64,000 nucleotides of DNA from positions 48,275 to 112,274 of the forward strand of contig CAZYIS010000001.1 of NCBI GenBank assembly GCA_964647695.1, read 5' to 3'. The stretch is from Candidatus Woesearchaeota archaeon (GTDB taxonomy: Archaea > Nanobdellota > Nanobdellia > Pacearchaeales > GW2011-AR1). The notes under the pieces are model-generated. The model ran no database searches. It was given only the letters and a program-made list of their open reading frames with translations, and was not told the DNA's origin. This document shows positions 1 through 64,000 of the stretch, piece by piece. How positions within the stretch are numbered: position 1 is the first letter of the stretch; each line of letters opens with the position of its first letter. Both the position numbers and the translations under genes were made by a program.

Positions 1-3000
1 AGCCAAATCCAATGCGGGCTGCATATATTTCAATATGCTTCCATGGGAGATGGTAAATATTATTCTTCCACCACATTTCAAACATTTTCCAACCAAAGGA
101 GGCCTTCGATACTTTTCATTACATCCTATACATCTAAAGCCCTGCTGTGAAAACTTTCTCAGATTACCCCTAGTATCTCTTATGAAATGTCTTTCTATTA
201 CCAATCTAGATACGTCCGTTACATCCACGGCCCTTATTTTACTACAAAGCTGCATCATGGAATCTACTTTCTCCTGCATTGTAGGCAATAGCTTATAACT
301 AGAACATAAAGGCCCAAGATTCAAATCCGAAGTATCGTAGGCGAAGCCCAAATCAATGAATTCTCTTTCTCCTCCAAGCCTCTGTCTAACCTGCTCCAAT
401 TTAATTTCCGAAGGCATGGCGTGTCTTTCCCCTGCTTCAAATAATTCCAAAGGCATTTTATTAGAAACATCCACATCGAAGATCATATCATCCACTTCGT
501 TAGCCCTAATGTGCATATTCAAAACCAGTGGAGCGTCCTGAGTACCTCCTCTGTGGGATGGAATGAACTTTCTTGAGAAATTAATTAATAAATCCATAAG
601 CAACATAACTGCTGCTTCATCCCCATCACAATCTCTTCTCATGGCTGCATGAATATATGGGCTAGCCAACAGCGCCTGTATTTTTGAAAATCCAATTATT
701 CTTCCCACCACCGCCGATGAAGTATGGGGGGCCATACAAGCCAAATAAGCCCCAATCAAATCTTCCTTCTTATTTGCATTGAAATATTTTTCAACTTTGT
801 ATATCTTTTCCAACTCCTCATCTACAAAATGAGCCACATTAAGAAAAACATCATCTGCCTTTTCATCCGGAGAAATAGGACAAGCCGGAAGAATTATGTC
901 ATGGGGGAACAATTCAACCAACTGATTATCATTTTCCAAAATATTTCCCTTAACGTCCTTATCATACCCTAATTTTTTAGCTTTTTCTATACTAATGCCT
1001 ATTTCTCTAGGTCTAAAATGAGTTATAGGCATTTCAGTCATATCATATCTTATAGTTCCATCCTTATTTACATTTAAATTATGTTTTGCTCTTAAAATTC
1101 CCTTAGAAAGTAACTCACAACTATGTTCCTTATTACTTGTCCCCTTTACTCCTTTAATTACATAACCTATATCTTCATTTCTTAATCCGACGGATTTTCT
1201 AGCGTGTTCGAAATATTTAGCAATATCTATTTTTTTAGAACTATACTCCTGACCCATTTCATGTTGAGTGCACTTTTCATTTAAACTGTCATTGCACTCT
1301 CTACAATAAAATTGTTTTACACAATAATTCCCACATTTTTCACATTTAGGATAAACCGTTTCTTCCTTACAATTATTACAATAAAAATTAGTAAAGTCTG
1401 CTTTGACACTTCCCGCTTCAAGAGCAGATTGAAAACTCTTTAATCGGCCGCCTTCTTCTCCCACTGGAAATAGTACGTGAGGACTACCCGTAAGCTTTCT
1501 AAGCTTTGCTTTTTCCGGTCGCCCCATTCTAGCACCAATCATAGTTCCAAGTTTATCCCTTATTCTAACACTTGAAAGAGAATTAATTACTTCCAACACT
1601 TCTTTCTCAGAAATTTTTGCACTCAAAATATTCATTTCATCTTCCAAGATAATATTTCTTTTCTCAGTTATGTCTAATCCTAAATTAAATAACAAAGCAA
1701 AACTATCTTTTTCATTTAATATCACATTCTCTGTTGAAACCAGATGTTCACAACCGATTATTTCCAATGCACGTTTGCCCTTAACGAATCTTTCTGCATC
1801 GATTCTAGAGTAAGGTAATAATAGATGAGAATTATCCAGTTTTCCATGGGCAATCCAATCAACTAAAGCTAAAAATGAATCATATTTTATTTGAGTCCAG
1901 AAATAAATATAATTTGGATGAAGTGAAATTTTATATTTTAAAGACAGCTCTTTGGCTTTTTCAAAATCCACCATCAGCTCCGAATCGCCACCTTCTTTTC
2001 TTAATTCTTCTAACCAAAACTGCTCTATATATCCTTGTTTCTCCAAAGGATGATTTCTATTGGCAAAATCTCCAAATGGAACCAATATATCTCCCAAATA
2101 TAAAATTTCAGTCACATTATGATATATCTTTATGGCCGTATCATAATCTGCTATTCTTTTAACACTTCCATCCACCAATTTAACTATTGGTCCATCAAGA
2201 CTATCGCATGAAGCAACAGTGCATCCCTTAGTAGGCTTTTCTATTTTTAATTGAGTACCTATAGCAATAAAATCATTAGTAATACCCATGGTAGCTGGAC
2301 TTATGGCTAAAGTCGAATATCCGGTTGTTCTAGCTCGCCCATATCTTAATCTGAATGCACCCGAAGCTGATGGATGAGCAAATACAGGTCTTCCAGCAAC
2401 CAGATCCTGCATATAGGTTGCTCCTCCTCTAGTTCCTCCAGCTGCTTTTCCTTCTTTTATTTTCTTTTGTAGTTTAACAAACTCTTCAAGAAAAGTCCAA
2501 TCCGTTAATTTGAATCCTTTTTGTTTTAATTTTGTAACTCTTCCAAATATTTTAGGTGCTTTTTGTGCAATTCCTTCACCCATAACCAAACAAAATCCAG
2601 ATCTTATAAAATTAGTTTCGATTCTTGGAAGATCCTTATAATTATACACTTCCTTATCTTCGCTAGGGTCCCCTGTTAATTGAATAGGTATATTTCTCAT
2701 TAAGAATTCTATTTCCTGTTCCGAAGGAAGATACTGCAAATTTGTAACTCTTTCATGATACGCATAACATTCCTGAATACCTCTCTTAACTTCATCCTCA
2801 GTGGGATCATATTTTGCATAACCAAATACTTCTCTCAAATAATCCACCACCACTAATGAAAATCCTGCTTCTGTTCCTCCAGCCGATCTTATCGGTCCAG
2901 AAAAATAAGGTGCAAGAAAGTCTTTTCCATCCTTTGTTTTCTTTACTTTTAGTTGTATAAAACCCTCCAAAGGAGAAGAGACATAACCTAGAGTCATATA

Positions 3001-3339
3001 ACCTATAGCTACTCTTATTCCTGCCTCCATTGCTTCCAGATGACTAGTAAACTTACAAAACTTTTCCTTTGCAACTTCTTCTGCAATGGTTAAAGCCACG
3101 GCCGGATCCAATGAACCAAATTGCTTTTCCAATTCTAAAATTCTTTCAACAATTTTAGTATTCGAAACCTGAGGATATAACACCGAAATCAGACCCACGA
3201 CTCTTTCAGCCAGGGAGTTTGCCAAAGGAACTTCAACTTCTCTAGCCGGATCTAATCCTTTTTCCCTAGCACCATTTGCAATTAAATAATTTCTTTTAAC
3301 TTCTTTTTCTATTTCCTTAAAATATTCCTTGATGTTCAT
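1..3339 (-). CDS. polD2: DNA polymerase II (PolD) large subunit DP2, C-terminally truncated by window edge
   Basis: By-eye reverse-frame translation from the ATG at 3339-3337 reads through to the window start without a stop (not exhaustively checked). The ORF track lists no complete minus-strand ORF in this interval, consistent with one long ORF lacking an in-window stop. The start overlaps the DP1 stop (ATGA). Translation is DP2-like (GARMGRPEKA, Cys clusters CNNCKEE/CEKCGN, HRGGTQDAPLV, C-terminal CIGCN..CLKCGG zinc finger). It is adjacent to DP1 and cdc6. Confidence 0.75.
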   Translation of the reverse strand, partial: MNIKEYFKEIEKEVKRNYLIANGAREKGLDPAREVEVPLANSLAERVVGLISVLYPQVSNTKIVERILELEKQFGSLDPAVALTIAEEVAKEKFCKFTSHLEAMEAGIRVAIGYMTLGYVSSPLEGFIQLKVKKTKDGKDFLAPYFSGPIRSAGGTEAGFSLVVVDYLREVFGYAKYDPTEDEVKRGIQECYAYHERVTNLQYLPSEQEIEFLMRNIPIQLTGDPSEDKEVYNYKDLPRIETNFIRSGFCLVMGEGIAQKAPKIFGRVTKLKQKGFKLTDWTFLEEFVKLQKKIKEGKAAGGTRGGATYMQDLVAGRPVFAHPSASGAFRLRYGRARTTGYSTLAISPATMGITNDFIAIGTQLKIEKPTKGCTVASCDSLDGPIVKLVDGSVKRIADYDTAIKIYHNVTEILYLGDILVPFGDFANRNHPLEKQGYIEQFWLEELRKEGGDSELMVDFEKAKELSLKYKISLHPNYIYFWTQIKYDSFLALVDWIAHGKLDNSHLLLPYSRIDAERFVKGKRALEIIGCEHLVSTENVILNEKDSFALLFNLGLDITEKRNIILEDEMNILSAKISEKEVLEVINSLSSVRIRDKLGTMIGARMGRPEKAKLRKLTGSPHVLFPVGEEGGRLKSFQSALEAGSVKADFTNFYCNNCKEETVYPKCEKCGNYCVKQFYCRECNDSLNEKCTQHEMGQEYSSKKIDIAKYFEHARKSVGLRNEDIGYVIKGVKGTSNKEHSCELLSKGILRAKHNLNVNKDGTIRYDMTEMPITHFRPREIGISIEKAKKLGYDKDVKGNILENDNQLVELFPHDIILPACPISPDEKADDVFLNVAHFVDEELEKIYKVEKYFNANKKEDLIGAYLACMAPHTSSAVVGRIIGFSKIQALLASPYIHAAMRRDCDGDEAAVMLLMDLLINFSRKFIPSHRGGTQDAPLVLNMHIRANEVDDMIFDVDVSNKMPLELFEAGERHAMPSEIKLEQVRQRLGGEREFIDLGFAYDTSDLNLGPLCSSYKLLPTMQEKVDSMMQLCSKIRAVDVTDVSRLVIERHFIRDTRGNLRKFSQQGFRCIGCNEKYRRPPLVGKCLKCGGRIIFTISHGSILKYMQPALDLA

Positions 3340-4937
3340 TTTATATGTAACTCCCTTAGTTCTTCTTCATTTCCAAAATCAAGAATCTTTAGTTCGCGAG
3401 TTTTTAGATTTAAAACAGGAACTTTGCACGGCTCCGGAACATTTCCTACCTTTTCTTCGAAAGGTGTTTGTCCCTGCCAACAACTTCCAGTCATAATCAA
3501 TACACCATTATAATTTTCCACATCGATTCTGTGAACTTCCCCAGTACAAACCACATCCGGAACTTCACTAATCACAAGATTATCTTTTTCGGCATTTGGA
3601 ATATATATTGCTTCAGAGTGTAATGGAAATAGATGTCTTCTCTTCAGCATGTGCCTTACTGCCTTTGCCGGGCTAAGTTTTTGACTTCTCAATTCAGGAA
3701 TCTCATGAATAAATGTGTGTATGCTGTCTCCATGATACATTAATATTTTGAATTCCTTTTCATTTTCCAACAATTTTATCAAAGAAGGATTACTTACCAG
3801 AATTAAATTTTCTATATCATATAATGGTGCCGCATATCTTCTCCCAATTATGGGTTGAGGTTCGGCCACCCTTACCGCATCGTGCTGACCTGGACACATA
3901 AACATAGTAATATGTTTAGGTATTTGTTTAAGATAGGATGCTAGAAGAGCATACTGTTCCTCCATACTCTTTAATTTTAACAAATTTTCTTGACCTGGGA
4001 AAATACCTACTCCATCCACATTATCCCCTGAAATCATAATATATTTTATTTTCCTAGCAGTTTCATCGTTACTATTTATCCATTCCAAGAAGTTTTCAAA
4101 GCTCTTTTGCAAATGCTTGGCTCCACCAGCGTGAATATCCGAAAGAAAAGCCACATTAACTTCATTCTCAAATCTTACTTTTTCTCCATTGAAAGCATCT
4201 GGAAAAAATATATCATTAACAAATAGCATGTCCCTGCTTCCCGAAGCTCTGACTGCCACAATGTCATCCAATAAGAGCTCTTCCGCCTTTTTAAAAACTT
4301 CAACCTTATCGAATTTAATAAGAGTACTTATCTTTCCAGTTAAATCCTCAAAAGTAATTATTAAATTTTTATTTTTAGTTACTCTCTTTTCGCTAACAAT
4401 CCCTATGATAGTATAATTATTTCTATCGCTCCCTATCTTATTAATAGATACTAGATTCTGTAGGTCCGGTCTATTCATTAAAATCTTTTGTAGCTGATGA
4501 TATCTTGCTCTAAAATTACCTACAAAATCAGCCACCTCTAGTTTTTTATCATTTCTAGTTGTTGAATAAAATATTTTAAAGTCATTTCTAAGATTTTCCA
4601 AATTTTTTCTAGAAATATCCTTCAGCTTATCAAAATTCTCCTTTTTTTCAACTATTGCAGTTTCCTTAGTTATTTCTAAACTTAATCCTAATTTTATTAT
4701 TACATTTTCTACTTCAGTTTTAGATTCTCCATTCAAATTACTCACAAAATTCTTAACAAATCCAAAATTTTTGTTTAACACAGCACGATTTATTATTTTT
4801 TGACCTGAAAATCTTTCCAATCCTTCCAATAATTCTTTTGCATCCCTTGGATGTTGAAAGCTGTTCAATAAATCAAATATTTCTCTCTCTAATAACAATC
4901 CTTTCTCTCTTATTACATTCATTACTTCTTCTTTCAT
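3336..4937 (-). CDS. polD1: DNA polymerase II (PolD) small subunit DP1, calcineurin-like phosphoesterase exonuclease
   Basis: 533 aa. C-terminal phosphoesterase motifs (FLSDIHAGG, ISGDNVDGVG, CPGQHD, MYHGDS). N-terminal OB/linker region. Gene order polD2-polD1-cdc6-oriC. Confidence 0.85.
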   Translation of the reverse strand: MKEEVMNVIREKGLLLEREIFDLLNSFQHPRDAKELLEGLERFSGQKIINRAVLNKNFGFVKNFVSNLNGESKTEVENVIIKLGLSLEITKETAIVEKKENFDKLKDISRKNLENLRNDFKIFYSTTRNDKKLEVADFVGNFRARYHQLQKILMNRPDLQNLVSINKIGSDRNNYTIIGIVSEKRVTKNKNLIITFEDLTGKISTLIKFDKVEVFKKAEELLLDDIVAVRASGSRDMLFVNDIFFPDAFNGEKVRFENEVNVAFLSDIHAGGAKHLQKSFENFLEWINSNDETARKIKYIMISGDNVDGVGIFPGQENLLKLKSMEEQYALLASYLKQIPKHITMFMCPGQHDAVRVAEPQPIIGRRYAAPLYDIENLILVSNPSLIKLLENEKEFKILMYHGDSIHTFIHEIPELRSQKLSPAKAVRHMLKRRHLFPLHSEAIYIPNAEKDNLVISEVPDVVCTGEVHRIDVENYNGVLIMTGSCWQGQTPFEEKVGNVPEPCKVPVLNLKTRELKILDFGNEEELRELHIK

Positions 4938-4948
4938 TTTAGTTCCTA

Positions 4949-6157
4949 TTAAGAGTAAAGGGATTTTTCTAATATTTCTTTTGCTTTTTGTTTTATATTA
5001 GGTGCAAGCATGAGTTTTATTTCTCTCATCCTTCCATGCCTTCCTTTACTAATAACGTGAGTGTTAATCAAACCCAACATGTCAAATTCAGCCAAAATGT
5101 CTGAAACTCTTCTTTGGGTAAGTATTTCATTTTTAGTTTTTTCGCAAACTTCCTGATAATTATTATATACCTCTCCAGTAAATATATCACTATTGTTTTT
5201 TTGATCTGCTAAATTCATAATAGCATACAGAACCAATTGAAATTGTCTGGGTTCGCTTTCGATTATATCTAACATTTTATCTTTCTCTATTTTACTATTA
5301 GCCACGTCTATATGTAATAGAGTTATTTTCTTACTACTTTCTCTTTCAGCCAATTCTCCTGCAACCCTAAGTAAATCCAGCGCCCTTCTAGCATCTCCAT
5401 GCTCCCTAGCGGCATAGGCAGCACATTTAGCAATAACTCCTTCTTCCAGGATTGCATCTTTAAACGCACTATCTGCCCTTGCCTTTAATATATCTTGTAA
5501 TTGTAGGGCATTGTAGGGGGGAAATACTAGTTCTTCTTCTCCCAATGAACTCTTTACCCTAGGATCCAAATCATCCATAAACGTTAAACTATTACTTATA
5601 CCAATAATACTAATTTGAGCATTTTTTAATTCCGTATTTAATCTAGTAAGTGAATAAATGAATGTATCGGATATTTTTTTTACTGCTTGATCTATTTCAT
5701 CCAAAACCAAAATAACCATCTGTTTCTTATTATCAATTAATTCTACAAACCTCTTGTACACCTGATCCGTAGGCAATCCTGTAGAAGGCACATCTCCACC
5801 CAATTCACTTATAATTTCTGCCAACATTCTATATTCCGTATCTGCTACTTTCTTTAATTTACAATTAACATAAACAAACTTTAGACTATCTTCATCCGTT
5901 TTCTTCAAACGAGAAGTCATTTTACTAGCTACATGTTTAATAGATAGAGTTTTACCAGTTCCAGTTTTACCATAAACAAATAAGTTACTTACCTTTTCTC
6001 CTCTAAGAGCTGGAGCAAGTATGGATGCTATTAACTCAATCTGTTCATCTCTATGACCTATACTATCCGGATCATAATTTGATTGAAGCACAGTTTTATT
6101 TTTAAATAAATTATTATTTTCAAAAGAATCAAATATTGCATCTAATTTATCACTCAT
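4949..6157 (-). CDS. cdc6: Orc1/Cdc6 replication initiator (AAA+ with C-terminal winged helix)
   Basis: 402 aa. Walker A VYGKTGTGKT, Walker B VLVLDEID, sensor motifs. Lies directly beside an AT-rich intergenic region with ORB elements. Confidence 0.9.
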   Translation of the reverse strand: MSDKLDAIFDSFENNNLFKNKTVLQSNYDPDSIGHRDEQIELIASILAPALRGEKVSNLFVYGKTGTGKTLSIKHVASKMTSRLKKTDEDSLKFVYVNCKLKKVADTEYRMLAEIISELGGDVPSTGLPTDQVYKRFVELIDNKKQMVILVLDEIDQAVKKISDTFIYSLTRLNTELKNAQISIIGISNSLTFMDDLDPRVKSSLGEEELVFPPYNALQLQDILKARADSAFKDAILEEGVIAKCAAYAAREHGDARRALDLLRVAGELAERESSKKITLLHIDVANSKIEKDKMLDIIESEPRQFQLVLYAIMNLADQKNNSDIFTGEVYNNYQEVCEKTKNEILTQRRVSDILAEFDMLGLINTHVISKGRHGRMREIKLMLAPNIKQKAKEILEKSLYS

Positions 6158-6350
6158 TTTTACCTCTTTAATAAAAATTAGAACACTATCCTTATTATAA
6201 ACTTATCTATCCTCTAAGCATTGTTTCCTATGGAATAAAAAATAAGATTTTTGTATAATTTTTAAAAAAATCGAAAATACGACGATAATATGTTATTTTA
6301 CTAAAAATTATAGCTTTAATTTAAAAAAATAAATTCAAAAAATAGATTGA

Positions 6351-6380
6351 AACACCCACACCCTCACTTCCGTTGGAAAA
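6351..6380 (-). promoter_or_regulatory. ORB-like origin recognition box (reverse orientation)
   Basis: acacccacaccctcacTTCCGTTGGAAAaa. Dyad TTCCgtTGGAAA matches the ORB core tTCCAgTGGAAAc. The ACCC-rich tract is the complement of the ORB G-string. Confidence 0.6.
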
Positions 6381-6440
6381 ATAATTTAAAAAATATTTTA
6401 CGTGTAAACTGTTAATTAATAAGAACTTTAATATCTATTC

Positions 6441-6500
6441 TGTAATATATATAATATAATATATAATATATAATATATATATTTATAAATAAAAAATAGA
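6441..6500. repeat. (AT)n-rich duplex unwinding element-like tract
   Basis: tgtaatatatataatataatatataatatataatatatatattta lies between the two ORBs. Confidence 0.5.
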
Positions 6501-6543
6501 AAAAGAAAAAGTTAAAAAAATCATTTATAAATTTATTCATATA

Positions 6544-6576
6544 TTTCCAATAGAAATCATAGGGTGGGAGGGTAGG
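6544..6576 (+). promoter_or_regulatory. ORB-like origin recognition box (forward orientation)
   Basis: tTTCCAATAGAAAtcatagGGTGGGAGGGTAGG: ORB-like dyad followed by a G-string, inverted relative to the ORB at 6351-6380. Confidence 0.6.
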
Positions 6577-6752
6577 TCATTTTTTACTTTTTTCTATTAA
6601 TTTCATTCCTATTTCAATCTTTAATAATTCATTTTTAATTTTAAAAAAGTGCATTTCTAACTTTTTATCGTCTTTTTCTCTTGTTTCAGATACTAAAATA
6701 TATCTTAATGGATTATGGAAAAGTTTAAATATCATATCTTATACAATCAATT

Positions 6753-7013
6753 ATGACTTTAGACAAAAAACCACTAAAAGAGATCGTTGGAAAATTAGTT
6801 GTTACAAAAGAGGGTAAAAGATTAGGTATAGTTAAAGATATTACTTTTGAAACCAGAACTGGAGAATTAATTCAACTGGTAATAAAAGATCCTACACCTT
6901 ACACTAGAAATTTAAATTTAGAAGTTTCTTCTTCCAAGGACATATTAGTTCCTTATAATACAATAATTGCCATTGGTGATTTTGTAGTTATTTCAGAAGA
7001 AGACTTAGCTTAA
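6753..7013 (+). CDS. PRC-barrel domain protein
   Basis: 86 aa. Pattern VVTKEGKRLGIVKDITFETRTGELIQLVI is typical of small archaeal PRC-barrel proteins. Confidence 0.55.
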   Translation: MTLDKKPLKEIVGKLVVTKEGKRLGIVKDITFETRTGELIQLVIKDPTPYTRNLNLEVSSSKDILVPYNTIIAIGDFVVISEEDLA

Positions 7014-7026
7014 TCCTTCTTTCAAC

Positions 7027-7455
7027 ATGAATATTCTTGGTTTTAATTTTACTAAAATTTCAGCAGAAAAATCTGTCAAATTAGAAAACGTTCAAATCAA
7101 AACCAACATTAGTTTTGAAGATCCTAAAAAAGAAGATACTAAATTACTAAAAGATCAAGAGATAGTTAAATTTCCTTTTTCCTATGAAATAAAATATGAT
7201 TCTGAAGATCCTAAAACCAAGAAAGTTGAAACCAAAGCAGTTATTTCATTCAAAGGTTTAATTCTTCTATCCGGAACTAAAGAAGAAACCAAAGATCTAA
7301 TCAAAAATTGGAACTCAAAAGAATCCAATTCAGATCAAAAAGTAGGAATCATAAATACCATAATTCATAAATCTACTATTAAAGCATTAGCATTAGAAGA
7401 AGAACTTGATCTTCCATCCCACGTCAACCTACCAACCATTAAATTATCCAAATAA
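7027..7455 (+). CDS. hypothetical protein, Lys/Glu-rich
   Basis: 142-aa ORF. No recognisable motifs. Confidence 0.4.
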   Translation: MNILGFNFTKISAEKSVKLENVQIKTNISFEDPKKEDTKLLKDQEIVKFPFSYEIKYDSEDPKTKKVETKAVISFKGLILLSGTKEETKDLIKNWNSKESNSDQKVGIINTIIHKSTIKALALEEELDLPSHVNLPTIKLSK

Positions 7456-8163
7456 TTAGTTTAATTTTTTTAATTTACCAAATTCCAGCACTTTTAGGTT
7501 CTCACCAATAATTTTAACTTCAAATTCGTTTAATTTAAAATTCCAAGGCATTTCATTTTTCATATTTCTCACATCAATTCCTTCCTTTAGACCTGAAAAA
7601 CTAGGTAAAATTATAATTTTCTTGTCTTTCCATCGTCCTTCTAAAAAACATTTATATTTCTCGCTCTTGACTCCTTCCGTCAGAACTATTGCTGGATGCA
7701 GATGACCCATTATCCAATATTTAATCTTTTTATCATTTATTTCAGAAAAATCCCTATCTCCATGTAAAAAAGCATACTTTTCATTAATATAATAATCTAA
7801 AAGTTCAATTTTTCTTTTGGAAGTAAAATTAATTAAAAAATTATCATGGTTTCCCTTAGTAATTATTATTCTATCACATTTTTTCTCCAAATAATCAAAG
7901 AAATTAATAAAATCATTCCTTTCTTCTTGATTCAACTCTGAAAACTTGTTCTTTAAATCACCCAAAAGCACAATTTTATCTACTTTTCCAGTTTTATCAA
8001 ATATTTCATTCAAATCATCTAATATTTGACCATAAACTTCTCCAGACAAGATACTTCCCAATGATTCTTCTCCCACTCCAAAGTGCAAATCCCCTACTAC
8101 TAATATTTTTTCTTTATTTTCTTCAATCAGCAAACATTTTCCCATATATTTTATATTATTCAT
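7456..8163 (-). CDS. Metallophosphoesterase (calcineurin-like; MPE-type nuclease candidate) downstream of Lhr helicase
   Basis: 235 aa. Motifs LVVGDLHFG, LLGDL, GNHD, HGDRD, GHLHP. Co-oriented with and downstream of the lhr-like gene. Confidence 0.8.
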   Translation of the reverse strand: MNNIKYMGKCLLIEENKEKILVVGDLHFGVGEESLGSILSGEVYGQILDDLNEIFDKTGKVDKIVLLGDLKNKFSELNQEERNDFINFFDYLEKKCDRIIITKGNHDNFLINFTSKRKIELLDYYINEKYAFLHGDRDFSEINDKKIKYWIMGHLHPAIVLTEGVKSEKYKCFLEGRWKDKKIIILPSFSGLKEGIDVRNMKNEMPWNFKLNEFEVKIIGENLKVLEFGKLKKLN

Positions 8164-8206
8164 TATTTTAATTCATAAAAAGGCTAATTAATACTTTCGT
8201 TGATAC

Positions 8207-8512
8207 TCAAGCAATAGCTTTAAATTCAACATCTCTTATTTCAGAAGTAGGAATAACTAACATTATCTCCAAGTTAGATACTGCGTGACCCTTAACTCCT
8301 TCTCCAGATCTTAAATTAACTCTATTTCCAAACATCAATGCTTCTCCTTCTTTTATTTTCTTTGCAATTTTAGTTGCAACATATGCTGGATGATGTTCCA
8401 AGGTATATTCATCTTTTCCACATTCATCTAACAAAGGGGTTGCAGTCAAGGTTATTTTTCTACTTTCAACAGATTTGTCTTTATAATTTATTATTAAATA
8501 GTTATTTACCAT
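8207..8512 (-). CDS. hypothetical small protein between helicase and MPE
   Basis: 101-aa ORF. Co-oriented within the helicase-MPE gene string. Confidence 0.45.
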   Translation of the reverse strand: MVNNYLIINYKDKSVESRKITLTATPLLDECGKDEYTLEHHPAYVATKIAKKIKEGEALMFGNRVNLRSGEGVKGHAVSNLEIMLVIPTSEIRDVEFKAIA

Positions 8513-8579
8513 AAAATTATACTTTTTATCTAATTTTTAAACCTAATTACTCCTTTTTACCACCTATTCATAACTAATT

Positions 8580-11183
8580 TTATTTATTTCCTATGGCTTT
8601 CATATGTAATTCATGCATTCTCTTTAAAAAATTAGCCCTATCTTCCATCTTAATAAGATCCGATCTTCCTTCCAATGAAAGATTAACCCCAAAAGGACTT
8701 ACAAAAGGTGTTCTTATCTTCTTCAGCTTAACCGTTCCATTTTCAATCCACTTTAACACCTGCTCAGCACTTTTTATGTCCATTAAATCCTCAAAAACCT
8801 CTCTCCTTGCTTCTCTAAGTATGGGGAACTCATTACTTATCTTCTTTACTGCCACCAATAGAAATCCTGAATGCATCTGCTGTTTACCTACGCTCTTTTC
8901 TCTTCCCTTATAGTTTCTAAGAATCATCAAAGATCTAGCAGCACACTGTCTAAACCTTCGGTTAAGTATTTCGGTTCTTTCCACTGCCTCTTTCAATATC
9001 TCCCTCAAATTTTTACTTTTTACAAAATCAATTATCTTATTTTCATCCAATTCTGTTCCCGATATAAAGAAGCCATTATCATTTACTCCTATTTCTATAT
9101 CTCTATACTTTAGTCTAGCGGCAGCAAAAGCATAGGCCCTAGCCAAAGAATCATTTACTCTTCTACCATAGAGCGAATGAAACATTAATACTTCCTTATC
9201 TGATTTGAACTTCTCAACCACCAAAGTATTAACATCCGGAACTGCAGCAAACTTACTTTGTTCAAGAAAATAGTTATAAATCGTTTCAGCCACATGTTTT
9301 TTACAATAAACATTTTCCATAATAAATTCTATTGCTTCTTTCTTATTGTTCAATCTCTCTTTCAACAGCTTTCTAAACCGTCCAATGCTCAAAGCCACAT
9401 CAAAACTCAAGGGCAACTGTTCAGAAAACCAACTAGGGATTGTAGGATTTTTAGTAACCCCTGCCGAAACATAGGCCTTCATACCTCTGGAATAAAGATA
9501 TTGATATTTTGCTCCCCCTAGTACAAAAATATCTCCTCTTTTCATTCTCTCCAGAAAGGATTCATCAATCTTACCTATTATCTGCCCTCTCTGCTCAACC
9601 GGATTCTGAATTGTAACGCTTATGAATCCTTCTTCAGGAATAGTTCCTATATTAGTCATATACATAACTCTTGCCATCTTTCCTCTCTTTCCAATCTGAT
9701 TCTTTTCTTTATCATACCATATTTTAGCATAAACATTTCTATGTTCTAGAGCATACTCTCCTGCTAGATAACTAACCACATCAAAAAAATCTTCTTTGCT
9801 CAAATTTTCATAGCAATAACTCCTTCTAATGGTTGCAAGTAGTTCATCCACAGCCCATATTCTAGATATGGCCATTCCAAATATCTGCTGAGCCAGCACA
9901 TCTAAACAATTTTTTGGTATATCTGCTCTATCAATTTTACCCTCCACCATCTCTTTCATCAATATACTACATTCCACCAAGTCATCCCTATCCAAAACTA
10001 TGAATTCGCCCCTAGGATTCTCATGGAGTTTATGGCCTGCTCTTCCAATTCTTTGCAACGCTCTAGAAACCGACTTAGGACTTCTAATCATCACAACCAG
10101 ATCTATGCTTCCTATATCTATTCCCAGTTCCAAAGACGTACTGGAAACAACAACTTTCAATTGTCCTGCTCTCAATTTATCTTCAATCTCCAATCTTTTC
10201 TCCTTAGACATGGAACCATGATGGGCCCCTATCAAACCTTCATATTTTCCTGGAAAATGCATATCTAAAAAATGAATTATTCTTTCTGTAGCTGCCCTAG
10301 TATTAGTAAATATCAATGTGGTTCTATTTTTTTCAATCAATTCATCCAATAATTTGTAAAACTTTTTTTGATTTACTTGATTTTCCGCTTCCAGAATATT
10401 ATCTCCTGGATAATCCAGCCCAATTTCAATCTTCTTATTCAATTTAACTGCTGCAATTAAACAATCTCTCTGAGTTCCCACTAAAAACTTAGCTATTTCC
10501 TCCAGAGGAGATATGGTGGCACTAAGTCCAATACGCACCGGTTCAATTTTACTATAATTACACAGTCTTTCAAGAGTAAGTGAAAGGTAAACTCCTCGCT
10601 TATTAGTCAATGCGTGTATTTCATCCACTATAACAAATTCCAAATTCTTAACATTTTCCACAAACTTCTCAGTTGTCAATACTATGGCCAAACTTTCCGG
10701 AGTTGTAACATATATGTGTGGGCTCTTTCTAGCATGTTTAGCTCTTTCAGCCGCCGTTGTATCTCCTGTTCTTAATCCTACTCTTATCTTTTGCATCTTT
10801 ATTCCTTTTTTCAAGGCTAAAGCCTCAATTTCTTCGAGTGGATTAATTAAATTAACAAAAATATCATTGCTCAATGCCTTTAATGGAGAAGTATAGATTG
10901 CATATATCTTATCTTCCAGTTCATTTTTCAGTGCAAGAGAGACAATATAATTAATTATTCCCAGAAAAGCTGTAAGTGTTTTAGTTCCGCCAGTAGGTGC
11001 ACTAACCAGAATGTTTTTTCTATCATAAATATTTTTTACACCATATAACTGAGTCAATGAATAATCCTTAAACCTAGTAAAAAACCATTCTTTCACGATA
11101 GGATCTAGTATTGCACTAACTTCAGCACTCTTGAAAGGTTCAATATATTTTATTTCCGACATATAATTCTGCCTTGAGTTCAT
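8580..11183 (-). CDS. lhr: Lhr-like superfamily 2 DEAH/DEIH-box helicase (Lhr-core architecture)
   Basis: 867 aa. Motif I VSAPTGGTKTL (non-canonical: Thr replaces the Gly before the Lys), motif II VDEIH, motif III LSAT, motif VI QRIGRAGH. About 400-aa C-terminal WH/domain-4 region typical of Lhr-core. Confidence 0.85.
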   Translation of the reverse strand: MNSRQNYMSEIKYIEPFKSAEVSAILDPIVKEWFFTRFKDYSLTQLYGVKNIYDRKNILVSAPTGGTKTLTAFLGIINYIVSLALKNELEDKIYAIYTSPLKALSNDIFVNLINPLEEIEALALKKGIKMQKIRVGLRTGDTTAAERAKHARKSPHIYVTTPESLAIVLTTEKFVENVKNLEFVIVDEIHALTNKRGVYLSLTLERLCNYSKIEPVRIGLSATISPLEEIAKFLVGTQRDCLIAAVKLNKKIEIGLDYPGDNILEAENQVNQKKFYKLLDELIEKNRTTLIFTNTRAATERIIHFLDMHFPGKYEGLIGAHHGSMSKEKRLEIEDKLRAGQLKVVVSSTSLELGIDIGSIDLVVMIRSPKSVSRALQRIGRAGHKLHENPRGEFIVLDRDDLVECSILMKEMVEGKIDRADIPKNCLDVLAQQIFGMAISRIWAVDELLATIRRSYCYENLSKEDFFDVVSYLAGEYALEHRNVYAKIWYDKEKNQIGKRGKMARVMYMTNIGTIPEEGFISVTIQNPVEQRGQIIGKIDESFLERMKRGDIFVLGGAKYQYLYSRGMKAYVSAGVTKNPTIPSWFSEQLPLSFDVALSIGRFRKLLKERLNNKKEAIEFIMENVYCKKHVAETIYNYFLEQSKFAAVPDVNTLVVEKFKSDKEVLMFHSLYGRRVNDSLARAYAFAAARLKYRDIEIGVNDNGFFISGTELDENKIIDFVKSKNLREILKEAVERTEILNRRFRQCAARSLMILRNYKGREKSVGKQQMHSGFLLVAVKKISNEFPILREARREVFEDLMDIKSAEQVLKWIENGTVKLKKIRTPFVSPFGVNLSLEGRSDLIKMEDRANFLKRMHELHMKAIGNK

Positions 11184-11254
11184 TATTTAAGTCTTATGAA
11201 ATATAAAATTTTTCAAATCAGTAGCTTTAAATAAGTTATTCGGTTTTATCTTCC

Positions 11255-11587
11255 ATGCCCATCATATCCCAACAAAAAAAAGACAAAATATCTGAACAAA
11301 TACTACATTATCTTTTTGAAAACTCTCCCGAAAGCAAATTCACTTCCGACATAGCCAAAGAAATCGCTCGAGATGAAGAATTTATTAAAATAATTCTTGC
11401 TGATTTGTCAAAAAAAGGCTTAATCAATCTAATAACTAAAAATTCTTCCGGCGTTTCCTACCTAAAAAGACAAAGATGGCGTCTAAGCAATCAAGCATTC
11501 CAAATTTATTCCAATGCTCAGTCCCATAAAAACCAGAATGCTGTATTTCAGAATAACAATATTTATAATAACTCTGATGACTCTTGA
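11255..11587 (+). CDS. hypothetical small protein (possible winged-helix)
   Basis: 110 aa. Stop overlaps the start of the next ORF (ATGA-type overlap). Confidence 0.4.
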   Translation: MPIISQQKKDKISEQILHYLFENSPESKFTSDIAKEIARDEEFIKIILADLSKKGLINLITKNSSGVSYLKRQRWRLSNQAFQIYSNAQSHKNQNAVFQNNNIYNNSDDS

Positions 11588-12285
11588 ATTCTATGGACAA
11601 GGATCCAATTAAAGAAGCATTTACCCGCGCAAAAATTGATATTCAATCACTTAAAGACCAATTCTCTTCACTATTAAATGAAATTCAAGATATTAAACGA
11701 ACTCTCAATACTATATCTAATAAACCCTCAGACAGACAGATAGACCAACAGACAAACCAACAGATAAATAAGGCAGATATCCAACAAGAAGATGAATTAT
11801 ACGAACCTCCAACATCTGATTGGCCCTATAAACGTCTAAAACCCCATGTTTACAGACTTTCCACAAGAAATAGGGGGGTTCCAACAGACAGACAGACAAA
11901 CCAACAGACAGACAGACAAACACATAATAAAGGGAAAATCGACAAAATAGCAGCCATTGACCAGGTTTCCCAGATACTAGAATCCCTAGATTCCATGAAA
12001 AAAGAGCTCAGATCGAAGTTTAAACATTTAACCAATCAAGAAATGCTAGTTTTTTCAACCATCTATCAACTTGAAGAAGAAGGTTTTTCCGTCGATTATC
12101 CTCTAGTTTCTCAGAAATTAAGTCTTACCGAGTCATCCATACGAGATTATGTTCTTAAGCTAACAAAAAAAGGTATTCCCATCGGTAAAATCAAAGAAAA
12201 CAATAAGAAAATCTTCCTTAAAATCTCTTCAGAGTTCAAGAAATTGGCTTCTCTGGATACGATTTTAGCTTTGAGAGAATTATAA
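11584..12285 (+). CDS. coiled-coil protein with C-terminal MarR-like winged HTH and internal DRQTNQQT peptide repeats
   Basis: 233 aa. Repeats PSDRQIDQQTNQQ and DRQTNQQTDRQTH are encoded by CAGA-type tandem DNA repeats. C-terminal region reads as wHTH (LTNQEMLVFSTIYQLEEEGF...IRDYVLKLTKKG). Confidence 0.5.
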   Translation: MNSMDKDPIKEAFTRAKIDIQSLKDQFSSLLNEIQDIKRTLNTISNKPSDRQIDQQTNQQINKADIQQEDELYEPPTSDWPYKRLKPHVYRLSTRNRGVPTDRQTNQQTDRQTHNKGKIDKIAAIDQVSQILESLDSMKKELRSKFKHLTNQEMLVFSTIYQLEEEGFSVDYPLVSQKLSLTESSIRDYVLKLTKKGIPIGKIKENNKKIFLKISSEFKKLASLDTILALREL

Positions 12286-12597
12286 AAAATTAATTAACCG
12301 GTTAAACGAACAACGTTTAAGCTACGCTATTGCTAACCTCATCTTTCCAAAAAGCTAAAAATCAGCCCTTTTAAGCTCTATAAAGGCAAATCTTCAATTT
12401 TTCCTACAGTTTAAATCAGAGAAATTGATCATTTTGTTCCAATTTCTCCTCACTTTTGCTTGAACGTGAAAACCCTATTTTTCTATTAAACCTCATTCCG
12501 CCATTGTTTTTTGACACTATTACTCTCAAACTTTCGCTTTCAAGGCCCCTCAGTAAAACTCTCTCTTTTTGACTCAAATTGATCATTTTTTCCATAC

Positions 12598-13275
12598 TCA
12601 TGGGCCCTCACTTTTCACTTTTTCTGCTTCTTTTTCACTATTTTCATCATTTGACTTATTAACGCGAACCTTTTGACCCTTGTTAACTCTCACTTTTCCA
12701 TATTTTGCTAGTTTTTCACGTATTTCTGCCGGTACAAAGACCCTCTTTTTACCGTTTTTCTCTGTTATTTCCATAATTAATCCCTCATTCTTCTGTTTTA
12801 TAGCATTTATTTGTCCTCTTACGGTTGATCGCTCTTTTCCTAGTAAAAGTGCCAAATCTTCATAGCTTAGCTTCATTTCGCTGTTCATTAAGGTAAAAAT
12901 GAGGAGTCTTTCATTTGCACTAAGATTCTTTAGAATTTCGTAAAAATTGCCTGTTTGAACAGCTGTTTGAACAGCAATATCAACAGCTTCAACAGCTGTC
13001 TGTTTACCTAAAACAGCCGATTTCTTAAACACCTGTTTGTTTTTGTCGCCCTCAGAAACCACATCAACTCCTTCGCGCAAACTTTCGATCTCATCTTTAA
13101 TCGACGCTAATTCCAATTTTAACTCATTTAATACGTCAAACACCTGTTTGTCTCTCCCATCCAAGTACTTTATCCACTTTCCAACAGCATCAATATCTTT
13201 TTTAACAGAATTAAAACCTTCTTGAGTTTTTTCCTCAAGTTTATTTTCCTTTTTTTTAAATAACCAGTCTAACAT
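12598..13275 (-). CDS. coiled-coil protein with C-terminal winged HTH; contains QTAV repeats encoded by CAGCTGTTTG repeats
   Basis: 225 aa. C-terminal LSANERLLIFTLMNSEMKLSYEDLALLLGKERSTVRGQINAIKQ is wHTH-like. Convergent with the previous gene. Confidence 0.5.
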   Translation of the reverse strand: MLDWLFKKKENKLEEKTQEGFNSVKKDIDAVGKWIKYLDGRDKQVFDVLNELKLELASIKDEIESLREGVDVVSEGDKNKQVFKKSAVLGKQTAVEAVDIAVQTAVQTGNFYEILKNLSANERLLIFTLMNSEMKLSYEDLALLLGKERSTVRGQINAIKQKNEGLIMEITEKNGKKRVFVPAEIREKLAKYGKVRVNKGQKVRVNKSNDENSEKEAEKVKSEGP

Positions 13276-13772
13276 AATTATATATCAAGTCCTATACTAT
13301 ATAAACCTTACGTCTATAGCCTCTAAAACCGTCGATAACCTTTTTAATTTTTCATCAAAAAATGCTCAGACAAACACCCTTAAACAGCAGACAAACACCC
13401 TCTATGCTCCAAAAAACAGCTGTTTGAACACTCAAAAACACCTGTTTTATCAATAAAACTGCTTCAAACACTCTTAATTTTATTAAAAAATCATAAAAAA
13501 ATGCTCAAACTTTTAAGCAAAACCATTAATTTTGATTATCTATAAAAACCGTTAAAAATTAACAATTAAAAACCGTTAAAAATTGATAAAATCGATATTT
13601 TTAGCATATTTTCATCAAAAAATAACAAAACATTTAAATACCTCCTATTCCTATAATAAGTATACACCTCTTTTTCCCGGAGGAGGACGTTTGATCATTT
13701 AAATCTAGTACGATTAAACTTCCTCTTCTAGGAGTTCAACCTCTTTTTCAGACAAAAAGTTTAAAAACCTCC

Positions 13773-13985
13773 GTGTATTATAGATTATACGAGGACAAAA
13801 AAATAATAAATATGGTAAAATATGGTTCAATTTGGTCAACATCAGACATTTTTTGTCAAAAATGTCACAAAAACACCCGCGGAGTACAATTGAAAAGTAT
13901 AGAAATGGCAAAACATGGTCTTTCTTTAGAACTTTGTAGCTCGTGTATCTCCGAAATTGCCAGTGATTCTTCAAATTTCGTCTAA
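13773..13985 (+). CDS. small zinc-ribbon protein (CxxC...CxxC)
   Basis: 70 aa with CQKCH and CSSC pairs. Preferred over the overlapping antisense 93-aa ORF 13714-13995, which looks like junk. Confidence 0.3.
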   Translation: MYYRLYEDKKIINMVKYGSIWSTSDIFCQKCHKNTRGVQLKSIEMAKHGLSLELCSSCISEIASDSSNFV

Positions 13986-14001
13986 AAATTAACAAAAAAC
14001 G

Positions 14002-14253
14002 ATGAAAATACTAAAAACCAAACGATCCTTCCGGAAGGAGTTCCGCAGACAGATCAAAATGGCCCTTGTTGCAGCCATCGGATTCACCATTGCCTTTGCC
14101 TGGAGGGATTCTTTGTCCCAAATTCTTGAAAAAACCGCTGAAAACCTAGGTTACGAAGTTGGTTTGGGCTCTTCGCCCCTTTTTATGCCTTTTTTAACCA
14201 CAATTTTAGGCGTTTTGCTCATAATCCTACTCTCAAAAATCTTTTCCGACTGA
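14002..14253 (+). CDS. small membrane protein
   Basis: 83 aa, two hydrophobic helices. Immediately upstream of mscL. Confidence 0.45.
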   Translation: MKILKTKRSFRKEFRRQIKMALVAAIGFTIAFAWRDSLSQILEKTAENLGYEVGLGSSPLFMPFLTTILGVLLIILLSKIFSD

Positions 14254-14274
14254 TTTTTCAGCCCGTTAAGGTCT

Positions 14275-14619
14275 ATGAAAGGAGGTATCATCATGGTAGT
14301 TCAAAAAAGCATAGGTTTAGCCAAAGAATTCAGAGAATTTTTGAAAGAATATAAGGTCATAGGACTCGCTGTTGCCGTAATCATGGGTTTTGCAGCCAAT
14401 ACAATGATCAAATCTTTAGTTGATAACATAATAATGCCCCTAATAACTCCATTTATACCTGGAGGAGCCTGGCAAACAGCCGTTTGGAATTTCTGGGTCT
14501 GGAAAGGAATCGCCTGGGGATCGTTTTTATCAGCTTTAATCTACTTCCTCATCATAGCATTGGTTGTTTTCCTCATATCCAAGTTCATGCTTAAGGAAGA
14601 AAAGGTAACTAAGAAGTAA
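14275..14619 (+). CDS. mscL: large-conductance mechanosensitive channel MscL
   Basis: KEFREFLKEYKVIGLAVAVIMGFAANTMIKSLVDNIIMPLI matches the MscL N-terminus/TM1 signature. Two TM helices, about 110 aa. Confidence 0.8.
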   Translation: MKGGIIMVVQKSIGLAKEFREFLKEYKVIGLAVAVIMGFAANTMIKSLVDNIIMPLITPFIPGGAWQTAVWNFWVWKGIAWGSFLSALIYFLIIALVVFLISKFMLKEEKVTKK

Positions 14620-14636
14620 ACAGCTGTTTATTCTTA
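14617..14636 (+). terminator. palindromic TAAACAGCTGTTTA hairpin overlapping the mscL stop, followed by a T-rich tract
   Basis: Inverted repeat centred on CAGCTG. Same core as the 19446 element. Confidence 0.4.
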
Positions 14637-14684
14637 TCATTTAAACACCCATAAGCTTATATTTTTCATTTTTTTATTATATTT

Positions 14685-15164
14685 ATGCCACAAAAGGGGC
14701 TAGATAGGCAATCCGAACTCGAATCCCTTTCCCTAGAAGAGGTTCAAAGACGAAAAAACTGGAGACAAAGTCATCCAATTTATAGGAATTACGCACGCGG
14801 AAATCCGGTTGAACATCAACAAGCGGAGCTGTCCATTGGAAGGACGGACATCGAATTCAAACACCTTCCCCAACACCCGGAGAACATAGACCTCAATCCA
14901 GGAAAGCAAGGTCCAAGCCAACAGCTGTTGGACTCCGCATTACCCTATTCTTTTCATTCTCCAAAAAAAGGAAAGTCTCATTTTAGAAGAACCATCTTCC
15001 AAACAACCTATAGACATGGAGTTAACCAGCTCCTAAAAACCAAAGGCATTAATCCCTATGAGTGGGAACCTTTTGATAATTTTGTAATTATCTCAGCAGA
15101 AGAATCAGATTTTTTAGAAAATTTAGTCAAGGTATTCCCAGAATATTATGCTCAAACCTTCTAG
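14685..15164 (+). CDS. hypothetical protein (GC-elevated island gene)
   Basis: 159 aa. Local GC about 45% against a roughly 30% background. Amino-acid usage is Arg/Gln/His/Pro-rich, unlike the host core. Confidence 0.45.
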   Translation: MPQKGLDRQSELESLSLEEVQRRKNWRQSHPIYRNYARGNPVEHQQAELSIGRTDIEFKHLPQHPENIDLNPGKQGPSQQLLDSALPYSFHSPKKGKSHFRRTIFQTTYRHGVNQLLKTKGINPYEWEPFDNFVIISAEESDFLENLVKVFPEYYAQTF

Positions 15165-15280
15165 CATCGCTAACAACTTTAATTCACCTATAAAGTTCGG
15201 TTAATTATCCAAAATCTTACCAAAAAACCACTGCCTTTTAACAATTATTTTCAGCCATTTTAGCCTAATTTCATGGAAAA

Positions 15281-15290
15281 GTATAAAAAC
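15281..15290 (+). promoter_or_regulatory. TATA-like box GTATAAAAAC 30 nt upstream of ATG (leaderless-type promoter)
   Basis: cgAAAAGTATAAAAAC module repeated at 15758 and 17077. Confidence 0.45.
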
Positions 15291-15310
15291 TCGGCAGGGG
15301 TTAAATTTTT

Positions 15311-15652
15311 ATGGAAATAAAACCTCAAGATTTTCGTGGAAGTCTAGCAGCAATGCCTTTACAGGCAATGATAAGAGAAGAGCAGGAGCAGAATTCTCGA
15401 TATTCAGAAGAACACTGGAAATGGTACTGTGCACGAGCAGATAGACTTGAAAGAACAATATTTGGAACTTTAGCATTGGCTTCTGAAATGGTGGCTGCTT
15501 CTTACCTATACTCTGGGCTTACACTTAATAATCCAAAAGATTATCTAGATGCAGGAATTGTTGGTTTATTTGGCTTATTTTCTGGTGCCACAAGCTATTC
15601 CGCGCATAGATCTTTGCGTAAAACAAGCCAAAAACCAGCAGTTTCTAACTAA
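15311..15652 (+). CDS. hypothetical protein, cassette-like (shared promoter and C-terminal SQKPAVSN tail)
   Basis: 113 aa. Preceded by a GTATAAAAAC TATA-like box 30 nt upstream of the ATG. C-terminus and 3' flank shared with 15788-16057. Confidence 0.45.
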   Translation: MEIKPQDFRGSLAAMPLQAMIREEQEQNSRYSEEHWKWYCARADRLERTIFGTLALASEMVAASYLYSGLTLNNPKDYLDAGIVGLFGLFSGATSYSAHRSLRKTSQKPAVSN

Positions 15653-15757
15653 TTCTCAAGTTCGTTTAATCAAAAGGCAGCCAGGTGTCCTAAAAAATAA
15701 TAACTTCAGTCCATGTGAGGCCGAAGGCCGAACGCGCCCGGCATAAAACATCGAAAA

Positions 15758-15767
15758 GTATAAAAAC
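15758..15767 (+). promoter_or_regulatory. TATA-like box GTATAAAAAC 30 nt upstream of ATG
   Basis: Same module and spacing as 15281. Confidence 0.45.
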
Positions 15768-15787
15768 GCAACAATGGTTAATTTTTT

Positions 15788-16057
15788 ATGAAAGGATTTT
15801 ATATATTAAAAAGACCGGAAGGAAAGCCAATAGGCAGACCAAAATTGGTTTCCAGAGATGTTCCTTTTGATAGGGAAGATCTAGAGTTTAAAGTCAAATT
15901 AAGTCGCCCAAGAGGAGCAAACGCAGGATTAATCTCTGACGATTCTGATCGTCATTATGAAAAGCGCTCAATGGGATCATCACATATAAAAGCAAATTAT
16001 GTTACCTATGCAGTTCAGTACTATAAAATAAGCCAAAAACCCGCAGTTTCTAGCTAA
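15788..16057 (+). CDS. hypothetical protein, cassette-like (shared promoter and C-terminal SQKPAVSS tail)
   Basis: 89 aa. Identical promoter spacing to 15311. Shared C-terminal ISQKPAVSS and 3' flank. Confidence 0.45.
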   Translation: MKGFYILKRPEGKPIGRPKLVSRDVPFDREDLEFKVKLSRPRGANAGLISDDSDRHYEKRSMGSSHIKANYVTYAVQYYKISQKPAVSS

Positions 16058-16160
16058 AGGAGGAGTTCGCCTAATCACTCTTAACTGCCGTTTTGAGGTC
16101 CCTAACGTCGAAAGTACGCTTTAATCGATACATTTTTATACTCTTACTCTAATCAGACTT

Positions 16161-16445
16161 ATGGATAATTTAGTTTACAAATTAGAATTAGAAATAAAAG
16201 GTATGAAACTTCCAGGAGTTATAGAAGTACATGACGCATTACCTGTGGAAAAGCAAGTGTTATATCTAAATGATAATTTTAAAACTATTGCAAGTATAGA
16301 ATCTGGATACTATGTAGTTACTCAAGTAGTCAGATCTTTAGATTTGACTTTTTCAGATAGACGTCTAAAAAGGGCAGAACAATTAGATTTGCCGGTTGTT
16401 TTTGCAACATACTTTGGTAGAAATAGACCTCCAAAGTCAGAATAA
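16161..16445 (+). CDS. hypothetical protein
   Basis: 94-aa ORF in the repeat-rich island. Confidence 0.4.
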   Translation: MDNLVYKLELEIKGMKLPGVIEVHDALPVEKQVLYLNDNFKTIASIESGYYVVTQVVRSLDLTFSDRRLKRAEQLDLPVVFATYFGRNRPPKSE

Positions 16446-16506
16446 TTCTTATAGCTTAATCTTTCAATCACTGCTTAGAACTTTCAGCATAGATATAAAG
16501 TTCGTT

Positions 16507-16800
16507 TTAATACTCTCTAGGTAATTCGTTAGTTTGAAAATTTATGAATGCATCAACATGATCCTTTTCTAATTTTCTTCTAGTTCTGGAAACTATATAT
16601 GAAAGTAATGTTGAACCATAGCAAATAGGTGTCGCAACATCCACTATATCTGCAGCTATTCTTTCTTCAGCTTCAGGTAGTCTTCCGCCAGACATTGACT
16701 CTCCAGCAAGTTTGCTTACTCCATAAACTCCAACTAATCCTGAAACTAACGATGTCGTTACAAGACCTATTTCAATTTTTCTTAATAATCCTTTTACCAT
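16507..16800 (-). CDS. hypothetical membrane protein
   Basis: 97 aa. Hydrophobic N-terminus. Flanked on both sides by GTTCGTTTAAT motif copies. Confidence 0.4.
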   Translation of the reverse strand: MVKGLLRKIEIGLVTTSLVSGLVGVYGVSKLAGESMSGGRLPEAEERIAADIVDVATPICYGSTLLSYIVSRTRRKLEKDHVDAFINFQTNELPREY

Positions 16801-17076
16801 ATTATTTTAGTAAAACCTAGATTAATAAATCTTTCCGCTCAAACTTTCTAGCGCAAAAGAAGGGTTCGTTTAATTAATCAGAAAATTAAAAGTTCGCATA
16901 ACTAGTCTTTCATAATCTTTATATACTTCCTATGCTTTAGTATATTGTATCTACGGATACACCTCTTTTTCCCAGGAGAAGGAGTTTGACCAAATTCTAA
17001 ACAAACTCAGGTTGATCTCCTCTCTTGGAACATTTAATAATATTATATCGGAAGGGTTCGTTTAATTTTTAGAAAG

Positions 17077-17086
17077 GTATAAAAAC
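17077..17086 (+). promoter_or_regulatory. TATA-like box GTATAAAAAC 18 nt upstream of ATG
   Basis: Same module as 15281 and 15758. Confidence 0.4.
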
Positions 17087-17094
17087 GCTTTAGA

Positions 17095-17460
17095 ATGATA
17101 AAATTTATGCACAAAATAGGAAATACAAATTGCAGATTAGACATTTATGAAGTTCAAGGAGATATTGGAAAAGCAGTTCTTCGCCATTTATCCACAAGAG
17201 ATACTCTAGTAGAATATACTCCTAGAATAGGCAATAGTGCTGAACATTATTTTTCTATATCTATAGAAAGAGAAGGTTCTCAAAGGGAAGTTGTAATGCC
17301 TTATAGAGAAGCTAACTTTAGTGAAACTCTGAAAAGATTTTATGCTGCTGCTAAAAGAGTATTTAAAAAAGAAACTAATGAAAATGAATTAGCTGATTCA
17401 ATGAATTTAGTAAGAACTTTAAATGGTTCCCCTCAGCCAATTCTTAGTCCAAGTTACTAA
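17095..17460 (+). CDS. hypothetical protein
   Basis: 121 aa. Preceded by the same GTATAAAAACGC promoter module. Confidence 0.45.
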   Translation: MIKFMHKIGNTNCRLDIYEVQGDIGKAVLRHLSTRDTLVEYTPRIGNSAEHYFSISIEREGSQREVVMPYREANFSETLKRFYAAAKRVFKKETNENELADSMNLVRTLNGSPQPILSPSY

Positions 17461-17712
17461 TAAAATAATTAATTTTATTTCTTTTTTAGAATAAGTTTGC
17501 CTTTTTCAGTTTCTACTATCAATTCATCTCCGGCTTTAAACCCTGTTTGGCTTAGAATAACCTCTGGAACATTGATTTTATACTTATAATATGCTTGCCC
17601 TTTATACTCTCTAGATTTTTCTTTTAGTATTTTCATAATTAAAAAAGTGAGAATAACTATTTAAACTTTTAGAGACCGAAAGATTTATATACTTTAGAGA
17701 CCTAAATATATA

Positions 17713-18195
17713 ATGGTTAAGGGTTTATGTGTTAATTGTAAGAAAGAAAAAGAAATAGCTTTATCCGGAAAAGCAAAAGGATTGTGTAAAGTTTGTTATA
17801 AAAAATTAATTTGGAAACCTAAATTAATAGAATGTAAACGGTGCAAAAGAATGTTACCTAATCAGGCATTTGGTTTTTGTAAAAGCTGTTATCTCTCGGT
17901 CTTTCATATGGATAGAATGAAAGAACATAGTATTAAACAACATCACAATATTGATCCTAAATTATGGAAAGAAATAACTAAAAAATGTGTCGTTTGTGGT
18001 TTCGATAAAATAGTAGATTTACACCATCTAGATCACAATCATGATAATAATTCTAGGGAAAATCTTATAGGTTTATGCCCTAATCATCATAGAATGATTC
18101 ACAATATAAAAACTAGAAAAGAAGTATTAGATATTTTGAAGGAAAATGGATATGTTCCTCTTGAAAAATATCTAGATAACGAGTTCTATAAATAA
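17713..18195 (+). CDS. HNH endonuclease with N-terminal Cys4 zinc-ribbon pairs
   Basis: 160 aa. Four CxxC pairs. HNH motif DLHHLDHNHDNNSRENLIGLCPNHHRMIH. Confidence 0.75.
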   Translation: MVKGLCVNCKKEKEIALSGKAKGLCKVCYKKLIWKPKLIECKRCKRMLPNQAFGFCKSCYLSVFHMDRMKEHSIKQHHNIDPKLWKEITKKCVVCGFDKIVDLHHLDHNHDNNSRENLIGLCPNHHRMIHNIKTRKEVLDILKENGYVPLEKYLDNEFYK

Positions 18196-18245
18196 TACTT
18201 TTCAGTTTTCCATATGTATTTAAAACCCTATTTTATGAGATTTTC

Positions 18246-18737
18246 ATGGAAAATTTAATAAAATTAGAACAATTACCCTATGCCCGAGATCTAAATTTAA
18301 TTCTAAATTATCTAAAACTAGTTTTTCCTGATTTTCCAGAAAGAAATTGTCAGGATGCAGCTAGAATTACTTCAAGAGTAACTAAGTTAAGAGAGCTGGC
18401 CGGTTATTTTAGTGAAATACCTGGACAAAGCAGGGAAGAATGGCACGCTTGGAACTATGATCCTGAAAGAAAAATAATTGTAGATTTAACAGGTAAGCAA
18501 TTAGCAGAAGATTTACCTGAAATATTTATTACTTCTAAGCATGATCCCCGATATAGATTAACCCTAAGTAATACTCGTGAAGCACGAAGCGAATATGGCT
18601 GGTTTTGTGAACCTTCTTTTCTAAAAGATTACTATGCCTATGCTAAAAATCCTGAAAGATTCTACCTGGATGGAAGAAAAAAGATTATTAGAGATTTAGT
18701 TCCTGTTTCTTTAGACCTAGCATTGCAAATATCCTGA
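18246..18737 (+). CDS. hypothetical protein
   Basis: 163 aa. Co-oriented string downstream of the HNH gene. Confidence 0.45.
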   Translation: MENLIKLEQLPYARDLNLILNYLKLVFPDFPERNCQDAARITSRVTKLRELAGYFSEIPGQSREEWHAWNYDPERKIIVDLTGKQLAEDLPEIFITSKHDPRYRLTLSNTREARSEYGWFCEPSFLKDYYAYAKNPERFYLDGRKKIIRDLVPVSLDLALQIS

Positions 18738-18795
18738 TTAAAGGTCCAAAGCCAAGATTTAAATATTCAGAAAAAGAAATTTTCTAGCAAACAAC

Positions 18796-19110
18796 ATGTT
18801 AAACGGAGAAATTAATTTGGAAAATGTAGCAAAAAATGCTTACTTTGGAGCCCAGGGCAATACAATCAATGTAGTCTATGGTTTAGACATGGGTAGAGTT
18901 CAATATAAGGAATTTAGATTATCTGATGGAATATTTCTTACTTCCTTGGGCACAACCCTGGATGATTTTAAAACAAGATGTACTTCGGTTGTTCCTACAG
19001 AAGAAGTTAAAAGATTAGTCTATGAAACCAGAACTCCTCTTAGTATCAGTTTATTAGAAGAACAGGTGTTTGTTAACGCTAGAAACGATCAATTAACGGG
19101 GGCTGATTAA
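18796..19110 (+). CDS. hypothetical protein
   Basis: 104-aa ORF. Stop is 1 nt before the next start. Confidence 0.4.
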   Translation: MLNGEINLENVAKNAYFGAQGNTINVVYGLDMGRVQYKEFRLSDGIFLTSLGTTLDDFKTRCTSVVPTEEVKRLVYETRTPLSISLLEEQVFVNARNDQLTGAD

Positions 19111-19111
19111 A

Positions 19112-19447
19112 ATGAGTCTAATAAACAAAATTCAAAAAGGAATTGTTCTCGGAGCATCATCCGCCATACTATTAGGATTCGCAGGAGTTACATATTTTGG
19201 CAGCCAACATACTAAAGCCCAAGATGATTTGATGTCTTCTTCTAATATTACAGATTATCCTGCCCTTATGCAAGATTTAAACACAAAAATAGAATATTCT
19301 GCAGATTTAACCATTGCCGGCGGAGCCCTATTGGGACTTTATGGTCTTGGTTCTTTAATAAATCGAAGAAGAGACGCACAAAATAATCAAAAATTAATCA
19401 ATCTATTAAGACTGGTTGCTGATGAAAGAAGCAATGCTAAAAATTAA
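19112..19447 (+). CDS. hypothetical two-TM membrane protein
   Basis: 111 aa. Followed immediately by a perfect palindrome, AAACAAACAGCTGTTTGTTTTT. Confidence 0.45.
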   Translation: MSLINKIQKGIVLGASSAILLGFAGVTYFGSQHTKAQDDLMSSSNITDYPALMQDLNTKIEYSADLTIAGGALLGLYGLGSLINRRRDAQNNQKLINLLRLVADERSNAKN

Positions 19448-19467
19448 ACAAACAGCTGTTTGTTTTT
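19446..19467 (+). terminator. perfect palindrome AAACAAACAGCTGTTTGTTTTT directly after a stop codon (intrinsic-terminator-like)
   Basis: 10-bp inverted repeat plus T5. Confidence 0.45.
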
Positions 19468-19511
19468 ATCCTAAACAAAAGTTTTAAAAGAGATTAATTT
19501 ATGCTATTTTT

Positions 19512-19874
19512 ATGAAACTTGAAGATATTACTCCAGAATTAAAGGAAGGAGAGTTAGTTTTAATAAAAACTACTCAAAATTCTCATGCCCTGGGTACATT
19601 CAGCGATGGAAATGAAAAGAGAATATTCTTACATCAACCATCCTATTATCTAGGAAAACCAGTCAATCTAGACGGAAAGATCAAACTAGAAGTTTCTCCC
19701 GGAATAGATTCTCGTTCCTATAGTCAAATAGGCCAAATTTATCGTGGAAAGAAAGAAATTGTAAAATACTTAGAATCCCATCCCGATCTAAAAGGTCATG
19801 CCGATTGGGTTAAAAAACTAGATGCTCCATTTGAATTACCAAAAACCGATGTTCTACGTACACTAAGATTATAA
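19512..19874 (+). CDS. hypothetical protein
   Basis: 120-aa ORF. Confidence 0.45.
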   Translation: MKLEDITPELKEGELVLIKTTQNSHALGTFSDGNEKRIFLHQPSYYLGKPVNLDGKIKLEVSPGIDSRSYSQIGQIYRGKKEIVKYLESHPDLKGHADWVKKLDAPFELPKTDVLRTLRL

Positions 19875-19938
19875 TTTTTATAGCCCAGTAGTGATTTTTA
19901 CCAATTAACTTTAAATATCCTTCAAAAGTGAGATTTTT

Positions 19939-20460
19939 ATGACAAACAAAGCAAATTTTAATAGATTGTTGGAAAATCTATTCCATCCCGAAGGAGTTAC
20001 TCTAGAAATTGCTGAAAATAATCGTATCCAACTTCCAGTTAACTATGTTTGGACTCCTAGTGGCACTTACATATTACATAATTACTCTCCTAAGGAGTTA
20101 GCTTCATTAAAAATAAACTCACCTAACTTTATCCCTGACAAACCCTATAAATATATTCCTAAGGCAAGACTATCTTTTGATAGGTCCATGTCCCCTAATG
20201 AATTTAGAGAAAATAATTTAATGGTTGCCACTTTTGGTGATAGCGGAGCCGATACTCTTGCAGATATTGCTCGACAGTTTTCTCAAAAACCCTATATATT
20301 TGGACATCAAATCGGAGAAAATCATCCTTCTATTCTTTCAAGTTTAGCTTTAGACCTTCCATTTGTCTCGGGCGGTTTAGTCGTACACGCAAATGCCTAT
20401 GCCAATTCAGATGGCTATATAATCAATCATTTTAAACCTGAAGTTTATCATTTCGATTAG
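19939..20460 (+). CDS. hypothetical protein
   Basis: 173-aa ORF. Confidence 0.45.
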   Translation: MTNKANFNRLLENLFHPEGVTLEIAENNRIQLPVNYVWTPSGTYILHNYSPKELASLKINSPNFIPDKPYKYIPKARLSFDRSMSPNEFRENNLMVATFGDSGADTLADIARQFSQKPYIFGHQIGENHPSILSSLALDLPFVSGGLVVHANAYANSDGYIINHFKPEVYHFD

Positions 20461-20527
20461 TTCGTTCAAGCTCACTTAACAGAATTTTAATACATACCTC
20501 TATATACTTGAGAGTGTTTGATATAAT

Positions 20528-20674
20528 ATGGTAGCAATCAGTTTAACAGTATCTGCATTGCTTGCAGTAATCTTTGGAATTCTTATATTAATGTTCCCAA
20601 AAATGCTTAATAATTTAGTAGGATTATGGTTATTAGTTTTCGGAATTCTACAATTGATTAATATTTATTATTAA
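20528..20674 (+). CDS. small two-helix membrane protein (DUF3096-like)
   Basis: 48 aa, MVAISLTVSALLAVIFGILILMFPKMLNNLVGLWLLVFGILQLINIYY. Below the ORF-track length cutoff; read directly from sequence. Confidence 0.35.
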   Translation: MVAISLTVSALLAVIFGILILMFPKMLNNLVGLWLLVFGILQLINIYY

Positions 20675-20680
20675 ATCTTT

Positions 20681-21223
20681 TTAATCTACAGAAACAACTT
20701 CTTCTAAAGGTTCTACCAATCTTAGAGTTCCATTTTCAAAATCTCTATTCATAGCATCATTAAGTTCTTTTAATTCTTCAGCACTATAATAATTTCCTCT
20801 ATCTTTCCATTTTTGTTTTCCATCGGCCCAAGCACACCACGGCGATATTTCAAAAGCTTTTCTAGCCAAATATTTATCATTTAACTTAAACTTAACTGGA
20901 AGTCTGCTTTCTCTATGTTTTTGAGATGCCAAATCATAGATTTTACTTAATGCCCTAATTAATAATGCTTCTTGACTATCATCCAAATCAACTCTTTTCA
21001 CAGGATCTGGAGTTCCCACATTACTATAGGGCCCCGCGCCATACCAATAATTAGTTTTATGCATATCCATAACAAATCTTCCTTCACTAGGTCTTACCGA
21101 TAGACAAACATCTTCCAAATCTTTCTTTCCATCTTCTCTCACCCAAATATGATATCCTCTAGGTTGATTTGGAAGTCTAACATCTCCACCTTCAATTACT
21201 AGAATATGTTTATTACTTTCCAT
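20681..21223 (-). CDS. hypothetical protein, C-terminal part of an ORF interrupted by a single in-frame TAA
   Basis: 180 aa. The ATG at 21223-21221 abuts the TAA (21226-21224) of the upstream ORF in the same frame. Confidence 0.4.
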   Translation of the reverse strand: MESNKHILVIEGGDVRLPNQPRGYHIWVREDGKKDLEDVCLSVRPSEGRFVMDMHKTNYWYGAGPYSNVGTPDPVKRVDLDDSQEALLIRALSKIYDLASQKHRESRLPVKFKLNDKYLARKAFEISPWCAWADGKQKWKDRGNYYSAEELKELNDAMNRDFENGTLRLVEPLEEVVSVD

Positions 21224-21694
21224 TTACTCAAAGGCTCCAGGACCATGGGCCTGCAGTCCTTGTTCTTCAAGGAGTATTTTTATTTGCTTTTTAGCGCTTC
21301 TAAATTCAGTTGGGCTAACATAGGTCAAATATCCTGTTGTCAATCTAGAACCTGCACCATTTCTATCTTCAGTTTTATCAATAAAGAATCCTCTTAGATT
21401 TCTAGGATCATCTAATAAACTGTCTCCAAAGAAATCATATTTCCAGTAATTAAAATCATCTTTAATTGTTTCATCCCTATTCTTTAGGCCATGAACTATT
21501 TCTACTTCTGGGGCAGCTAGAGTTACCTGAACAACAACCGATGGAAATTTATTCAGTTTAACAAAACCTGTGGGGTCTTCATAGCTAGGATAAACTGAGT
21601 CACCTATTCTTTCAAGAATCAATGGATCTTCATAAACCAGTCTTCTAACATTTCCCTTTACATGTTTAAACCAAAATCTTTCTAATCCATTCAT
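21224..21694 (-). CDS. hypothetical protein, N-terminal part of an ORF interrupted by a single in-frame TAA
   Basis: 156 aa. Same reading frame as 20681-21223, separated only by one TAA codon. Confidence 0.4.
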   Translation of the reverse strand: MNGLERFWFKHVKGNVRRLVYEDPLILERIGDSVYPSYEDPTGFVKLNKFPSVVVQVTLAAPEVEIVHGLKNRDETIKDDFNYWKYDFFGDSLLDDPRNLRGFFIDKTEDRNGAGSRLTTGYLTYVSPTEFRSAKKQIKILLEEQGLQAHGPGAFE

Positions 21695-21767
21695 AAAAAT
21701 TCTGATTAATTCAATTATTTAAACATATAGGCTATTTTTTCTTTAATTTTGGTAGTGAAAATAACAA

Positions 21768-22085
21768 TTAGGATATATAACTTTCAATAGTATTAGGTAT
21801 TGGACTAATTTTTTTCCTTTTTTCATCAACATATCTTGCCCTTACTCTTTTTATTTCATAGGATCCAGGAATAAATATTTCATTAGATTTCATTCTTTGT
21901 TTAACCAACCCCGAAACACCATTCCAAAATTTATTTTCTTCAACACTTCCTGCAGACTCTGCTCTAGATTTATATTGTTCATAGTCCATATAATGTCTAG
22001 CTAAATTATCTATGGGGGCTATTAACGTATAAGTCGATAAGAATAGAATAAATACGGCGCGATCCATTTTCATATTAGGATACAT
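21768..22085 (-). CDS. small secreted/membrane-anchored hypothetical protein
   Basis: 105 aa with an N-terminal signal-like hydrophobic segment. Confidence 0.4.
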   Translation of the reverse strand: MYPNMKMDRAVFILFLSTYTLIAPIDNLARHYMDYEQYKSRAESAGSVEENKFWNGVSGLVKQRMKSNEIFIPGSYEIKRVRARYVDEKRKKISPIPNTIESYIS

Positions 22086-22114
22086 ATTGTTTAGGTTGAT
22101 TATATTATTTAAAA

Positions 22115-22648
22115 TTAATCAGTCTCTTCTTCATCGCTTTCTTCACCATCTTCAACTTCTTCAGAATGATGGTCATGATGATCGTGTTCAGATAAATCGC
22201 TTTCTTCATTAATGCTCTTAATTATTATCTTGAAAATTAAGGTCTTTCCAGCCATAGGATGATTCAAATCAATTTCAACCATATCTCCAACTATTTTATT
22301 AATCTTAACTGGGATTTCGTTTCCATCTGGAGTTCTAACATATAATTCCATTCCTGCTTCTATCTTTGCTCCAGTAGGCATTTTTCTCATAGGCACTTGT
22401 TGTACCAGTTTAGGATTATATTGACCATAGGCTTCTTCAGGTTTAAGAGTTATTTCTTTTTCATCTCCAATGTCTAATCCTATAACTCCAGTGTCAAACC
22501 CAGCAATCATTTGTCCTGCTCCTACTTCAAATTCCAATGGATGAGAATGGTCTCCATGCATAGATGTATCAAAAACAACTCCATTTTCAAATCTTCCTTC
22601 ATAGTCTACTCTTACCTTATCGCCTTTCTTAATAGCCATAGAAAACAC
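22115..22648 (-). CDS. FKBP-type peptidyl-prolyl cis-trans isomerase (SlyD-like, His/acidic C-terminal tail)
   Basis: KKGDKVRVDYEGRFENGVVFDTS, GAGQMIAGFD. Inserted IF-like domain. C-terminal HDHHDHH. The true start is probably the internal Met just before the KKGDK motif. Confidence 0.8.
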   Translation of the reverse strand: MFSMAIKKGDKVRVDYEGRFENGVVFDTSMHGDHSHPLEFEVGAGQMIAGFDTGVIGLDIGDEKEITLKPEEAYGQYNPKLVQQVPMRKMPTGAKIEAGMELYVRTPDGNEIPVKINKIVGDMVEIDLNHPMAGKTLIFKIIIKSINEESDLSEHDHHDHHSEEVEDGEESDEEETD

Positions 22649-22744
22649 TCTTTTTTAGGGTATTTAATTGTTTTTATGTCAAGGAACTTCACTTATTCCT
22701 TGAGCATCCAAAACACAAGGGCTAGAAGCACATTGTGTTTTTGA

Positions 22745-22936
22745 CTAACCCATTTCTTGAAACAGCCAAACAAGAAAATAAATTATATATAATAATACCA
22801 CCAGTCCACCTATCCAAATAAGAATTCCAAGAATAGGTAAAAATATTCCTAGAAAAATAAATAAAATAGCTATCCAGAATATGGCTGAAAGCGATTCCAT
22901 TCTATTAAACAAATTTTTTATATTATAATAGCTCAT
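22745..22936 (-). CDS. small membrane protein
   Basis: 63 aa, two hydrophobic helices. Overlaps the stop of the upstream surface-protein gene. Confidence 0.35.
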   Translation of the reverse strand: MSYYNIKNLFNRMESLSAIFWIAILFIFLGIFLPILGILIWIGGLVVLLYIIYFLVWLFQEMG

Positions 22937-24531
22937 AGTTGTACATATTTATCTTTTCCAAATTTAAAAGGATTGCTACCCTTATTGGTTGAAAACCAAA
23001 CAATTAAAATTCCAATGATTATAATAATTATAATAATTATCACTATAATTATCCATCCTGCAGGGGATGAACTTGTTCCGGACCCGCTAGAACTTCCCGT
23101 ATTATTATTTGTTCCGGACCCGCCATCGCTTCCGCTACCACTATCACTTCCCAAAGCCGAGAAAGTTTCAGGAGTAACCAGCTCATGTATATAATTAATA
23201 GTTAGATTTACTTTTGTTGAATTGAGACCATTGACTCTAACTCTCAAATCATAATAATTATCTCCATCAATATTAAAGTCATGACTCTCCCCAGAGTTTA
23301 TCGTTGCCTGCTGAGAAGTTGAAGAAACATTAATTATCACTCTATCGGTTTGAATGTCCATAACTCCTACATAATGGGTTTCTCCATTAAATTTAATACT
23401 AATTCTATCCTTCTCGCTCATATTTTTATTAATACTTAACTTATAACTAAATTCTTCATCGGTGTAGGATGTAGTGCTCCAGGTCCAAGATGATGTATCT
23501 CCTGTACCTCCTCCAGAACTATCTCCAGTTACACAAGCCTCAGTTGTAAAATCTGACGTATTAATATTATAATTTCCAGCATAATCAAAACAAGTCACAT
23601 TATAGGTGTAGGTTTTTTCACAGCTAGCACTATCACTAAAGCTCCAAGTTGAACTACTAATATTCTCAGCATTACCTCTATCGCTATAGCTTCCAGCACT
23701 AGAATTTCTTTTCACAGAACAATAGTTAATTCCACTAACCGTATCATTAACCGTTATATTAAACTTAACACTAGTATTAGTAGTTGCCTTATCAATTATT
23801 TGAGGAACACTAGGAATACTATTATCTATCTTCACATTTAACAAAGTTAGGTTGCTCCGATAGCCTAGACTGTCATTGGCAATTATGGTTATATTATAGA
23901 CTGTTCCATCGGTCAATGCCGAAGTATTCCATGTGGAGTTCCAACTGGATAAACTAGTATTGCCAGCATATTTCAAAGCAGTAATATTGCCTGTTGAATT
24001 ACTAATATTAAAGGAAACGCTAGCAATAGATGAATAATCATTTAAAGTAACATTCAAGATATAATTTCCTGAGATGTTACTATTATTTCTTAGAACCACT
24101 GGAGTTATTATTGGTGAGGCAGTATCATTAACTGTAACTACCACGCTGTTATTTATGTTCGCTGTTGAATTAGAACTTATAACTATAATATTATAAATTC
24201 CAGGATAGGATGCAGTCGCATTAAACCAAAAGTACTTTGTTGTCAAATTTGGAATCATATTCAATGCGGACCAAGTTAGTTCATTCATACTACCTATGGA
24301 ATCAGTTCCATTGCTTGCATTTACAAAAGTAAAATTATTAGGTAAAACAATGGTTACTCCAGTTATATTTGCCAACGCACTAGTATCCGTATTATTTACA
24401 CTTATATTATACAAAACTGAGATATTTTGATTAACTGAGTAACTTTGAGGATTAATGTTATGGCCAGCAATAACCAATGCAACCAAAAATATGGTCAGTA
24501 TTGATCCGCTAATAATCTTATTACTTAACAT
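22933..24531 (-). CDS. cell-surface glycoprotein-like protein (many N-x-S/T sequons, Ser/Gly-rich stalk, C-terminal poly-Ile TM anchor)
   Basis: 532 aa. N-terminal signal peptide. More than 40 NxS/T sequons. C-terminal GSGSDGGSG stalk and IIIVIIIIIIIIIGILIVWF anchor. Confidence 0.6.
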   Translation of the reverse strand: MLSNKIISGSILTIFLVALVIAGHNINPQSYSVNQNISVLYNISVNNTDTSALANITGVTIVLPNNFTFVNASNGTDSIGSMNELTWSALNMIPNLTTKYFWFNATASYPGIYNIIVISSNSTANINNSVVVTVNDTASPIITPVVLRNNSNISGNYILNVTLNDYSSIASVSFNISNSTGNITALKYAGNTSLSSWNSTWNTSALTDGTVYNITIIANDSLGYRSNLTLLNVKIDNSIPSVPQIIDKATTNTSVKFNITVNDTVSGINYCSVKRNSSAGSYSDRGNAENISSSTWSFSDSASCEKTYTYNVTCFDYAGNYNINTSDFTTEACVTGDSSGGGTGDTSSWTWSTTSYTDEEFSYKLSINKNMSEKDRISIKFNGETHYVGVMDIQTDRVIINVSSTSQQATINSGESHDFNIDGDNYYDLRVRVNGLNSTKVNLTINYIHELVTPETFSALGSDSGSGSDGGSGTNNNTGSSSGSGTSSSPAGWIIIVIIIIIIIIIGILIVWFSTNKGSNPFKFGKDKYVQL

Positions 24532-24601
24532 TTTGTCCTCTTTTTTATATCCTGAACCAATACAATCTCATTTATAAATATTAGTTATGATTAATTCTCA
24601 T

Positions 24602-24674
<73 letters not shown>

Positions 24675-24746
24675 CTTTTTTCTTATATTTTTCACAATCA
24701 AAATGTTTATAAAAAGAAATAATTAGATAATCGCATAAAATTAGAG

Positions 24747-25052
24747 GTGCAAATGGGAAGTAATATAGATTTAAGGAAATTTGAAGATCCGAACAGCATA
24801 CAAGATGCTTTCTCTAGAATTGTTTCGGGTGGAAAATCAGGCTATAAGACAGTTATGGAAAGAAAGAAGATTCCTCCTAAGTGCGTCAAATGCGGCAGAG
24901 GTGGAGATGACGAACAAAAATTCTGTCCTCAATGCGGTGGTAAAATGGTTGTTCCAGTAACCCAATGTCCTGGATGTAAGAAAGCCATAGATCAAGGTCA
25001 GAAGTTCTGTACCGGTTGTGGTTATGACCTTCAATCCATAGTAATAGGCTAA
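24747..25052 (+). CDS. double zinc-ribbon protein
   Basis: 101 aa. CVKCGRGG...CPQCGG and CPGCKK...CTGCG. Confidence 0.5.
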   Translation: MQMGSNIDLRKFEDPNSIQDAFSRIVSGGKSGYKTVMERKKIPPKCVKCGRGGDDEQKFCPQCGGKMVVPVTQCPGCKKAIDQGQKFCTGCGYDLQSIVIG

Positions 25053-25062
25053 TATTTATTAA

Positions 25063-26763
25063 TTGCTTTTTCTCACTATTCTTATGAAAGACCTTATAGT
25101 AAAAGAGTTAGCAAAACATGTTAATCTAGATAAACAAATTATCCTAAATTCCATTGAAATTCCTCCTTCTTCAGAGCTAGGAGACTTTTCCTTTCCCTGT
25201 TTTGCACTTTCAAAAGAGTTAAAGAAGAATCCTATGGAAATTTCCAAAGAATTAGCTAATAAAATTAAATCTGGTGAATTTGAAAAAGTTGAAGCCAAAG
25301 GCCCCTATGTTAATTTCTTCCTAAATAAAAAAGACCTAGCTGAAAAAACTCTTAAATCAATTTTAAAAGAGAAAGCTAAATATGGTTCTTCAAAATCTGG
25401 AAAAGGAAAGAAAGTGATGATTGAATTTTCCCAAGCCAATACCCACAAAGCATTTCACGTAGGCCATATCCGAGGTACCAGTTTGGGAGAAAGTATTGCT
25501 AGACTAATGGAATTCAATAGTACAAAAGTCATCAGGGCTAATTATCAGGGCGATACTGGAATGCACGTAGCTAAATGGCTTTGGTGTTATAAAAAATATC
25601 ATTCAAATGAAAAACTCAAAGAAGATGAATCCTGGATTGCATCCATTTATGTCGAAGCTTCAAGAAAATTAGCTGAAAATCCATTACTCCAAGATGAAGT
25701 CAATGTTATAAATCAGCAACTCGAACTAGGAAAAGATAAACCATTAATGAAACTTTGGAAAGAATCCAGAAGCTATTGTCTCAAAGCTTTTGAAAACATA
25801 TACTCCGAATTAAATACTCATTTTGATAAATATTATTTTGAAAGAGAATTTGAAATTTTAGGAAAGGAAATTGCTCTTGATTTAGTAACAAAAGGAATTG
25901 CAAAGATTTCGGATGACGCAACCATAATGAATCTAGAGGAAGATGGATTAAGCGTTTGGGTACTATTAAGAAAAGACGGAACTGTTCTTTATTCTTCTAA
26001 AGATCTAGCTCTTGCAGAAAAAAAGTTCAAAGATTTCAAATTAGATCAAAGTATTAATATTGTGGCTGATGAACAGAACCTCCATTTTAAGCAATTATTT
26101 AGAACTCTTGAATTGAAAGGTTTTAAAGATGTTAAAAAGTGTAAGCACATACCTTTTGGTTTGGTAAGACTACCTACTGGAAAAATGTCTTCTAGAACTG
26201 GAGAAAACATACTTTATTCCAGTTTTCTAGACGAACTAAAAGAATTTGTTAAAATTGAAATAACTAAGAGAGAAAAATTAAAAGAAAAAGAATTGGAACA
26301 GCGAGCACTAGCTATTGCAATTTCTTCATTAAAATATTCCATGCTTAAACAAAGTTCCAATAACATAATAATCTTCAATAAAGAAGAAGCCCTCGATTTG
26401 AATGGAAATACTGGACCCTACCTACTTTATTCCTATGCTCGAGCAAAAAACATTCTTAAGAAAGCAAAATATAAATCTTCTTCAAAGTTAAACATAAAAT
26501 CTCTTTCGGCCAAGGAAAAAGAACTAATAATTAAAATGCAACAATTTCCAGAAGTAGTAAATCATGCACATACTAATCTATCTCCAAATCTAATCGCTAA
26601 TTATTCATTTGAATTAGCCCAGTTATTTAACGAATTCTATCAATCGGAACAAGTAATTGGCTCCGAAAACGAATCAGTAAAGTTAGTCATTGTTGACTCA
26701 TTTGCCCAGGTTCTAAAGAATGCACTTAATCTTCTGGGCATTGAAACCCTTGAAAGAATGTAA
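25063..26763 (+). CDS. argS: arginyl-tRNA synthetase
   Basis: 566 aa. Class I HIGH motif AFHVGHIRG. Anticodon-binding DALR-type C-terminus. Start may be the Met at about 25087. Confidence 0.9.
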   Translation: MLFLTILMKDLIVKELAKHVNLDKQIILNSIEIPPSSELGDFSFPCFALSKELKKNPMEISKELANKIKSGEFEKVEAKGPYVNFFLNKKDLAEKTLKSILKEKAKYGSSKSGKGKKVMIEFSQANTHKAFHVGHIRGTSLGESIARLMEFNSTKVIRANYQGDTGMHVAKWLWCYKKYHSNEKLKEDESWIASIYVEASRKLAENPLLQDEVNVINQQLELGKDKPLMKLWKESRSYCLKAFENIYSELNTHFDKYYFEREFEILGKEIALDLVTKGIAKISDDATIMNLEEDGLSVWVLLRKDGTVLYSSKDLALAEKKFKDFKLDQSINIVADEQNLHFKQLFRTLELKGFKDVKKCKHIPFGLVRLPTGKMSSRTGENILYSSFLDELKEFVKIEITKREKLKEKELEQRALAIAISSLKYSMLKQSSNNIIIFNKEEALDLNGNTGPYLLYSYARAKNILKKAKYKSSSKLNIKSLSAKEKELIIKMQQFPEVVNHAHTNLSPNLIANYSFELAQLFNEFYQSEQVIGSENESVKLVIVDSFAQVLKNALNLLGIETLERM

Positions 26764-26810
26764 TCCTTCTATACAGAAATCCTTAAATATGCTCTAGAAA
26801 TTGAAAATAT

Positions 26811-26972
26811 ATGGATTTAATGATATTAACCCTTAGTAGTTTTGCCCTAATTTTTATTCTATGTTTATTAATTCTATTGCTATTGGTAAAAACCATGAAT
26901 ACTAAGTTAAGAAGAAAGGCAGATATGGATCAAATAAAGAACCATGTTTCCGGCAAGAAACATCATATTTAA
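26811..26972 (+). CDS. small hydrophobic ORF (53 aa)
   Basis: MDLMILTLSSFALIFILCLLILLLLVKT... Below the ORF-track cutoff. Overlaps the putative SRP RNA promoter region. Confidence 0.2.
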   Translation: MDLMILTLSSFALIFILCLLILLLLVKTMNTKLRRKADMDQIKNHVSGKKHHI

Positions 26973-26994
26973 AAACATCTTCTAGTTTCAAATT

Positions 26995-27230
26995 AGGTAG
27001 ACAACCTGGCGTGCTAGCCCTTCGCCATTCATCAGCGGGCTTTAGGTGGGGTCAAAGGAGCGAGTGAAATTGAAAGCTATGGGCCTTCAATCGGACGTTG
27101 ACGTATTGTCCTGTTCGATCTTGCTTCTGCGAAATGGGTCAGGCCTTGATCGGAGCAGCCCTAAACAGGACGCGTGGTGCTTACAGGGTAACAATGCCGA
27201 GAAAGATTGGAGATCACCTCTATTTTTCAT
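26995..27230 (+). ncRNA. signal recognition particle RNA (7S/SRP RNA), boundaries approximate
   Basis: A GC-rich island in AT-rich DNA. GGTCAGGCCttgatcGGAGCAGCCctaaACAGGACGCGTGGTGCttacAGGG aligns with the 4.5S/SRP helix-8 core (GGUCAGGUCCGGAAGGAAGCAGCC...GAUGACGCGUGUGCCGGG). A TATA-like ATATTTAAAAAC sits about 25 nt upstream. T5 at 27223-27227. Confidence 0.6.
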
Positions 27231-27286
27231 TTGAGCAAACTCCCCGTCTACATAATATATAAAAACCTGTTTCTATTCTTTTTATC

Positions 27287-27769
27287 ATGAACAAAAGAGC
27301 TCAATTTTTTTTAGTTGCTGCTTTAATTATTATCATTATACTCTTCAGCATAGTTACTGTATATAACTCAGTTTACTCTCCAAAATCTGATCTGCCTAAT
27401 CTTCAAAATTTAGCAGATTCAATAAAGGAAGAATCCGTTCAAATTATTGATAGTGGATTTTTTAATAATCTCCCTCAAACTAATATTACCGACAATCTAA
27501 ATAATCTTACTCTAGCCTATTCAAGATCTAACTCAGATTTGAACATTACCTATTTAACCTACTACAATGGAACCTCTTCAGCAAATACTTTTTCCAATAA
27601 TAATATTTATCTAATAAATTCAAGTGATATTTATCTAGATCCTTTAAAATCAAATATTACTCTAGATTTAAATAATGCAAATCATGTATTTAATCTATCC
27701 AAAGGATACAATATATTCATTGTAGTCCAAAAAGAAAATAACTATGAGAAGTATATCGCCACAGCATAA
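27287..27769 (+). CDS. secreted/membrane-anchored protein with prepilin-like N-terminus
   Basis: 160 aa. MNKRAQFFLVAALIIIIILF N-terminus. N-glycosylation sequon-rich. Confidence 0.4.
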   Translation: MNKRAQFFLVAALIIIIILFSIVTVYNSVYSPKSDLPNLQNLADSIKEESVQIIDSGFFNNLPQTNITDNLNNLTLAYSRSNSDLNITYLTYYNGTSSANTFSNNNIYLINSSDIYLDPLKSNITLDLNNANHVFNLSKGYNIFIVVQKENNYEKYIATA

Positions 27770-28241
27770 AAAAGGAGTAAGTGAACTAATAAGCTATACG
27801 CTTTTAATAATTTTAGCCGTAGCAGCCAGCGTTCTAGTTTACAATTATCTTAAACTTACGGTTCCAAAAGACAAACCTACCTGCCCGGATGGTTCATCTT
27901 TGATAATGAGCAATTATAATTGCACCTTCGCTGCTTCATCCCTATCCATTACCCTACTAAATAAAGGCAGATTTACCATAGATGCAGCCTATCTCAGAAT
28001 AGGTAAAGTCAATGATTCCGCAAGAAAAGCAATAAATAAAAATAATGAATTTTTAACAGCCGGAGGATCTGCCGGACTTAAACCCAATGACGAACAGTCC
28101 TATGTTTATTCATTTAGTAATACTATCCTTTCTCTAGGAGCATCAAACTATTCCTTAGAAATTCAACCAGCCATGATCGATGATGCTACCCATAAATTAG
28201 CTGCCTGTACGCCTTTCGTTCAAACCATTACTTGTAACTAA
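27744..28241 (+). CDS. archaeal type IV pilin-like protein (class III signal peptide)
   Basis: 165 aa. KKG|VSELISYTLLIILAVAASVLVY resembles PibD/FlaK-processed prepilins. Confidence 0.5.
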   Translation: MRSISPQHKKGVSELISYTLLIILAVAASVLVYNYLKLTVPKDKPTCPDGSSLIMSNYNCTFAASSLSITLLNKGRFTIDAAYLRIGKVNDSARKAINKNNEFLTAGGSAGLKPNDEQSYVYSFSNTILSLGASNYSLEIQPAMIDDATHKLAACTPFVQTITCN

Positions 28242-28342
28242 TAATCTATTAAATATAACGGTCTCTATTCCACAATAATCTATTAAATAGACTATCCTTT
28301 CTTTACAATAATCTATTTATAATCTGGATTTGCTAAAATTTT

Positions 28343-29491
28343 ATGAAGTTTGCACATATGGGTGATTGTCATTTAGGGGGTTGGAGACAGCCGGAGCTAA
28401 AGGACCTAAATTTTGCAAGTTTTCAACTGGCCATAAATAAATGTATAAAAGAGAAGGTAGAGTTTGTTCTGATAACTGGAGATTTTTTTGACAATCCCTA
28501 TCCACCCATAGAGACATTGAAAGATGCATTTTCAGAACTGAAGAAATTAAAAGATCTAAACATACCTGTTTTCTATATAGCTGGAAGTCATGACTACTCT
28601 GCTTCTGGAAAAACATTTTTAGATGTACTAGAAAAAGCAGATTTTTGCAGAAATGTAATGAATCATGAAGAAAGAAATGGAAAATTAATTCTAATTCCTA
28701 CCATATACAAAAATGTGGCCATCTATGGCTTTCCTGGTAAAAGGTCATCCATGGAAGTTGATGACATAGAGAATATGATTCTCCAGGATTCTCCCGGTCT
28801 ATTTAAAATATTGATGCTTCATACTGCACTGAGAGATGCAGTTGGAACTTTACCCATAAAAGCAGTAGATCATCTTAAACTTCCAAAAGTAGATTATCTT
28901 GCCCTGTCTCATCTTCATATAAACTATAGTAAGGATGGACGAGTCTATTCGGGGCCCATCTTTCCTAATAATATTTCTGAATTAGAAGATCTACAGGAAG
29001 GTTCATTCTATATTTTCGATAATGGAAAAATCAACCGGATTGCTCTTAAACCCAAAGAGATAAAAGTTTTCAATCTAGAAGTAAAAAATGCCCTCTCAGC
29101 TACCGATGAAATAATTCAAAAATTATCGGGAGAATCATTGAATGATAAGGTAGTAATTCTAAAATTCTTTGGTTTAATAGAACAAGGTAAAACCTCAGAT
29201 ATAGACTTTAGTAAAATTGATGAATTTATTAAGAAAAAAGGAGCATTTGTAGTTCTAAGAAGCACCACCAGGTTACTAAGTGAAGAACAGAATGTTAAAT
29301 TAGATATTCTAGAATCTGAAAATTACGAAGAAGAAATAATAAACACTTTTGAAAAAAACAATCCCAATAAATTTAATCCTTTGATTAATAATCTAATAAA
29401 ATCTCTTCAGATAGAAAAAAATGAAGATGAAAAATCAGCCTCTTTTGAAGAACGTATAATCTCCGAATCCATGAAAATAATAAAACCATGA
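28343..29491 (+). CDS. mre11: DNA double-strand break repair nuclease Mre11
   Basis: 382 aa. Phosphoesterase motifs GDCHLG, TGDFFD, GSHD, HLH. Stop overlaps the rad50 start. Confidence 0.85.
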   Translation: MKFAHMGDCHLGGWRQPELKDLNFASFQLAINKCIKEKVEFVLITGDFFDNPYPPIETLKDAFSELKKLKDLNIPVFYIAGSHDYSASGKTFLDVLEKADFCRNVMNHEERNGKLILIPTIYKNVAIYGFPGKRSSMEVDDIENMILQDSPGLFKILMLHTALRDAVGTLPIKAVDHLKLPKVDYLALSHLHINYSKDGRVYSGPIFPNNISELEDLQEGSFYIFDNGKINRIALKPKEIKVFNLEVKNALSATDEIIQKLSGESLNDKVVILKFFGLIEQGKTSDIDFSKIDEFIKKKGAFVVLRSTTRLLSEEQNVKLDILESENYEEEIINTFEKNNPNKFNPLINNLIKSLQIEKNEDEKSASFEERIISESMKIIKP

Positions 29492-31542
29492 AAATAAAAA
29501 AATTAATAATAAAAAACATAAGAAGCTATGAGGATCAAGAAATAGATTTTCCAGATGGATCTTTACTCCTATCCGGGGATGTGGGTTCGGGTAAAACTTC
29601 CATTCTTCTAGCCATAGAATATGCGCTATTTGGTCTTCAGCCAGGCCAGACAGGCTCAGCACTTTTAAGAAATAATACTCAAAACGGAGGAGTTAGTTTA
29701 GAAATTGAATTAGATGGTTCAACCATTCTCATCGAAAGAAAATTAAAAAAAGGTAAAACCGTAACCAATGAATATTCTGCACTCACCATAGACGGAATAA
29801 AAACCGAATATGCCATAACCGAATTAAAAACTAGAATAATTCAGTTGCTGGGCTATCCTTCCGAGTTCATAAAGAAAAATAATTTGCTCTATAAGTACAC
29901 AGTCTATACTCCCCAGGAACAAATGAAACAAATAATTTCTGAAGATCCGGAAATCAGATTAAACATGCTGAGACACATATTCGGTGTTGAGAAATATAAA
30001 CGAATAAGAGAAAATCTTGTCGTTCTATTAAATAGATTAAAAGATGAATCAAAATTATTACAGCTGGAAATCAGTGCCGTAGATTCGGACAAAATTAGAT
30101 TAACTTCGACCAGAAGCTTCATTACTCTTCTGGGGGAAAAAATAGTTTCCCAGGATCATTTGATAGATGGATTAAAGGTAACTCGAAAGTCCATAGAAGC
30201 AGAAGTAGTTGAGTTGGAAAAGAAAATAAAGGAAAAAGAGAAATTAGAAATAGAATTAGAAAAGACCAAGGTGCTCTATTCTTCTAAAAGAGAAAATCTT
30301 TCAGACATGGATAGGGAACATATAGAATTAGAATCCTTCATTCAAAGCATTCCTTCCGATTTCAATGAGAATGAACTTTTAGAAACCATTGATAAGATAG
30401 CTAAGAACAATAAGGACTTGGATACAACCCAATCAAGTTTTATAGACTGTTTAAGTCATATTAATTCTCTTAAACAAAGAAAAACCGAAGCTCTAGCAAA
30501 AAAAGAAAGAGTTTTCAAAATAGATATGTGCCCTACTTGTTTACAGGATGTGCCTCCTGCCCACAAACACAACATATTCAACGAAACTGAGCAGCTAATT
30601 TCAGCCATTTCAAAGGAAATAGAAAATTTCGAAGCTCGAAAAGTAATTCTAACAAATCAACTGGATATTATAAAGGATAAAAAGCAAGACCTAGAAGAAA
30701 AAAAGATGAGACTACAGATTCTAAAATCAAAACTCCCAGAGATTGAAAGGGCCAAGAGTAAAATTTCTATTATTCTAAAAACCAAAGAAAATCTAAAAAA
30801 TGATGTTTTACTTTTATTAAAGCACATGGATGGATTGAAAGAATCCATACTAGCTTTTACCAGATTCAATACTCAGTATAAGACAAAACAACAGGAACTT
30901 AGAGATGCATTTCTAAATGAAAAAAACGCTGAAATCTCCCTTGCCGAGCTAAAGAAAGAGTTGGAAATAACCAATAAGGAAATATTACTGTTGGAAGATA
31001 CCATAAAACAAAAAGAAGGTAAGAAAGAAAAGTTAAATGAAATACTCGAGCTTAGCGATTGGCTATCCAATCAATTCATTGCTTTGATTAATTTCACCGA
31101 AAGAAATGTTATGCTTAAGCTCCGTACCGAGTTTTCAAAACTTTTCAGCAAATGGTTTTCAATTTTAGTCCAGGATATATTCGAAGTCCAGTTGGATGAA
31201 AACTTTACACCCATAATCATGCAATCAGGCATAGAAATGGACTACTCATTCCTTTCCGGCGGAGAAAGAACCGCTGTAGCCTTAGCCTATCGTCTAGCAC
31301 TAAATCAAACCATTGGAACCGTCATGACTTCCATCAAGACTAAAAATCTAATTATACTCGATGAACCTACCGAAGGATTCTCTGAAGTTCAAATAGATAA
31401 AATGAGAGAAATATTAATAGAATTAAAAGCAAAACAACTCATAATAGTCAGTCATGAACAAAAAATGGATAGTTTTGTCGACAACATAATAAAAATAAAG
31501 AAAGAAGACGGAATTTCTAAGGTTGAAGTCAAATCAAATTAA
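29488..31542 (+). CDS. rad50: DNA double-strand break repair ATPase Rad50 (short form)
   Basis: 684 aa. Walker A GDVGSGKTS, long coiled coil, zinc hook CPTC, signature LSGGE, Walker B IILDEPT. Confidence 0.85.
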   Translation: MKIKKLIIKNIRSYEDQEIDFPDGSLLLSGDVGSGKTSILLAIEYALFGLQPGQTGSALLRNNTQNGGVSLEIELDGSTILIERKLKKGKTVTNEYSALTIDGIKTEYAITELKTRIIQLLGYPSEFIKKNNLLYKYTVYTPQEQMKQIISEDPEIRLNMLRHIFGVEKYKRIRENLVVLLNRLKDESKLLQLEISAVDSDKIRLTSTRSFITLLGEKIVSQDHLIDGLKVTRKSIEAEVVELEKKIKEKEKLEIELEKTKVLYSSKRENLSDMDREHIELESFIQSIPSDFNENELLETIDKIAKNNKDLDTTQSSFIDCLSHINSLKQRKTEALAKKERVFKIDMCPTCLQDVPPAHKHNIFNETEQLISAISKEIENFEARKVILTNQLDIIKDKKQDLEEKKMRLQILKSKLPEIERAKSKISIILKTKENLKNDVLLLLKHMDGLKESILAFTRFNTQYKTKQQELRDAFLNEKNAEISLAELKKELEITNKEILLLEDTIKQKEGKKEKLNEILELSDWLSNQFIALINFTERNVMLKLRTEFSKLFSKWFSILVQDIFEVQLDENFTPIIMQSGIEMDYSFLSGGERTAVALAYRLALNQTIGTVMTSIKTKNLIILDEPTEGFSEVQIDKMREILIELKAKQLIIVSHEQKMDSFVDNIIKIKKEDGISKVEVKSN

Positions 31543-31612
31543 TGGAAGTTGACACCACAAAACTTAAATACCTCTCTTTTCTAAAAATAATATAAGAGGT
31601 TCTAACGTTCTC

Positions 31613-32278
31613 ATGAATGAAGATATACAAAACACAATTAAGAATAACATGCTAAAGTCAAACACTTCCCTAGTTGGAATAGTTTGCAAAGACGGAGTTG
31701 TACTAGGTGCCGACAGAAGAGGAACTGCTGGATCCATTGTCATGTCCAAAGATCATGTAAAGATCCATAAAGTTAGCGAATACATTGCCGCATCCTACAC
31801 GGGCGGAGTTGCAGATTTACTTCTCACTGATAAAATACTTGCTGCAGAATTAAGATTAAAAGAATTAAAGACCAAATCTCGCCCTTCAGTTTCCGAAGCA
31901 GCAAATCTTCTAGGAACTTTAACCTATAGAAACATAAGAAATCCTTCCATGATTCCAAGCATTGTCGGAACTCTAATAGCAGGAGTTGACGAAGATGGCA
32001 CTACTTCATTATATTCCATTGAACCTGCTGGAGCTGCAACCAAGGTAACTGATTTTGATGCAAACTTCTCTTCTGGAATGCCCTATATTTTAGGTCTTTT
32101 GGAAAGACAATATAAAAAAGATTTATCAGTTAAAGAAGGAGTTGAACTGGCAAAAGAATGTATAAAAGCATCAACCCAAAGAGATGTAGGTTCTGGAAAT
32201 GGAATAGATGTATTTACAATTACCAAAGAAGGCATTAAACATGTGGTTTCTGAGGAAATTGTACCCCAGTACAAATAA
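31613..32278 (+). CDS. psmB: proteasome beta subunit
   Basis: 221 aa. Propeptide followed by TSLVGIVCKDGVVLGADRRGT (catalytic Thr). Confidence 0.85.
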   Translation: MNEDIQNTIKNNMLKSNTSLVGIVCKDGVVLGADRRGTAGSIVMSKDHVKIHKVSEYIAASYTGGVADLLLTDKILAAELRLKELKTKSRPSVSEAANLLGTLTYRNIRNPSMIPSIVGTLIAGVDEDGTTSLYSIEPAGAATKVTDFDANFSSGMPYILGLLERQYKKDLSVKEGVELAKECIKASTQRDVGSGNGIDVFTITKEGIKHVVSEEIVPQYK

Positions 32279-32299
32279 TTTTTTTATTTAAAAAACAAA

Positions 32300-34192
32300 A
32301 TGGCAGATATCTTAAAGAACATAAAGGAAGAATTACCTGGAGTTGTATCAGACGCAGTCTTCGAAGGAGCAAATATAGTTCTCTATACTGAAGATAAAGA
32401 ATTTTTCAAAACCGGAGAATCAAAAGTTAAAGCTGTTGTAGATAAAATAAAAAAGAGAATAGAACTAAGAGCTGAACAAGCAATTCTTCTTTCCGAAGCA
32501 GAAACTGAAAAAACCATTCGTGCATTGGTTCCTGAAGATGCTGGAATTACTGCAGTTATTTTCGATGTTCAAAGATCTTCCGTAGTTATAGAAGCAAAAA
32601 AACCGGGACTAGTTATTGGAAAACAAGGTTCAATTTTATTTGACATTAGAAAATCCACTTTTTGGGTTCCAAGTGTAAGAAGAAGTCCAATCATCGCAAG
32701 TAAGATTACTGAAAAAATTCGTTCAGTTCTCTATGCCAATAACACCTATAGAAGAAAATTCCTTAATGATATAGGAAAAAAGATTTACAACGAATGGAAT
32801 CCAGATAAAATGGACATGTGGGTAAGATTAACTTACCTGGGCAGCGGTCGACAAGTAGGTCGTTCATGTTTATTGCTTCAAACACCAAATTCAAAAGTTT
32901 TGCTTGATTGTGGAATAAATCCTGCCATCGCCGATGGTCCTGAAAAATTCCCTTACCTAAATGTTTCTGAAGTTGGAGATTTAAATTCCATCGATGCCAT
33001 TATTCTATCCCACGCACACCTAGATCACTCGGGACTAATTCCTTATTTGTATAAAATGGGTTATAGGGGACCAATCTACATGACCGAACCTACTAGAGAT
33101 ATTTCTGCACTTTCTGCCCTTGATTTTGTAGGTATTGCCTATAAGCAAGCAGCATCTCCATTATTCAGAGGAGAAGACGTAAAAGAAATGGTAAGACATT
33201 CCATTTGTTTAGATTACGGAGAAGTCACTGATATAACTCCAGACATTAGAATTACTTTATACAATGCAGGACACGTACTTGGTTCAGCTCAAGTTCATAT
33301 AAATATTGGAAATGGATTACATAATTTAGTTTACGGAGCAGACACGAAATATGGAAAGACTCGTTTGCTTGATCCTGCCGCAAATCATTTCCCTAGAGTT
33401 GAAACTCTTACCATTGAATCTACCTATGGTAGCAAAGATGATATTCTTCCTCCAAGAAAAGAAACCGAAGATAAATTTATTGAAATGGCAAAAAAAGTTA
33501 TTGAAAGAAATGGAAAAGTTTTACTTCCCGAACTAGGTCTTGGTCACGCTCAAGAAACATTACTTAGAGTAGAAGAAGCAGTGCGTCTAGGTGAACTACC
33601 TAAAATACCAGTATACATAGACGGTATGATCTGGGATATTACTGCGATTCACACTGCCTATCCTGACTTTTTATCTGCAAGTGTTAGAAATCAAATCTAC
33701 CAAGATAATAATCCATTCGCATCCGAATTATTTACTCGTGTAGGTTCTCCTATTGAAAGAAAAGCAGTAATTGAAGGCGGACCTTGCATAATCATCGCAA
33801 CTTCGGGAATGTTGGTCGGAGGAGCATCCGTAGAATATTTCAAAAATCTAGCATCTAATCCTAACAATATGATTGTATTTTCCTGTTACCAAGGTATTGG
33901 TTCCGTAGGAAGACAGGTTCAGGAAGGAAATAAGGAAATATACATGGGTGCTGGAGTTGAAAGTGAAAAAATAACTGTCAATATGGAAGTTGAAACTCTT
34001 AAAGGACTATCTCAACACTCCGGAAGAAACGAATTATTACAATACATAAGTAGAATGGTTCCAAAGCCAAAGAAAATTATTATTAATCACGGAGAAGTTT
34101 CAAAGTGTCTAGATCTAGCTTCAACTCTATACAAATTAAATAAAGTTGAAACCGTAGTTCCAAGAAATCTTGAAACCATAAGATTGAAATAA
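32300..34192 (+). CDS. KH-domain beta-CASP ribonuclease aCPSF1 (FttA-type transcription termination factor)
   Basis: 630 aa. N-terminal tandem KH. Metallo-beta-lactamase HAHLDHSG. Beta-CASP and RMMBL C-terminus. Confidence 0.85.
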   Translation: MADILKNIKEELPGVVSDAVFEGANIVLYTEDKEFFKTGESKVKAVVDKIKKRIELRAEQAILLSEAETEKTIRALVPEDAGITAVIFDVQRSSVVIEAKKPGLVIGKQGSILFDIRKSTFWVPSVRRSPIIASKITEKIRSVLYANNTYRRKFLNDIGKKIYNEWNPDKMDMWVRLTYLGSGRQVGRSCLLLQTPNSKVLLDCGINPAIADGPEKFPYLNVSEVGDLNSIDAIILSHAHLDHSGLIPYLYKMGYRGPIYMTEPTRDISALSALDFVGIAYKQAASPLFRGEDVKEMVRHSICLDYGEVTDITPDIRITLYNAGHVLGSAQVHINIGNGLHNLVYGADTKYGKTRLLDPAANHFPRVETLTIESTYGSKDDILPPRKETEDKFIEMAKKVIERNGKVLLPELGLGHAQETLLRVEEAVRLGELPKIPVYIDGMIWDITAIHTAYPDFLSASVRNQIYQDNNPFASELFTRVGSPIERKAVIEGGPCIIIATSGMLVGGASVEYFKNLASNPNNMIVFSCYQGIGSVGRQVQEGNKEIYMGAGVESEKITVNMEVETLKGLSQHSGRNELLQYISRMVPKPKKIIINHGEVSKCLDLASTLYKLNKVETVVPRNLETIRLK

Positions 34193-34194
34193 TT

Positions 34195-35127
34195 ATGAAG
34201 CATTCCATAAAAATAACTATTGTTCTTTTAGCCATGTTTCTTCTAGCCCAATTCATCGGTCTAGCAGTAATAAACTCCTATAATCCTCATAGCATCGAAG
34301 TTAAAAATGAAAATGGAACTTTAATCAATGCAACCACCTATAATTTACCCTATGGTATGGGTCCACCAGAAGGAGTAACTCCCGAAGGTAATATTTTTTC
34401 CATCGTTATAGCTCTGATTATTGCCATTGTTGTTATGTTTCTTCTAATGAAATTCGGTGCCCAAACATTTCTAAGAGTTTGGTTCTTCGTAGTTATTATT
34501 TTGGCTCTGGCCATAACCATTAATGCTCCTTTATCCTTATTTGCTAAATATGCATCTTCCATTGCTCTTCTAATTGCTCTACCTTTAGCCTATCTAAAAG
34601 TTTTCAAAAGAAATATTCTAGTTCATAATGCTACCGAATTATTTATCTATCCTGGCATTGCAGCCATATTTGTTCCTCTACTAAACATATGGACCATAAT
34701 TATTCTATTGATTATTATTTCTCTTTATGATATGTGGGCCGTATGGCATTCTGGAGTAATGCAAAAGATGGCCAAATATCAAATAAAAACTCTAAAAATA
34801 TTCTCAGGTTTCTTCATACCCTATCTAGGAAAAAAAGAAAGAGACATGGTCAATCAAGCAAAACTTTCCAAATCAATGAAACTAAAAAATAAAAAGATTA
34901 AAGTAAACATTGCTCTTCTTGGTGGAGGAGATATAGTATTTCCCATGATTTTAGCTGGAGTTGTGCTAAGAACTCTAGATTGGCAACATGCCCTATTAAT
35001 TCCATTCGGTGCTCTTCTAGGTTTAGCCTATCTATTCTATCGCTCAGAAAAAGGTAAGTTTTATCCTGCCATGCCATTCATAACAGTAGGATGTTTTATT
35101 GCCCTTGCTATTGCCTATTTGATTTAA
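34195..35127 (+). CDS. presenilin/signal-peptide-peptidase-like intramembrane aspartyl protease (A22 family)
   Basis: 310 aa polytopic. YD in a TM helix (SLYDMWAVW). LGGGDIVFP (GxGD). PAM(PAL-like) in YPAMPFITVGC. Confidence 0.6.
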   Translation: MKHSIKITIVLLAMFLLAQFIGLAVINSYNPHSIEVKNENGTLINATTYNLPYGMGPPEGVTPEGNIFSIVIALIIAIVVMFLLMKFGAQTFLRVWFFVVIILALAITINAPLSLFAKYASSIALLIALPLAYLKVFKRNILVHNATELFIYPGIAAIFVPLLNIWTIIILLIIISLYDMWAVWHSGVMQKMAKYQIKTLKIFSGFFIPYLGKKERDMVNQAKLSKSMKLKNKKIKVNIALLGGGDIVFPMILAGVVLRTLDWQHALLIPFGALLGLAYLFYRSEKGKFYPAMPFITVGCFIALAIAYLI

Positions 35128-35701
35128 TATGCTCTCTAGTTGCTTTTTTCATTTCTCTAAGTAATCCTTCAATTATTTTTCTATTGATAAAATAACTCGT
35201 GGCCACATATGGGCAAGCATCATTCTTGCTTTTATCTCTCATAAAATCTGCGGCTACGTTTATTTCTTCGAGTTTTATCTTAGGCAATATCAATGGATAA
35301 AATTTAAACTCCTCACTCATATCGTGACCTATGGCTAATGTTTTTCCATAGGTTCCATCAGCCGTATGTCCTAGAAATCGATCAGGATATTCATCATTTA
35401 TTCCGAAAATTAAAGCAACACTACTAAAAACCGCCATATTTCCTTTTTCAATTTGGTAGGCTCTTGAAAAACCTTGGGCAACACCAATACTAGAATATAA
35501 TCTTTGATAAAATAACTCATTTGGTTCTTTTTTCATATCTTTATTTGCTCCAAAATAATGTCCGAATACTCCTCCATAATGTGGAACCTCATTCAATATG
35601 GATTGTAAATTCTTATTTTCTGCTCCATGAAATCCAAAAGATTTGAATCTTTTTAGGTTTGAAACCAATTCACTCCATCCGTTTATTTTTGAAACATTCA
35701 T
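35108..35701 (-). CDS. hypothetical protein
   Basis: 197-aa ORF. Convergent 20-nt overlap with the previous gene. Confidence 0.4.
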   Translation of the reverse strand: MNVSKINGWSELVSNLKRFKSFGFHGAENKNLQSILNEVPHYGGVFGHYFGANKDMKKEPNELFYQRLYSSIGVAQGFSRAYQIEKGNMAVFSSVALIFGINDEYPDRFLGHTADGTYGKTLAIGHDMSEEFKFYPLILPKIKLEEINVAADFMRDKSKNDACPYVATSYFINRKIIEGLLREMKKATREHIKSNRQ

Positions 35702-35804
35702 AATTTCACTATTGGTTCATCGTTCTTAAATCTTAGTATATTGTTGTAACTGGGCAATGACACTCTATGGAAAGATTTAAATAGCCTTTATTTGTTACTG
35801 GAAC

Positions 35805-36593
35805 ATGATAATTAAACCAGAATTGGTCAAGAGAATAAAAGATTACTTTAATTTGAATATTTACGAAGCTAAGGTATGGCTAGCATTGCTTTCCAAAGGA
35901 ATTGCTTCTGCCAGAGAAGTAGCTGACCTTTCCGGAGTACCAAGATCCAGAACCTATGACGTACTTGAAGGTCTAGAGAAGAGAGGATTTGCCATTACTA
36001 AGATTGGAAAACCAGTAAAGTATATTTCTGTTAAACCTATAGAAGTCATTGAAAAAATGAAAACCAATGTAATGCAAGATGCTCAAGAAAGAGTTAAATC
36101 TCTTGGAGAATTAAAAGGAACATCCGAATATACAGAATTAGAACAATTACATAATTCCGGAATTGCACCTATAAAATCCCATGACATAACAGGTTCATTA
36201 AAAGGAAGATCTAACATATTAACTAGACTAAGAGAAGTACTAGATAATGCTCAAAGTGAAGTAATTATTTCCACTTCAGTTTCAGATTTCGAAGATAAAA
36301 GCAGAGTACTGTTACCTGCAATTGAGAAAATGAATAAAAATAATGTCAAGGTAAAACTGTCTCTTTCTGGAGATCAAGATAAGGTAAGGAAATTGAATGC
36401 AAAACATGGTCTAAAAGCAAAATATAGCGAGTCCAATGCAAGATTTTTCATAGCTGACAAGAAAGAAACTTTCTTCATGGTTACCCCTGAAAATTCAGAA
36501 GAAGAAATGGGAGTATGGCTTCAAAGTCCATTCTTTACTTCATCCATAACTCAAATTTTAGATAATTCACTTAAATTAGGTTTGTTAAAGTAA
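35805..36593 (+). CDS. TrmB-family transcriptional regulator
   Basis: N-terminal wHTH YEAKVWLALLSKGIASAREVADLSGVPRSRTYDVLEGLEKRGF. About 260 aa with a C-terminal sensor-like domain. Confidence 0.7.
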   Translation: MIIKPELVKRIKDYFNLNIYEAKVWLALLSKGIASAREVADLSGVPRSRTYDVLEGLEKRGFAITKIGKPVKYISVKPIEVIEKMKTNVMQDAQERVKSLGELKGTSEYTELEQLHNSGIAPIKSHDITGSLKGRSNILTRLREVLDNAQSEVIISTSVSDFEDKSRVLLPAIEKMNKNNVKVKLSLSGDQDKVRKLNAKHGLKAKYSESNARFFIADKKETFFMVTPENSEEEMGVWLQSPFFTSSITQILDNSLKLGLLK

Positions 36594-36597
36594 CACC

Positions 36598-36843
36598 ATG
36601 GGCTATGAACTCGTTCTTGATCCTTCGGGAAATTATCTTTCCAGCAATGGACAAAACTACAAGGGACATTTCAAACCTAATCACCTAAATCCTATTGAAA
36701 AAGCAATTTTAATGACTGCTGCAAGAAATACTATTAATTCTAATTATATTCTAGAAGCCAAGATAGTTCAAAGATGTTTTGCCTTTTTTGACCTAGAAAC
36801 TAGATTAAAACTAATTATTGATTATGAAGAAAGTAAGAGTTAA
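36598..36843 (+). CDS. hypothetical small protein
   Basis: 81-aa ORF. Confidence 0.35.
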   Translation: MGYELVLDPSGNYLSSNGQNYKGHFKPNHLNPIEKAILMTAARNTINSNYILEAKIVQRCFAFFDLETRLKLIIDYEESKS

Positions 36844-38102
36844 TTAACCGTAAATTCAACCATATCCATTTCTTTTATCTTTTTAGCGTATTTTTTATCC
36901 CATTGCTCTAAAAATCGTTTAGCCGAATAATTAATCTTAATTTTACTGTGAATTGCTTTATTTTTAATAAATGTATTTTTATTAGCTTTCCTAAAAGCCG
37001 TAACTGCCTTTTTCATCTCCATTGGAGGTCCAATTTTTATCATTTCTCCCCTAGATTTAACAATAAGATAAAAATTAGCACTTTGCTTATCATCATATAA
37101 GAATTCCTTTCTAATGATTAAAAATTGTTTTTCTATATCTTTAATAACAAAGCTATAAAACTTTTTTAGTTTGGTTCCAGCTATATCTCCTGCCTGCTTA
37201 TTAGTAACTATTTTAACATTAACAAATTCTGCCTTTTTTCTATTAGCTTCTTCAATAATCTCCTCCACATCTATATTTTTTTCTTCAAAAAAGTCAACGC
37301 TAGGTTTACTTAAAAATTGTCTTGCTTTGTTTTGGAACTTTTGAAAAGTCTCATTGTTCAATGCGGCTAAAACGTTTCTATCTTTCCAGGTAGGATCAAT
37401 CAAAACGATAGGATTATTGAGCTTACTTTCATTTAGATTTATTATTATTTCATCTTCATTTTTATATCTTTTAGCCGGATCAAGTATTATTCTTCCTTTA
37501 ACCTTTACCAATTCCTTCAGCATCTTATCAAAACTCTTATAATATATCAATAAACATTCAAGAGCATAGCCTGAAAAACCTTTAATATAACTTTCAGCTC
37601 CATAAACTCCCTGGGCTTTACAGAATGTCTTGGCCATAGCTATTTGTTCAGCAATTTTTTTGTTTATATTTTTTTTAACATAGTTCACATGGAAATAGCT
37701 CAGATCAGTTACATTTCTTGCTTCTTTTGTCGTATTTATTTTAGTTACAGGTATTATTTCAAAGACAATATTCCCTCTTCGTATCTTAAAATAATCTCTA
37801 CTACCATGCAATCTTTCATAACCTTCTTTCAAATTTTTAGCAACTGATTTAACAACTTTTTCAAGTTCTTCCGATAGATTTTCATATTTCCAATCAAATC
37901 TAATAAATACATCTATATCATACTCCTTCTTTCTAACCAGCGTTCCTTTAGCATAGCTTCCACCTATAAATATTTCAGCATTAATTTTTTGATTTTTTAT
38001 TGCCCTTTCCAGTTCACTTTTAACAATTTTTAATTCAGATTTAATTATACTGACTTCTTTTTTATCTGGTAAAACTAGCATATTTTTGAGTATCTCTTTC
38101 AT
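36840..38102 (-). CDS. cca: tRNA CCA-adding nucleotidyltransferase (archaeal class I)
   Basis: 420 aa. Pol-beta NTase motif IGGSYAKGTLVRKKEYDIDVFIRF. Size typical of archaeal CCA enzymes. Confidence 0.75.
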   Translation of the reverse strand: MKEILKNMLVLPDKKEVSIIKSELKIVKSELERAIKNQKINAEIFIGGSYAKGTLVRKKEYDIDVFIRFDWKYENLSEELEKVVKSVAKNLKEGYERLHGSRDYFKIRRGNIVFEIIPVTKINTTKEARNVTDLSYFHVNYVKKNINKKIAEQIAMAKTFCKAQGVYGAESYIKGFSGYALECLLIYYKSFDKMLKELVKVKGRIILDPAKRYKNEDEIIINLNESKLNNPIVLIDPTWKDRNVLAALNNETFQKFQNKARQFLSKPSVDFFEEKNIDVEEIIEEANRKKAEFVNVKIVTNKQAGDIAGTKLKKFYSFVIKDIEKQFLIIRKEFLYDDKQSANFYLIVKSRGEMIKIGPPMEMKKAVTAFRKANKNTFIKNKAIHSKIKINYSAKRFLEQWDKKYAKKIKEMDMVEFTVN

Positions 38103-38136
38103 ACTAAGAATAAGTAATTTGGATATTTAAACTAAT

Positions 38137-38538
38137 TTATTTGTTCTGTTCTTTATCTTTCTGTTGTTTTCCAACCTTGCTAAGATCAACTATATACTTT
38201 CCATTCTCCAATTGGTATACTCTAGGTTTATCCATGGCAAATAATTTTGGCAAATCCAATAGATATTTACCTGGTTTCAATATTTTTATGCTTTCAAAAT
38301 CAAGGAAAACCGGCACTTCTTCATCTTCAACACCAGTAATATCCCTCACATCTTGTTCTATTTGCTGTTTTTCCTGATCTGTGAGCTTTGGTTCAAGTGC
38401 ACCCTGTTCAGTTAGCTGCTTTAGCTTCTCTTCTTTAATAAAAAAGAAAAATTTACTCTTACATTTACTACATCCAACCAGAATTTCATTGGATCCGTCT
38501 TTGAATATTTCTGAGCAGTGAACACATTTATAGGGCAT
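38137..38538 (-). CDS. zinc-ribbon protein (archaeal DUF2072-like), third gene of the GTPase triad
   Basis: 133 aa. CVHCS...CSKC zinc ribbon at the N-terminus, then an acidic/Gln-rich region. Confidence 0.5.
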   Translation of the reverse strand: MPYKCVHCSEIFKDGSNEILVGCSKCKSKFFFFIKEEKLKQLTEQGALEPKLTDQEKQQIEQDVRDITGVEDEEVPVFLDFESIKILKPGKYLLDLPKLFAMDKPRVYQLENGKYIVDLSKVGKQQKDKEQNK

Positions 38539-38583
38539 ATTAAAGAAAAATAAACTAGGTTAATAAAGTTTTATGTGATTTTA

Positions 38584-39354
38584 TTAATAGCCTAGGCTAA
38601 AACTATAGGTTCCTTCGCTTCCCTGTGGATCCATAATATCTATTTTAGCAGTGTAACCATTTGCATTACTTGGTTGTTGAACAATGCTGACTGTTCCTCT
38701 TCCGACAACATTATATAATTTAAGTGTTTTTCCATCCGTAGGTATTCCTGCTCCGAAACTATATAGTCCATTCAAATTCCCATGGCCATTCTCAATTACT
38801 TCAGTATATTTATTACCCTGCAAAGCCATTAATAATTCAGAGTCCACATTTCCAGAAAATGAGAATAAATTATTACTAACGCCATCTAAATTATTAACTA
38901 ATATCTTTGCTCTTCTGCAGGTCACATTATATTTCCCGTATAGCAATAATGAAGAGGGTCTAACATCATAGCAATTAAGATTTGATGCAGGAGAACAAGT
39001 ATACTCTGCATCAATATTACTATCACAAGTATCATCAGTTGCAGGATATGAACCTTTTCCGCTGGAAATAGGTACATAACTGTCTTCACCAATATTATAA
39101 TATTGTTCAGCATAACCATTGGGCAAGAAATTTCCTGAATTTTGAGTCAAAAGAGAATTATTGTCTATTGCCTGTTGCAAAGTCATAACATTTCCAGAAA
39201 CATTAACCATGACCTCATCGGAACTATGACCCATAACTGCAGGATTAGGATTAGGAGAATTATAGGCAAATGCAAATATTGCACCCACCATAGCAAATAA
39301 ACCTATAAACAAAACCAGGAGCTTTGTTTTTGTAATATTAACCTCTACTTTCAT
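38584..39354 (-). CDS. secreted/anchored protein, paralog of 56967-57440 (shared N-terminal module)
   Basis: 256 aa. N-terminus MKVEVNITKTKLLVLFIGLFAMVGAIFAFAYNS...PAVMGHSSDEV is nearly identical to the other copy, at the DNA level too. Confidence 0.5.
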   Translation of the reverse strand: MKVEVNITKTKLLVLFIGLFAMVGAIFAFAYNSPNPNPAVMGHSSDEVMVNVSGNVMTLQQAIDNNSLLTQNSGNFLPNGYAEQYYNIGEDSYVPISSGKGSYPATDDTCDSNIDAEYTCSPASNLNCYDVRPSSLLLYGKYNVTCRRAKILVNNLDGVSNNLFSFSGNVDSELLMALQGNKYTEVIENGHGNLNGLYSFGAGIPTDGKTLKLYNVVGRGTVSIVQQPSNANGYTAKIDIMDPQGSEGTYSFSLGY

Positions 39355-39384
39355 AATATATCTAGAATTAATTAGTATTTAAAT

Positions 39385-39774
39385 TTAATTTAACAACAAT
39401 TCAATTTTTTTTGGGTCTCTCTTTATTTCCTTAACCACCGAAGAAGGGCCTATAACCGTAAGTGCAGAGCTATCTCCAACTAAATTCTTTGCCAAATTAT
39501 ATTTCATTTTATCTATAAATCCTTTTTCTTTCATGCTAGGAGCAATAACTGCCAGTTCAATTCCCTTAAATCCTTTAATATGATCGACCATAGCCATGGT
39601 ATCTTCAATTAATCTTGCTTCCTCTTCTGCTCTTAATCTTCCATGGATAATCACAATTTTATTACTAAGTACCAGATCTAAAATCTTTTTTACCCTTTCG
39701 CTTATTCCCATCTTTTCCACTTCTGCGAAGGGTATTACCTGCATACTCAATCCATTTATTTTTTTATTTTTCAT
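39385..39774 (-). CDS. small alpha/beta protein co-transcribed with a GTPase (DUF2073/roadblock-like candidate)
   Basis: 129 aa. Immediately downstream of the GTPase gene on the same strand. Confidence 0.45.
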   Translation of the reverse strand: MKNKKINGLSMQVIPFAEVEKMGISERVKKILDLVLSNKIVIIHGRLRAEEEARLIEDTMAMVDHIKGFKGIELAVIAPSMKEKGFIDKMKYNLAKNLVGDSSALTVIGPSSVVKEIKRDPKKIELLLN

Positions 39775-39782
39775 CTTCTTTT

Positions 39783-40421
39783 TTATGCTTTTTTTGCCAA
39801 TTTAAATAACGATTCATAAAACTCATCCATATTTAATCCATCCTTTGCCGATATTCCCACCACATCATATTCTGGAAATGCTGCTTCAACTTTTTTAAGA
39901 TCTGCTTTTTTAAGATCAATTTTATTTGCTACAATCAACACAGGGATTTTTCTAGCAGCCACATTACCTATAATCGTAATATTTACCTGGGAATAAGGAT
40001 TTTCAGCGGAATCAAGAACCACCACTATGGCATCCATATCATCTAACCATTGAATACTTTCGATTATTCCCTGAGTAGCTTCCTTTGCTCTTTTTTTAGC
40101 ATCTCCTTTCTTTATTCCAAATTCTATAAACTCCTCATAATCAATTTTAGTTGCAATACCTGGAGTATCCACAAGTTTGAAGGTAAGTGTTTTGCCCTTA
40201 TGCTTTATTTCTACCTTCTCTTTGAATTGCACATGTCTAGTTTCGTGAGGCACCTTACTAGCCATACCTATTTCTTCTCCAGTCCAGTCTTTACATATCC
40301 TATTGGCCAAACTAGTTTTACCTGAATTTGGAGGTCCATAGAATCCAATCTTAATATTCTCTTTTTTTCTAAAGAGCATCTTAAGCATTCTCTTTGAAAA
40401 GTTTTTTAATATCTTTAACAT
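39783..40421 (-). CDS. small P-loop GTPase
   Basis: G1 GFYGPPNSGKTS, G3 DTPG, G4 ANKIDL. Confidence 0.75.
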   Translation of the reverse strand: MLKILKNFSKRMLKMLFRKKENIKIGFYGPPNSGKTSLANRICKDWTGEEIGMASKVPHETRHVQFKEKVEIKHKGKTLTFKLVDTPGIATKIDYEEFIEFGIKKGDAKKRAKEATQGIIESIQWLDDMDAIVVVLDSAENPYSQVNITIIGNVAARKIPVLIVANKIDLKKADLKKVEAAFPEYDVVGISAKDGLNMDEFYESLFKLAKKA

Positions 40422-40430
40422 ATTTTTAAT

Positions 40431-43166
40431 TTAATAATTTGTTTTAATAAACCTTCCGTCTCCTGAATTTTGCTGCTTTCTCTTGTCAATTTCTCTTACC
40501 ACTTTTCTATTTTCTATAAATTTGAAAACTGGTATTTCCCACATTCCAGTTCTTTTTCCATCTATTTTTCTAAATGCATAGCTCAATTGTTCATTGGACC
40601 AATTATATTTTATCAATTGGGACATTATTTGATTATCGCTATTTCTTCCAACTCTAGCATTGAATATGAAATTTATTATATTATACAAATCATCTTTATT
40701 TTTGAAAAGGTGGGCTTCATATCTAAACTTATACCATTCCTGCAGAGCCAGATAAACCACCAGGAATATAACTATCAATAAAATATAGAACCATTTAGCA
40801 GTACTGGGCCTATTTCCTCCTTCTGGAGTTGGAGGCAATGCATCCACCACTACTCCTAGTTCTTTCATGTCTGGAGTAACATACATTCCCAAGTCAGCTA
40901 CACTTATTTTTTCAGGAATTAAGAATTCTATGCTTTTGTCACCATTAATCGGAATAGCCATATATCCACTCGATTGATCAAAAGAACCATTTTGTTTATA
41001 ATCCTCTTTGAATATTATCTGATTCATAGGATAATATATAATAAGATTAGCTGGGGTGCTAACTTTTCCTTTAGCATCTATTTTTATCTGAGTAAATGAA
41101 GGAATAAATCCTGTATCGGTTTGTTTAGATATTTGTTTATAGTTAACCATCACATTATAATTATCCGTATCCCATTTTATTATCTTTAATCTGATATTAT
41201 CTTTCTGAACGTTTGTAACCGCAGAATAATCTCCTTCTGAAAGGGTTAAAGCAGGAGCTACATTTATTCCTTGAAAACCTACATCTATAGGTAAGCTACC
41301 ACTTGCATCAGTAGCTATTCCATAGGGGACGTTCAAAGCGATAAGTTGATTCAGTAAAATTATTTTATCCGCATCTGTAGAATTACCAAATTGAACATTA
41401 AGATTATTAAGTGTATTATTAATATTAGTCATATTTAATTTATTCAATATGGCATTTCCTACCCAGGAATCATAGCTGCTCAAAACATTACTCATATTAT
41501 TTAGGCCAGAGGTATATCTATTAATTAAAATATTAAATGCCGTGGTCGGATTGCCAGCTATTATACTTATTATTTTTCTAGCCATTTTTCCATCCTGCCT
41601 TGTTACTTCTAATTCTAGATTAAACGTTCCATCCTTCATATATTTATGATTAGTATTTTTAGTTTGAGTTGTTACATCCGGAGCACCATCTCCAAACTTC
41701 CAAACCACCGAACTAACATTTTGATCCATGCTCAGAGTAAATGTAGTATCAATTCCCACCAAAACTGCTTTAGGATTAACATCAAATGAAAAACTAGGTG
41801 TTACATTTATAGGAATATCTGAAACCAATGAACTAGAATCAATATAAAAACTTAATTTCTTCTGTGAAGTATTCAAGGGCAAACTAAAATTAGCTTTTGC
41901 AATATCATAGTTAAGATACCCTGAACTCAAACTAGAGTTCACTGAATTTATGGAGTATAAACCGTAATTTATTTTAGAGACTGTACGTCCTTCTTCCGTA
42001 TATCCTAAAGCTCCAGAAAAGGTCAAATTTTGATCTATGCTAGAGGTTACAAGTATTGGAATTACGCAACCATTGGTACAGTTTGTCCCATAGGTATTAG
42101 TTATATAATTCGTAGAATCCATCGCCAGAGTATTCTCATTTAATATGGAGTAGGTATTATCATTTACAAAAAACTGCGAATTATTGAATTTTTTAGCCGT
42201 AGCAAATATACTAAATGTATCTCCGGTCGGATAATCTGGACCAAAGTCGGTTCCATAGCCCCCACATTTTATGCTGCTTTGACCATATACTTTAATTTTA
42301 TAGGGATTATCATTACTTCCAGAAATACAAACATAATACTCTCCTGCCCTTGCTCCTGGATTTTGCACTAAACAACTTACCGTCTGCCATGAATAATTAA
42401 TCTGCGGCAATGTACAACTAGGAGCATTGGCAATGTATCCATCATCAGCATAATATAGCTGCATAATTGCTTGAGTATTATATCCCTGAAAACTGATATT
42501 GGTTAAATTTGCCCCCAACAAAAATGCTGCTGAAGAAGGTAATGTAATCTTTTGGCATACTGGGCCGCCATTGGTTGTGCTAGGTAAGGCCAATTCTTCA
42601 GTAGGTATGGTTTGCTTATTCAAACAGCCATAGTTATCCGTGGTGCTGGACTCATTAGTATATCCATAGGTTTGAACATTACTTACATTCCATCCGACAA
42701 AATCAATCTTTGCACCTGGAAATTCGGACTGTCCGATATTACTCGTTGCTGATAAGTTTATAGAAGTAATGGCTACATTTGTTTTTCCAGAGACTATGTT
42801 AAATCCAATTAATTTTTTCTCATTGGCTGCTAAATGAATCGTGTTTAAGGCTCCGGCCGATGTAGTATACTGGGAAGTACAATTTTTAATTGTGCAATTG
42901 TATTCTATCCCTTCCTGAAAACCATTCAGTTTAATAAAATCCAATAACTTTATGCTATTATTAAAATTATCTCTCAAAATCGCATTAGTATTTTGATTTG
43001 TCAGACTAAAATTAATATTACCTCTTAAAGATTCCCCGCCATTATAATAATTTTCAATACTATTATTTCCATAGGCGAACGTTACACTGCTAGCATTAAC
43101 CTGAAAAATTGCAAAAGCCAGAACTACTAAAGTTAAAACTAAAAAACCTGCATGCTCTTTTTTCAT
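40431..43166 (-). CDS. large cell-surface protein with PKD domain, N-glycosylation-rich, C-terminal TM anchor and cytoplasmic tail
   Basis: 911 aa. Signal peptide. PKD-like WKFGDGAPD...HKY...GTFNLELEV. TM WFYILLIVIFLVVYLAL near the C-terminus. Confidence 0.65.
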   Translation of the reverse strand: MKKEHAGFLVLTLVVLAFAIFQVNASSVTFAYGNNSIENYYNGGESLRGNINFSLTNQNTNAILRDNFNNSIKLLDFIKLNGFQEGIEYNCTIKNCTSQYTTSAGALNTIHLAANEKKLIGFNIVSGKTNVAITSINLSATSNIGQSEFPGAKIDFVGWNVSNVQTYGYTNESSTTDNYGCLNKQTIPTEELALPSTTNGGPVCQKITLPSSAAFLLGANLTNISFQGYNTQAIMQLYYADDGYIANAPSCTLPQINYSWQTVSCLVQNPGARAGEYYVCISGSNDNPYKIKVYGQSSIKCGGYGTDFGPDYPTGDTFSIFATAKKFNNSQFFVNDNTYSILNENTLAMDSTNYITNTYGTNCTNGCVIPILVTSSIDQNLTFSGALGYTEEGRTVSKINYGLYSINSVNSSLSSGYLNYDIAKANFSLPLNTSQKKLSFYIDSSSLVSDIPINVTPSFSFDVNPKAVLVGIDTTFTLSMDQNVSSVVWKFGDGAPDVTTQTKNTNHKYMKDGTFNLELEVTRQDGKMARKIISIIAGNPTTAFNILINRYTSGLNNMSNVLSSYDSWVGNAILNKLNMTNINNTLNNLNVQFGNSTDADKIILLNQLIALNVPYGIATDASGSLPIDVGFQGINVAPALTLSEGDYSAVTNVQKDNIRLKIIKWDTDNYNVMVNYKQISKQTDTGFIPSFTQIKIDAKGKVSTPANLIIYYPMNQIIFKEDYKQNGSFDQSSGYMAIPINGDKSIEFLIPEKISVADLGMYVTPDMKELGVVVDALPPTPEGGNRPSTAKWFYILLIVIFLVVYLALQEWYKFRYEAHLFKNKDDLYNIINFIFNARVGRNSDNQIMSQLIKYNWSNEQLSYAFRKIDGKRTGMWEIPVFKFIENRKVVREIDKRKQQNSGDGRFIKTNY

Positions 43167-43206
43167 ATATTATACAACAATACTTTGTTTAAAAATATAA
43201 CTACCC

Positions 43207-43632
43207 CTAGGCTATTTCCCAATAAAACACCCTTATTCTTTTGGCCCTATCCAAGTTATCCAGAGTTAGGTTAGTGGATATTATTCTTTCTGAAGAATAT
43301 ATATTGCTTTTTTTATCAAAATTATTTAGGCTCGGATCACAACTTTGATTTATACTACACAATTTTAGGGTATAATTTAATTTGCTAGAGTCTAGATTAT
43401 TATTCAGCACTAGATTCAAATCATTTATTACATTAGTATCATTATTCAAAATTTCATTTCTCAAAGAATCATTGTTAGCTATATAGTTAAGCAGGGTTGA
43501 AATTTGATCGCTTGGATCTTTGACACTTTCTACTTTTTGACTAGAATATAATATCAAAAAAGCAGACAATATTATTAAAACTGCTAATGTAGCCTCTATT
43601 ATTCTTAGCCATGCTTTTTTATTTTTTACCAT
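43207..43632 (-). CDS. prepilin-like protein
   Basis: 141 aa. KKA|WLRIIEATLAVLIIL N-terminus, then an N-glycosylation-sequon-rich globular part. Confidence 0.45.
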   Translation of the reverse strand: MVKNKKAWLRIIEATLAVLIILSAFLILYSSQKVESVKDPSDQISTLLNYIANNDSLRNEILNNDTNVINDLNLVLNNNLDSSKLNYTLKLCSINQSCDPSLNNFDKKSNIYSSERIISTNLTLDNLDRAKRIRVFYWEIA

Positions 43633-44348
43633 GTTATTATTTTTAGATTAACTGGAACAATATTCCCCATACTATTATTAATCAAATTTAATTTATAATC
43701 TCTAGTATAAATTTCTAAACCGTTAGCCGTAGTGCTCTGGGCAGTTATTGAATAAGAATTGTTTATATGTAATATAAAACCAAAGTTTTGTCCGCGAGGA
43801 ATATTAAAGTAGGATTCAATGGCACTATAATTATGATCATATGCTTTTTTTAATTCATTAGCTTTACTTTCAGATATAAGTTCTCTTTCATCATTAGAAG
43901 TTATATTGTATCTACTCTCCCCATTAGCAGTACATCCACCAATTACTAAATTTTCATTAACATATGGGCTCAAATAGATTCTTGTAAAATTACTAATCTT
44001 ATCTATTCCATTTTTAGACTTTAAACAGATGGTTCCCGTAGAGTTATCAACAATGGTGGCATTTATTTCTTTTCCAAGATAGTCTTTAACCTGAACTCCA
44101 TAGCCAGTTATATCTTTATCCAATTTTATGGTAAAATTTGTTCCCATATTATTGTCCAACTGAACACCATAGATCAATAAATTACTACTCAGGTTATCTT
44201 TAATCTCCGAGTATAGGTTATCTAGATTAGCGGAAGCATTGCTCTTTTCCTTTGGAAAATTAAAGAAGTACAATATGGCTATAATTGAGCTAATAAATAG
44301 AACAAACGCTAGAATTGCTTCAATGTGACTTAAACCCTTTTTCTGCAT
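43626..44348 (-). CDS. prepilin-like protein with bacterial-type Glu+5
   Basis: 240 aa. KKG|LSHIEAILAFVLF (Glu at +5 after the Gly cleavage site). Confidence 0.5.
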   Translation of the reverse strand: MQKKGLSHIEAILAFVLFISSIIAILYFFNFPKEKSNASANLDNLYSEIKDNLSSNLLIYGVQLDNNMGTNFTIKLDKDITGYGVQVKDYLGKEINATIVDNSTGTICLKSKNGIDKISNFTRIYLSPYVNENLVIGGCTANGESRYNITSNDERELISESKANELKKAYDHNYSAIESYFNIPRGQNFGFILHINNSYSITAQSTTANGLEIYTRDYKLNLINNSMGNIVPVNLKIITW

Positions 44349-44396
44349 TAGCTTTATTATGAAAAGCTCTTTATATACATTTTTCTTAACAAAATC

Positions 44397-45179
44397 ATGG
44401 ATTTAACAGAAGATTCACTAATTAATGAGATAAAGGACAAGAAAGAGCTAAATGGCATTTCTTCAAAGCTAGTGAAAGATATATTAATTGAAAAATTAAA
44501 AAAGAATGGTAAAAGTTTATCTGATTTTATTAATTTTTCCAAATATGATAAAAAACTAATAACCAAAGAGGTACGGGCTGAACTAAGACTCCTTCATGGG
44601 CGATTCAATAATCAAGTAACCAAAAGAACAAAAAAAGAAACCTTGTCCATAGAAGAACTATTGGAGACCCACAACTCCACAAAAGAGAGATTAGCAGATT
44701 ACCCTATAATTAAAGATCTAATATTAAAATTAAATCCTAAATCTATACTTGATCTAGGTTGCGGACTAAATCCTCTAGCTCTATTGGATACTATAAAAAA
44801 TATGGAATACTATGCATCCGATATAAATGAAAATGATCTAGAATTGATAAATAAGTATTTTAGACTAAATAATATAAAAGGAAAAGCATTCGTCTACGAT
44901 CTTAGAACCATTGGTTCTGAAAAGTTGCCCTGTGCCGATCTATGCATAATATTTAAGGTTCTGGACATAATTGAAAAGAAAGGTCACCGATTGGCAGAAA
45001 AAATACTTTCCTCCGTTGACTCAAAGCAATTTTTGGTCAGTTTTGCCACAAGAAAGTTATCCAATAAACCTATGAATAGACCCAAACGGGGATGGTTCGA
45101 ATACCTGCTGAAAAGATTAAACTACTCTTTTGAAATTTTAGAACTGGGTAATGAAGTAATTTATATAATTAAAAAGTAA
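44397..45179 (+). CDS. class I SAM-dependent methyltransferase
   Basis: 260 aa. Motif I ILDLGCGLNPLAL, acidic motif II ASDINEND. Confidence 0.5.
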   Translation: MDLTEDSLINEIKDKKELNGISSKLVKDILIEKLKKNGKSLSDFINFSKYDKKLITKEVRAELRLLHGRFNNQVTKRTKKETLSIEELLETHNSTKERLADYPIIKDLILKLNPKSILDLGCGLNPLALLDTIKNMEYYASDINENDLELINKYFRLNNIKGKAFVYDLRTIGSEKLPCADLCIIFKVLDIIEKKGHRLAEKILSSVDSKQFLVSFATRKLSNKPMNRPKRGWFEYLLKRLNYSFEILELGNEVIYIIKK

Positions 45180-45180
45180 A

Positions 45181-46071
45181 CTAGGCTCCGCCAGAACTAA
45201 ACAATACGTTGGCTCCAGTAGATGTTAAAAGAGCAGTAACTGCCAGTATGAATGAGTGTTTTACTCCTGATTTAATAGTCCCTTCCGTAACTTTACCTAT
45301 GACCAATCCGGCAAATAATCCCTGGGCCACCAAAAGATAGAACAATGGACTCGATAGATCATCAATTTTAGTATTAGATCTAGCATTCGAGGTAGAATTA
45401 AAATTCCCATTACCTGCTGTAGCAAAATCCGTATTGCCCACTGATCCAAAAGCGTTTATATTAGCTGTAAGTGGAAGTATTTTGAATTCGATAACCAACA
45501 TAATTCCTATAAATATAAAAAATATAATATATCCCTGAGCCACAATACTGTAAATTGCTGCCTTTCTTTCTTTCTTTAATTTTTCAATTTCAGCTATAGC
45601 TTTGGCGCTGGATTCAAGAATATAATCTATTTCTCCTCCTGCTTTTTCAGCTTCACTTATCAATGTAACTGCTCTAGTTATTACTTCATTATCCACATCT
45701 CTTGCAAAATTCTGCAGAGCCATGCTCAATGGAATACCTACTGAAATTTGATTAGATAATTTAATAATATTTGGGCTCAGAACACCATAATTCTTACTTC
45801 TCATATTAACTATGCTTTTACTAATAGGTGTTCCTGCAGCAACGCTTTCTGCTAGATTTCTAGAAAATTCTAGGAACATGTCTGCTATTTCCTGATTATT
45901 TTTATTATTCAAATTGACATTTATAACAAAAGGTAAGGTTGCAACCGTAAGTGCAAGACCCATTAGAAATAAGAACATATTTGTTTGCCCAGGTCCAATA
46001 AAATATATTAAATCTAATATCATTATTACTGCTGCAATAGAGAAACCCATAATATTTATTTTTTTCATCAT
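45181..46071 (-). CDS. type II/IV secretion system F-domain membrane protein (FlaJ/TadC C-terminal-half-like)
   Basis: 296 aa. T2SSF-like region ...AAGTPISKSIVNMRS...GIPLSMALQNFARDVDNE... Flanked by TM helices. Confidence 0.65.
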   Translation of the reverse strand: MMKKINIMGFSIAAVIMILDLIYFIGPGQTNMFLFLMGLALTVATLPFVINVNLNNKNNQEIADMFLEFSRNLAESVAAGTPISKSIVNMRSKNYGVLSPNIIKLSNQISVGIPLSMALQNFARDVDNEVITRAVTLISEAEKAGGEIDYILESSAKAIAEIEKLKKERKAAIYSIVAQGYIIFFIFIGIMLVIEFKILPLTANINAFGSVGNTDFATAGNGNFNSTSNARSNTKIDDLSSPLFYLLVAQGLFAGLVIGKVTEGTIKSGVKHSFILAVTALLTSTGANVLFSSGGA

Positions 46072-46073
46072 TT

Positions 46074-47372
46074 TTAATAGTTAGGTTGTTTTATATGTAA
46101 TACTGCTAGGAAAATGAGATTTAATAATGCTATTACGGAAATGGATATGGCACTCAACATAAATATGGATATATCTCCAGCAATTCCTAGAACAACGATC
46201 ATTACCAGAAGAATCATAAGAATCATTGGGGCAGCTATAACTATACTTATATAAATGTCCATAAAAGTTTCGGCCATTTTAGTATATTTTTCTCTTTCCA
46301 ATCTATAATTAACCATCAAAGTTTCAGATCTTTTCTCAAAGAATGTTTGCAAATTACTGCCCGAAGTTATGGTTGTGGATAAACCTCCAAACAATTCAGC
46401 CAATCTCTGGCTAGGTGTATTTTTTGCAACATTATTCAATGCCGTAACCAGATCGTAACCATAAACATTAATTTGATTTAAAACTTTTCTAATTTCTTTT
46501 CTCAAATAAGGATATTCCCTATTTAATCCTATAATTTTAAATATTTGAGTTGGTTCTATTCCCGATCCAGATATGGCACTCATGTGGATTACTGCAAATG
46601 GCAGTTCAATTTCTATTTTTCTTGCCAGAGAACCTCTTTCACTTACTGGATATCTATAGATGAAAAAGAAAACTATCATGGGCAAGATAATTGGAATAAG
46701 TAATAACTCTAAAAATCGATTAATTGAAAAAATATTATAAAAACTAAAGAAAGGTGCAATCAAATCAACTTTAATAAATGTAAAGAATACTACTGCAATT
46801 AGCCCTACAAAAATGAATAATAGGGTGGTAAACAAAAGCATGGCCACATAGGTTGAAAATAAAATGTCTATATTTGCTTTTTTGATATCTAGAGATAAAT
46901 CCTTGAAATATCCCTTCCTAATTAAATTTTGGGCAGGTTCTAAAAATAATCTATTGGACATTTTTAGATATCCTCTCGGTGCACGGATTTCATCAAAAAC
47001 TTCAGCGGTGCCGGATCCTTTTTTTCTAAGCTTTCGAATTAACAATTCATTTATACTTAATTCTCTTAGAAGTTTCTCTCTATCTTGTACATTAACCGTT
47101 ACCTGTAGATCCGTTCTGATTCCTTTAAATTCTATTTTTTCCAGAGAAGTATTTCTTTCTTTCTGAGCCAGTTTTTGAACCGAACTAACTTCATCTAATA
47201 TTTTAGGTATGGAATTATTAATTAATTTCATACTATTTTTTAAAGATTCTATGGATGTAAGCAATAATTTTCTTTCCGATGAATTAGCATAATCTAATCT
47301 TCTCAAACTATTAGAAATCTCTCTAAGTATTTCTATTTCAGTTTCTACATTCTGTTTAAGTTCATCGATCAT
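46074..47372 (-). CDS. type II/IV secretion system F-domain membrane protein (FlaJ/TadC N-terminal-half-like) with N-terminal coiled coil
   Basis: 432 aa. T2SSF-like ELPFAVIHMSAISGSGIEPTQIFKII...LAELFGGLSTTITSG. Multiple TM helices. Confidence 0.65.
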   Translation of the reverse strand: MIDELKQNVETEIEILREISNSLRRLDYANSSERKLLLTSIESLKNSMKLINNSIPKILDEVSSVQKLAQKERNTSLEKIEFKGIRTDLQVTVNVQDREKLLRELSINELLIRKLRKKGSGTAEVFDEIRAPRGYLKMSNRLFLEPAQNLIRKGYFKDLSLDIKKANIDILFSTYVAMLLFTTLLFIFVGLIAVVFFTFIKVDLIAPFFSFYNIFSINRFLELLLIPIILPMIVFFFIYRYPVSERGSLARKIEIELPFAVIHMSAISGSGIEPTQIFKIIGLNREYPYLRKEIRKVLNQINVYGYDLVTALNNVAKNTPSQRLAELFGGLSTTITSGSNLQTFFEKRSETLMVNYRLEREKYTKMAETFMDIYISIVIAAPMILMILLVMIVVLGIAGDISIFMLSAISISVIALLNLIFLAVLHIKQPNY

Positions 47373-47383
47373 ATTAATTTATC

Positions 47384-47530
47384 TATTTGTGATTGAAAAT
47401 TAATGATTTCTTTTTTTGCAGAATTAACTTTTTCCAGATCCTTTCTTTTTTGTGCATCCTGTAGTTTAGAAATTGCATCTTTTATACCCGTTAGTAACTG
47501 GGCGATGAGTGTAACGTCCTCTTTTTCCAT
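47384..47530 (-). CDS. small coiled-coil ORF between ATPase and membrane component
   Basis: 48 aa, MEKEDVTLIAQLLTGIKDAISKLQDAQKRKDLEKVNSAKKE... The ATG is 3 nt after the ATPase stop. Below the ORF-track cutoff; hand-translated. Confidence 0.25.
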
Positions 47531-47533
47531 CGA

Positions 47534-49063
47534 TTAACCTTCCACAATATTATATTTATTAAGGATTTCTACTGGATTTTTATAGTAATCATTTATTATT
47601 TTCTGTATCTCTTCAAATCCAAAAACTTTCTGTTTATATAGCTCATATAGTAATCTAGAACGAGTTACAAATTCTTTTTGTAATTTTTCCAAAGGAATAC
47701 CATTTTTAGAAGATATCTTTTCAAAAACTTTACTTTGTTTTTTATGATAAAAGAAGTCCTTTGCCGGATCCCAGACCAGAGGAGTATTGATCAATGCAGT
47801 TCCATCCCTATTAACATTTATTATTTCCACGACTTCTTTTAATTTTCTTGTTTCTCTCTTATTAACCACTGCATGAGTGGCGATGGCAACACAGTCCAAT
47901 GAATTTACCAGCGTTGGTGAAAGATCAATAGGTGGTGTTTGTAATCTTCTAATAAGTGTATCCACCGAATCTGCGTGCATGGTACTTATGGCTGCGTGTC
48001 CCGAGGCCATACCCTGGAACAAAACCGATGCTTCGGCTCCTCTAACTTCTCCCACTATTAAATAGTCAGGATTTTGTCTAAATGAATTCTTAAGAATTGC
48101 GAATAAATCTACTTCTCCAACTTTTCCAACTCCTATGGACGTTCTAGCTACGGCTGGAAGCCAATTTTCTCTTGGTAGATTTATTTCTCTTGTATCTTCT
48201 ATGGATACTACTCTTGCTTCAGGAGGTATAAAGAAGGCCAATGCGTTAAGTAAAGTAGTTTTACCAGATGCCGTTCCTCCAGATATCAATATGCTTGATT
48301 TATATTGGATCAATATCCAGAAGTAGGCTAACATTTCTGGACTAACCGTATTAAGACTTATTAATTGAGTTGGAGTCCAAGGTATCTTAGTAAACTTTCT
48401 AATGGTATAGGTTGGTCCTCTAGAGGTTACATCCTTAGTATAGGTTGCATTAACTCTGCTTCCATCAGGTAATGTGCCGTCCAACAATGGTTGTGCATAG
48501 GAAACATATCTTCCGGTTCTTTGGGCTAATTTTTCTACAAAACTAGCCAATTTATCCACATCCTTGTAATTAAGATTTGTTCTTAGATTTCTATAAACTC
48601 TATGGACTACATAAACTGGAGTATCTACGCCATTACATTCTATATCTTCTATAAAATAATCTCTCAAAATTGGATCCACATCATTTAATCCTATAAAATC
48701 TCTAAATAAATAATAAAATATTTTTGTGTAGGTTTCCTTACTTATCTTTAGATTCAATTCAGAAATTAATAATCTTGCAGTCTTATCTATATATTCAGTA
48801 GTAGCATCAATGGTATTTTCCACAGCCACATTTATATTAATCAACTCAAGCATAGCATTTTCTAGTTTTTCAAGAGCTTCTTTTTCATAATCCTGCAGTA
48901 AAGGTTCTTCTATATCATAAACCAATTCATTTATATTTTCATCCCAATAGATATGTGCCGAAGCATAGGGTGGTATCAACATATACCTCACATTTATCTT
49001 TTTTTTATCATCCACTCTCGGCAAAGCCGGAATGGCAGGGTTAGTATTAATTACTATTGCCAT
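47534..49063 (-). CDS. type IV pilus/archaellum-family secretion ATPase (FlaI/TadA/VirB11-like)
   Basis: 509 aa. Walker A SGGTASGKTT, Asp/His boxes, Walker B LIVGEVRG. Confidence 0.85.
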   Translation of the reverse strand: MAIVINTNPAIPALPRVDDKKKINVRYMLIPPYASAHIYWDENINELVYDIEEPLLQDYEKEALEKLENAMLELININVAVENTIDATTEYIDKTARLLISELNLKISKETYTKIFYYLFRDFIGLNDVDPILRDYFIEDIECNGVDTPVYVVHRVYRNLRTNLNYKDVDKLASFVEKLAQRTGRYVSYAQPLLDGTLPDGSRVNATYTKDVTSRGPTYTIRKFTKIPWTPTQLISLNTVSPEMLAYFWILIQYKSSILISGGTASGKTTLLNALAFFIPPEARVVSIEDTREINLPRENWLPAVARTSIGVGKVGEVDLFAILKNSFRQNPDYLIVGEVRGAEASVLFQGMASGHAAISTMHADSVDTLIRRLQTPPIDLSPTLVNSLDCVAIATHAVVNKRETRKLKEVVEIINVNRDGTALINTPLVWDPAKDFFYHKKQSKVFEKISSKNGIPLEKLQKEFVTRSRLLYELYKQKVFGFEEIQKIINDYYKNPVEILNKYNIVEG

Positions 49064-49110
49064 AGGGTAAAAAGAATAAACTTACTTATAAAACTATCTT
49101 TTTATACTCG

Positions 49111-49620
49111 CTAACTAATTTTAAAATCCATATTTGTACCGTTATTATATATGCTTATCTTATAGGCGCTGGCTGCCGGAGCAAGAACCTTATTCTGATG
49201 GCTTCCCTCATAGGTTATATTAAAATTAGCATAGTTTAAACTAATTATCACGCTATTCTTCTTATCTCCCTTTAGAGAAACAATATTAACATTTCCATCA
49301 TTAAAACTAACATTATTTTCTGAATAAAGATTGCTAAGATCATCTATTTTTAAAAATATTTTATTATTTACTCCATCTATATCTAAAAATCCTCTTCTAA
49401 TGGTAAACTCAGGTATTCTCAAACTTCCACTGGATCTTGCAACTTCTCTAATTTGGGAATCAATTTCTTTCATGGAATTGATACTTTGCTGTATTACTAT
49501 ATTATCTTTAGATTGATTTATCTTAGGCATTGCAAAACCTAGAACTATTCCTATGATTGCCAAACCTACAATGGTATACAAAACTGTTTCAATCCAAACC
49601 TGTCCTAGTTTACTTCTCAT
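49111..49620 (-). CDS. prepilin-like protein with bacterial-type Glu+5 (G|QVWIE)
   Basis: 169 aa. MRSKLG|QVWIETVLYTIVGLAIIGIVLGF. Confidence 0.55.
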   Translation of the reverse strand: MRSKLGQVWIETVLYTIVGLAIIGIVLGFAMPKINQSKDNIVIQQSINSMKEIDSQIREVARSSGSLRIPEFTIRRGFLDIDGVNNKIFLKIDDLSNLYSENNVSFNDGNVNIVSLKGDKKNSVIISLNYANFNITYEGSHQNKVLAPAASAYKISIYNNGTNMDFKIS

Positions 49621-50172
49621 TTAAAGAGATACCCCATTACATTGATTTAAAGTTATTGAATCAGATGAAGTACAAATTCCCGAATCCAACAAAACCTGAA
49701 CCTGAGCAGAGGAATATTTTAGGCTGGCATTGTAAACATAGGTCATGGTTTCCATAGGTCCATTAAAGGTTATATTTGCATTTTTGTCCTCTATATTCCA
49801 CAAATCTACTCTTTTTATGCCCTTGCTAATATTAAAGCTAGTAACATTATTAGCATCATCCTTCAAAATAATCACAAATCCCTTTATTCTATTCAATTGA
49901 TCAGAATTCAAATTATCTGTTTTCAAACTTATTCCAGTTAAATAATAATTATTTTCATTTTGCCAGCAATTATAATTATTAACTGCAGAACCATTATCTA
50001 ATTTATCTTCAAATGAAACATAGGTATTATAGGCATTACATTTTGTTGCATCTCCCAGAGATTTTTCAACAAATGGTTTCATAAAAGCAATTAATGCAGC
50101 TGCTGCAACAACGGTGAGCAAAATTAATAAAATTGCTGCAATAACTTCAGATACGCCCTTTTTATTTTTCAT
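49621..50172 (-). CDS. archaeal type IV pilin (class III signal peptide)
   Basis: 183 aa. MKNKKG|VSEVIAAILLILLTVVAAAALIAF. Confidence 0.6.
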   Translation of the reverse strand: MKNKKGVSEVIAAILLILLTVVAAAALIAFMKPFVEKSLGDATKCNAYNTYVSFEDKLDNGSAVNNYNCWQNENNYYLTGISLKTDNLNSDQLNRIKGFVIILKDDANNVTSFNISKGIKRVDLWNIEDKNANITFNGPMETMTYVYNASLKYSSAQVQVLLDSGICTSSDSITLNQCNGVSL

Positions 50173-50174
50173 TA

Positions 50175-50669
50175 TTAAGAAACCACTACCTCTACATAAT
50201 TATTACTACAGGCATATTCTTTCTTACTGCTTCCATCTTGTAATATTCCTAGAAGAACGGCAACAACTCTAACGCTATTTCCTTTAGCTATTCCATTTGC
50301 AGGTACGGTTAGTGAAGAATCATCTCCACTGGTTAATGGACCTCCAGAAAAGCTAGCATTACCTATGATTTTAACCGAGGCCAATCCTTTCCTAGCTACT
50401 TGTATTCCCTGAATAGGTATGTTTCCACTATTTTGTAATTCTATTTTTAAATCGCTTCCAGATAAAATTGCATTGGCACTAAACACCAATTGATCTGCGC
50501 CACAAAAGTTTTCAATTGCTTCAGGTCCAGCACCCAAATCTTTCTGTATTTTTTCTCCTATAAATGCTTTAACCCATAGGAATATTATCAATGCAATTAT
50601 AACTGCAATCAATATAAGTAAAGTAGTTGCAATAACTGGAGACAAACCTTTTTTATTTTTCAGAATCAT
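50175..50669 (-). CDS. archaeal type IV pilin (class III signal peptide)
   Basis: 164 aa. KNKKG|LSPVIATTLLILIAVIIALIIF is the canonical archaeal prepilin N-terminus. Confidence 0.65.
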   Translation of the reverse strand: MILKNKKGLSPVIATTLLILIAVIIALIIFLWVKAFIGEKIQKDLGAGPEAIENFCGADQLVFSANAILSGSDLKIELQNSGNIPIQGIQVARKGLASVKIIGNASFSGGPLTSGDDSSLTVPANGIAKGNSVRVVAVLLGILQDGSSKKEYACSNNYVEVVVS

Positions 50670-50670
50670 A

Positions 50671-52407
50671 TTATTTTTTCCTTTTTATTTTATTATTTCT
50701 TTTACTCATCAAATATAAATAAATTAGTGCAATAATAACCAAAACTATGATTAAATTAGTAGTTGAAAAGAAAGGCAATAGGGCTACTTCTCTACAAGGA
50801 ATTTGTATATATTGACTTTGATCACATAATTGGGCAGGGCTACATTGGCCCGCAACCGAAGTAACTGTAACTTTGGCAGTTCTATAACCATTAACGCAGG
50901 TATTGTTTATACTATCATAAGCCGTAACACAAGAACCTTGGAAAACATCCCTCTTGTAAACTTCTTCCTTTACTCCACAGGATTTAGTACTATTATCCCA
51001 ACTACATCTATTTATTATATTTCCGTCACAGGAAGCATTAATAGGTGCCCAGGCAATTACATTATTGGTGGCATTCAACATATGAGTTTCACATATACTT
51101 TGATTGGTATTATTGAATTGAGTGCAATCGGTAGTTACATATGGAACAAAATCAGTTTCATTTAATATTTGAGCAATATAACTTTTTCTTACTATTTCTC
51201 CCGGTTGAGAATGATTATAACTCAAATTGAAATAAACCCAGTCACCGATGTGAAAACTCGTATTCAATGCAGGAGTTGAATAGAAATTAAATTGAGTTAA
51301 GCCCAGAGCCACACCATCTGATTCTACCGAAAGATTAGCATGATCCCAAACCCATTGAGAATTATTTGAATTAATCAAACTAGGCAATAATGATTCACCA
51401 GTCAAATAATCAGTTTTACCATAAAGATTTATATCAAATTTCTTTCCAAATCCTCCGCCATCACTTACATTGACAATCAGACTTTTATCCGTTCCATTTA
51501 CAAATCTAGCTTCGGTAATATTTTTTACCGCTGGAATAATTATTACCGGTGCTGCAGCTTTACAACAAACCTGATAGGAATAATATCCCGGTGCTCCAAT
51601 ATGGGCATTTGTCATAAAAGACATGGACATTATATCGGTTGTATTTGCTGGGCAATTAAGGAAAGCCCAATTACATGACAAATCGCCATAGCAAACTTCA
51701 ATAGGATAACTCAAACCAACACCATCGAAAGAAACATGGGAGTTTGTTAATGAATTTAAAAATAAGACATGATTATTAGATTCAGGTCTATTATACTGAA
51801 TATTTGTCCTGTTACATTCCCAAGGATTTGCGCCCGTATATTGATGTCCAAATAAATCATTGTAACAAATACTTACATTATAATTTGGATCCTTATAGGT
51901 GGAATTATAAAATGCTGCATGAGAATTATTTTGAGCATAAAGCGTCAATATGGTTTGATTAGGAATTGCACAACCTGTTGTTAAAGTAGGAGATCCACTA
52001 TAAAGTGAGAATGTAAAAGTAGGACTTGGAAGCTCAGTTCTGGCACTACTATAATATCTAATTCTATCTACAAATTTGTAAGAGCTTCCTGGTTGAATAC
52101 CTGCCGTAGGAATATCTAAATTCCAATAGGGTTGACCACTTATATTTCCATCCTGATTATAAGCTCGAAAAGTTGGACCACTGATAGGCATATTAGTTAT
52201 AATTACATTAGAATTATTATTAGAATTTATCACAAAATCTCCATTATTAGTCAAAGTTAAATTTGCAACCATCAGTCCAGTTTGTGCATCCACTCTAGTT
52301 CCAGAAATAGAAAAATTTACGCTTATAGATAGAGCACTTACAAAACCCGTGCTAATAATAAAACTAAATATTAAAAATAATAGACCTAGTTTCGACCACT
52401 TTTTCAT
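50671..52407 (-). CDS. large secreted Cys-rich surface protein with C-terminal TM anchor, first gene of the pilus operon (putative adhesin/tip component)
   Basis: 578 aa. Signal peptide. Many Cys and NxS/T. C-terminal LLPFFSTTNLIIVLVIIALIYLYL followed by a KR-rich tail. Confidence 0.55.
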   Translation of the reverse strand: MKKWSKLGLLFLIFSFIISTGFVSALSISVNFSISGTRVDAQTGLMVANLTLTNNGDFVINSNNNSNVIITNMPISGPTFRAYNQDGNISGQPYWNLDIPTAGIQPGSSYKFVDRIRYYSSARTELPSPTFTFSLYSGSPTLTTGCAIPNQTILTLYAQNNSHAAFYNSTYKDPNYNVSICYNDLFGHQYTGANPWECNRTNIQYNRPESNNHVLFLNSLTNSHVSFDGVGLSYPIEVCYGDLSCNWAFLNCPANTTDIMSMSFMTNAHIGAPGYYSYQVCCKAAAPVIIIPAVKNITEARFVNGTDKSLIVNVSDGGGFGKKFDINLYGKTDYLTGESLLPSLINSNNSQWVWDHANLSVESDGVALGLTQFNFYSTPALNTSFHIGDWVYFNLSYNHSQPGEIVRKSYIAQILNETDFVPYVTTDCTQFNNTNQSICETHMLNATNNVIAWAPINASCDGNIINRCSWDNSTKSCGVKEEVYKRDVFQGSCVTAYDSINNTCVNGYRTAKVTVTSVAGQCSPAQLCDQSQYIQIPCREVALLPFFSTTNLIIVLVIIALIYLYLMSKRNNKIKRKK

Positions 52408-52448
52408 ATTTTAAAGAGAGAATTAATGTTTATAAACATTTATTTTAC

Positions 52449-53387
52449 CTACTTAGATTTACTAATATGTTCAAAAGCCGAATAGGCTGCAGTGCAACCC
52501 TCTGCAACACCCGTTATGGCTTGTTTGAACGGTTTATCTGCCACATCTCCTGCAGCATAAACTCCTTTCAAATTAGTTTCTGAAGTTTTATGATCTATTA
52601 TTATCTCCCCCTTACCATTAAGAGTAACTCCCAGTTCTTTTGCTAAATCCGAAAGAGCAATATGTCCTATGGCTACAAAAATACCATTCAATTGTAATTC
52701 CTTAGAACCATTAAATTCTCTGTCTAGAATTACGGATTTAACGCTTTTTTCTCCTCTAACTTCCATCACATTGGCGTTATTTATAATTTCAATTCTTGGA
52801 TTTTTAGCAATTCGGTCAATATTTATCGGTTCAGCTCTGATTTTATCTTTTCTATAGATTATGTAAACCTTTTTTGCATGTTCAGCCAATACCAATGCAT
52901 CCTTTGCTGCACTATCACTTCCACCAATTACTGCTGCTATCTTATTTTTATACAATGGGGAGTCACACAATGCACAATAAGCTACTCCCCTATTCTCAAA
53001 TTCTATGCTTCCTGGAACTTCAAGTTTTTTCCATTTGGTTCCGGTTGCAAATAATATGGTCTTTGCTTCGTAATCATTTTTATCAGTTTTAATTAAAAAC
53101 AAATCTTTCTTTTTTTCAATTTTCGATACTTTTTCTTCCCTCAAAGTTACCTGCTCATAGGCCAGGGCATGTTCTCTTATCTTATCAGCCAACTCCGGTC
53201 CCGAGAGTTTAATAAATCCCGGATAATTTTCCACGACATTGGTGGTAGTAATTACGCCTCCCAATGGCATTTCAGAACCATTATTTGTTCCCAAACAGAT
53301 AGTTTTCATTCCTAATCTTGCACCATACATTGCGGCAGCCATTCCTGCGACTCCTGCACCAACAATTAAAAAATCATATTTTTCCAT
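52449..53387 (-). CDS. trxB: thioredoxin-disulfide reductase
   Basis: 312 aa. FAD motif IVGAGVAGMAAAMYG, redox-active CALCD, NADPH motif GGSDSA. Confidence 0.85.
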   Translation of the reverse strand: MEKYDFLIVGAGVAGMAAAMYGARLGMKTICLGTNNGSEMPLGGVITTTNVVENYPGFIKLSGPELADKIREHALAYEQVTLREEKVSKIEKKKDLFLIKTDKNDYEAKTILFATGTKWKKLEVPGSIEFENRGVAYCALCDSPLYKNKIAAVIGGSDSAAKDALVLAEHAKKVYIIYRKDKIRAEPINIDRIAKNPRIEIINNANVMEVRGEKSVKSVILDREFNGSKELQLNGIFVAIGHIALSDLAKELGVTLNGKGEIIIDHKTSETNLKGVYAAGDVADKPFKQAITGVAEGCTAAYSAFEHISKSK

Positions 53388-53462
53388 AAAAAAGCTTATT
53401 CCGCTGATTATATAAATTATTCCATAGAAAAATATATTAATTATTGTTACTAATAAATATGG

Positions 53463-54212
53463 ATGAATAAAAGATATTCTTTAATTCTGTCCATTCTAAT
53501 AACTTTTTTTATATTTATAAACATTTTTTTGATTGAACAACAATATAATTCAAATGCTAGAGAAAAAGTAATAATTTCAAGAGTAATCGATGGCGATACT
53601 CTGGAATTAGACGATGGTCGCATAATTCGTCTTCTAAACATCAATTCTCCTGAAAAAGGAGTTATTGGTGCTGAAAAGTCTGCTGAGTTTCTATCTTCTT
53701 TTCAATCAAATCAAGTGGAGATTGAAATAACTGGAAAAGATAAATATTTTAGAAATCTAGCGAAACTCTATACTCCCAATTACATAAATTTAGAACTAGT
53801 TCAAAAAGGTTTAGCCTCTAAATTTCTAGTTCAAAAAGATGAATTGAAACAATTTGCCGATGCCGAAAAGAATGCAATTCAGAATTCTTCGGGAATTTGG
53901 GAAAAATCCTATTCCTTCAACTGTTTTAATTCCAGCATAGATTATAAAAATGAAATTATCACTCTAGAGAATCATTGCCCGTCGATCTCTACTGAAAATT
54001 GGACTCTGAAAGATGAAAGCCGAACCACCTATTATTTCAAGAGAAATATTAGCTCAAACCTATTCCGAATTCATTCGGGCTTCGGAATAGATAATTCCAC
54101 AGATATATTTTGGAATTCAAAACAACCCATCTGGAACAACGACCGCGATTCACTATATTTATTTGATGAAAATAAAAAATTAGTACATTATGAAACCTAC
54201 GGTTATTATTAG
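53463..54212 (+). CDS. secreted staphylococcal-nuclease (SNase/thermonuclease)-like protein
   Basis: 249 aa. N-terminal TM/signal. RVIDGDTLELDDGRIIRLLNINSPE is the SNase signature. Confidence 0.75.
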   Translation: MNKRYSLILSILITFFIFINIFLIEQQYNSNAREKVIISRVIDGDTLELDDGRIIRLLNINSPEKGVIGAEKSAEFLSSFQSNQVEIEITGKDKYFRNLAKLYTPNYINLELVQKGLASKFLVQKDELKQFADAEKNAIQNSSGIWEKSYSFNCFNSSIDYKNEIITLENHCPSISTENWTLKDESRTTYYFKRNISSNLFRIHSGFGIDNSTDIFWNSKQPIWNNDRDSLYLFDENKKLVHYETYGYY

Positions 54213-54741
54213 TCTAAGCATTTTTCTAATATTTTCCATTAACCTAGTCTGTGCTTCAAATTTTGACTTTCACTATAGCAATATATCAAAAATAAATGAT
54301 GAAATAATTGTAACTCTAATAAATTACAATATTTCTGATGTTCAAGACATTAAACTGTATATTCATAATTCCAGCGATGATAAAATAGTTCGTTCCGAGA
54401 TATTATCCAACACTCTCAATTCAGGTATTTGGAAAGATTCTTGGAATTATATTTCGTCTTCATTTCCCGATAATCTCAGTTATAAAATTAAGTTAACTTC
54501 CTATTCAAATAATTCTTCCATCTGTGTAAAACTAAGAAAAGTAAATTCATCTAAAACCGAAGAGCTATGTAAAACATTCATTCAAAACCTAGAACCCATC
54601 AATTCCTATAAAAATCTAAAACCTTCCAAATCTTCTTTTTCCACAGATTTGGAAAATCTAAGACTAGGCATTACACTCTCTTCATTCATACTGATACTCC
54701 TTATTTTCCTAATTTTAACTTTAGATATTAGGGATTTGTAA
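54190..54741 (+). CDS. secreted protein with C-terminal TM anchor
   Basis: 183 aa. Signal peptide plus a C-terminal hydrophobic segment. Confidence 0.4.
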   Translation: MKPTVIISLSIFLIFSINLVCASNFDFHYSNISKINDEIIVTLINYNISDVQDIKLYIHNSSDDKIVRSEILSNTLNSGIWKDSWNYISSSFPDNLSYKIKLTSYSNNSSICVKLRKVNSSKTEELCKTFIQNLEPINSYKNLKPSKSSFSTDLENLRLGITLSSFILILLIFLILTLDIRDL

Positions 54742-54787
54742 TCTTCAGAAACTTAATATTTAAAAATAGGGTTTTTCTACTCTTTCC

Positions 54788-55342
54788 ATGGAAGGAACTA
54801 AACTTACAGGTATTATGATTCTAGAAATCCTAGGTAGACCTAAAGAGACCATTGAAGGAGCATTAAGAGCAGTGGTAGACAAGCTCTCTAAAGAAAAGGG
54901 CGTAAAACTGATAAAAACTGATTTCCATGAGACTAAATCCGTAGAAAATGCAAAAGATTTATTCACTACTTTCGTAGAAATTGAACTTGAATTTGATTCT
55001 CTAGAAACCTACTTCTATACTTTATTTGCCTATATGCCTTCCCATGTAGAAATCATTAGTCCTAACAATGTTAATTTTACCATTCAACATCTAAATGAAT
55101 TCGGAAATAAATTAATACAAAAGTTACATGATTATGATTCCATTGTTCAAAAAACATTAAACGAAAGGGATTTCCTAACTAAAAAATTATTTGAAGTTGC
55201 ACCTCACCTATTCAAACCAGCAAATGCTCCCGTAACACCTCCAGTTCAAAATAATTCTTCCAGTCAACCAACCAATGAATCTACTAAACCATCAAAATCC
55301 GTAAAGAAGAAATCTAAAAAATCAAGTAAAAAGAAAAATTAA
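54788..55342 (+). CDS. hypothetical protein with Lys/Ser-rich C-terminal tail
   Basis: 184-aa ORF. Confidence 0.4.
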   Translation: MEGTKLTGIMILEILGRPKETIEGALRAVVDKLSKEKGVKLIKTDFHETKSVENAKDLFTTFVEIELEFDSLETYFYTLFAYMPSHVEIISPNNVNFTIQHLNEFGNKLIQKLHDYDSIVQKTLNERDFLTKKLFEVAPHLFKPANAPVTPPVQNNSSSQPTNESTKPSKSVKKKSKKSSKKKN

Positions 55343-56721
55343 GGTAAATTTTTTCTATTTTTCTTTTCTGCTTCTCTAATTTGGGTCTTTATAGGATCTT
55401 TATCTGCCTTTACTTTTTTATAATTATAATAAACATATCCCAAGATTCCTATCAATATAATTGCCAAAAGGTAACCGATCCAAGCACTACTAGTTTTAGT
55501 AGTTGTTCCAGTTCCGCAAATACCTCTGCAGCACAATCCATCCTTACCCACTATTTCGGTGCCTTTACATGCCTGTCCATTAGCACATTTGTTTCCTATA
55601 AGTTCAGAACAGGTATACTGTAAATAGCCTTGCGAATTATTAGCTGAAACATGTATTGAATCGTCAATAACACTATAATTATCTACAAAATTTATTTTAA
55701 TTGGTAATTCTCTACTAATATTATTTTCTTTGGATGTAATATTTATAATTTCATCAAAACTCTTTCTATAACTCTCTTTAATGGTAATATCATATTGCAT
55801 CTGTTCATCTGAATTCAAACTAGTTTTGCCCGAAGGAGTTATGCTAAAAATATCAGTATTATAATCTAAATATATATTAACCATATTATTAATGCCTGTA
55901 TTTTGGATAGTCAAAGTATAATTAATATTAGTTGCGCTCTTTAGTTTTGTAGCATCTATAAATCCCGGACTAATGGACAGCGAATTATTTTTCTTTTCAG
56001 TTATTATTGGAAAACCATCTCTGACCACATACAATGGAATGGTATAGTTTCCTATTTTCATTGTTGTTAATTGGGTCCCAGTAAAATCCTTAATATTAAA
56101 TTCAATTTTATTATCTCCTGGAAGAATATTGTAATCCTTACTTTCAGGTTGGTTAATATTCAAAGTCATAGAGTCATTGGCCTGAGAAGTAATAACCATG
56201 GAAAAATTACCTTTAGCAAATATAAATCCTGGATTTATTGTGTAATCTGCCAGATTAGAATTTACCGTGAAATTCTGAATAAAATCAACACTCTGGGTCG
56301 TTCCAGTCACATAGGTGAAAACATCCTTTATTCCCATACTATAATTTCCTTCGCTAGCTCCCGAAGAAACAATAAACCAAATATAATAAGCATCCCCTAA
56401 TTTAGCCACATCATACAGAAAGGGCATTCTAACATTATCCCTCTTAAATTCAATCTGGTCCTTAGTAATTGGTTCTAGTATAGGCCCGGATAATTTAACC
56501 ACTGCAGTTTCACCTTTCATATAGCTACTTTTCATATCGCTACTTATTGCGCCTGCATTGGTCAAAAGTAAAACTAAAACTAAACTAAAAATTATAAAAA
56601 TCCCTCTTCTTACCATATTCCTAAAAGAAAGATAAGTTATATAAATATAATGATTCTCTACTAAATATGGTACTAAACACAACATCCTATATTGCCCCCG
56701 AAACAAACATTCTTTCGTCAA
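55339..56721 (-). CDS. surface protein with C-terminal Cys-rich module and TM anchor
   Basis: 460 aa. Signal peptide. CANGQACKGTEIVGKDGLCCRGICG followed by a TM and a KR tail. Confidence 0.5.
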   Translation of the reverse strand: MTKECLFRGQYRMLCLVPYLVENHYIYITYLSFRNMVRRGIFIIFSLVLVLLLTNAGAISSDMKSSYMKGETAVVKLSGPILEPITKDQIEFKRDNVRMPFLYDVAKLGDAYYIWFIVSSGASEGNYSMGIKDVFTYVTGTTQSVDFIQNFTVNSNLADYTINPGFIFAKGNFSMVITSQANDSMTLNINQPESKDYNILPGDNKIEFNIKDFTGTQLTTMKIGNYTIPLYVVRDGFPIITEKKNNSLSISPGFIDATKLKSATNINYTLTIQNTGINNMVNIYLDYNTDIFSITPSGKTSLNSDEQMQYDITIKESYRKSFDEIINITSKENNISRELPIKINFVDNYSVIDDSIHVSANNSQGYLQYTCSELIGNKCANGQACKGTEIVGKDGLCCRGICGTGTTTKTSSAWIGYLLAIILIGILGYVYYNYKKVKADKDPIKTQIREAEKKNRKNLP

Positions 56722-56966
56722 TTATTCAGGCACTTCCTGCCTCTGTAACTGATAAATTATCTTTCCTCATTGACATAAGTAAAATATTGATGATTGTGCT
56801 AATTATTTATTTCGTTATTTTAATAATTTCAAAAATATTTAAACTAAGAGATTCATTCAATCTTTCTAATATAGCCAAGAACGTCGAAGAGATTAATGAA
56901 AAGCTTTCTTCCAAGGAAAAGAAATCCAAAAAGAAAGTTTAAATATTCATTATTATTCTATTAATT

Positions 56967-57440
56967 ATGAAAATAGAGATTAATATTACCAAAACCAATA
57001 TGGTAATAATTCTATCAGCCATATTCTTCGTAGGTGGAATGATTTTTGCATTTGCCTATAATTCTTCTGGAACCGGTGGAAAGCCTGCAGTTATGGGTCA
57101 TTCGGTTGATGAAATTAACTGGGCGCAACCTATCAAAACGCTATTAAATATTGGAAGTACGGATGGATATAATTGGGATATTGGGGTGAACAATAATACC
57201 TATGGTAATTCTCTTGTTTTTCATAGTCAAAATCAATCCAATTATAGCAAATCAGTTTATTTTACTGCTAGCGGAGATATTTGCAGTAATGGCTTAGGCG
57301 GAGCATGTTTAAGTCAGACTGGTCCACCAATACTTTGTACTTTTAACGGCGAACTTTTAGTTAGTAAAGATCTTGGTTGTTTATATGTTAAATGTGATGG
57401 AACAAAAGTGAACGGTATTAGGTTCACTCCCCCATGTTAA
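56967..57440 (+). CDS. secreted/anchored protein, paralog of 38584-39354 (shared N-terminal module)
   Basis: 157 aa. MKIEINITKTNMVIILSAIFFVGGMIFAFAYNS...PAVMGHSVDEI. Confidence 0.5.
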   Translation: MKIEINITKTNMVIILSAIFFVGGMIFAFAYNSSGTGGKPAVMGHSVDEINWAQPIKTLLNIGSTDGYNWDIGVNNNTYGNSLVFHSQNQSNYSKSVYFTASGDICSNGLGGACLSQTGPPILCTFNGELLVSKDLGCLYVKCDGTKVNGIRFTPPC

Positions 57441-57557
57441 TAGATTACTTATTTAATTTTCATTTACATTCATTAAAATTTTAATCTGTATTTTATCAAA
57501 TTAAATATAACTCTCATTTATAATTAATCTTAAATACCTCTTATTTGTGAACTTTTC

Positions 57558-57983
57558 ATGGCTGCATTACCTATTTTGAATACCCCTGGAAAAGAATTAG
57601 AATCAATAGTGGATTGGTTAACCACATTCAAGGAAGCAGGTTGTAGTTTAGTTTTGCCAGTAGCAGATTTTAATCCCGTATTAGTTAATAATATTTCGGG
57701 ACATTTTTTAATTGCTCCTTCAGGACCAAAATATGCAACTTTAGGTTTTGATCTTAATTCAAAAAAAATAATAACTCCTGATACCTTGATTCCAGATATT
57801 ATAATCAATTCAAATCACATTGGAATTTATTTATTAAACGATGCAAGACATAGAACCTATTTTATTTATCCAACAATCGAATCAAGAGATTCTAAGGATA
57901 GTCTAATTAATGGATGTAATGGTATGTATGGATTACCCGTTGATTGGTTATTACAAAAAGGTTTTGCAAAAAGAAATTCTTAA
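57558..57983 (+). CDS. hypothetical protein
   Basis: 141-aa ORF. Confidence 0.35.
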   Translation: MAALPILNTPGKELESIVDWLTTFKEAGCSLVLPVADFNPVLVNNISGHFLIAPSGPKYATLGFDLNSKKIITPDTLIPDIIINSNHIGIYLLNDARHRTYFIYPTIESRDSKDSLINGCNGMYGLPVDWLLQKGFAKRNS

Positions 57984-59909
57984 TTATTTACTCATTTCTC
58001 TCAATTTTCTAAGTGTTTCTTCCATTTCCTTGTCTCTTGCTGATCCAGTGGCAGGTCTTCTAACTGGAGCTACTGGTGTTGATGAATGGACTGGTCTTAT
58101 TGGAGGTGTTGGCGAAGGTCTAAATGCATTTTGCATTCTCTGCATAGGATTAAATCCTTGTCCTGCTCCAGGGCTACTTGGTTTAACAACCGGAGTTACT
58201 TTAGCGTTACCTCTAAACTTAAACCACCATATTTGTAATTCATGTCTATATATAATTGCCAATGCAACCAGGATACACAATAACAATAGAATAATTATCC
58301 AGAACCAATTTACTCCTCCAGTTGAAGCAACAGCAGGCATGCAACAAACACTTCCAGAATCACAGGTTGAAGTTGAATCTTCATTTTCTCCAGTATCACA
58401 ACTATTTCTACAAATTCCATTATTTAATGTGCAGGTATTTCCAGTACTAGCTGCAACACATGAGCCTATACAGCAACTTCCATCGCTTGAAGCTACATTA
58501 TTACCACTACATACTTGATTAGAACTACATACTGCTCCTTGTTTAGCAGAACAGCTTAATAATGGGACCTTAACTGAACAGCAAACATTTAGTCCAGATA
58601 CACATTGGAAATTATTCAAAACCGATCCACCGGCATTTATACAATCACCCATATTTTCACAAGACTGGGTTGAAACTCCAGTACAGATAGGTAAATCTCC
58701 TGATCCTCCAGAAGTTGCTCCTCCTCTAGTCCATCCACCATAAAGTAAAAATGCCATATTTCTTATGTTTCCATTATCCCAGCAACCATCTTTTCCTTGT
58801 ATACTCAACAAATAGGTTTTAGCATTTTCAACTTCGGGAGATGAACTTGTTCCCAGAGTCAACATGGCTAAAGCAGTATCATAAAATTGACCATAGGGAC
58901 TTGAGATTACTTGCCAAAGTCTATTATTCTTTTGACTCTGTATAATTTCAGCATATTGATTATCGGCTGCAGTTAAATAATATAAGAATGATTCTGGGAA
59001 ATATTTTTTATTGTTATCTGCAAGAGCAATCAAATAAGGCAAATAGGAATCTACATTTTTACCTTCCTTACTTAATGCAACCGTTGCCCACAAACTTCCT
59101 TCATAATCGCAGGTATTTCCATTCTTGAAACAATTAACGCTAACTTTAGCAGTGGTTGAACCTAGAGCTGAAGCACTACTTGATTTTGGTAAAACATAAA
59201 CTGTTTGATCATTCTTTTTTTGATAGGCAGTGGCAGTCAAAAAGTCCTTATCACAAGAGATTTGTATATCCTTATCATAGCAACTTTCTCTGAACAATAA
59301 CCAATAACCATTGGCTGCTATGCTAAAACAATTTCCAGGAGTTCCAGAAATTGTCATATCGCTATTAACGCTGACTTTCTTTTGTACTCCATCGTAGCTA
59401 AGAGTACATTGGGATGGATCCTTATTGGCAATATCAATTTCCAAATACCAATTCAAATCGCTTGAAGTTGCATTTTTAGTCAATAACCAATTTACGATAC
59501 CTGATCTTTCTCTTCCCGATCTTTGATAAGCCAATAATACCTGAGCAGTTTCCTTAAGATTGCAACCTTTGGCATTGGACCAGCAATTTTGGATTGCATT
59601 TTTTTCAGAGTCAATTTTATCCTGGGCAACTTTTCTATAGCCCAAAGCCAGAGTAGTATATATGGATTCTTCCAGTGAAATTGAAGAACTAGTCTTATTT
59701 TTAATTTGATTATCCAAACAGGTATAGGCATTATTTATTGCCGTATTATCGCTAGAGGTTGTAGAAGTCAAAGAGCCCACATCGGAATTTAACCCCGTAA
59801 TGGAAGTATTAACTAATGTATTATTAGTAGAATTAGCGGCCATTGCCAACGACAAAGACAGCATAACAAATGTAAATATGAATATCAACAATTTACCTTC
59901 TTTTTTCAT
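57984..59909 (-). CDS. large surface protein with prenyltransferase/terpenoid-cyclase-like alpha-alpha toroid repeats, Cys-rich stalk, TM anchor and Pro-rich cytoplasmic tail
   Basis: 641 aa. Signal peptide. QGKDGCWDNG-type QxxDGxW repeat. Cys-rich modules. TM WFWIIILLLLCILVALAII. Pro-rich tail. Confidence 0.5.
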   Translation of the reverse strand: MKKEGKLLIFIFTFVMLSLSLAMAANSTNNTLVNTSITGLNSDVGSLTSTTSSDNTAINNAYTCLDNQIKNKTSSSISLEESIYTTLALGYRKVAQDKIDSEKNAIQNCWSNAKGCNLKETAQVLLAYQRSGRERSGIVNWLLTKNATSSDLNWYLEIDIANKDPSQCTLSYDGVQKKVSVNSDMTISGTPGNCFSIAANGYWLLFRESCYDKDIQISCDKDFLTATAYQKKNDQTVYVLPKSSSASALGSTTAKVSVNCFKNGNTCDYEGSLWATVALSKEGKNVDSYLPYLIALADNNKKYFPESFLYYLTAADNQYAEIIQSQKNNRLWQVISSPYGQFYDTALAMLTLGTSSSPEVENAKTYLLSIQGKDGCWDNGNIRNMAFLLYGGWTRGGATSGGSGDLPICTGVSTQSCENMGDCINAGGSVLNNFQCVSGLNVCCSVKVPLLSCSAKQGAVCSSNQVCSGNNVASSDGSCCIGSCVAASTGNTCTLNNGICRNSCDTGENEDSTSTCDSGSVCCMPAVASTGGVNWFWIIILLLLCILVALAIIYRHELQIWWFKFRGNAKVTPVVKPSSPGAGQGFNPMQRMQNAFRPSPTPPIRPVHSSTPVAPVRRPATGSARDKEMEETLRKLREMSK

Positions 59910-59984
59910 AACTAATCCATGTAATTATTATTTAAAAATGTTCTTAGTCGTTATTTTAAGCTATTTACTCGAGTTTTATTCCTA

Positions 59985-61553
59985 CTATTTGCTCTTTCTC
60001 ATATTTCTCATAACTTCTACTATGGGATTTTTCACATCCATTTTTTTATCTATCAATCCCAAATCTTTGTAAAATGCTTCGTTTTCGTAATTAGGCGGTA
60101 GAATCTTTTTCTTCTGCTTCATGTGCCAACTTATCTGACTCTTAATGTACCCTTCTTTCAAAGGATTTTCATTTAATTTATTCCAATCCCTTACCCTTAA
60201 ATTAATTTCATCAAAACCCATATTTATTGCTCTAAAGAAAGTAATCAAAATAAACAGACCACGTTTTTTACCGTCGTTAACTCCCTTGAGTAATTTTTTA
60301 ATTGAAGCAGGATACATGGAATCATTAATATCTTTGTATTCAATTTCATCATATTTTCTATCTCCCTTTTGTCCAGCAGTATTTTTAGAAAACTTTTCTC
60401 TCAACAATCTTTCTTCTTCCGTTTCCTTAGAGGCCTTCCATTTCATTGCATCCGAAAGTAATTTTTCTGCTTCACCTTCATTATTTTCCGGCATATAATT
60501 CATAAATCTAATTTTCATCGGATCTGCATCCTTTGGAGAAAATTCTTGCAGCTCTTCTTTTTTTATAACCACGCTACAAAGTGAAGTCTTTTCATGCAGC
60601 GAGTAGGGCATTCTAAACAGATGTCTTGGAGCTACTAAAATTAAATCCAATTCGGCATGTTCATCAGCCAATTCTCCTCTAATTTCTTCAAACATTTCTG
60701 GATGTTTATTGGAACTCAAAGGTAGTTTTTCATTATCCACATCCTTACAATTTTCACAATAAAAATATTCTATGGATTCCAACACTTCCAGCACTCCAGC
60801 ACAATCATTACTTAAACATCTTAATCTTCTATTAACGCTCTTCATATCTCTTCTTTCCATATGCATATTACAAACTGGGCACATTAATTTTGTAAGTGCT
60901 CCTTTCAATGCAATGTTATTACATCTCTTACAAACAACTCTAATGGTTTTTTCTTTTTCATCTTTTTCCAGATGGCTAAAGCTCATCAACTGTCCAACTC
61001 TTTTTCTAAATTCCGGTTTTATCTCCTTGAAAGTAAATTCGGTAATTGCTCTAGGCCATTCAGGAAATGAATTTTTCATCAGTTGACCATTATAGGATTC
61101 AGGAAATGCTTTTCCCGATACAATAATATGAAATCCCTTTGATCCAGAATATTTTAACCCGTATTTTATACCATATCTTTCTAAAAGTTCGATTACTAAT
61201 TTAGCTGCTTCCTTAGAAACATCAAAATAGGGGCTATCAATATCTATCAGTAGATCCCAACTTTTTCTAAGTTTATCCATTTCTTCTTTGGTTATTTCTG
61301 AACTTAGTTGTAGGGGATCATTCCATATTTCTTCAGAACAGTGAAATGAAGTTGCACCCTTATTCACCAGTCCAATTATATCGCTGGGATATTGAATCAT
61401 ATCCGGTCTTCTTCCAAAACCCTCAAAATATCGAGGTGAAATTTCTCTAAACGCTGCAAAATCCAACATCGCACTCTGTACTTTTGGATTAGAATAATAT
61501 AATCTAGTAATCGCCCTTATTCTTTTTTCTTTATCACTCTGTTCTTCTGCCAT
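59985..61553 (-). CDS. priS: archaeo-eukaryotic DNA primase catalytic subunit (PriS) with zinc-binding insert and C-terminal helical extension (possible PriS-PriL-CTD fusion)
   Basis: 522 aa. AEP motif I LLIDIDSPY, motif II YSGSKGFHIIV. Cys clusters CKRCNN...CPVCN and CLSNDC...CENCKD. About 170-aa extra C-terminal domain. Confidence 0.7.
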   Translation of the reverse strand: MAEEQSDKEKRIRAITRLYYSNPKVQSAMLDFAAFREISPRYFEGFGRRPDMIQYPSDIIGLVNKGATSFHCSEEIWNDPLQLSSEITKEEMDKLRKSWDLLIDIDSPYFDVSKEAAKLVIELLERYGIKYGLKYSGSKGFHIIVSGKAFPESYNGQLMKNSFPEWPRAITEFTFKEIKPEFRKRVGQLMSFSHLEKDEKEKTIRVVCKRCNNIALKGALTKLMCPVCNMHMERRDMKSVNRRLRCLSNDCAGVLEVLESIEYFYCENCKDVDNEKLPLSSNKHPEMFEEIRGELADEHAELDLILVAPRHLFRMPYSLHEKTSLCSVVIKKEELQEFSPKDADPMKIRFMNYMPENNEGEAEKLLSDAMKWKASKETEEERLLREKFSKNTAGQKGDRKYDEIEYKDINDSMYPASIKKLLKGVNDGKKRGLFILITFFRAINMGFDEINLRVRDWNKLNENPLKEGYIKSQISWHMKQKKKILPPNYENEAFYKDLGLIDKKMDVKNPIVEVMRNMRKSK

Positions 61554-61644
61554 GAAAATTGAAGCGATATTCCTTTTATATTGTTTATGCTGCTGAACTT
61601 TAGATTATTATCCAGTTAACTACCATAATCCTTAAAAGCTCCAA

Positions 61645-62388
61645 ATGTGCACTAAAAATATGCTATTAAAACTAGATAGTCCAAAAATACTTTCAGATAT
61701 AGTCTCTATTATTTCTGAATTGGTCAACGAGGTGCGTTTGAAAGTAACTAAAGAAGGTCTTACTCTTACAGCCATAGATCCAGCTAATATAGCCATGGTT
61801 TATTTCAAAGTTCCAACCGAATTATTCTCCCAATATGAAATAGAAAAAGATGAAATTCTTGGAATCAATCTAGAAAATTTCAAATCCGTTCTTAAAAGAT
61901 GCAGTCTTGGCAGTTCTCTAACTCTTCAAAAAGATGATAATATGCTTAAGCTAGGTATCCAGGATAAAATCAAGAGAGATTTCACTCTAGCACTTATAGA
62001 TATCGAATCCGAAGAAAAAGAAATGCCTAAATGGGAATTCAAATCCGTTATCAAGATGGATTCATCCGCATTTACCGAAGTTGTCGAAGATTGTTTGGTA
62101 GTTTCCGATGCTTGCACTTTTGTAGCCTCTCCAAGTAATTTCATAATCGAAGCCCATGGATTAAACTCTGCAAAAGTAGAATTCAACACCGATGAAGTTG
62201 AAATCTATTCCGATACTAGCACAGCAAGATTCTCTCTAGAATATCTAAACAAATTCATTAAGGGTTCAAAGATTTCGAGCAGAGTTACCATTTCATTCAG
62301 TGATAATCATCCAATGAGAATTGATTTCCCAACCGGAAATGTAATGCTTTCTTTTGTTCTAGCCCCAAGAGTCGAACACGACGATTAA
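61645..62388 (+). CDS. pcn: DNA polymerase sliding clamp PCNA
   Basis: 247 aa. MLLKLDSPKILSDIVSIISELVNEVRLKVTKEGLTLTAIDPANIAMVYFKV is typical PCNA. Start possibly the Met at 61660. Confidence 0.85.
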   Translation: MCTKNMLLKLDSPKILSDIVSIISELVNEVRLKVTKEGLTLTAIDPANIAMVYFKVPTELFSQYEIEKDEILGINLENFKSVLKRCSLGSSLTLQKDDNMLKLGIQDKIKRDFTLALIDIESEEKEMPKWEFKSVIKMDSSAFTEVVEDCLVVSDACTFVASPSNFIIEAHGLNSAKVEFNTDEVEIYSDTSTARFSLEYLNKFIKGSKISSRVTISFSDNHPMRIDFPTGNVMLSFVLAPRVEHDD

Positions 62389-62458
62389 TCAAAAGCCTTT
62401 TAAGTATTAACTTCCTAGTATAATTATCCTTTTTTGTATTTGAAAGGAGGTAAAAAAT

Positions 62459-62626
62459 ATGGCAAAATTAACAGCTTGGCTTGTTACACTTATTGGAATA
62501 TTGCTTGTATTACCTTTGATTAGAGTACCTTTTGATCAAACAGTTACTAACTGGGTAATCGCTCTAGCAGTATTAATTATCGGTATCGCAAAGTTACAAA
62601 GAAATTATTCTGGAAAAAGAAGATAA
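62459..62626 (+). CDS. small two-TM membrane protein with strong Shine-Dalgarno
   Basis: 55 aa, MAKLTAWLVTLIGILLVLPLIRV... AAGGAGGT lies 8 nt upstream. Below the ORF-track cutoff. Confidence 0.4.
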   Translation: MAKLTAWLVTLIGILLVLPLIRVPFDQTVTNWVIALAVLIIGIAKLQRNYSGKRR

Positions 62627-62654
62627 TTTCTAAATAACAAAACTTTTTATTTTT

Positions 62655-63215
62655 TTATTTTAAACTTTTTATAACCATTTCAATTCTTTTTTGTTTTGTC
62701 TCTGGTCTTTTAGCTCGGAGCATTTGTCGAATATACATTCGCCTATAGGAATTTGAAAGTTTCTCAAATTTTTCAATAAGTTTTTCTTTCTCAAGAGCAT
62801 TTTTCAAATCTCCCGGAATAACATTATCGTCAACACCATTAAAATCATCCAACAAAGGTTTCTTTAGTCCTTCTTTAAATCTAATTAATCCAGCCGAAGT
62901 CATAAGCTTTCTTTTTATCAAATCTCTTCCACATTTTATAGTATTTTTACTCCATCTACTTTTATCCGTTCTTCGAGAAAAATGTCTAATCCAGGTGTCC
63001 TCATCAATTCTTTTTGCAGTCGTATCTATCCACCCAAAACATATGGCTTCTTCCATTGCTTCTCGATGGTTCAAAGAGGGTTTTCCCGTATGCTTTTTAT
63101 GGCTGATCATGGCTACCTTGTGCTCTCGGTCATGATTTTTAGCCAACCAATCCCTCCATTCATGTCTATGAAAAATAGTCACTTTTTTTGGCTCTTCTTT
63201 TATTTTTTTAACCAT
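62655..63215 (-). CDS. YdeI/OmpD-associated family-like protein
   Basis: 186 aa. EAICFGWIDT motif, KR-rich. Confidence 0.5.
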   Translation of the reverse strand: MVKKIKEEPKKVTIFHRHEWRDWLAKNHDREHKVAMISHKKHTGKPSLNHREAMEEAICFGWIDTTAKRIDEDTWIRHFSRRTDKSRWSKNTIKCGRDLIKRKLMTSAGLIRFKEGLKKPLLDDFNGVDDNVIPGDLKNALEKEKLIEKFEKLSNSYRRMYIRQMLRAKRPETKQKRIEMVIKSLK

Positions 63216-63503
63216 TTTTGTTACCCTAATTTTGAATAAATGTAACTAGTAATCTTTATATACCCTCATTTTCTATAAAATTTAGAGAATTTAATTGAAT
63301 GTAGATAGCTAATGAGGTTCAAGATGCTGATAACATCTGAACATCGACATATACGAGAGTTCACAAACAAGAAAGATTTTAGTTGAAATCTGACTAGAAA
63401 GAAGTCGTGTTCTGCAAAGAGCCGGTCAATTCGAATAACATAGACAAACAACAAAATAAATTGTAGTTGTAAATAACTGCAAAACAAACAACAATAACAA
63501 AAA

Positions 63504-64000
63504 ATGGCACCACACAGTCCACACCACGGAAGCCTTCAATTTTGGCCTCGTAAGAGAGCCGAGAAGCTAATACCTAGTGTAAACTGGAGTATCGTTCCAT
63601 CCAATTCTAAAACCCAAGGAGTTCTTGGATTTTTAACCTATAAAGTAGGAATGGCCACTGCCGTTGTTAAAGATAATACTGAACATTCCATGACCAAAGG
63701 AAAGAAAATGGTTGTTCCAGTTACTATTCTTGAAGCTCCAAATATGAAGATATTTTCCGTTAGATTCTATAAGTTCGGAAAGGTTATGAAAGAAGTAGTC
63801 GTTTCCAATGATAAGGATCTAAAGAGAGTTGTTAGAGTTCCAAAAGAAGTTAAAGCATTTGATGCCCAAATTCCTTCTGGTTACGAAGACATCAGAGTTA
63901 TTGTCTATTCATTGGCAAGCCAAACTTCCGTTAAAACCGTTCCAGATTTAATTGAACTTGCAGTTAATGCTCCTGATAAACTTTCTTTTGTTAAGTCATT
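63504..64000 (+). CDS. rpl3: 50S ribosomal protein L3 (uL3), 3' truncated by window edge
   Basis: MAPHSPHHGSLQFWPRKRAEK... is the archaeal uL3 N-terminus. About 260-nt leader upstream. Confidence 0.8.
   Translation, partial: MAPHSPHHGSLQFWPRKRAEKLIPSVNWSIVPSNSKTQGVLGFLTYKVGMATAVVKDNTEHSMTKGKKMVVPVTILEAPNMKIFSVRFYKFGKVMKEVVVSNDKDLKRVVRVPKEVKAFDAQIPSGYEDIRVIVYSLASQTSVKTVPDLIELAVNAPDKLSFVKS

Follow-up and report, generated by a model that had tools for sequence, protein, structure and literature searches.

Sulfolobus oriC1 is organised around ORB elements, each of which is occupied by an Orc1-1 monomer with a defined polarity; two of them, the inverted ORB2 and ORB3, flank a duplex unwinding element (DUE), and each is individually required for bidirectional firing (PMC12141716). 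Within this DUE, a separate protein recognises a short motif, ucm (the ucm/UBP system), and the authors of that work raised the question of analogues in other lineages (PMC12141716). In Pyrococcus, where TTCC and GAA form the invariant core of the ORB, oriC lies beside cdc6 and contains a pair of long inverted ORBs together with mini-ORBs and AT-rich regions (PMC1904270). In Haloarcula hispanica oriC1, the AAA+ domain recognises essential G-strings that are located at the outer ends of inverted ORBs (PMC3936714). In the structure 2V1U, A. pernix ORC1 is in complex with an ORB element of oriC1 (PMC3607249). A literature search on ORBs, origins, or skew in DPANN archaea or Pacearchaeota returned nothing specific, and the map described here is the first explicit ORB/DUE map that we have found for Pacearchaeales (Nanobdellota). 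It yields a searchable consensus for three ORB types and an AT core.

Within the 64-kb window, i.e., the whole stretch of DNA that was analysed, the spacer at 6158-6752 probably constitutes the Orc1/Cdc6 recognition module of an oriC1-type origin that is conserved across Pacearchaeales-like DPANN archaea, and it is very probable that Orc1 binds this ORB module. The predicted origin reads as a further case of the known oriC1 type, with an anatomy that is textbook for archaea. The spacer is bordered on one side by the orc1/cdc6 gene (4949..6157, minus strand), which encodes a 402-aa protein with the Pfam domains Cdc6_C, Cdc6_lid, and AAA; no second orc1/cdc6 copy was found within the 64-kb window. 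Next to it lie the genes of the PolD small subunit (DP1; 3336..4937, minus strand; Pfam DNA_pol_E_B and Metallophos) and the PolD large subunit (DP2; 1..3339, minus strand), the latter being cut in its 3' part by the window edge and matching PolC_DP2_N, PolC_DP2_central, and PolC_DP2_cat with E-values of 1e-78 to 1e-112. All three genes are directed away from the spacer, in the order cdc6, PolD small, PolD large, as in a Thermococcales-type neighbourhood, and the Pfam matches on all three bear out the polD2-polD1-cdc6-oriC gene order put forward in a sequence-only reading of this DNA. Likewise, oriC of P. abyssi and P. furiosus lies upstream of a single cdc6, which is followed by the genes of the small and large polD subunits. 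The cdc6-DP1-DP2 order is also found in the relatives L082 and L084-L087; in relatives, too, DP2 comes after DP1.

Sequence comparison assigns the initiator to the Orc1-1 clade, for which structures in complex with ORBs have been solved. Among PDB entries, it is closest to S. solfataricus Orc1-1 (2QBY_A, 5e-103), followed by A. pernix ORC1 (2V1U, 3e-93), whereas the matches to Orc1-3 (6e-42) and to the Orc1-2-type chains 1FNN and 1W5S (1e-18 to 6e-16) are far weaker. The host is a tiny Pacearchaeota-like DPANN archaeon, and its closest relatives are MAGs labelled Pacearchaeota, Nanoarchaeota, or Woesearchaeota. Its Cdc6 is identical to a protein from an archaeal MAG that is annotated as an orc1/cdc6 family replication initiation protein.

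On its other side, the spacer is bordered by a divergent gene for a PRC-barrel protein (6753..7013, plus strand; Pfam PRC, E 7e-11), which is a conserved neighbour in relatives. The putative TATA box of this gene, TTTAAATA (6724..6731, plus strand), has a like arrangement in relatives, and its position would imply a leaderless mRNA. For cdc6, the putative TATA box TTTATAAT (6194-6201, minus strand) lies within a conserved block, ATAGATAAGTTTATAAT, that recurs ~40 nt upstream of cdc6 in relatives; together with the Shine-Dalgarno motif GAGGT (6162-6166, minus strand), it delimits a promoter/leader region at 6162..6201. Some pipelines call a 52-aa ORF in the spacer (L081, L083), which was treated as spurious because it overlaps the PRC promoter and sits in a stretch that is shorter in relatives. 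A known RNA gene in the spacer was also rejected, since Rfam returned no family even at E<=1.

With 595 bp and a G+C content of 19.0%, compared with 32.7% for the window, the spacer is the second largest gene-free gap of the 64 kb; the 590-bp gene-free AT-rich spacer upstream of orc1/cdc6 that had been described before thus stands. The fact that a non-coding block of this size (~400-600 bp) is kept in genomes that are ~90% coding argues that the module works.

A full ORB combines a TTCC-N4-GAA dyad with a G-string, and two elements of the spacer have both parts. ORB1, the distal full ORB (TTCCAATAGAAATCATAGGGTGGGAGGGTAGG; 6541..6576, plus strand; profile match E 2e-5), carries the dyad TTCCAATAGAA at 6545-6555 and the G-string GGGTGGGAGGGT at 6562-6573, and the stretch from dyad through G-string (6545-6573) reads TTCCAATAGAAATCATAGGGTGGGAGGGT. 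ORB2, the cdc6-proximal full ORB (6349..6382, minus strand; E 7e-5), carries the dyad TTCCGTTGGAA at 6368-6378 and the G-string CACCCACACCC at 6352-6363; in the cdc6 direction, i.e., as the reverse complement from 6378 down to 6352, it reads TTCCAACGGAAGTGAGGGTGTGGGTG. The G-string of ORB1 is directed away from the AT core, and that of ORB2 points to cdc6 and thus also away from the core. The two full ORBs are therefore inverted with outward G-strings, flank the putative unwinding element, and leave an interval of 166 bp between their dyads. Closer to the gene lies ORB3, a promoter-proximal mini-ORB (TTCCATAGGAAACAATGCTTAGAGG, from 6235 down to 6211; feature 6207..6238, minus strand; E 3e-3), which has the orientation opposite to that of ORB1 and is composed of the dyad TTTCCTATGGAAT at 6224-6236 and a weak G-string, ~80 nt upstream of the cdc6 ATG. 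Two inverted ORB-like elements at 6351-6380 and 6544-6576 and a third, mini-ORB-like dyad at 6224-6236 had been noticed earlier; the dyads and G-strings of the pair and the third dyad were all confirmed at these positions.

The pattern TTCCANNRGAA occurs 11 times in the 64 kb, compared with 2.6 expected, and 3/11 occurrences fall within the 595-bp spacer; the probability of at least three in the spacer is 2e-6 as judged by shuffles, or 7e-5 if the rate outside the spacer is used. The G-string pattern is found only at ORB1 and ORB2 in the window. A profile of ORBs from relatives gives four matches at E<0.01 in the window, namely ORB1, ORB2, ORB3, and an ORB-like motif within the coding sequence of a wHTH gene at 11858-11879, and the profile search revealed no other ORB cluster in the 64 kb. 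A generic repeat finder run on the window did not report the ORB pair because of a 2-nt indel between the arms in the linker; the ORBs were therefore defined by regular expressions and an nhmmer profile.

Between ORB1 and ORB2 lies a 56-nt tract composed only of A and T (6443..6498; TTTATAAATATATATATTATATATTATATATTATATTATATATATTA in the cdc6 direction), which forms the core of the putative DUE. It is the longest A/T run of the 64 kb, the next longest being 27 nt, and no other segment of the window forms a less stable duplex, whether stability is taken over 60, 100, or 200 nt. A 60-bp (AT)n tract at 6441-6500 had been proposed here; the A/T tract between the ORBs is indeed present, but it is not (AT)n, as the best unit found by TRF is the 7-nt TAATATA repeated 6.4 times and a 2-nt unit matches only 75%. 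Adjoining ORB1 is a TATA-box-like element, TTTATAAA (6524..6531), which takes the form TTTAWAWA in relatives and lies 3-22 nt inside the ORB1 dyad in 29/39 aligned loci; it is possible that it represents an origin-internal promoter or a factor site. The stretch between this box and the AT core is occupied by a T-rich tract, TTTTTTTAACTTTTTCTTTTT in the cdc6 direction (6500..6520, minus strand), which forms a conserved pyrimidine-rich block in aligned spacers. A. pernix Orc1 favours T-rich single strands (PMC8287685), a preference that might be relevant to this tract.

Conservation was analysed in 80 loci from relatives, one genome per species, in which Cdc6 is 64-79% identical. At this level of identity, synonymous and non-coding sites should be saturated, and sequence that is still shared is thus expected to be under constraint. 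The ORB profile, which was built from the regex-defined ORBs, matches the 800 nt that precede cdc6 at a density of 3.5 per kb compared with 0.078 per kb elsewhere, i.e., a 45-fold difference in 81 loci; at E<=1e-3, there are 48 matches upstream of cdc6 and one elsewhere in the same loci. Among the 64 loci in which the upstream sequence extends over 650 nt or more, the inverted distal ORB is present in 38 and the cdc6-facing ORB in 49 (E<=0.1), and the longest A/T run lies between the ORBs in 26 of the 27 loci carrying both. In most of the 15 loci without a regex match, ORB-like dyads are visible by eye in the expected positions and orientations.

The G-string subtypes are position specific. 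In relatives, ORB1 follows TTC(C/T)AtaaGAAAt.A.gGGGtgaG.G at about -290 to -640 with invariant orientation (n=34), ORB2 follows TTCCAtagGAAat.a.GGTGTg.G at -130 to -260 (n=31), and ORB3 follows TTCCAtagGAAATa..gGTttgaG at -74 to -87 (n=25). The order and orientation of the ORBs are kept across Pacearchaeales-type genomes: from the PRC side, the PRC-barrel gene and its TATA box are followed by the inverted ORB1, the TTTAWAWA box, the T-rich tract, and the AT core, and then by a variable AT-rich stretch, ORB2, ORB3, and the cdc6 promoter with ATAGATAAGTTTATAAT. The AT core is spaced 62-81 nt from ORB1 in relatives, and its distance to ORB2 ranges from ~100 to >400 nt; the ORB-to-ORB interval is typically 160-200 bp. 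Conservation of the ORB dyads in orthologous spacers, on which the sequence-only reading had staked its proposal, is therefore strongly supported by the 80 relatives, where all three ORBs are found again with unchanged order and orientation.

Beyond mere AT-richness, the AT core has kept both its sequence and its orientation. The AT-core sequence TTATATTATAT has one orientation in 46 spacers and the opposite one in 7, with a single match in ~780 kb outside, and the 16-mer AATATTTATATTATAT occurs in 22 spacers, in one orientation throughout, and nowhere else. A short motif between the AT core and ORB2, GTTCTTATTAAT (6415..6426, minus strand; GTTCGTWTTAAT in relatives), recurs at the corresponding position of many aligned spacers; in the window as a whole, the motif (GTTCGTWTTAA) shows no significant enrichment.

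As in P. abyssi and P. furiosus, there are two long inverted ORBs, one or more further mini-ORBs, AT-rich DNA, and a TTCC/GAA core. However, the present module has three ORBs, whereas Pyrococcus has many mini-ORBs; in addition, its G-strings are of the GGTGTG or GGGTGAGGG types, and its AT core has a conserved, oriented sequence, unlike that of Pyrococcus. The likeness to Sulfolobus oriC1 comprises an initiator of the same clade, inverted ORBs around an AT-rich DUE beside the orc1-1 gene, and a third ORB, although the ORB-to-ORB interval is 166 bp here compared with ~130 bp for the whole Sulfolobus module, and the firing of the latter has been shown by marker frequency analysis. The outward polarity is shared with H. 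hispanica oriC1: in both, the upper strand has its C-run to the left and its G-run to the right (PMC3936714).

By homology with Sulfolobus, Aeropyrum, Pyrococcus, and haloarchaeal oriC1, a mechanism can be proposed in which binding, helicase loading, and firing would proceed as follows. Monomers of the Orc1-1-type initiator would bind ORB1 and ORB2 in opposite orientation, with the winged helix contacting the TTCC-N4-GAA dyad and the AAA+ domain contacting the outward G-string. ATP-bound Orc1 would then recruit MCM to the 166 bp that separate the dyads, where the 56-bp A/T-only core would be the easiest opening site in the window. Through ORB3 (6207-6238), which lies by the cdc6 TATA box, Orc1 may also control the gene that encodes it. 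The oriented AT core and the TATA-like box suggest a possible extra sequence-specific step, which might involve a factor, single-strand recognition, or origin-internal transcription.

Pyrococcus oriC was reportedly first located through a skew switch (Myllykallio et al. 2000). No such switch is found at this spacer: cumulative GC skew declines monotonically from one end of the 64 kb to the other, without an extremum at the spacer. Because raw skew is confounded by gene direction, the effects of strand and gene direction were separated. To the right of the spacer, third-position coding skew averages -0.23 for 36 plus-strand genes and +0.23 for 31 minus-strand genes, and the pooled coding skew at four-fold sites is -0.63 for plus-strand and -0.02 for minus-strand genes; the per-gene means at four-fold sites (21 genes per class) are -0.64 and -0.02, respectively (Mann-Whitney p=3e-7). 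The skew of intergenic DNA has the same sign as the strand bias. To the left of the spacer, cdc6, DP1, and DP2 fit the same strand class (z 0.6-2.1) and stand 3.5-5.3 SD off the expectation for a flip in polarity.

In relatives, r, the strand bias at four-fold sites in cdc6 orientation, was compared upstream (up) and downstream (down) of cdc6. The closer relatives together with the window (55 loci) give r_up +0.45 [0.41, 0.50] and r_down +0.34 [0.26, 0.41], and a distant clade (26 loci) gives r_up +0.35 and r_down +0.30; these loci are not fully independent, as their flanking genes are orthologous. In four relatives taken from contigs of 210-575 kb, with 10 kb of sequence on either side and genes called independently, r_up is +0.21 and r_down +0.11, and the value beyond polD is +0.13; a switch just past polD was rejected, since the sign holds for ~5 kb beyond DP2 in these four relatives. 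The polarity of the bias relative to cdc6 is alike in 50/51 downstream flanks. On either side, the bias is apparently strongest at distances of up to ~16 kb from the spacer, although few genes are involved and the effect could be gene specific. An artefact of expression or codon usage was also considered and rejected because separation by strand is near perfect (33/36 genes on one side and 32/34 on the other), because the plus-strand class includes low-expression genes, e.g., Mre11 and Rad50, and because the intergenic sign is the same.

The strong strand bias of this DNA is a strand property independent of transcription direction. This is unusual for archaea, which according to recent surveys are mostly without gene-direction-independent strand bias (PMC12999951). 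There is no leading/lagging switch at the spacer within the 6-10 kb that the skew analysis covers on the cdc6 side. It should be noted that a skew switch is not obligatory at archaeal origins; here it is informative as the bias is strong. A GC-skew extremum at the spacer, which the sequence-only reading had made a condition of its proposal, was not observed, given the monotonic course over 64 kb and the same sign on both flanks in the window and the 81 loci. This same-sign bias on both sides does not support long-term bidirectional firing. Indeed, a bias of this strength should flip at a long-used bidirectional origin, and the module, if it fires, has thus not acted in the long term as the usual symmetric two-way origin. 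Within this context, the earlier view that the window is anchored at a replication origin holds as far as an origin-type Orc1 module is concerned, on the grounds of anatomy, conservation, and synteny, whereas its bidirectional nature is contradicted by the same-sign composition.

Several readings of the unflipped bias remain: a single productive fork, or the arrest of the other one; main replication elsewhere; or a bias that is not replicative. The locus might, for instance, be bound by Orc1 and replicated passively, serving in cdc6 autoregulation and/or as a weak or dormant origin, while a fork from elsewhere sweeps through it in one direction. This is unlikely, although far from negligible. 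The uniform strand bias through the spacer, both over the 64 kb and in the 81 loci, would follow naturally from it, and ORB3 abuts the cdc6 TATA box. There are also precedents for dormant or dispensable archaeal origins (PMC4595724, PMC5663688). Conserved ORB clusters can go unused: Thermococcus kodakarensis reportedly needs neither Cdc6 nor the presumed origin for its replication (PMC5663688). However, an inverted distal ORB and, at fixed spacing, an AT core of conserved sequence are not needed for autoregulation, and streamlined genomes (the Pacearchaeales median is 739 kb; bioRxiv 10.64898/2026.05.13.725050) would be expected to shed a useless 400-bp module. The single Orc1/Cdc6 gene, the lack of another ORB cluster in the 64 kb, and a polarity relative to cdc6 that is constant in nearly all relatives (50/51 downstream flanks) also speak against passive replication. 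An ordinary divergent promoter region, in which the ORB-like words and the AT tract arose by chance in AT-rich DNA or are sites of an unrelated regulator, is very improbable. Both flanking genes do have promoters in the spacer, and TATA-like words are expected at 19% G+C, but neither accounts for three dyads in 595 bp (P 2e-6 to 7e-5), for G-strings that are unique in the window, for elements that match the ORB core of characterised origins, or for position, orientation, and subtype kept among relatives with Cdc6 only 64-79% identical.

It is also conceivable that the origin is active and works one way or is limited by a barrier. Initiation would occur at ORB1 and the AT core, and only the fork through cdc6-polD would escape, the other being never set up or arrested at once; the PRC side would then always be copied by the fork returning round the circle, so that the strand bias would be continuous through the origin. 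Such a scheme reconciles the canonical, conserved anatomy with a bias whose sign is the same on either flank and is linked to cdc6 orientation, and the apparent maximum of the bias in the ~16 kb to either side of the spacer, based on few genes, points in the same direction. The asymmetry of the module, in which the spacing of ORB1, TATA-like box, and AT core is fixed and the distance to ORB2 varies, is compatible with it and is not a demonstration. We nevertheless consider this scheme doubtful. To our knowledge, no cellular archaeal chromosome replicates one way, and a literature search on this point surfaced no paper on such a chromosome. Moreover, the local data fit a passing fork equally well, the gradient by the spacer could be gene specific, and Sulfolobus needs each inverted ORB for bidirectional firing (PMC12141716).

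Complete Nanobdellota genomes are rotated to ORC1 by convention (bioRxiv 10.64898/2026.05.13.725050). If the absence of a flip in bias is confirmed in complete genomes, either this 'ORC1 = origin' rotation would be wrong for the order or replication would not be symmetric. A bias of bacterial strength that runs unbroken through the only Orc1-type module might even indicate effectively one-way replication or a polar barrier, perhaps started at the unit of ORB1, TATA-like box, and AT core. The chance of this is slim; if one-way replication were true, it would be the first case of a unidirectionally replicating cellular archaeal chromosome.

Within the probable recognition module, the oriented AT core and the TATA-like box at a fixed distance from one ORB are a candidate counterpart of Sulfolobus ucm/UBP. 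A short element internal to the DUE appears to be common to both systems, namely ucm in Sulfolobus and the TTATATTATAT-type core with the TTTAWAWA box here. The Sulfolobus ucm itself, ATTATACAAAC, has no match with up to two mismatches between ORB2 and ORB1, where a different conserved core occupies the DUE. Outside the ORB1-ORB2 interval, ucm-like words are found at 6249-6259 (10/11 match) and at 6738 (9/11).

G/C skew is strong (|r| about 0.3-0.45, r being the strand bias at four-fold sites in cdc6 orientation) not only at four-fold sites but also between genes, and it shows no dependence on gene direction, the G-rich strand being the cdc6 sense strand throughout the window and in the loci of relatives L001-L087. 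According to recent surveys, strand-specific bias of such kind is largely absent from archaea (PMC12999951).

A fourth ORB-like sequence, TTTCCACAAGAAATAGGGGGGTTCC (11858-11879, + strand; E 2e-3 with the ORB profile), is found 5.7 kb from cdc6, within ORF 11593-12285. This ORF has no Pfam match, and its C-terminal part, judged by eye, reads like a putative winged helix-turn-helix. The ORB-like sequence encodes the peptide motif S-T-[GR]-N-x-G-V-P-T-D-R-Q and also occurs in L007, L035, L039, L056, L057, L063, L066, L067, L070, L072, L073, L078, L079, L084, and L087, and the gene that carries it always lies 1.8-5.7 kb away from cdc6. Synonymous sites of the motif codons are almost fixed in 16 relatives (TCC in 15/16, GGG in 15/16, and GTT in 16/16), and on either side of the motif lie (GACA)n tracts, which are read as DRQT repeats. 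The coding motif may be an Orc1 site inside a gene, an arrangement that can be likened to the ORB cluster located within the dp1 gene of Pyrococcus.

Contigs end less than 900 nt upstream of cdc6 in 19 of the 80 relatives (L001, L003, L009, L010, L012, L014, L018, L019, L022, L024, L029, L042, L051, L059, L062, L068, L074, L075, and L080), mostly at or beside the AT core, i.e., the A/T-only tract considered a candidate unwinding element, and two scaffolds (L008 and L060) contain N gaps at the same place. Evidently, the A/T-only core breaks short-read assemblies, and origin spacers will therefore be under-represented in MAGs.

The spacer also holds a 10/11 match, ATTATACAAAA (6249-6259, - strand), to ucm, a short element of the Sulfolobus origin DUE (ATTATACAAAC). 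It sits between the putative Orc1-binding elements ORB3 and ORB2, not within the ORB1-ORB2 interval, and is probably a chance occurrence in AT-rich DNA. In two relatives, source pipelines have called a 52-aa gene (L081, 2949-3107; L083, 703-861), equivalent to about 6576-6734 (- strand) in the window, i.e., between ORB1 and the PRC promoter. This gene is likely spurious: the PRC TATA box falls within it, at least in part, and inspection of the spacer sequences shows the stretch that holds it to be shorter in relatives.

The largest gap without genes in the window is 13276-14001 (726 nt, 29% G+C), which contains the short direct repeats AAAACCGTTAAAAATT and CAGACAAACACCCT, each present twice, and has no Rfam match at the gathering threshold. 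The gene for an Mre11-like phosphoesterase is paired with an adjacent one for a Rad50-like SMC ATPase, and after this pair come genes for a proteasome subunit and for FttA (aCPSF1), a termination factor (28343-31542 and 32300-34192, + strand); such ordinary content is evidence for the chromosomal nature of the window. An archaeal SRP RNA is located at 26994-27254 (+ strand; Rfam, 60.6 bits, E 3.7e-13), and a standard scan misses it because its score is well under the Rfam gathering score of 96.5. Since the match extends over 261 nt vs. 317 model positions, this RNA appears to be a shortened DPANN version.

What the first reader, a model, noticed from the sequence alone, without database searches (positions are those of the whole stretch)
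7456..11183. Archaeal Lhr-helicase / small ORF / metallophosphoesterase operon with a non-canonical Walker A
An 867-aa Lhr-core-type DEIH helicase is followed, co-oriented, by a 101-aa ORF and a 235-aa calcineurin-like metallophosphoesterase. An Lhr-MPE pairing is known from bacteria as a helicase-nuclease repair module. Finding the same linkage here suggests the module functions in this archaeon, possibly with the small ORF as a third component. Separately, the helicase P-loop reads APTGGTKT rather than the canonical APTGSGKT, with Thr replacing the Gly before the Lys. That is unusual and could affect ATPase activity, or it could be a sequence error.
Basis: partly seen in the sequence, partly recalled or inferred. 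Interest (0 to 1): 0.55.

Follow-up and report, generated by a model that had tools for sequence, protein, structure and literature searches.

The report
DPANN Lhr–MPE repair pair, orphan insert
This is the already-described Lhr helicase / MPE nuclease DNA-repair gene pair of a tiny DPANN archaeon; the small gene between them is a strain-specific orphan insertion rather than a third partner, and the odd ATP-binding loop is real and conserved across the whole Pacearchaeota/Woesearchaeota lineage, not a sequencing error.

Summary
All three ORFs are real and lie on the minus strand: an aLhr2/Lhr-core helicase (8580-11183), a 101-aa ORF (8207-8512) and an MPE-type metallophosphoesterase (7456-8163).

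The Lhr-MPE linkage holds across relatives. MPE lay downstream on the same strand in 64 of 68 informative loci. This pairing was already published for DPANN archaea (Hajj 2021).

The 101-aa ORF is not a conserved third component:
- It sits in a ~410-bp insertion that is absent from a sister strain (98% aa, 88% nt identical), where the lhr stop and the MPE ATG are 1 nt apart.
- Its only database matches are identical copies from the same strain.
- Its codon usage is host-like, so it is probably a real orphan gene.
- The lhr|MPE junction is variable: 39 of 64 loci carry 0.2-9 kb of unrelated cargo there. Four loci carry repeated copies of the lhr 3' end.

The Walker A APTGGTKT is not an error:
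- It occurs in 119 of 120 close homologs.
- Thr67 is encoded by all four Thr codons across relatives.
- T or S at this position marks one Woese/Pacearchaeota clade; 117 other Lhr representatives all have Gly.
- Lhr dN/dS is 0.015.

The result is an ordinary module with a previously unreported clade-wide P-loop variant.

The parts
8580..11183 (-). aLhr2 / Lhr-core SF2 helicase gene (867-aa ORF; the likely start is Met8, giving 860 aa)
   Evidence: One search lists the ORF. Pfam matches are DEAD, Helicase_C, WH_Lhr and DEAD_assoc. NCBIfam PRK13767 scores 1085 bits against a cutoff of 849. The best PDB relative is M. smegmatis Lhr 5V9X at E=6e-107. dN/dS against the sister strain is 0.015.
10977..11000 (-). 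Motif I / Walker A, APTGGTKT. Thr67 (codon 10983-10985) replaces the Gly that precedes the catalytic Lys
   Evidence: Translation gives APTGGTKT. It aligns to GSGK54T55 of M. smegmatis Lhr. TGGTKT is present in 119 of 120 close homologues. All four Thr codons are used across relatives. T or S at this position is confined to one clade, while all 117 other representatives have Gly.
10614..10625 (-). Motif II, DEIH (Walker B)
   Evidence: Translation gives DEIH. The motif is invariant in alignment A1.
8164..8579 (-). Strain-specific inserted segment (~410 bp) lying exactly between the lhr stop codon and the MPE start codon
   Evidence: Sister-strain contigs L012, L013 and L014 join window 8577 directly to window 8167. 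In L012 the lhr TAA and the MPE ATG are 1 nt apart. The segment is 100% identical only in L015-L017, which come from the same strain.
8207..8512 (-). 101-aa orphan gene carried by the insertion
   Evidence: One search lists the ORF. Its only hits among 5.8 billion proteins are identical copies. It has no Pfam, NCBIfam, PHROG, PADLOC or PDB hit, even at E=10. Its codon-usage score of 0.368 per codon exceeds 98% of real-gene windows and all 25 spurious ORFs. Only 9 of 5000 shuffles give an ORF this long.
7456..8163 (-). MPE-type binuclear metallophosphoesterase (COG1407 / TIGR00024 group)
   Evidence: It matches Pfam Metallophos. TIGR00024 scores 113.9 bits against a cutoff of 115.2, and PdeM TIGR04123 scores 70 bits. 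A profile of 51 syntenic orthologues best matches P. putida nuclease MPE 6NVO at E=1.2e-11. The metal ligands and H106 are invariant. dN/dS is 0.06.
7948..7950 (-). Asn72 codon of MPE, at the position aligned to P. putida MPE His81
   Evidence: Translation gives GDLKNKF. This column is His in 47 of 51 syntenic orthologues and in 102 of 117 close homologues. It is N, D or Q in the window's nearest relatives. H81A abolishes ssDNA cleavage in P. putida MPE (PMC7826289).

Best explanation
The locus is the two-gene Lhr-MPE nucleic-acid repair module of a DPANN archaeon of the Pacearchaeota/Nanoarchaeota lineage.

By inference from characterised bacterial and Thermococcus homologues, Lhr is an ATP-driven 3'-to-5' single-strand translocase and DNA/RNA helicase. 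MPE is a Mn-dependent single-strand DNA endonuclease. The two are co-transcribed so that strands exposed by Lhr can be cut by MPE during repair of damaged DNA.

In this strain a ~410-bp segment carrying a host-adapted orphan gene of 101 codons has been inserted precisely between the lhr stop and the MPE start. That junction is a recurrent landing place for unrelated accessory genes in this lineage. The small gene is therefore cargo, not a conserved subunit.

The P-loop with Thr in place of the Gly before the catalytic Lys is an ancient, selected feature of the Woesearchaeota/Pacearchaeota Lhr clade. It is most likely compatible with ATPase activity.

What is shown: the gene identities, the conservation of the linkage, the insertion, the orphan status, and the clade-wide selected variant. 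What is inferred: the enzymatic activities, the cooperation between the two proteins, the co-transcription, and that Thr67 Lhr still hydrolyses ATP.
For: Synteny: MPE was found downstream on the same strand in 64 loci. It was absent in only 4 loci that had at least 3 kb of downstream sequence. The linkage is published for DPANN.

Insertion: the sister strain lacks window 8168-8576. In the closer relatives L001 and L018 MPE also follows lhr directly.

Variable junction: 25 loci have a gap of 130 nt or less and 39 have gaps of 204-8973 nt. The gaps hold 134 ORFs, of which 110 are singletons. Their Pfam content is mixed: toxin-antitoxin, restriction-modification methylases, PRPP synthetase and regulators.

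The small ORF is coding-like but orphan.

Walker A. All other helicase motifs are invariant in A1. dN/dS is 0.015 for Lhr and 0.06 for MPE.
Against: No transcript or biochemical data exist for any DPANN Lhr or MPE.

The window MPE has Asn where P. putida MPE has His81, which is essential for nuclease activity. Its nuclease activity may therefore be altered.

TIGR00024 is missed by 1.3 bits.

The invariant P-loop Gly is usually needed for tight nucleotide binding, so normal ATPase activity is assumed rather than shown.

The insertion mechanism is unknown. I found no target-site duplication and no second copy of the lhr 3' end in the window.
Confidence: 0.85

Rival explanations
1. The 101-aa protein is a genuine third subunit, adaptor or regulator of the Lhr-MPE machine.
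For: It is co-oriented and tightly spaced, 67 nt after lhr and 43 nt before MPE. It looks like a real, host-adapted gene. A single small co-oriented ORF at this position recurs in other genomes: L022, L032, L042, L045 and L048.
Against: It is absent from the sister strain whose Lhr is 98% identical. It has no homologue anywhere except identical copies. The small ORFs at the same place in other genomes are unrelated to it and to each other, and include membrane, Cys-rich and RHH-like proteins. The single-sequence AF2 model is unusable, with pLDDT 38.
Confidence: 0.06
2. The small ORF is a selfish or defence-type cassette, delivered by a site-specific mechanism that uses the 3' end of lhr as its attachment site. 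This would be the same process that built the lhr-3'-repeat arrays in other DPANN genomes.
For: L002, L006, L037 and L077 carry one to three extra copies of the last ~16 lhr codons. All copies start at the same boundary (FLKRMHELH...), and each copy delimits a cassette. The cassettes encode PIN_2, AbiEii, MNT/AbrB-like and AAA_14+DUF4143 proteins. In L006 the repeats are 91-95% identical although the cargo differs. The window insert sits at the same junction.
Against: There is no second copy of the lhr 3' end in the window and no clear target-site duplication. No integrase was seen in any array. Only 4 of ~70 loci show the repeats. Many gaps hold ordinary housekeeping genes such as HSP70, GrpE and PRPP synthetase. 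The small ORF has no toxin, antitoxin or defence signature.
Confidence: 0.2
3. The Thr-for-Gly P-loop change cripples ATP hydrolysis. On this reading, Lhr in this lineage is an ATP-independent or merely ATP-binding scaffold rather than a motor.
For: The Gly before the Lys is invariant in 117 of 117 other Lhr representatives. From general knowledge of P-loop NTPases, which I did not test here, this Gly is usually important for phosphate binding.
Against: Every other catalytic motif is invariant across the clade: Q45, K68, T69, DEIH, SAT and QRxGRxGH. dN/dS is 0.015. Thr67 itself is conserved through all four synonymous codons. This pattern is expected for an active site, not a decaying one. From my own knowledge and untested here, MCM proteins work with Ala or Ser at this position.
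Confidence: 0.1
4. APTGGTKT is a sequencing or assembly error.
For: None found.
Against: The motif is identical in 119 of 120 close homologues from many independent samples and assemblers. It is also present in L001-L006 and in 71 metagenome loci.
Confidence: 0.01

Closest known systems
Archaeal aLhr2 helicases (NCBIfam PRK13767; Thermococcus barophilus aLhr2, Hajj et al. 2021, PMC8301817)
   Same: They share the four-domain architecture: RecA1, RecA2, the Lhr winged helix and domain 4 (DEAD_assoc). The window protein scores above the PRK13767 cutoff. The paper already reports a neighbouring TIGR00024 phosphoesterase in DPANN genomes.
   Different: Motif I has Thr67 instead of the invariant Gly. 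Two further clade-specific residues are L46, next to the Q-motif Gln, and R338. No member of this DPANN clade has been studied biochemically.
Mycobacterium smegmatis Lhr-core (PDB 5V9X) and the bacterial Lhr-core / MPE operon
   Same: It is the best solved relative, at E=6e-107 over residues 27-835. The Q motif, DExH, SAT and QRxGRAGH motifs are the same. The helicase gene is followed by an MPE gene.
   Different: Identity is only about 35-40%. M. smegmatis has GSGK54T55 where the window has GGTK68T69. There is no C-terminal extension of about 650 aa. The window protein is not a member of the ligase-associated subfamily: TIGR04121 scores 537 bits against a cutoff of 850. No DNA ligase or exonuclease gene is among the neighbours I checked.
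Pseudomonas putida nuclease MPE (PDB 6NVO/6NVP; PMC7826289) / PdeM
   Same: It is the best PDB hit for the profile of the syntenic DPANN MPEs, at E=1.2e-11 and nearly full length. All seven metal-ligand positions and the general-acid His (H106 here) are conserved.
   Different: The His81 equivalent is Asn72 in the window and its nearest relatives. PdeM TIGR04123 scores only 70 bits against a cutoff of 150. Sequence identity is too low for a direct phmmer hit.
Integron cassette arrays, including archaeal integrons (Ghaly et al. 2022, PMC9668308). The comparison is with the lhr-3'-repeat arrays seen in L002 and L006
   Same: Both are serial arrays of one- or two-gene cassettes, each bounded by a repeat, carrying toxin-antitoxin-type cargo in DPANN genomes.
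   Different: The repeat here is a conserved coding sequence, the 3' end of lhr. It is not a structured attC, and its DNA folds are not better than shuffles (z from 0 to -2.1). No integron integrase was seen, and cargo lies in both orientations.

Membership tests
Lhr-core / aLhr2 helicase (PRK13767) | Whole-protein score above the curated cutoff of the family model | tested here: met
   NF010338 PRK13767 scores 1085.4 bits against a cutoff of 849, covering residues 17-866.
Lhr-core / aLhr2 helicase (PRK13767) | Domain set: two RecA-like domains, the Lhr winged helix and domain 4 (DEAD_assoc) | tested here: met
   Pfam DEAD 45-228, Helicase_C 277-383, WH_Lhr 411-579 and DEAD_assoc 648-832 all score above their gathering thresholds.
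Lhr-core / aLhr2 helicase (PRK13767) | Canonical SF2 motif I, GxGK[ST] (Walker A) | tested here: not met
   The window has APTGGTKT, with Thr in place of the Gly before the Lys. All 117 representatives outside the clade have Gly. Lys68 and Thr69 are retained.
Lhr-core / aLhr2 helicase (PRK13767) | Motifs II (DExH), III (SAT) and VI (QRxGRxGH) are intact | tested here: met
   DEIH was confirmed by translation. D187-H190, S221-T223, and Q377, R378, G380, R381, G383 and H384 are invariant in A1.
Lhr-core / aLhr2 helicase (PRK13767) | Nucleic-acid-dependent ATPase with 3'-to-5' translocation and unwinding | not testable with these tools
   This requires biochemistry. Strong purifying selection (dN/dS 0.015) is only indirect support.
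MPE / TIGR00024 SbcD_rel_arch / COG1407 phosphoesterase | Score above the curated family cutoff | tested here: inconclusive
   TIGR00024 scores 113.9 bits against a cutoff of 115.2, with full-length coverage of 9-234 on 10-221 of 224. Pfam Metallophos scores 47.7 against 21.5, which is met.
MPE / TIGR00024 SbcD_rel_arch / COG1407 phosphoesterase | Binuclear metal-ligand set: DxH, GD, GNH, H and GHxH | tested here: met
   D25, H27, D69, H106, H134 and H156 are invariant in 51 syntenic orthologues. N105 and H154 are conserved in 50 of 51. All are present in the window protein.
MPE / TIGR00024 SbcD_rel_arch / COG1407 phosphoesterase | The two non-ligand His residues essential for ssDNA cleavage in P. 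putida MPE (His113 and His81) | tested here: inconclusive
   The His113 equivalent, H106, is present. The His81 equivalent is Asn72 in the window, whereas it is His in 47 of 51 orthologues.
MPE / TIGR00024 SbcD_rel_arch / COG1407 phosphoesterase | Conserved genomic linkage to an lhr gene | tested here: met
   MPE lies downstream on the same strand in 64 loci and is absent in 4 loci with at least 3 kb of downstream sequence. The linkage is also in the literature.
Bacterial ligase-associated DNA damage response cluster (TIGR04121 helicase + TIGR04123 PdeM + ligase + exonuclease) | Helicase and phosphoesterase scoring above the cutoffs of the ligase-associated models | tested here: not met
   TIGR04121 scores 537 bits against a cutoff of 850. 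TIGR04123 scores 70 bits against a cutoff of 150.
Bacterial ligase-associated DNA damage response cluster (TIGR04121 helicase + TIGR04123 PdeM + ligase + exonuclease) | An adjacent ATP-dependent DNA ligase gene | tested here: not met
   The neighbours from 4949 to 12285 are Orc1/Cdc6, a PRC-barrel protein, a 142-aa ORF, a wHTH-like 110-aa ORF and a 233-aa ORF. None is a ligase.
Integron-type cassette (considered for the 101-aa ORF insert) | A cassette bounded by an attC-like structured repeat, or by a repeat of the attachment site | tested here: not met
   The window holds no second copy of the lhr 3' end. The repeats in L002 and L006 do not fold better than shuffles.

The most novel reading that the evidence does not exclude
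The 3' end of lhr, and the lhr|MPE junction behind it, could be a dedicated attachment site of an undescribed, integrase-poor gene-cassette system in Pacearchaeota and Woesearchaeota. On this reading, accessory modules (toxin-antitoxin, defence and orphan genes) are inserted one after another. Each insertion regenerates the last ~50 nt of lhr, from the FLKRMHELH-coding boundary onward. The window's 101-aa orphan gene would be a single such cassette whose repeat has decayed.
Probability: 0.2. Interest if true: 0.6.

Novelty: new variant of a known kind. Interest (0 to 1): 0.38.

Why it matters
The Lhr-MPE pairing itself adds nothing new, because it is already published for DPANN archaea. Two things are worth keeping.

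1. A whole archaeal lineage runs a strongly conserved SF2 helicase whose Walker A lacks the 'invariant' Gly before the Lys, having Thr or Ser instead.
   - This is a natural experiment on P-loop tolerance.
   - It is a cheap biochemical target: compare T67G with wild type.
   - P0036 may be a natural swap, with a canonical N-terminal segment on an otherwise Pacearchaeota-type protein.

2. The gap between two conserved repair genes is a hot spot for accessory and orphan genes in genome-reduced DPANN archaea, sometimes with att-like repeats of the lhr 3' end.
   - This may reveal how these organisms acquire genes.

The result is also a caution. A small ORF wedged inside a conserved gene pair is not automatically a subunit.

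Tried and rejected
1. Intein-scar idea. I considered that Thr67 might be the +1 nucleophile left by a P-loop intein. This is rejected. The P-loop inteins in this family sit between Lys68 and Thr69 (APTGSGK|C... and APTGGTK|C...), and they occur in canonical and variant proteins alike.

2. Homologues of the 101-aa ORF. I found none in any search:
   - the word-indexed search of 5.8 billion proteins;
   - Pfam at E=10;
   - NCBIfam, PHROGs and PADLOC;
   - PDB at E=10;
   - IMG/VR viral contigs and GenBank phages by tblastn;
   - the rest of the window and all 97 fetched loci;
   - the 134 junction ORFs of other genomes, by phmmer at E<10.

3. Structure of the 101-aa ORF. Single-sequence AF2 gave pLDDT 38, which is too poor for a fold search, so I ran none.

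4. A relic of the lhr 3' end, or a target-site duplication, at the edges of the window insert. I found only AT-rich similarity of about 12 nt.

5. An attC-like hairpin in the lhr-3' repeats. The folds are not significant.

6. A direct phmmer search of the window MPE against PDB found nothing. The profile search was needed.

7. The small ORF therefore did not get an exhaustive search.


Full report
**Observation**

The window carries three co-oriented minus-strand ORFs exactly as described:
- 8580..11183, 867 aa
- 8207..8512, 101 aa
- 7456..8163, 235 aa

Translating 10977-11000 gives APTGGTKT, and translating 10614-10625 gives DEIH.

Homologues and gene callers start the helicase at Met8 (860 aa) and the phosphoesterase at Met7 (229 aa). 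This does not change anything below.

**What the genes are**

The 867-aa protein has the full Lhr-core architecture: DEAD, Helicase_C, WH_Lhr and DEAD_assoc.
- It scores 1085 bits on NCBIfam PRK13767 against a cutoff of 849.
- It falls well below the cutoff of the bacterial ligase-associated model TIGR04121, at 537 bits against 850.
- Its best solved relative is M. smegmatis Lhr 5V9X, at E=6e-107.

The 235-aa protein matches Metallophos.
- It matches TIGR00024 SbcD_rel_arch over its full length at 113.9 bits, just under the cutoff of 115.2.
- A profile of 51 syntenic orthologues (A3) finds P. putida nuclease MPE 6NVO as its best PDB match, at E=1.2e-11 and nearly full length.
- The metal ligands D25, H27, D69, N105, H134, H154 and H156, and the general-acid His H106, are conserved.

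Named homologues are all Pacearchaeota, Nanoarchaeota or Woesearchaeota MAGs. The window is therefore from a DPANN archaeon, with about 32% GC.

**Linkage**

I examined 87 related loci from GTDB genomes and JGI metagenomes, with Lhr 58-83% identical to the window's.
- An MPE gene lay downstream of lhr on the same strand in 64 loci.
- Only four loci with at least 3 kb of downstream sequence lacked it.
- The other loci without an MPE end too soon after lhr, and three further contigs break inside lhr.

The linkage is real and conserved. It is also already published. Hajj et al. 2021 report the TIGR00024/COG1407 phosphoesterase next to alhr2 in DPANN genomes and relate it to bacterial MPE (PMC8301817).

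**The small ORF**

The sister-strain contigs L012, L013 and L014 have an Lhr 98% identical in protein and about 88% identical in DNA. They align to the window up to 8577 and resume at 8167. In them the lhr TAA and the MPE ATG are 1 nt apart. The ~410 bp between is therefore a strain-specific insertion.

The ORF's only matches among 5.8 billion clustered proteins are identical copies on three contigs of the same strain. Every profile library, PDB, phage and viral collection, the rest of the window and all fetched loci gave nothing.

It is nevertheless probably a real gene:
- Its codon-usage log-odds is 0.368 per codon.
- Real-gene windows average 0.242 ± 0.062, and the best of 25 spurious ORFs scores 0.317.
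- Only 9 of 5000 shuffles of the insert give an ORF this long.

The single-sequence AF2 model is unusable, with pLDDT 38.

**The junction is a variable spot**

Of the 64 loci with both genes, 25 have a gap of 130 nt or less and 39 have gaps of 204-8973 nt.

The gaps hold 134 ORFs, of which 110 are singletons by all-against-all BLASTP. Their Pfam content is mixed:
- PRPP synthetase, in 7 ORFs
- MNT/HepT/HEPN and MazE toxin-antitoxin parts
- restriction-modification methylases
- HTH regulators and GNATs
- occasionally housekeeping genes such as HSP70 and GrpE

Several genomes have a single small co-oriented ORF there, as the window does. These ORFs are unrelated to one another and to the window ORF. 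The 'third component' idea is therefore not supported.

**Walker A**

TGGTKT is present in 119 of 120 close homologues at 73-98% identity and in L001-L006 at 59-83% identity.

Across the fetched loci, the Thr before the Lys is encoded by ACT (33), ACA (33), ACC (4) and ACG (4).

I ran an exhaustive HMMER search of 1.84 billion representatives and took the best 150, at 34-62% identity.
- A non-Gly residue before the Lys occurs only as GGTKT, GATKT, GSTKT or GSSKT.
- All other representatives with a recognisable motif are canonical.

In a neighbour-joining tree of the helicase core, all non-Gly variants fall in one clade with the window protein. There are two canonical exceptions inside that clade, P0219 and P0036. 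Named members of the clade are Woesearchaeota and Pacearchaeota.

P0036 looks chimeric. Residues 1-185 are about 50% identical and carry SPTGSGKT, while the rest is about 88% identical.

The column is 100% Gly in the 117 representatives outside the clade. Other clade-specific columns include L46, next to the Q-motif Gln, and R338, where 92% of the others have Lys.

The variant aligns to GSGK54T55 of M. smegmatis Lhr, where Lys54 binds the β and γ phosphates.

All other catalytic motifs are invariant. dN/dS against the sister strain is 0.015 for Lhr and 0.06 for MPE.

The variant is therefore real, old and selected, and a sequencing error is excluded. I found no paper mentioning it, within the limits of the library. 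Whether it changes ATPase kinetics or nucleotide or metal preference cannot be decided here.

**A second deviation**

The window MPE has Asn72 (GDLKNKF) at the position aligned to P. putida His81.
- H81A abolishes ssDNA cleavage in P. putida MPE but not bis-pNPP hydrolysis (PMC7826289).
- His occupies this column in 47 of 51 syntenic orthologues and in 102 of 117 close homologues.
- N, D or Q occur mainly in the window's nearest relatives.

**Side lead**

In L002, L006, L037 and L077 the last ~16 codons of lhr are repeated one to three times downstream.
- All copies start at the same boundary, FLKRMHELH....
- Each copy closes a cassette encoding PIN_2, AbiEii, MNT/AbrB-like or AAA_14+DUF4143 proteins.
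- In L006 the first three repeat copies are 91-95% identical to the reference copy although the cargo differs.

This looks like serial site-specific integration at an att site that overlaps the lhr 3' end. No integrase was seen, and the repeats are not attC-like hairpins. The window has no such repeat, so tying its insert to this mechanism is only a hypothesis.

**Verdict**

This is a known repair gene pair in a DPANN archaeon. The small ORF is an orphan insertion at a variable junction. The Walker A oddity is a genuine clade-wide variant that appears to be undescribed. Interest is moderate.

Noticed in passing
L006 8423-13012; L002 8555-12023; L037 12551 and 13210; L077 12548 and 13644: Arrays of one- or two-gene cassettes lie downstream of lhr. 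Each is bounded by a repeat of the last ~50 nt of lhr, and every repeat starts at the FLKRMHELH-coding boundary. The cargo encodes PIN_2, AbiEii, MNT/AbrB-like, AAA_14+DUF4143 and DUF2130/Mrr proteins. In L006 the first three repeat copies are 91-95% identical to the reference copy although the cargo differs. No integrase was seen and the repeats have no attC-like fold.
   Followed up: partly
window 7948-7950 (MPE Asn72): The residue aligned to P. putida MPE His81, which is essential for ssDNA cleavage, is Asn in the window and its nearest relatives. It is His in about 90% of orthologues.
   Followed up: partly
P0036 (861 aa, Logan contig of 5.6 kb): This Lhr appears to be a chimera. Its first ~185 residues are about 50% identical to the window protein and carry the canonical SPTGSGKT. 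The remaining ~680 residues are about 88% identical. It is either a natural recombinant or an assembly chimera.
   Followed up: partly
P0031, P0050, P0090, P0122-P0124, P0126, P0128, P0131, P0140, P0142, P0187, P0231, P0242: Many Lhr homologues carry inteins. One insertion site is inside the P-loop between Lys68 and Thr69 (APTGSGK|C...). Others lie near residue 347 (motif V region) and residue 376 (motif VI). Some proteins carry two or three inteins.
   Followed up: partly
P0129, P0133, P0137-P0138, P0141-P0156 and others: A large group of Lhr-core homologues at 43-48% identity are 1700-1950 aa long. They carry a ~900-aa C-terminal extension of unknown nature and have a canonical SPTGSGKT. I examined neither their taxonomy nor the extension.
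   Followed up: no
window 6158-6752: This 595-bp, very AT-rich intergenic region contains (TA)n-like tracts and lies between orc1/cdc6 (4949-6157, minus strand) and a PRC-barrel gene. The PolD small-subunit gene lies just beyond orc1, at window 3336-4937 (Metallophos + DNA_pol_E_B in the identical contig L015), followed by a 1057-aa gene that I did not check. It is probably the replication origin, which would place the Lhr-MPE pair about 1-2 kb from oriC.
   Followed up: partly
L016 and L017 ends (window 8183); L012 and L014 ends (window-equivalent 7636): Independent metagenome contigs break at identical positions. One break is just after the small ORF and the other is inside MPE. This suggests strain-level heterogeneity at this junction in the sampled populations.
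   Followed up: no
window 7027-7455 (+), 6753-7013 (+), 11255-11587 (+), 11584-12285 (+): Four neighbours flank the pair. A 142-aa ORF and a PRC-barrel gene are convergent with MPE. A divergent pair (a 110-aa wHTH-like ORF and a 233-aa ORF) lies upstream of lhr. These neighbours are conserved around lhr-MPE in relatives L001, L002, L003 and L012. Their functions are unknown.
   Followed up: no
L038, L039, L041, L050, L058, L071, L089 (gap between lhr and MPE): A PRPP-synthetase-like gene of about 325 aa recurs, co-oriented, between lhr and MPE in seven loci. It is the only frequently repeated cargo family at the junction.
   Followed up: no

Follow-up and report, generated by a model that had tools for sequence, protein, structure and literature searches.

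The window, that is, the whole stretch of 64,000 nucleotides that was analysed, comes from a DPANN archaeon that is Nanoarchaeota/Pacearchaeota-like and has a G+C content of 32.7%. The relatives of its Lhr helicase belong to the Nanoarchaeota/Pacearchaeota, and genes for Cdc6/Orc1 and PolD DP1 were identified by Pfam. Some 7 kb separate the Cdc6/Orc1 gene and the probable origin of replication from a variable block at about 13.3-22.1 kb. On the left, the block begins with a spacer adjoining the wHTH3 gene (12598-13275, minus strand). Using wHTH3 as the anchor, 80 metagenomic loci were recovered (L numbers), the nearest relative being L018. Features of the block and its right flank are as follows.

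13276..13663: conserved intergenic spacer, with the divergent wHTH3 gene on one side and the first plus-strand unit on the other
13634..13745, plus: leader-like structured RNA 'LE', copy 1 (fold, covariance model R1)
13773..13985, plus: small Zn-ribbon protein, conserved in 5 loci (L018, L005, L019, L024, L021)
14002..14253, plus: DUF5654 small membrane protein (Pfam 1.1e-6; GC3 0.476)
14275..14619, plus: MscL mechanosensitive channel (Pfam 2.3e-21; GC3 0.417)
14685..15164, plus: orphan family A, 159 aa, R/Q/H/P-rich
15195, 15660, 16065, 16864, 16892 and 17056 (range 15195..17066), plus: six oriented copies of the 3' motif GTTCGYNTAAT
15311..15652, plus: strain-specific cassette; its 113-aa product has two segments that are hydrophobic or Gly-rich
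15713-15743, plus: GC-rich palindromic element GTGAGGCCGAAGGCCGAACGCGCCCGGC, then BRE/TATA GAAAAGTATAAAAAC at 15753-15767
15788..16057, plus: orphan, 89 aa; in L018 the body is swapped for a different ORF, with promoter and 3' end retained
16161..16445, plus: orphan, 94 aa (L018 ortholog 66%; dN/dS 0.22)
16507..16800, minus: 97-aa protein with hydrophobic or Gly-rich segments, replaced in L018
16959..17042, plus: LE, copy 2 (fold z = -2.7)
17095..17460, plus: orphan, 121 aa, within a 17066-18219 indel relative to L018
17475..17636, minus: AbrB/SpoVT(MazE)-like small DNA-binding protein (Pfam 8e-4, below threshold)
17713..18195, plus: HNH endonuclease with N-terminal zinc ribbons
18246..18737, plus: orphan family with invariant Cys35, His67-Ala-Trp and Asp80 in the alignment
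18796-19110, plus: orphan (L018 77%), tightly packed with the next gene
19112-19447, plus: 2-TM-like small gene, outside the window only in L102 (45%)
19512-19874 and 19939-20460, plus: two strain-specific orphans
20528..20674, plus: DUF3096 2-TM miniprotein, 48 aa (Pfam 4.2e-9)
20681-21223, 21224-21694 and 21768-22085, minus: three lineage-restricted genes downstream of the FKBP and surface-protein genes
22115..22648, minus: FKBP/SlyD-type isomerase (Pfam 2e-20), forming the conserved right-hand boundary of the array
22933-24531: surface-protein gene, beyond the FKBP border
24602-24675: tRNA-Thr, beyond FKBP and the surface protein

The block holds about 20 short ORFs, 14 of them without any family. 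Pfam recognises only DUF5654, MscL and DUF3096; the HNH endonuclease (PHROG HNH, 7e-6) and the AbrB/MazE-like protein are weak matches, and the remaining 14 ORFs have no match in Pfam, PHROG or PADLOC. HMM and PDB searches with the orphans found no match. The initial annotation, which had described about 16 short ORFs of no recognisable family apart from MscL, an HNH endonuclease and a DUF3096-like miniprotein, was partly right, and its account of the gene content is confirmed; DUF5654 and the weak AbrB-like match are further exceptions. Nor was any integrase found, as it had noted.

The Zn-ribbon protein, whose ATG is probably at 13812, has weak zinc-finger Pfam matches; an overlapping minus-strand ORF (13714-13995; dN/dS 1.7) was rejected as spurious. 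DUF5654 recurs at the locus in 35 loci and DUF3096 in 25, and MscL is patchy among relatives (the window, L018, L005 and L052). Family A directly follows DUF5654 also in L018 (80%), L101 (32%) and L046; its dN/dS is 0.18, and its AF2 model is too poor to use (pLDDT 46.6). The ORF at 15311..15652 and the next one have a common promoter/5' end and a common 3' end comprising the C-terminal residues SQKPAVS and the motif, and L018 lacks the entire unit 15272-15680. The 97-aa protein at 16507..16800 appears 2-TM-like by eye, and at its N-terminus it is similar to an ORF of the L101 island (pairwise E = 3e-7 over 35 aa). For the orphan at 17095..17460 the homolog search gave identical copies only. 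The AbrB-like gene is divergent from the HNH gene, and the pair recurs in relatives: an iterated HMM search places the AbrB-like family in 16 loci, with synteny to HNH in L027 and L049. The HNH endonuclease, in which the motif DLHHLDHNHDNN...CPNHH is legible, occupies the same site in 8-9 relatives at 47-59% identity and matches homing-endonuclease-type profiles. The invariant residues of the 18246..18737 family may offer a lead, and a lead only, to a transglutaminase/papain-like protein; four of its six members have sub-threshold Pfam matches to YunG. It has only 2 non-identical homologs among 5.8e9 proteins and no match in a PDB search, its AF2 model (pLDDT ~34; 34.5) is unusable, and the gene is present twice in L102. 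A search of 5.8e9 proteins with the strain-specific orphans (19512..20460) returned no homolog except the query itself. In L018, 1.9 kb of other genes replace segment 19111-20476, which carries the 19112, 19512 and 19939 ORFs. The three minus-strand genes (20681..22085) are 64-67% identical at the amino acid level to those of L018 and 30-54% to those of L102, with dN/dS of 0.33-0.39 and one match among 1.84e9 representative proteins. Between 14.0 and 24.5 kb, about 9 of 23 genes are membrane-associated.

The 14 orphans differ from the 51 other genes of the window in amino acid usage. Lys, Ile and Asn make up a fraction of 0.178 against 0.261 (p = 2e-7), and Arg, Gln, His, Pro and Trp 0.175 against 0.113 (p = 1e-5), with Arg enriched 1.8-fold and Pro and His each 1.6-fold. 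The reported shift towards Arg, Pro and His and away from Lys, Ile and Asn is upheld at p values of about 1e-5 to 1e-7, but the accompanying rise in GC is local, at 13.9-16 kb. GC peaks at 0.453 in a 300-nt window at 14681 and averages 0.382 over 13.9-16.0 kb, 0.3215 over 16.0-21.7 kb and 0.334 over the whole island, against 0.326 in the rest of the window. Tetranucleotide distance exceeds z = 3 only for 3-kb windows at ~11-16 kb, a stretch that takes in conserved wHTH genes with CAGAC-type repeats; from 16 to 22 kb it is at or below the window average, with z below 0.5. Composition is largely uniform. GC1 and GC2 of the orphans are above background while GC3 is lower (0.212 vs 0.243), indicating that the difference is at the protein level and not in synonymous usage. 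GC3 is raised (0.38-0.48) only in DUF5654, MscL and the ORF at 14685, and this sub-block shows raised GC3 in the window and in L018 alike.

The conserved non-coding elements of the locus are new findings, previously undescribed. The spacer 13276..13663 contains direct repeats of 36 nt (three copies), 23 nt (two) and 14 nt (two) together with AAACAGCTGTTT-type palindromes, which we regard as candidate operator sites, and it aligns with L018 within a block of 88.7% identity. A repeat-bearing spacer beside the wHTH genes (13276-13660) is confirmed as the left border, as had been proposed. In LE copy 1, a TATA box (TTAAATA) 30 nt upstream is followed by ACACCTCTTTTTCCC and an 18-bp imperfect hairpin (13664-13745). 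The predicted plus-strand fold has an energy of -25.8 kcal/mol and z = -3.6; the minus strand gives z = -1.0. Covariance model R1 scores copy 1 at 85.6 bits and copy 2 at 69.3 bits, and the element has no match to any Rfam family. Copy 2 is within the non-coding segment 16837-17066, whose 91% identity to L018 exceeds that of neighbouring ORFs. The two ~82-nt copies (at 13664 and 16959) are in direct orientation and flank the higher-GC sub-block. In 16 loci LE occurs in 1-3 copies per locus, is linked to promoters and varies in ways that preserve G-U pairs. The GC palindrome has 20 instances at 18 distinct loci, with a constant orientation in the variable region and two hairpin variants, GGCGC-GAA-GCGCC (14) and GGCC-GAA-GGCC (6); its 20-mer GGCCGAAGGCCGAACGCGCC is exact in L006 (twice), L031 and L050. 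The ORFs downstream of palindrome and promoter all differ between loci. GTTCGYNTAAT matches 15 times in the window against 6.4 expected, clustered at 15195..17066, where the copies are mostly just past plus-strand stop codons; a variant is present at ~16500. In the variable region of relatives there are 49 same-strand and 6 opposite-strand copies, and 68% fall within 60 nt after a same-strand stop, compared with 18% for random positions.

The gene order Lhr-wH1-wH2-wH3, variable region, FKBP-surface protein-tRNA-Thr-ZnR-ArgRS is found in L018, L027, L037, L044, L048/L050 and L101, and this architecture is kept in the distant relatives L101 and L102. Within the clade, wH3 and the Zn-ribbon gene next to ArgRS are 2.1 to 11.5 kb apart. 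DUF5654, DUF3096, AbrB and HNH are recurrent in this interval and have diverged at this site about as much as the flanking genes; the orphans turn over by cassette-sized indels. L018 has orthologs for part of the orphans. When the window is compared with L018, their dS values lie at 0.55-1.1 (Lhr: 0.78), dN/dS is 0.18-0.39 for orphans and 0.015-0.13 for core genes, and non-synonymous evolution of the orphans is 2-25 times faster than that of the flanking core genes. The neighbouring surface protein is also fast-evolving. Five to seven ORFs are without an ortholog in L018 (15311, 15788, 16507, 17095, 19512 and 19939; also 19112). A third lineage, L102, retains the 18246, 19112, 20681, 21224 and 21768 families, and L101 retains the 14685 family at the same position. 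The site is syntenic, but the orphans, seen in the nearest one or two lineages only, are not core genes. Alignments of the window with L018, and of the pairs L044/L047 and L048/L050 (93-97% identical), are mosaic with non-homologous replacements. Gain, loss and replacement occur in cassette-sized pieces at intergenic junctions, notably the convergent junction at ~19.1-20.9 kb, and assemblies from the same population break within the region, with contigs ending at 17607/17701 and sequences diverging at 21840. The locus is a variable accessory block of orphans whose gene content differs even between close relatives.

Most likely the block is a native, vertically inherited, hypervariable accessory region between Lhr-wHTH1-3 and FKBP-surface protein-tRNA-Thr. 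Such an array is an ordinary kind of flexible genome region and not a recently imported mobile element; the initial proposal of a horizontally acquired element, possibly a plasmid or virus remnant, is not supported, given the syntenic site, the flank-like dS and the native GC3 over 16-21.7 kb. The ~14 lineage-restricted small ORFs are real genes under purifying selection. A few small membrane or DNA-binding genes (DUF5654, MscL, DUF3096, AbrB-like, HNH) are recurrent residents. The lineage-restricted genes sit in a conserved non-coding scaffold of strong BRE/TATA promoters, two LE copies, one GC palindrome upstream of a promoter and oriented GTTCGYNTAAT. With about 9 of 23 genes membrane-associated and a fast-evolving surface protein next door, the orphan products may work in the cell envelope or at the host interface, or be accessory. 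Given such a role, diversifying or relaxed selection would drive their turnover. The adjacent wHTH proteins may regulate the array via the palindrome and spacer repeats. The raised GC3 of the DUF5654-MscL-14685 sub-block and the patchiness of MscL make some lateral input likely, with related lineages as the probable source. Proteins rich in R/P/H and poor in K/I/N, encoded at native GC3, are also compatible with ancient uptake from higher-GC donors, followed by amelioration at synonymous sites.

Amelioration, which fits the raised GC1 and GC2 of the orphans with their native GC3, could also belong to an old, degraded provirus or plasmid. Integrated beside tRNA-Thr in the clade ancestor, it would have lost its integrase and been partly domesticated. 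The adjoining tRNA-Thr, the many small ORFans, the HNH endonuclease, the AbrB-like regulator and the absence of the island from L048 and L050 agree with this account, as do the ~80-nt direct repeats (13664, 16959) that bracket the higher-GC sub-block. The repeated element, however, is no att scar: it is a structured RNA linked to promoters, varies with G-U pairs preserved and occurs one to three times per locus in 16 loci. Pfam and PHROG revealed no integrase, capsid, terminase, Rep or partition genes, no att or tRNA-derived duplication was found, and IMG/VR viral contigs had no relatives of the three orphans tested. The recurrent residents, moreover, have diverged about as much as the flanks, and island size shifts gradually over the clade instead of the island being present or absent as a unit. 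We regard this origin as unlikely. The defence island suggested earlier, with the HNH nuclease, a MazE-like antitoxin and further partners as anti-virus systems, is most improbable and largely refuted for known systems. The HNH/AbrB-like pair is there, gene turnover is high, as is typical of such islands, and equivalent regions of relatives hold toxin-antitoxin genes (a weak PemK match in L101; by eye, a Doc-like HPFTDGNKKAA motif in L006). Against this, PADLOC gave no hallmark in the region and nothing above noise for 20 ORFs (best scores 1.4e-3 for a homing endonuclease and 5e-3 for a SLATT-like match of the 48-aa DUF3096 protein), no component of CRISPR, restriction-modification, Abi, CBASS or similar systems was found, and the HNH protein resembles homing-endonuclease-type profiles.

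The scaffold itself raises another explanation, quite unlikely in our view: a locus dedicated to exchanging and expressing cassettes, comparable to an integron but with no tyrosine recombinase. The promoter head, the GTTCGYNTAAT tail and the common ORF ends would be recombination sites at which ORFs are swapped, perhaps with help from the resident HNH endonuclease or homologous recombination. The oriented motif after ORF stops is specific to the locus and clade, and a conserved GC element and promoter precede a different ORF in each locus. Compared with L018, the promoter-ORF-motif unit 15272-15680 is cleanly inserted or deleted; L018 also has a different body between the conserved ends of 15788-16057, and two adjacent ORFs combine a common promoter and C-terminal/3' sequences with unlike bodies. 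Three window/L018 breakpoints are within 10 nt of the motif's 3' end. Archaeal integrons and CALINs are known from Nanoarchaeota (PMC9668308), which also counts in favour. No IntI was found, however, nor an array of attC-like RYYYAAC...GTTRRRY hairpins, the sole candidate pair being within coding sequence, and GTTCGYNTAAT has no inverted partner. The breakpoint of the L044/L047 insertion is ~56 nt from the motif, and most homologous cassettes have just diverged in step with the flanks. Since selection removes insertions inside genes, breakpoints should lie between genes in any case.

Like integron arrays and CALINs (PMC9668308), the array has short, mostly co-oriented unassigned genes, a recurrent post-ORF motif and cassette-sized gain and loss, and a CALIN needs no adjacent integrase. 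It differs from them in lacking IntI and attC hairpins with R''/R' cores, in having a BRE/TATA promoter for each ORF and an 11-14 nt motif without palindromic partner, and in breakpoints not consistently at the motif. With tRNA-integrated archaeal proviruses and plasmids it has in common the proximity of tRNA-Thr, small ORFans and an HNH endonuclease; unlike them, it has no integrase, att duplication, structural or replication genes, and is syntenic and co-diverging across the clade. The vsp, vlp and vsa loci of Mycoplasma are variable surface-protein loci with conserved 5' regions. The array resembles them in its conserved promoter/leader before unrelated or divergent bodies and in the adjoining envelope genes. 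Its products, in contrast, are mostly non-lipoproteins without signal peptides, no invertase or phase-variable repeats were seen, and the conserved ends are common to two or three ORFs only. Flexible or hypervariable 'metagenomic' islands and plasticity zones are often beside tRNA genes and rich in ORFans and cell-envelope genes; PMC1285063, for example, concerns novel genes in islands. Here too the site is fixed on the chromosome between conserved core genes and a tRNA, the content, mostly ORFans, varies between close relatives next to a fast-evolving surface protein, and same-population assemblies break within the array. Unlike such islands, the array is small (~8 kb), lacks genes of the glycosyltransferase or O-antigen type and is native in its synonymous composition. 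Many of its residents have diverged vertically along with the flanks, and it is threaded by a conserved scaffold of LE RNA, GC palindrome and oriented 3' motif.

The window has a G+C content of 32.7%. The orphan-gene island occupies about 13.3-22.1 kb of it, and the genes framing the island were identified with Pfam.

Features framing the island
3336-4937, minus strand: PolD DP1 (Pfam), left of the island
4949-6157, minus strand: Cdc6/Orc1 (Pfam), left of the island
6158-6750: AT-rich gap, probable origin, left of the island
Between the AT-rich gap and the wHTH genes, left side: a metallophosphatase, then the Lhr-type helicase (8580-11183, minus strand)
11255-13275: three winged-helix (wHTH)/coiled-coil genes (wHTH1-3), directly left of the island
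22115-22648: FKBP (Pfam), right of the island
22933-24531, minus strand: Ig-like surface protein, right of the island
24602-24675: tRNA-Thr(CGU), right of the island
Beyond tRNA-Thr, right side: double zinc-ribbon gene and ArgRS

Proteins from metagenome-assembled genomes (MAGs) labelled "Nanoarchaeota archaeon" share 83% and 74% identity with the Lhr-type helicase, and those of Pacearchaeota and Woesearchaeota MAGs 59-65%, which places the organism among the DPANN archaea. GCA_037135175.1 and several assemblies from ENA, JGI and Logan contain short contigs whose sequence is identical to the window. The gap at 6158-6750, a stretch of about 600 bp with 19-23% GC and AT-rich repeats, adjoins Cdc6/Orc1 and PolD DP1; lying some 7 kb away from the island, it is probably the origin of replication.

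Of the roughly 20 island ORFs, just three score above the thresholds of Pfam, namely DUF5654, MscL and DUF3096. Two more, HNH and AbrB/MazE-like, have weak matches, and 14 (the orphans) have no match in Pfam, PHROGs or PADLOC. The initial annotation had described a block of short ORFs largely without recognizable family, and it was right about the gene content: most ORFs are matchless and the content differs among close relatives. Searches of 1.8-5.8 billion proteins returned 0-3 non-identical homologs per orphan query (0-2 at 55% identity or more). Three homologs of ORF 14685-15164 were found in the protein search, and two non-identical homologs of 18246-18737 among 5.8 billion clustered proteins, where 19939-20460 had none. 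An exhaustive HMMER scan of 1.84 billion representative proteins gave a single representative, 55% identical, for 21224-21694. All-against-all BLASTP of the island ORFs revealed no paralogy save a C-terminal SQKPAVS common to two of them, and an iterated HMM search of the relatives' islands added only loci L046 and L101, for the 14685 family. AF2 models were too poor for a fold search (pLDDT 34.5 for the 18246 family and 46.6 for the 14685 family); such low model confidence may hint at disorder.

The island's single functional lead is ORF 18246-18737. All six sequences of its family have His67-Ala-Trp and Asp80, and Cys35 is present in each of the five that cover its column; we take Cys35, His67 and Asp80 to be a transglutaminase/papain-like triad. 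The family has no Transglut_core match in Pfam, its matches to YunG (PF24585) are sub-threshold (the best reaches 7e-4 and 20 bits, with the cutoff at 27), and profile searches of the PDB gave only a chance match to a tape-measure protein. On these residues, a cysteine peptidase of the transglutaminase/papain-like kind is plausible.

With wHTH3 as anchor, 80 metagenomic loci of relatives (L numbers) were recovered. The closest distinct relative, L018 (Ga0007882_10001033), has an Lhr protein 98% identical to that of the window, at a DNA identity of about 89%, and carries a syntenic version of the island. Its orthologs are 80% (14685), 66% (16161), 64% (18246), 77% (18796), 85% (DUF3096), 67% (20681), 64% (21224) and 64% (21768) identical. 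Synonymous divergence from L018 (dS, Nei-Gojobori) is 0.55-1.1 for island genes and 0.78 for Lhr, whereas the orphans have a dN/dS of 0.18-0.39, and Lhr, the wHTH genes, MscL and FKBP one of 0.015-0.13. The orphans are hence real genes under purifying selection; they have co-diverged with their flanks, yet their proteins have changed much faster. The surface protein next to the island, which is rich in Asn, Ser and Thr and has a C-terminal anchor, is about 50-52% identical to its L018 ortholog, far below the identity of Lhr, so that a fast-evolving envelope protein adjoins the array. The wHTH3 gene and the 61-aa gene downstream of it (12416-13275, minus strand) have a dS against L018 of only 0.12-0.18, compared with 0.43-1.1 for their neighbours, which suggests either that lineages have recombined recently or that synonymous sites are constrained. 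The wHTH3 gene holds AAACAGCTGTTT-type motifs, which are present in the spacer too.

More distant relatives keep the site. One contig, L101, spans the whole neighbourhood, from PolD-DP1, Cdc6, Lhr and wHTH1-3 through to ArgRS. After the wHTH genes it has two copies of DUF5654, then a 14685 homolog (32% identity) and an island of about a dozen small, mostly Pfam-less ORFs plus DUF3096, PemK and DUF4397, followed on the right by FKBP, a surface protein, tRNA-Thr, the Zn-ribbon gene and ArgRS. In a third lineage, L102, genes resembling 21768, 21224 and 20681 face a 19112-like gene, a 104-aa gene and two 18246-like genes, which marks the convergent junction between the two gene groups as an insertion hot spot. 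The interval separating wHTH3 from the Zn-ribbon gene spans 2.1 kb (L048 and L050), 6.8 kb (L027), 8.4 kb (L037), 8.9 kb (L044) and, in the window, 11.5 kb. Some residents recur, namely DUF5654 (35 loci), a 55-aa small membrane protein (34), DUF3096 (25), the AbrB-like gene (11-16) and HNH (8-9), and their identities resemble those of the flanking genes. In the 34 relatives the 55-aa protein directly adjoins wHTH3; the window's copy, 62459-62626 on the plus strand, lies 49 kb away; either it belongs to the locus and was relocated, or it is a paralog. In L006, a relative with 74% Lhr identity, the gene content of the equivalent region (1-5400) differs completely: there is a Doc-like toxin motif (HPFTDGNKKAA) together with a small ORF as its partner, a gene of the wHTH kind, an IS-like fragment and three orphans rich in Arg, His and Gln.

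Alignment of the window with L018 shows how the content changes. Homologous pieces are separated by clean indels or non-homologous replacements, each about the size of a cassette.

Differences between the window and L018 (window coordinates)
15272-15680: indel; the promoter-ORF-motif unit of 15311-15652
Body of 15788-16057: replacement
16512-16837: indel or replacement
17066-18219: indel or replacement; an orphan, the AbrB-like gene and HNH
19111-20476: replacement; three ORFs, in whose place L018 has a 270-aa multi-TM protein and others
20674-20865: indel or replacement; L018 carries an additional 309-aa gene

Two pairs of strains with 93-97% DNA identity, L044/L047 and L048/L050, also show cassette-sized differences in this interval. 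ORFs 15311-15652 and 15788-16057 have a common promoter and 5' end and a common 54-nt 3' end (the C-terminal SQKPAVS plus a motif, GTTCGYNTAAT), and the bodies between are unrelated. At their place L018 has a single ORF, with a third body between the same ends. Other assemblies from the same population have contig ends near the AbrB-like gene (at about 17607 and at 17701), and contig L001 departs from the window at 21840, within ORF 21768-22085; these are signs of strain-level variants.

The composition of the island is uneven. In 300-nt windows GC reaches its maximum of 45% inside ORF 14685-15164, but the block as a whole has 33.4% GC against 32.6% in the rest of the window. The atypical nucleotide composition noted at first sight therefore exists locally, at 13.9-16.0 kb (mean GC 38.2%), but not at 16.0-21.7 kb, where GC is native (32.15%). 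Tetranucleotide distances agree: 3-kb windows are outlying only across about 11-16 kb (10.5-16 kb), and from 16 to 22 kb the distance is equal to or under the window average. The outlying stretch takes in the conserved wHTH genes and their CAGAC-type repeats, and the wHTH2 repeats and the spacer probably drive the signal. The repeats within wHTH2, CAGACAGAC/CAAACCAACAGAC at 11717-11935 (plus strand), encode DRQTNQQT-like peptide repeats. The strongest GC spike of the window lies elsewhere, at 26950-27250, where 200 nt reach 0.53; a 62-aa ORF conserved in relatives (27046-27234, GC 0.49) overlaps the spike, which has no Rfam match at the gathering threshold.

The claim of unusual amino-acid usage is borne out. 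Lys, Ile and Asn together make up 0.178 of residues in the 14 orphans vs 0.261 in other genes (p=2e-7), and Arg, Gln, His, Pro and Trp 0.175 vs 0.113 (p=1e-5), with Arg enriched 1.8-fold and Pro and His 1.6-fold each. The bias arises because the first and second codon positions differ from background (GC1 0.464 vs 0.411; GC2 0.364 vs 0.322), whereas GC3 is below it (0.212 vs 0.243). The same pattern, GC1 and GC2 high and GC3 native, returns in the non-homologous orphans of L006. Old, ameliorated acquisitions and a property of this class of proteins are equally compatible with it. Raised GC3 (0.38-0.48) is confined to DUF5654, MscL and 14685-15164. Because it is raised here and in L018 alike, MscL is patchy among relatives and the MscL of L052 has higher GC, the sub-block at 14.0-15.2 kb may have been exchanged with a higher-GC relative.

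The cassettes are embedded in three conserved non-coding elements and a promoter consensus. The first element is a leader-like structured RNA (LE), in which ACACCTCTTTT(T)CCC has a TATA box 30 nt ahead of it and leads into an imperfect hairpin of 18 bp; as RNA, it comprises about 82 nt, with ACACCUCUUUU(U)CCC preceding the hairpin.

Copies of LE in the window
13664-13745, plus strand: copy 1
16959-17042, plus strand: copy 2

Significant folding is restricted to the plus strand, where the two copies reach z=-3.6 and -2.7; the minus strand gives about -1. Across 13 copies, standard pairs fill 96% of pair cells, compared with at most 63% in slid controls; seven pairs of the hairpin vary via G-U intermediates and three show compensatory changes. 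Searching with a covariance model, R1, recovers 21 same-strand copies from 16 loci; their scores span 29-91 bits, with 20 reaching at least 48 bits, while the reverse strand scores 23-34 bits. The carriers are the window (two copies), L018, L019 (three), L101 (two) and 12 further loci, and the element sits 16-237 nt before DUF5654, DUF3096, the Zn-ribbon gene, MscL, the 55-aa protein or orphans. The non-coding interval with copy 2 (16837-17066) is 91% identical to L018, above its flanking ORFs.

The second element is a GC-rich palindrome at 15713-15743 (plus strand), GTGAGG-CGC/CC-GAA-GCGCC/GGCC-GAA-CGCGCCC. It occurs in two variants, GGCGC-GAA-GCGCC or GGCC-GAA-GGCC, followed by GAACGCGCCC, and is located 5-15 nt upstream of BRE/TATA, in many loci with AAAGTTCGYTTTAAT 53-74 nt ahead of it. 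Its 20 instances in 18 distinct loci have a single orientation and all lie in the variable region; the element is conserved and the ORF downstream is different in each locus. RNAalifold supports a 3-bp hairpin and no more, and an RNA hairpin and a dimeric DNA operator are indistinguishable because only two arm variants exist. As a candidate operator, the palindrome might be bound by the wHTH regulators nearby. The scaffold also includes a strong consensus promoter, GAAARGTATAAAAAC, present at 15276, 15753 and 17072.

The third element, the 3' motif GTTCGYNTAAT, has 15 occurrences in the window where 6.4 would be expected; six of these copies lie on the plus strand at 15195-17066. In the relatives' variable region 49 copies are on the same strand and 6 on the opposite one, a bias limited to the closer relatives, whose wHTH3 has an identity of about 58% or more, and 68% of copies, vs 18% of random positions, fall within 60 nt after the stop of a same-strand ORF. 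Placing the cassette junctions at this motif is suggested by the window and L018 but gets no support from the L044/L047 pair. LE and the palindrome had no Rfam match at E<=1 over 13200-22200, and scans of small regions gave only chance miRNA-like hairpin matches (E about 1-7). LE, the palindrome, the 3' motif and the promoter consensus constitute an undescribed conserved non-coding scaffold.

The island had been taken for a horizontally acquired element, possibly a plasmid or virus remnant or a defence island. The region is accessory and lies near a tRNA gene, but the 20 ORFs include no integrase or recombinase, replication, partition or virion gene in Pfam or PHROGs, and the only long direct repeat (13664/16959) is the promoter-linked LE of many loci rather than an att site. 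An element present or absent as a unit is at odds with the syntenic islands of L018, L101 and L102, with a dS as in the flanks and with a size graded from 2.1 to 11.5 kb. Several genes are absent from L018 or replaced there, within a syntenic block whose orthologs co-diverge. A foreign origin is not supported. Integration targeted to tRNA-Thr would typically leave a repeated fragment, and neither half of the gene has a second copy in the window with up to 3 mismatches allowed. As for a virus, PHROGs matches are just MscL-like, HNH and AbrB-type, and IMG/VR scans with three orphans found no relatives. The defence reading is likewise unsupported: PADLOC-DB v2 gave no significant match. Integrons and CALINs occur in Nanoarchaeota (PMC9668308), and the cassettes here recall them; the island has no IntI or other recombinase domain in Pfam, however, and a scan for RYYYAAC...GTTRRRY found one candidate pair, within coding sequence, and no attC array.

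The block is instead a flexible, tRNA-adjacent, origin-proximal hypervariable region, of a known kind but in a poorly studied archaeal clade. It has the hallmarks of flexible islands: a conserved, core-flanked site whose gene content differs among close relatives, and lineage-restricted genes with the few homologs and raised dN/dS of relaxed or diversifying sequences. The site is conserved, the homologous genes are vertically inherited, under purifying selection and fast-evolving, and turnover proceeds by cassette-sized pieces at intergenic junctions inside the conserved regulatory scaffold. Because the island encodes the membrane proteins DUF5654, MscL and DUF3096 and the 2-TM-like 15311, 16507 and 19112, 21768 has an N-terminal anchor and a fast-evolving surface protein adjoins, its products may act at the envelope or host interface. 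The wHTH proteins would regulate the array via the spacer repeats and the GC palindrome.

DPANN archaea are host-dependent, and their tiny genomes encode mostly hypothetical proteins, so where and how these genomes innovate is useful to know. Here, a large share of the orphans of one such genome belongs to a site-specific, vertical, rapidly diversifying array and not to foreign DNA, a caution against inferring horizontal transfer too readily when amino-acid or GC1/GC2 composition is the only evidence. The locus also yields three concrete elements outside Rfam, the leader-like RNA (model R1), the palindrome before a promoter and the oriented 3' motif, and its adjacent wHTH regulators are candidates for the control of small membrane-protein genes in uncultured archaea.

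Most interesting are the undescribed scaffold, above all the LE RNA, and the cassette-like organisation. Together they give a modest chance, which we put low, that the locus is a dedicated site of variable-gene expression or exchange, where unrelated small ORFs, acting at the cell-envelope or host interface, would be shuffled into a fixed regulatory and recombinational scaffold. The wHTH regulators, the GC-palindromic operator with its strong promoter, the LE RNA and the post-ORF motif would then be the parts of that scaffold, and the locus, without a known recombinase, would be a functional analogue of integrons or antigenic-variation loci.

Follow-up and report, generated by a model that had tools for sequence, protein, structure and literature searches.

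Small RNAs that occur as sibling copies and mask Shine-Dalgarno (SD) sites with C/U-rich seeds are known from bacteria: LhrC1-5 of Listeria, RsaE of Staphylococcus, and the NmsRs of Neisseria. Other bacterial small RNAs form divergent pairs with the gene of a regulator, as in OxyR-OxyS and GcvA-GcvB. The 3' end of 16S rRNA is the anti-SD sequence, GAUCACCUCCU. In archaea, small RNAs of Methanosarcina, Haloferax, and Sulfolobus (sRNA162, sRNA154) are thought to pair near translation starts. We describe two intergenic elements in a window of 64 kb (the whole stretch of DNA analyzed), which we read as candidate genes of a small structured RNA that has not been described before and belongs to Pacearchaeota-type (DPANN) archaea.

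We infer that this RNA works most like a sibling small RNA with a CU-rich seed that is also one half of a divergent regulator-RNA pair. As with LhrC1-5, RsaE, and the NmsRs, several paralogs stand close together, and each combines a separate predicted promoter with a compact, stable hairpin and an invariant, unpaired CU-rich segment that is complementary to GGAG-type ribosome-binding sites. Unlike those RNAs, with which there is no sequence homology, the family has an archaeal host and a TATA-box promoter, its putative seed forms the very 5' end of the RNA instead of being placed in loops, and it lacks a Rho-independent terminator. The arrangement resembles OxyR-OxyS and GcvA-GcvB in that the RNA stands head-to-head with a gene for a helix-turn-helix-type protein, with palindromic candidate operators between the two; it differs in that the regulator is DPANN-specific and unrelated, with no Pfam domain and a weak Lrs14-like signal, and in that the palindromes lie ~200 nt from the RNA promoter and are present also in loci that have no RNA. 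The tail of many members begins with AUCACCUC, which we take to be 8 nt identical to the general anti-SD sequence, the comparison being with that sequence because the window contains no 16S gene; the window copies share CACCUC. In contrast to the 16S 3' end, the motif of the family is at the 5' end, is followed by U4-6 and a hairpin, and lies outside any rRNA operon. Like sRNA162 and sRNA154, this is a small intergenic RNA of archaea that is proposed to pair with messengers close to where translation begins; the sequences are not homologous, the lineage is DPANN, the hairpin is far more regular, and the family is known here from comparative genomics alone.

Both elements lie on the + strand, copy 1 at 13660-13742 and copy 2 at 16955-17040, and they belong to a single RNA family. 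The 17-nt sequence ATACACCTCTTTTTCCC has two exact occurrences in the 64-kb window, at 13662 and 16957, both on the + strand. A sequence-only reading of this DNA had pointed to two conserved intergenic copies with ~85% identity over the first ~35 nt, and this value is recovered in a gapped alignment that allows two 1-nt gaps; a repeat finder gives 78% ungapped identity over 41 nt. In the gapped alignment, the likeness runs further upstream, through TTTAAATA (13633) in copy 1 and TTTATATA (16918) in copy 2, plus CYTCCTAT. The placement of both copies upstream of + strand genes also holds: the 3' end of copy 1 is ~72 nt ahead of the ATG at 13812, and that of copy 2 is 60-72 nt ahead of the ATG at 17095 or 17107. 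In a search of 506 kb, the covariance model scores copy 1 at 83.5 bits (E ~5e-20) and copy 2 at 60.7 bits (E ~1e-13); both were among the sequences that built the model, and it is the 20+ copies from other organisms that lend independent support.

The window has a GC content of ~32% and carries archaeal chromosomal genes (Cdc6/Orc1, PolD small subunit, FttA/aCPSF1, Mre11/Rad50, an archaeal CCA-adding enzyme, and ArgRS) along with genes for an Lhr helicase, MscL, and a DUF5654 protein. Its many small ORFs had suggested a phage or prophage context, a reading set aside for want of a match in phage records and in view of the archaeal chromosomal genes. Since the host is archaeal, promoters were read as TATA boxes, and a reading as bacterial sigma-70 sites was dropped. 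The cdc6/orc1 gene (4949-6157, - strand) adjoins the PolD small-subunit gene; GC content falls to 25% at 6001-8000, and positions 3336-8000 are likely a replication origin region.

In copy 1, the TATA box TTTAAATA (13633-13640, +) is invariant across a four-lineage alignment in which its flanks diverge; its role as a promoter is predicted from sequence, with a transcription start predicted at ~A13662. The single-stranded 5' tail AUACACCUCUUU (13662-13673, +) consists of an anti-SD-like CACCUC core and then a U-tract. The hairpin (13674-13734, +), supported by the minimum free energy (MFE) fold and by family covariation, is built from the 5' arm UUCC-C-GGAGGAGGA-C-GUUUGAUC, a 15-nt loop, and the 3' arm GAUUAAAC-U-UCCUCUUCU-A-GGAG; it folds at -25.8 kcal/mol (z = -4.7 versus shuffles; opposite strand z = -1.1). 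The second CCTCT block singled out in the sequence-only reading is kept and is the 3' strand of this hairpin, GAUUAAAC-U-UCCUCUUCU. The CCTC...GAGG hairpin proposed there did not survive as a conserved pairing: it is with that 3' strand that the purine block GGAGGAGGA-C-GUUUGAUC pairs instead.

Copy 2 has the same parts. Its TATA box TTTATATA (16918-16925, +) stands at 10 nt more distance from the core than in copy 1, and orthologues of copy 2 in two related loci (L011 and L013) have an identical 34-nt TATA spacing and conserve TATATTGTATCTACGG. The 5' tail AUACACCUCUUUUUC (16957-16971, +) is unpaired in the fold. In the MFE fold, the hairpin (16972-17028, +) has the 5' arm CCAGGAGA-A-GGAG-U-UUGACC, an 18-nt loop, and the 3' arm GGUUGA-U-CUCC-UCUCUUGG, at -24 kcal/mol (z = -3.4; opposite strand z ~-1.1). 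Between copy 1 and copy 2, the apical helix undergoes a U-A to C-G double change.

Relatives were collected by a metagenome scan seeded with an alignment of the 225-aa protein encoded beside copy 1, which yielded 80 loci; copies of the element were sought by regex and then with a covariance model (R1, from alignment A5) and were accepted at E < 1e-6. The family counts 25 distinct full-length copies, which come from a set of 19 metagenome loci and metagenome-assembled genomes (MAGs), the RNA being present also in GCA_964356675.1 and GCA_016186375.1 (Candidatus Pacearchaeota archaeon). A second-round model (R2) returned no more distant members from the 80 loci. The DNA of the window itself recurs in ENA and NCBI assemblies, including GCA_037135175.1. 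One of these records, ENA contig k141_82010 (L001, 1060-1074), is identical to the window until its end and then continues with CTGTCTCTTATACACA, presumably a Nextera adapter remnant and hence an assembly artefact in the public record.

In contigs with close homologues of the 225-aa protein, the element occupies the same place, upstream of the gene and encoded on the strand opposite to it. No change is seen there in the TATA box or in ATACACCTCTTTT, and the hairpin is conserved, while the surrounding intergenic DNA has diverged; the syntenic spot is kept across lineages in which the neighboring protein is 64-98% identical. Additional copies and conservation in relatives, whose absence would have spoken against the sequence-only reading, were thus found, the syntenic position being conserved even where the neighboring protein is just 64-77% identical. 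The RNA lies 253-387 nt upstream of the 225-aa gene, and divergent from it, in 18 of the 64 loci that have at least 500 nt upstream of that gene. In the other 46 it is absent within the available sequence, and the RNA is therefore not essential to the regulator gene. Sibling copies occur 1-3 kb further on in the window and in L011, L013, L016, L079, and L094, giving 2-3 copies per locus (three in L016).

The family belongs to no described family and is a candidate for a new family of small RNAs. A scan of the window at Rfam gathering thresholds returned only tRNA-Thr, at 24602; a scan of 12200-20800 against Rfam 15 at E<=10 gave two noise matches, both away from the element, and a scan of seven related loci at E<=1 gave none. 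Viral contigs (IMG/VR) held neither the exact pattern ACACCTCTTTTTCCCN{0,1}GGAG nor a looser family pattern. In GTDB representative genomes, the exact pattern had nine matches, all in unrelated bacteria and about as many as the estimated chance number. The literature on small RNAs of DPANN or Pacearchaeota and on anti-SD-mimic small RNAs yielded nothing relevant.

Across the family, the parts stand in a regular order. In 22/25 copies, the TATA 8-mer is 22-25 nt ahead of the CACCUC core, a spacing from which a start at the A or U just ahead of the core is predicted; copies of the copy-2 type have 10 extra nt in this interval. The 5' tail, (A)U(A)CACCUCUUUU(U)CC, is nearly invariant over the 25 copies and is unpaired in MFE and consensus folds. 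It reads AUCACCUC in at least 6 distinct copies of alignment A7 and in the L040/L061 variant lineage; in the window copies it is AUACACCUC, with 6 nt identical to the anti-SD sequence, not 8. The stem of ~20 bp pairs CCC-A-GGAGAGGA-C-GUUUGAUC with GAUUAAAC-C-UCCUCUUC-N-GGG around a loop of 10-20 nt without conservation, and conservation ends at the stem base. No consistent oligo-T terminator follows the hairpin; T-rich stretches are frequent, with T5 within 40 nt in about half of the copies, and the RNA is predicted to be ~75-90 nt long.

A variant lineage of the RNA (L040 1259-1390, L061/L063 3594-3722, and L065 1069-1197, all on the - strand) has the TATA box and a AUCACCUCUUUUCC tail at unchanged spacing. 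Two extra hairpins, CAACAC-GAGA-GUGUUG with a GAGA loop and a second stem, are inserted between the tail and the main hairpin, for a total of ~125 nt and ~-50 kcal/mol. This insertion indicates that tail and hairpin are separate modules of one predicted transcript.

Evidence for an RNA comes from the pattern of substitution in the stem. In alignment A7, standard pairs occupy 95.3% of the stem cells and 10/18 pairs have double changes; none of 500 shuffles equaled these values, and slid registers were 46-65% paired. A7 was fitted to the covariance model, so these pairing values are not independent of it; an independent MAFFT/RNAalifold run on 13 sequences gave the same helix. Compensatory changes and a covariance-model search with both copies and their homologs were among the checks suggested with the sequence-only reading: the search produced the 25 distinct full-length copies, and the RNAalifold run showed 5 compensatory pairs. 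Strand is read from the same cells, of which 64 (14%) are G-U versus 8 A-C, so that the paired fraction, 95.3% in this orientation, drops to 82.8% for the complementary strand; these many G-U pairs assign the RNA to the + strand. Together with syntenic conservation, the extra copies, and the TATA spacing, the compensatory changes and the strand-specific G-U pairs support an RNA gene, and with it the earlier suggestion of a functional non-coding element (a small RNA, riboregulator, or protein-binding site). The tail is invariant, the stem positions covary, and the loop drifts, as one would expect if a pairing seed were carried by a stable scaffold.

The gene divergent from copy 1 (12598-13275, - strand) encodes a 225-aa protein with a coiled-coil N-terminus and a winged-helix-like C-terminus, a candidate regulator. 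It has 1945 homologues, whose source labels are archaeon, Nanoarchaeota, and Candidatus Pacearchaeota; the protein lacks a Pfam domain, and its profile matches the Lrs14-like winged-helix regulator 6cmv weakly (E 0.015). These labels place the host among Pacearchaeota-like DPANN archaea. Between this gene and the RNA lie the palindromes AACAGCTGTT (13415-13424) and AACACCTGTT (13437-13446), which are candidate operators. The same palindromes are found in the regulator-RNA intergenic region of nearly all related loci, with the RNA present or absent, and the protein of the divergent gene is their putative binder. Palindromes of the AACAGCTGTT/AACACCTGTT kind also occur at 14619 and 19451 and, within the regulator gene, at 12950-13010 and 13027-13150. 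The AACAGCTGTT-type palindromes that are in tandem inside the gene encode the invariant peptide AVQTAVQT, so that here a DNA motif and a conserved protein motif coincide. Tandem CAGACAGACAGA/CAAACCAACAGA repeats occupy 11717-11935, inside a 233-aa ORF (11584-12285), and related CAGACAAACACCC motifs are intergenic at 13367-13400. In the MAG GCA_964356675.1 (L094, 3803-4843), a LAGLIDADG_3 homing-endonuclease-type ORF sits just upstream of the Lhr helicase gene; the corresponding place in the window is without it.

Other explanations compete with that of a small RNA that pairs with messengers; we rank them in the order of a protein-binding RNA, a read-through attenuator, and a recombination site acting as DNA. 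The first, which we hold unlikely, is a structured RNA with a role as RNP component, sponge, or decoy, in which mRNA pairing is not the function; its partner might be an Sm-like protein bound to the U-tract, a protein that binds dsRNA, or an enzyme whose normal substrate is the 3' end of 16S rRNA. The stem sequences GAGGACGUUU and CUCCUCUU are nearly invariant beyond the need of pairing and two mismatches recur at fixed positions, which suggests recognition by a protein, something that the pairing model does not need; moreover, the U-tract adjoins the stem, and a duplex scan of the window produced no convincing mRNA target. Yet no candidate partner is consistently encoded beside the extra copies, the sole constant neighbor resembles a DNA-binding winged-helix protein, and pairing seeds typically take the form of such an invariant, unpaired, CU-rich end. 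Slightly less probable still is a cis-acting 5' leader or attenuator, in which the promoter of the element would drive the downstream array and read-through would be set by hairpin formation, for instance through binding of the SD-like arm GGAGAGGA by the 30S subunit or by the tail. Under such a model, the element would be expected to keep its downstream genes, and these vary by locus: a zinc-ribbon protein, a homologue of the 159-aa ORF, small membrane proteins, or other non-coding modules lie 3' of the syntenic copy. A promoter-like TATA box of its own was present for the downstream gene in each of the three loci examined. For copy 2 of the window, it is GGTATAAAAAC (17077), ~27 nt ahead of the ATG at 17107, a leaderless arrangement, and for the gene that follows copy 1 it is a TTTAAAAA box at 13759; in L018, the zinc-ribbon gene is leaderless. 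Variable downstream genes with promoter-like boxes of their own make an independent small RNA, rather than a leader, most likely. Attenuation draws on the co-directionality of the element with the downstream small genes, on blocks within it that resemble SD and anti-SD and are complementary to each other (AGAGG in the 5' arm is a possible partner for CCUCU of the tail), and on the U-rich stretches often found 3' of the stem. Against this stand copy b of L013, which faces a convergent gene, the long hairpin (~-25 kcal/mol) that outweighs the alternative pairing, and the end of conservation at the hairpin base.

We consider it improbable that the element acts as DNA, whether as a recombination site or transposon end (attC-like or IS200/IS605-like) that bounds mobile cassettes or as an operator of a transcription factor. 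The copies do lie among small same-strand ORFs in a variable array whose inter-gene modules are repeated and which has an indel right after copy 2, the L096 array includes toxin-antitoxin genes, and both copies have the same orientation, as IS200/IS605 ends do. However, the G-U cells that make up 14% of the stem would fail to pair in DNA or if the other strand were read; the TATA box is at a fixed distance and the syntenic position is stable across diverged lineages; and there is neither an integrase or TnpA/TnpB gene nearby, nor an attC core site (RYYYAAC or GTTRRRY) at the stem ends, nor a match in viral contigs. Less probable than any of these is a tiny protein encoded on either strand. On the reverse strand, both window copies do have ORFs of 15-18 codons through GGGAAAAAGAGGTGTA, but the lengths of the U-tract (4-6) and of the loop vary among copies and shift the frame, which rules out a conserved ORF on either strand; on the + strand, the UUG "start" is unconserved, many copies having UUUAAUC, and the substitutions compensate pairs and are not codon-like.

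Several known classes were considered and rejected. A box C/D small RNA is excluded by the absence of a C box (RUGAUGA) and a D box (CUGA) in all 25 aligned copies, and a box H/ACA RNA by a stem that is continuous save two single mismatches and has no conserved ACA after it. An integron attC site does not fit the missing core sites, the 64 G-U cells, or neighbors without an integrase; IS200/IS605 or PATE-type ends do not fit just 2 copies in 64 kb, stable synteny, and the lack of a transposase between or near the copies. The riboswitch or cis-regulatory leader class was dropped because downstream genes vary, some with their own promoter and one convergent, and readings as a DGR template or variable repeat and as a split tRNA were ruled out by sequence features.

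Upstream of the regulator gene, the window (13600-20500), L096 (1-4300), and L013 (1-5500) carry the variable array of small same-strand ORFs. Its promoter modules are repeated (GAAAAGTATAAAAAC ~27 nt ahead of the ATG, a leaderless arrangement), as are its inter-gene modules GCTCAAACYTTYTAGC and ACCAAAAAACCACTGC. The L096 array has PemK, PIN, and ParE toxin genes. The layout is integron-like, with no integrase seen. After RNA copy 2 and a GGAAGGGTTCGTTTAAT motif, ~1.17 kb of the window (~17070-18240) is missing from the 97%-identical L011 (~970-1030); the segment looks like a cassette-type indel and contains a 117-aa ORF, an AbrB-like 53-aa ORF (17475-17636, - strand), and a 160-aa ORF (17713-18195) with an HNH-like motif read by eye and a weak Pfam match to RecA_dep_nuc.

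Two further repeated sequences belong to these arrays. A second conserved intergenic element, GC-rich and of the form ..AUAGCCUCAAUAAAUG-GAGGCGCGAAGCGCC-GACCGCGCCCGACAU.., is located at 15690-15750 (+) of the window in the orientation of the hairpin RNA. It has ~75 further copies in loci L011-L093 (for example, L016 2416(-), L018 3104/2436/1657(-), and four in L078) and the following gene usually has its BRE/TATA 5-12 nt further downstream. Its small hairpin covaries through arm swaps (GGCGC/GCGCC, GCGCC/GGCGC, GGCCC/GGGCC); the opposite strand shows a hairpin with a UUCG/UNCG loop and then a T-run, which is terminator-like. Rfam has no match to it. The motif [AG]GTTCG(N2-4)TAA occurs in sense orientation shortly after stop codons, on the + strand of the window at 15194, 15659, 16064, 16499, 16863, 16891, and 17055; these 7 intergenic + strand occurrences in 1.9 kb compare with ~3.6 expected as the mean for the whole window on both strands. 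Two of them flank RNA copy 2, and the motif is present in related loci too. Its sequence is similar to that of the inner 5' arm of the RNA hairpin (GACGTTTAATCA versus GTTCGTTTAATCA).

Our preferred reading, held tentatively and at a little under an even chance, is that the copies are sibling small RNA genes with their own TATA promoters, whose tail would be a trans-acting seed that masks SD sites. Transcription of each copy would begin at (A)U(A)CACCUC or immediately ahead of it, and the tail would pair with the purine-rich SD regions (AAAGGAGGU or AAAGAGGU) of the minority of messengers that are SD-led. Such pairing would compete with the 30S subunit and thereby reduce translation of those messengers. 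The hairpin, with its SD-like purine strand GGAGAGGA-C-GUUUGAUC set against a CU-rich strand, may serve stability, protein binding, or both. The divergent winged-helix protein probably controls transcription of the RNA via the AACAGCTGTT palindromes. Transcription, the 3' end, the targets, and the link to the regulator are all putative here.

Candidate targets for the pairing small RNA are few in the window, where SD-led genes are MscL, a small membrane protein, cdc6, and one more. With the strong SD sites AAAGGAGGU in the window, at 14269 (MscL) and 62434, the tail could form 9-10 bp. In the duplex scan, SD sites reached ~-12 kcal/mol, no better than several coding-region sites, and the window offered no outstanding, specific, or conserved target. 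In relatives, small membrane-protein genes, which often follow the locus, carry very strong SDs.

A bolder reading, which we regard as doubtful, takes the RNA for a mimic of the anti-SD in a mostly leaderless lineage: its 5' end would copy the 3' terminus of 16S rRNA and its stem would hide an SD-like strand. Such an RNA might globally gate SD-led translation or report free 30S subunits, and it would head an integron-like cassette array under a lineage-specific regulator.

The identity between tail and anti-SD yields a testable hypothesis, namely that organisms dominated by leaderless genes may control their few SD-dependent genes with an RNA. At the same time, the family stands at the head of a variable small-gene array with repeated inter-gene modules. 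DPANN archaea are uncultivated, their genomes are small, and almost no regulatory RNAs have been described from them; here, a candidate RNA family can be defined from sequence alone, by a promoter, an invariant tail, a covarying hairpin, and synteny with a lineage-specific regulator.
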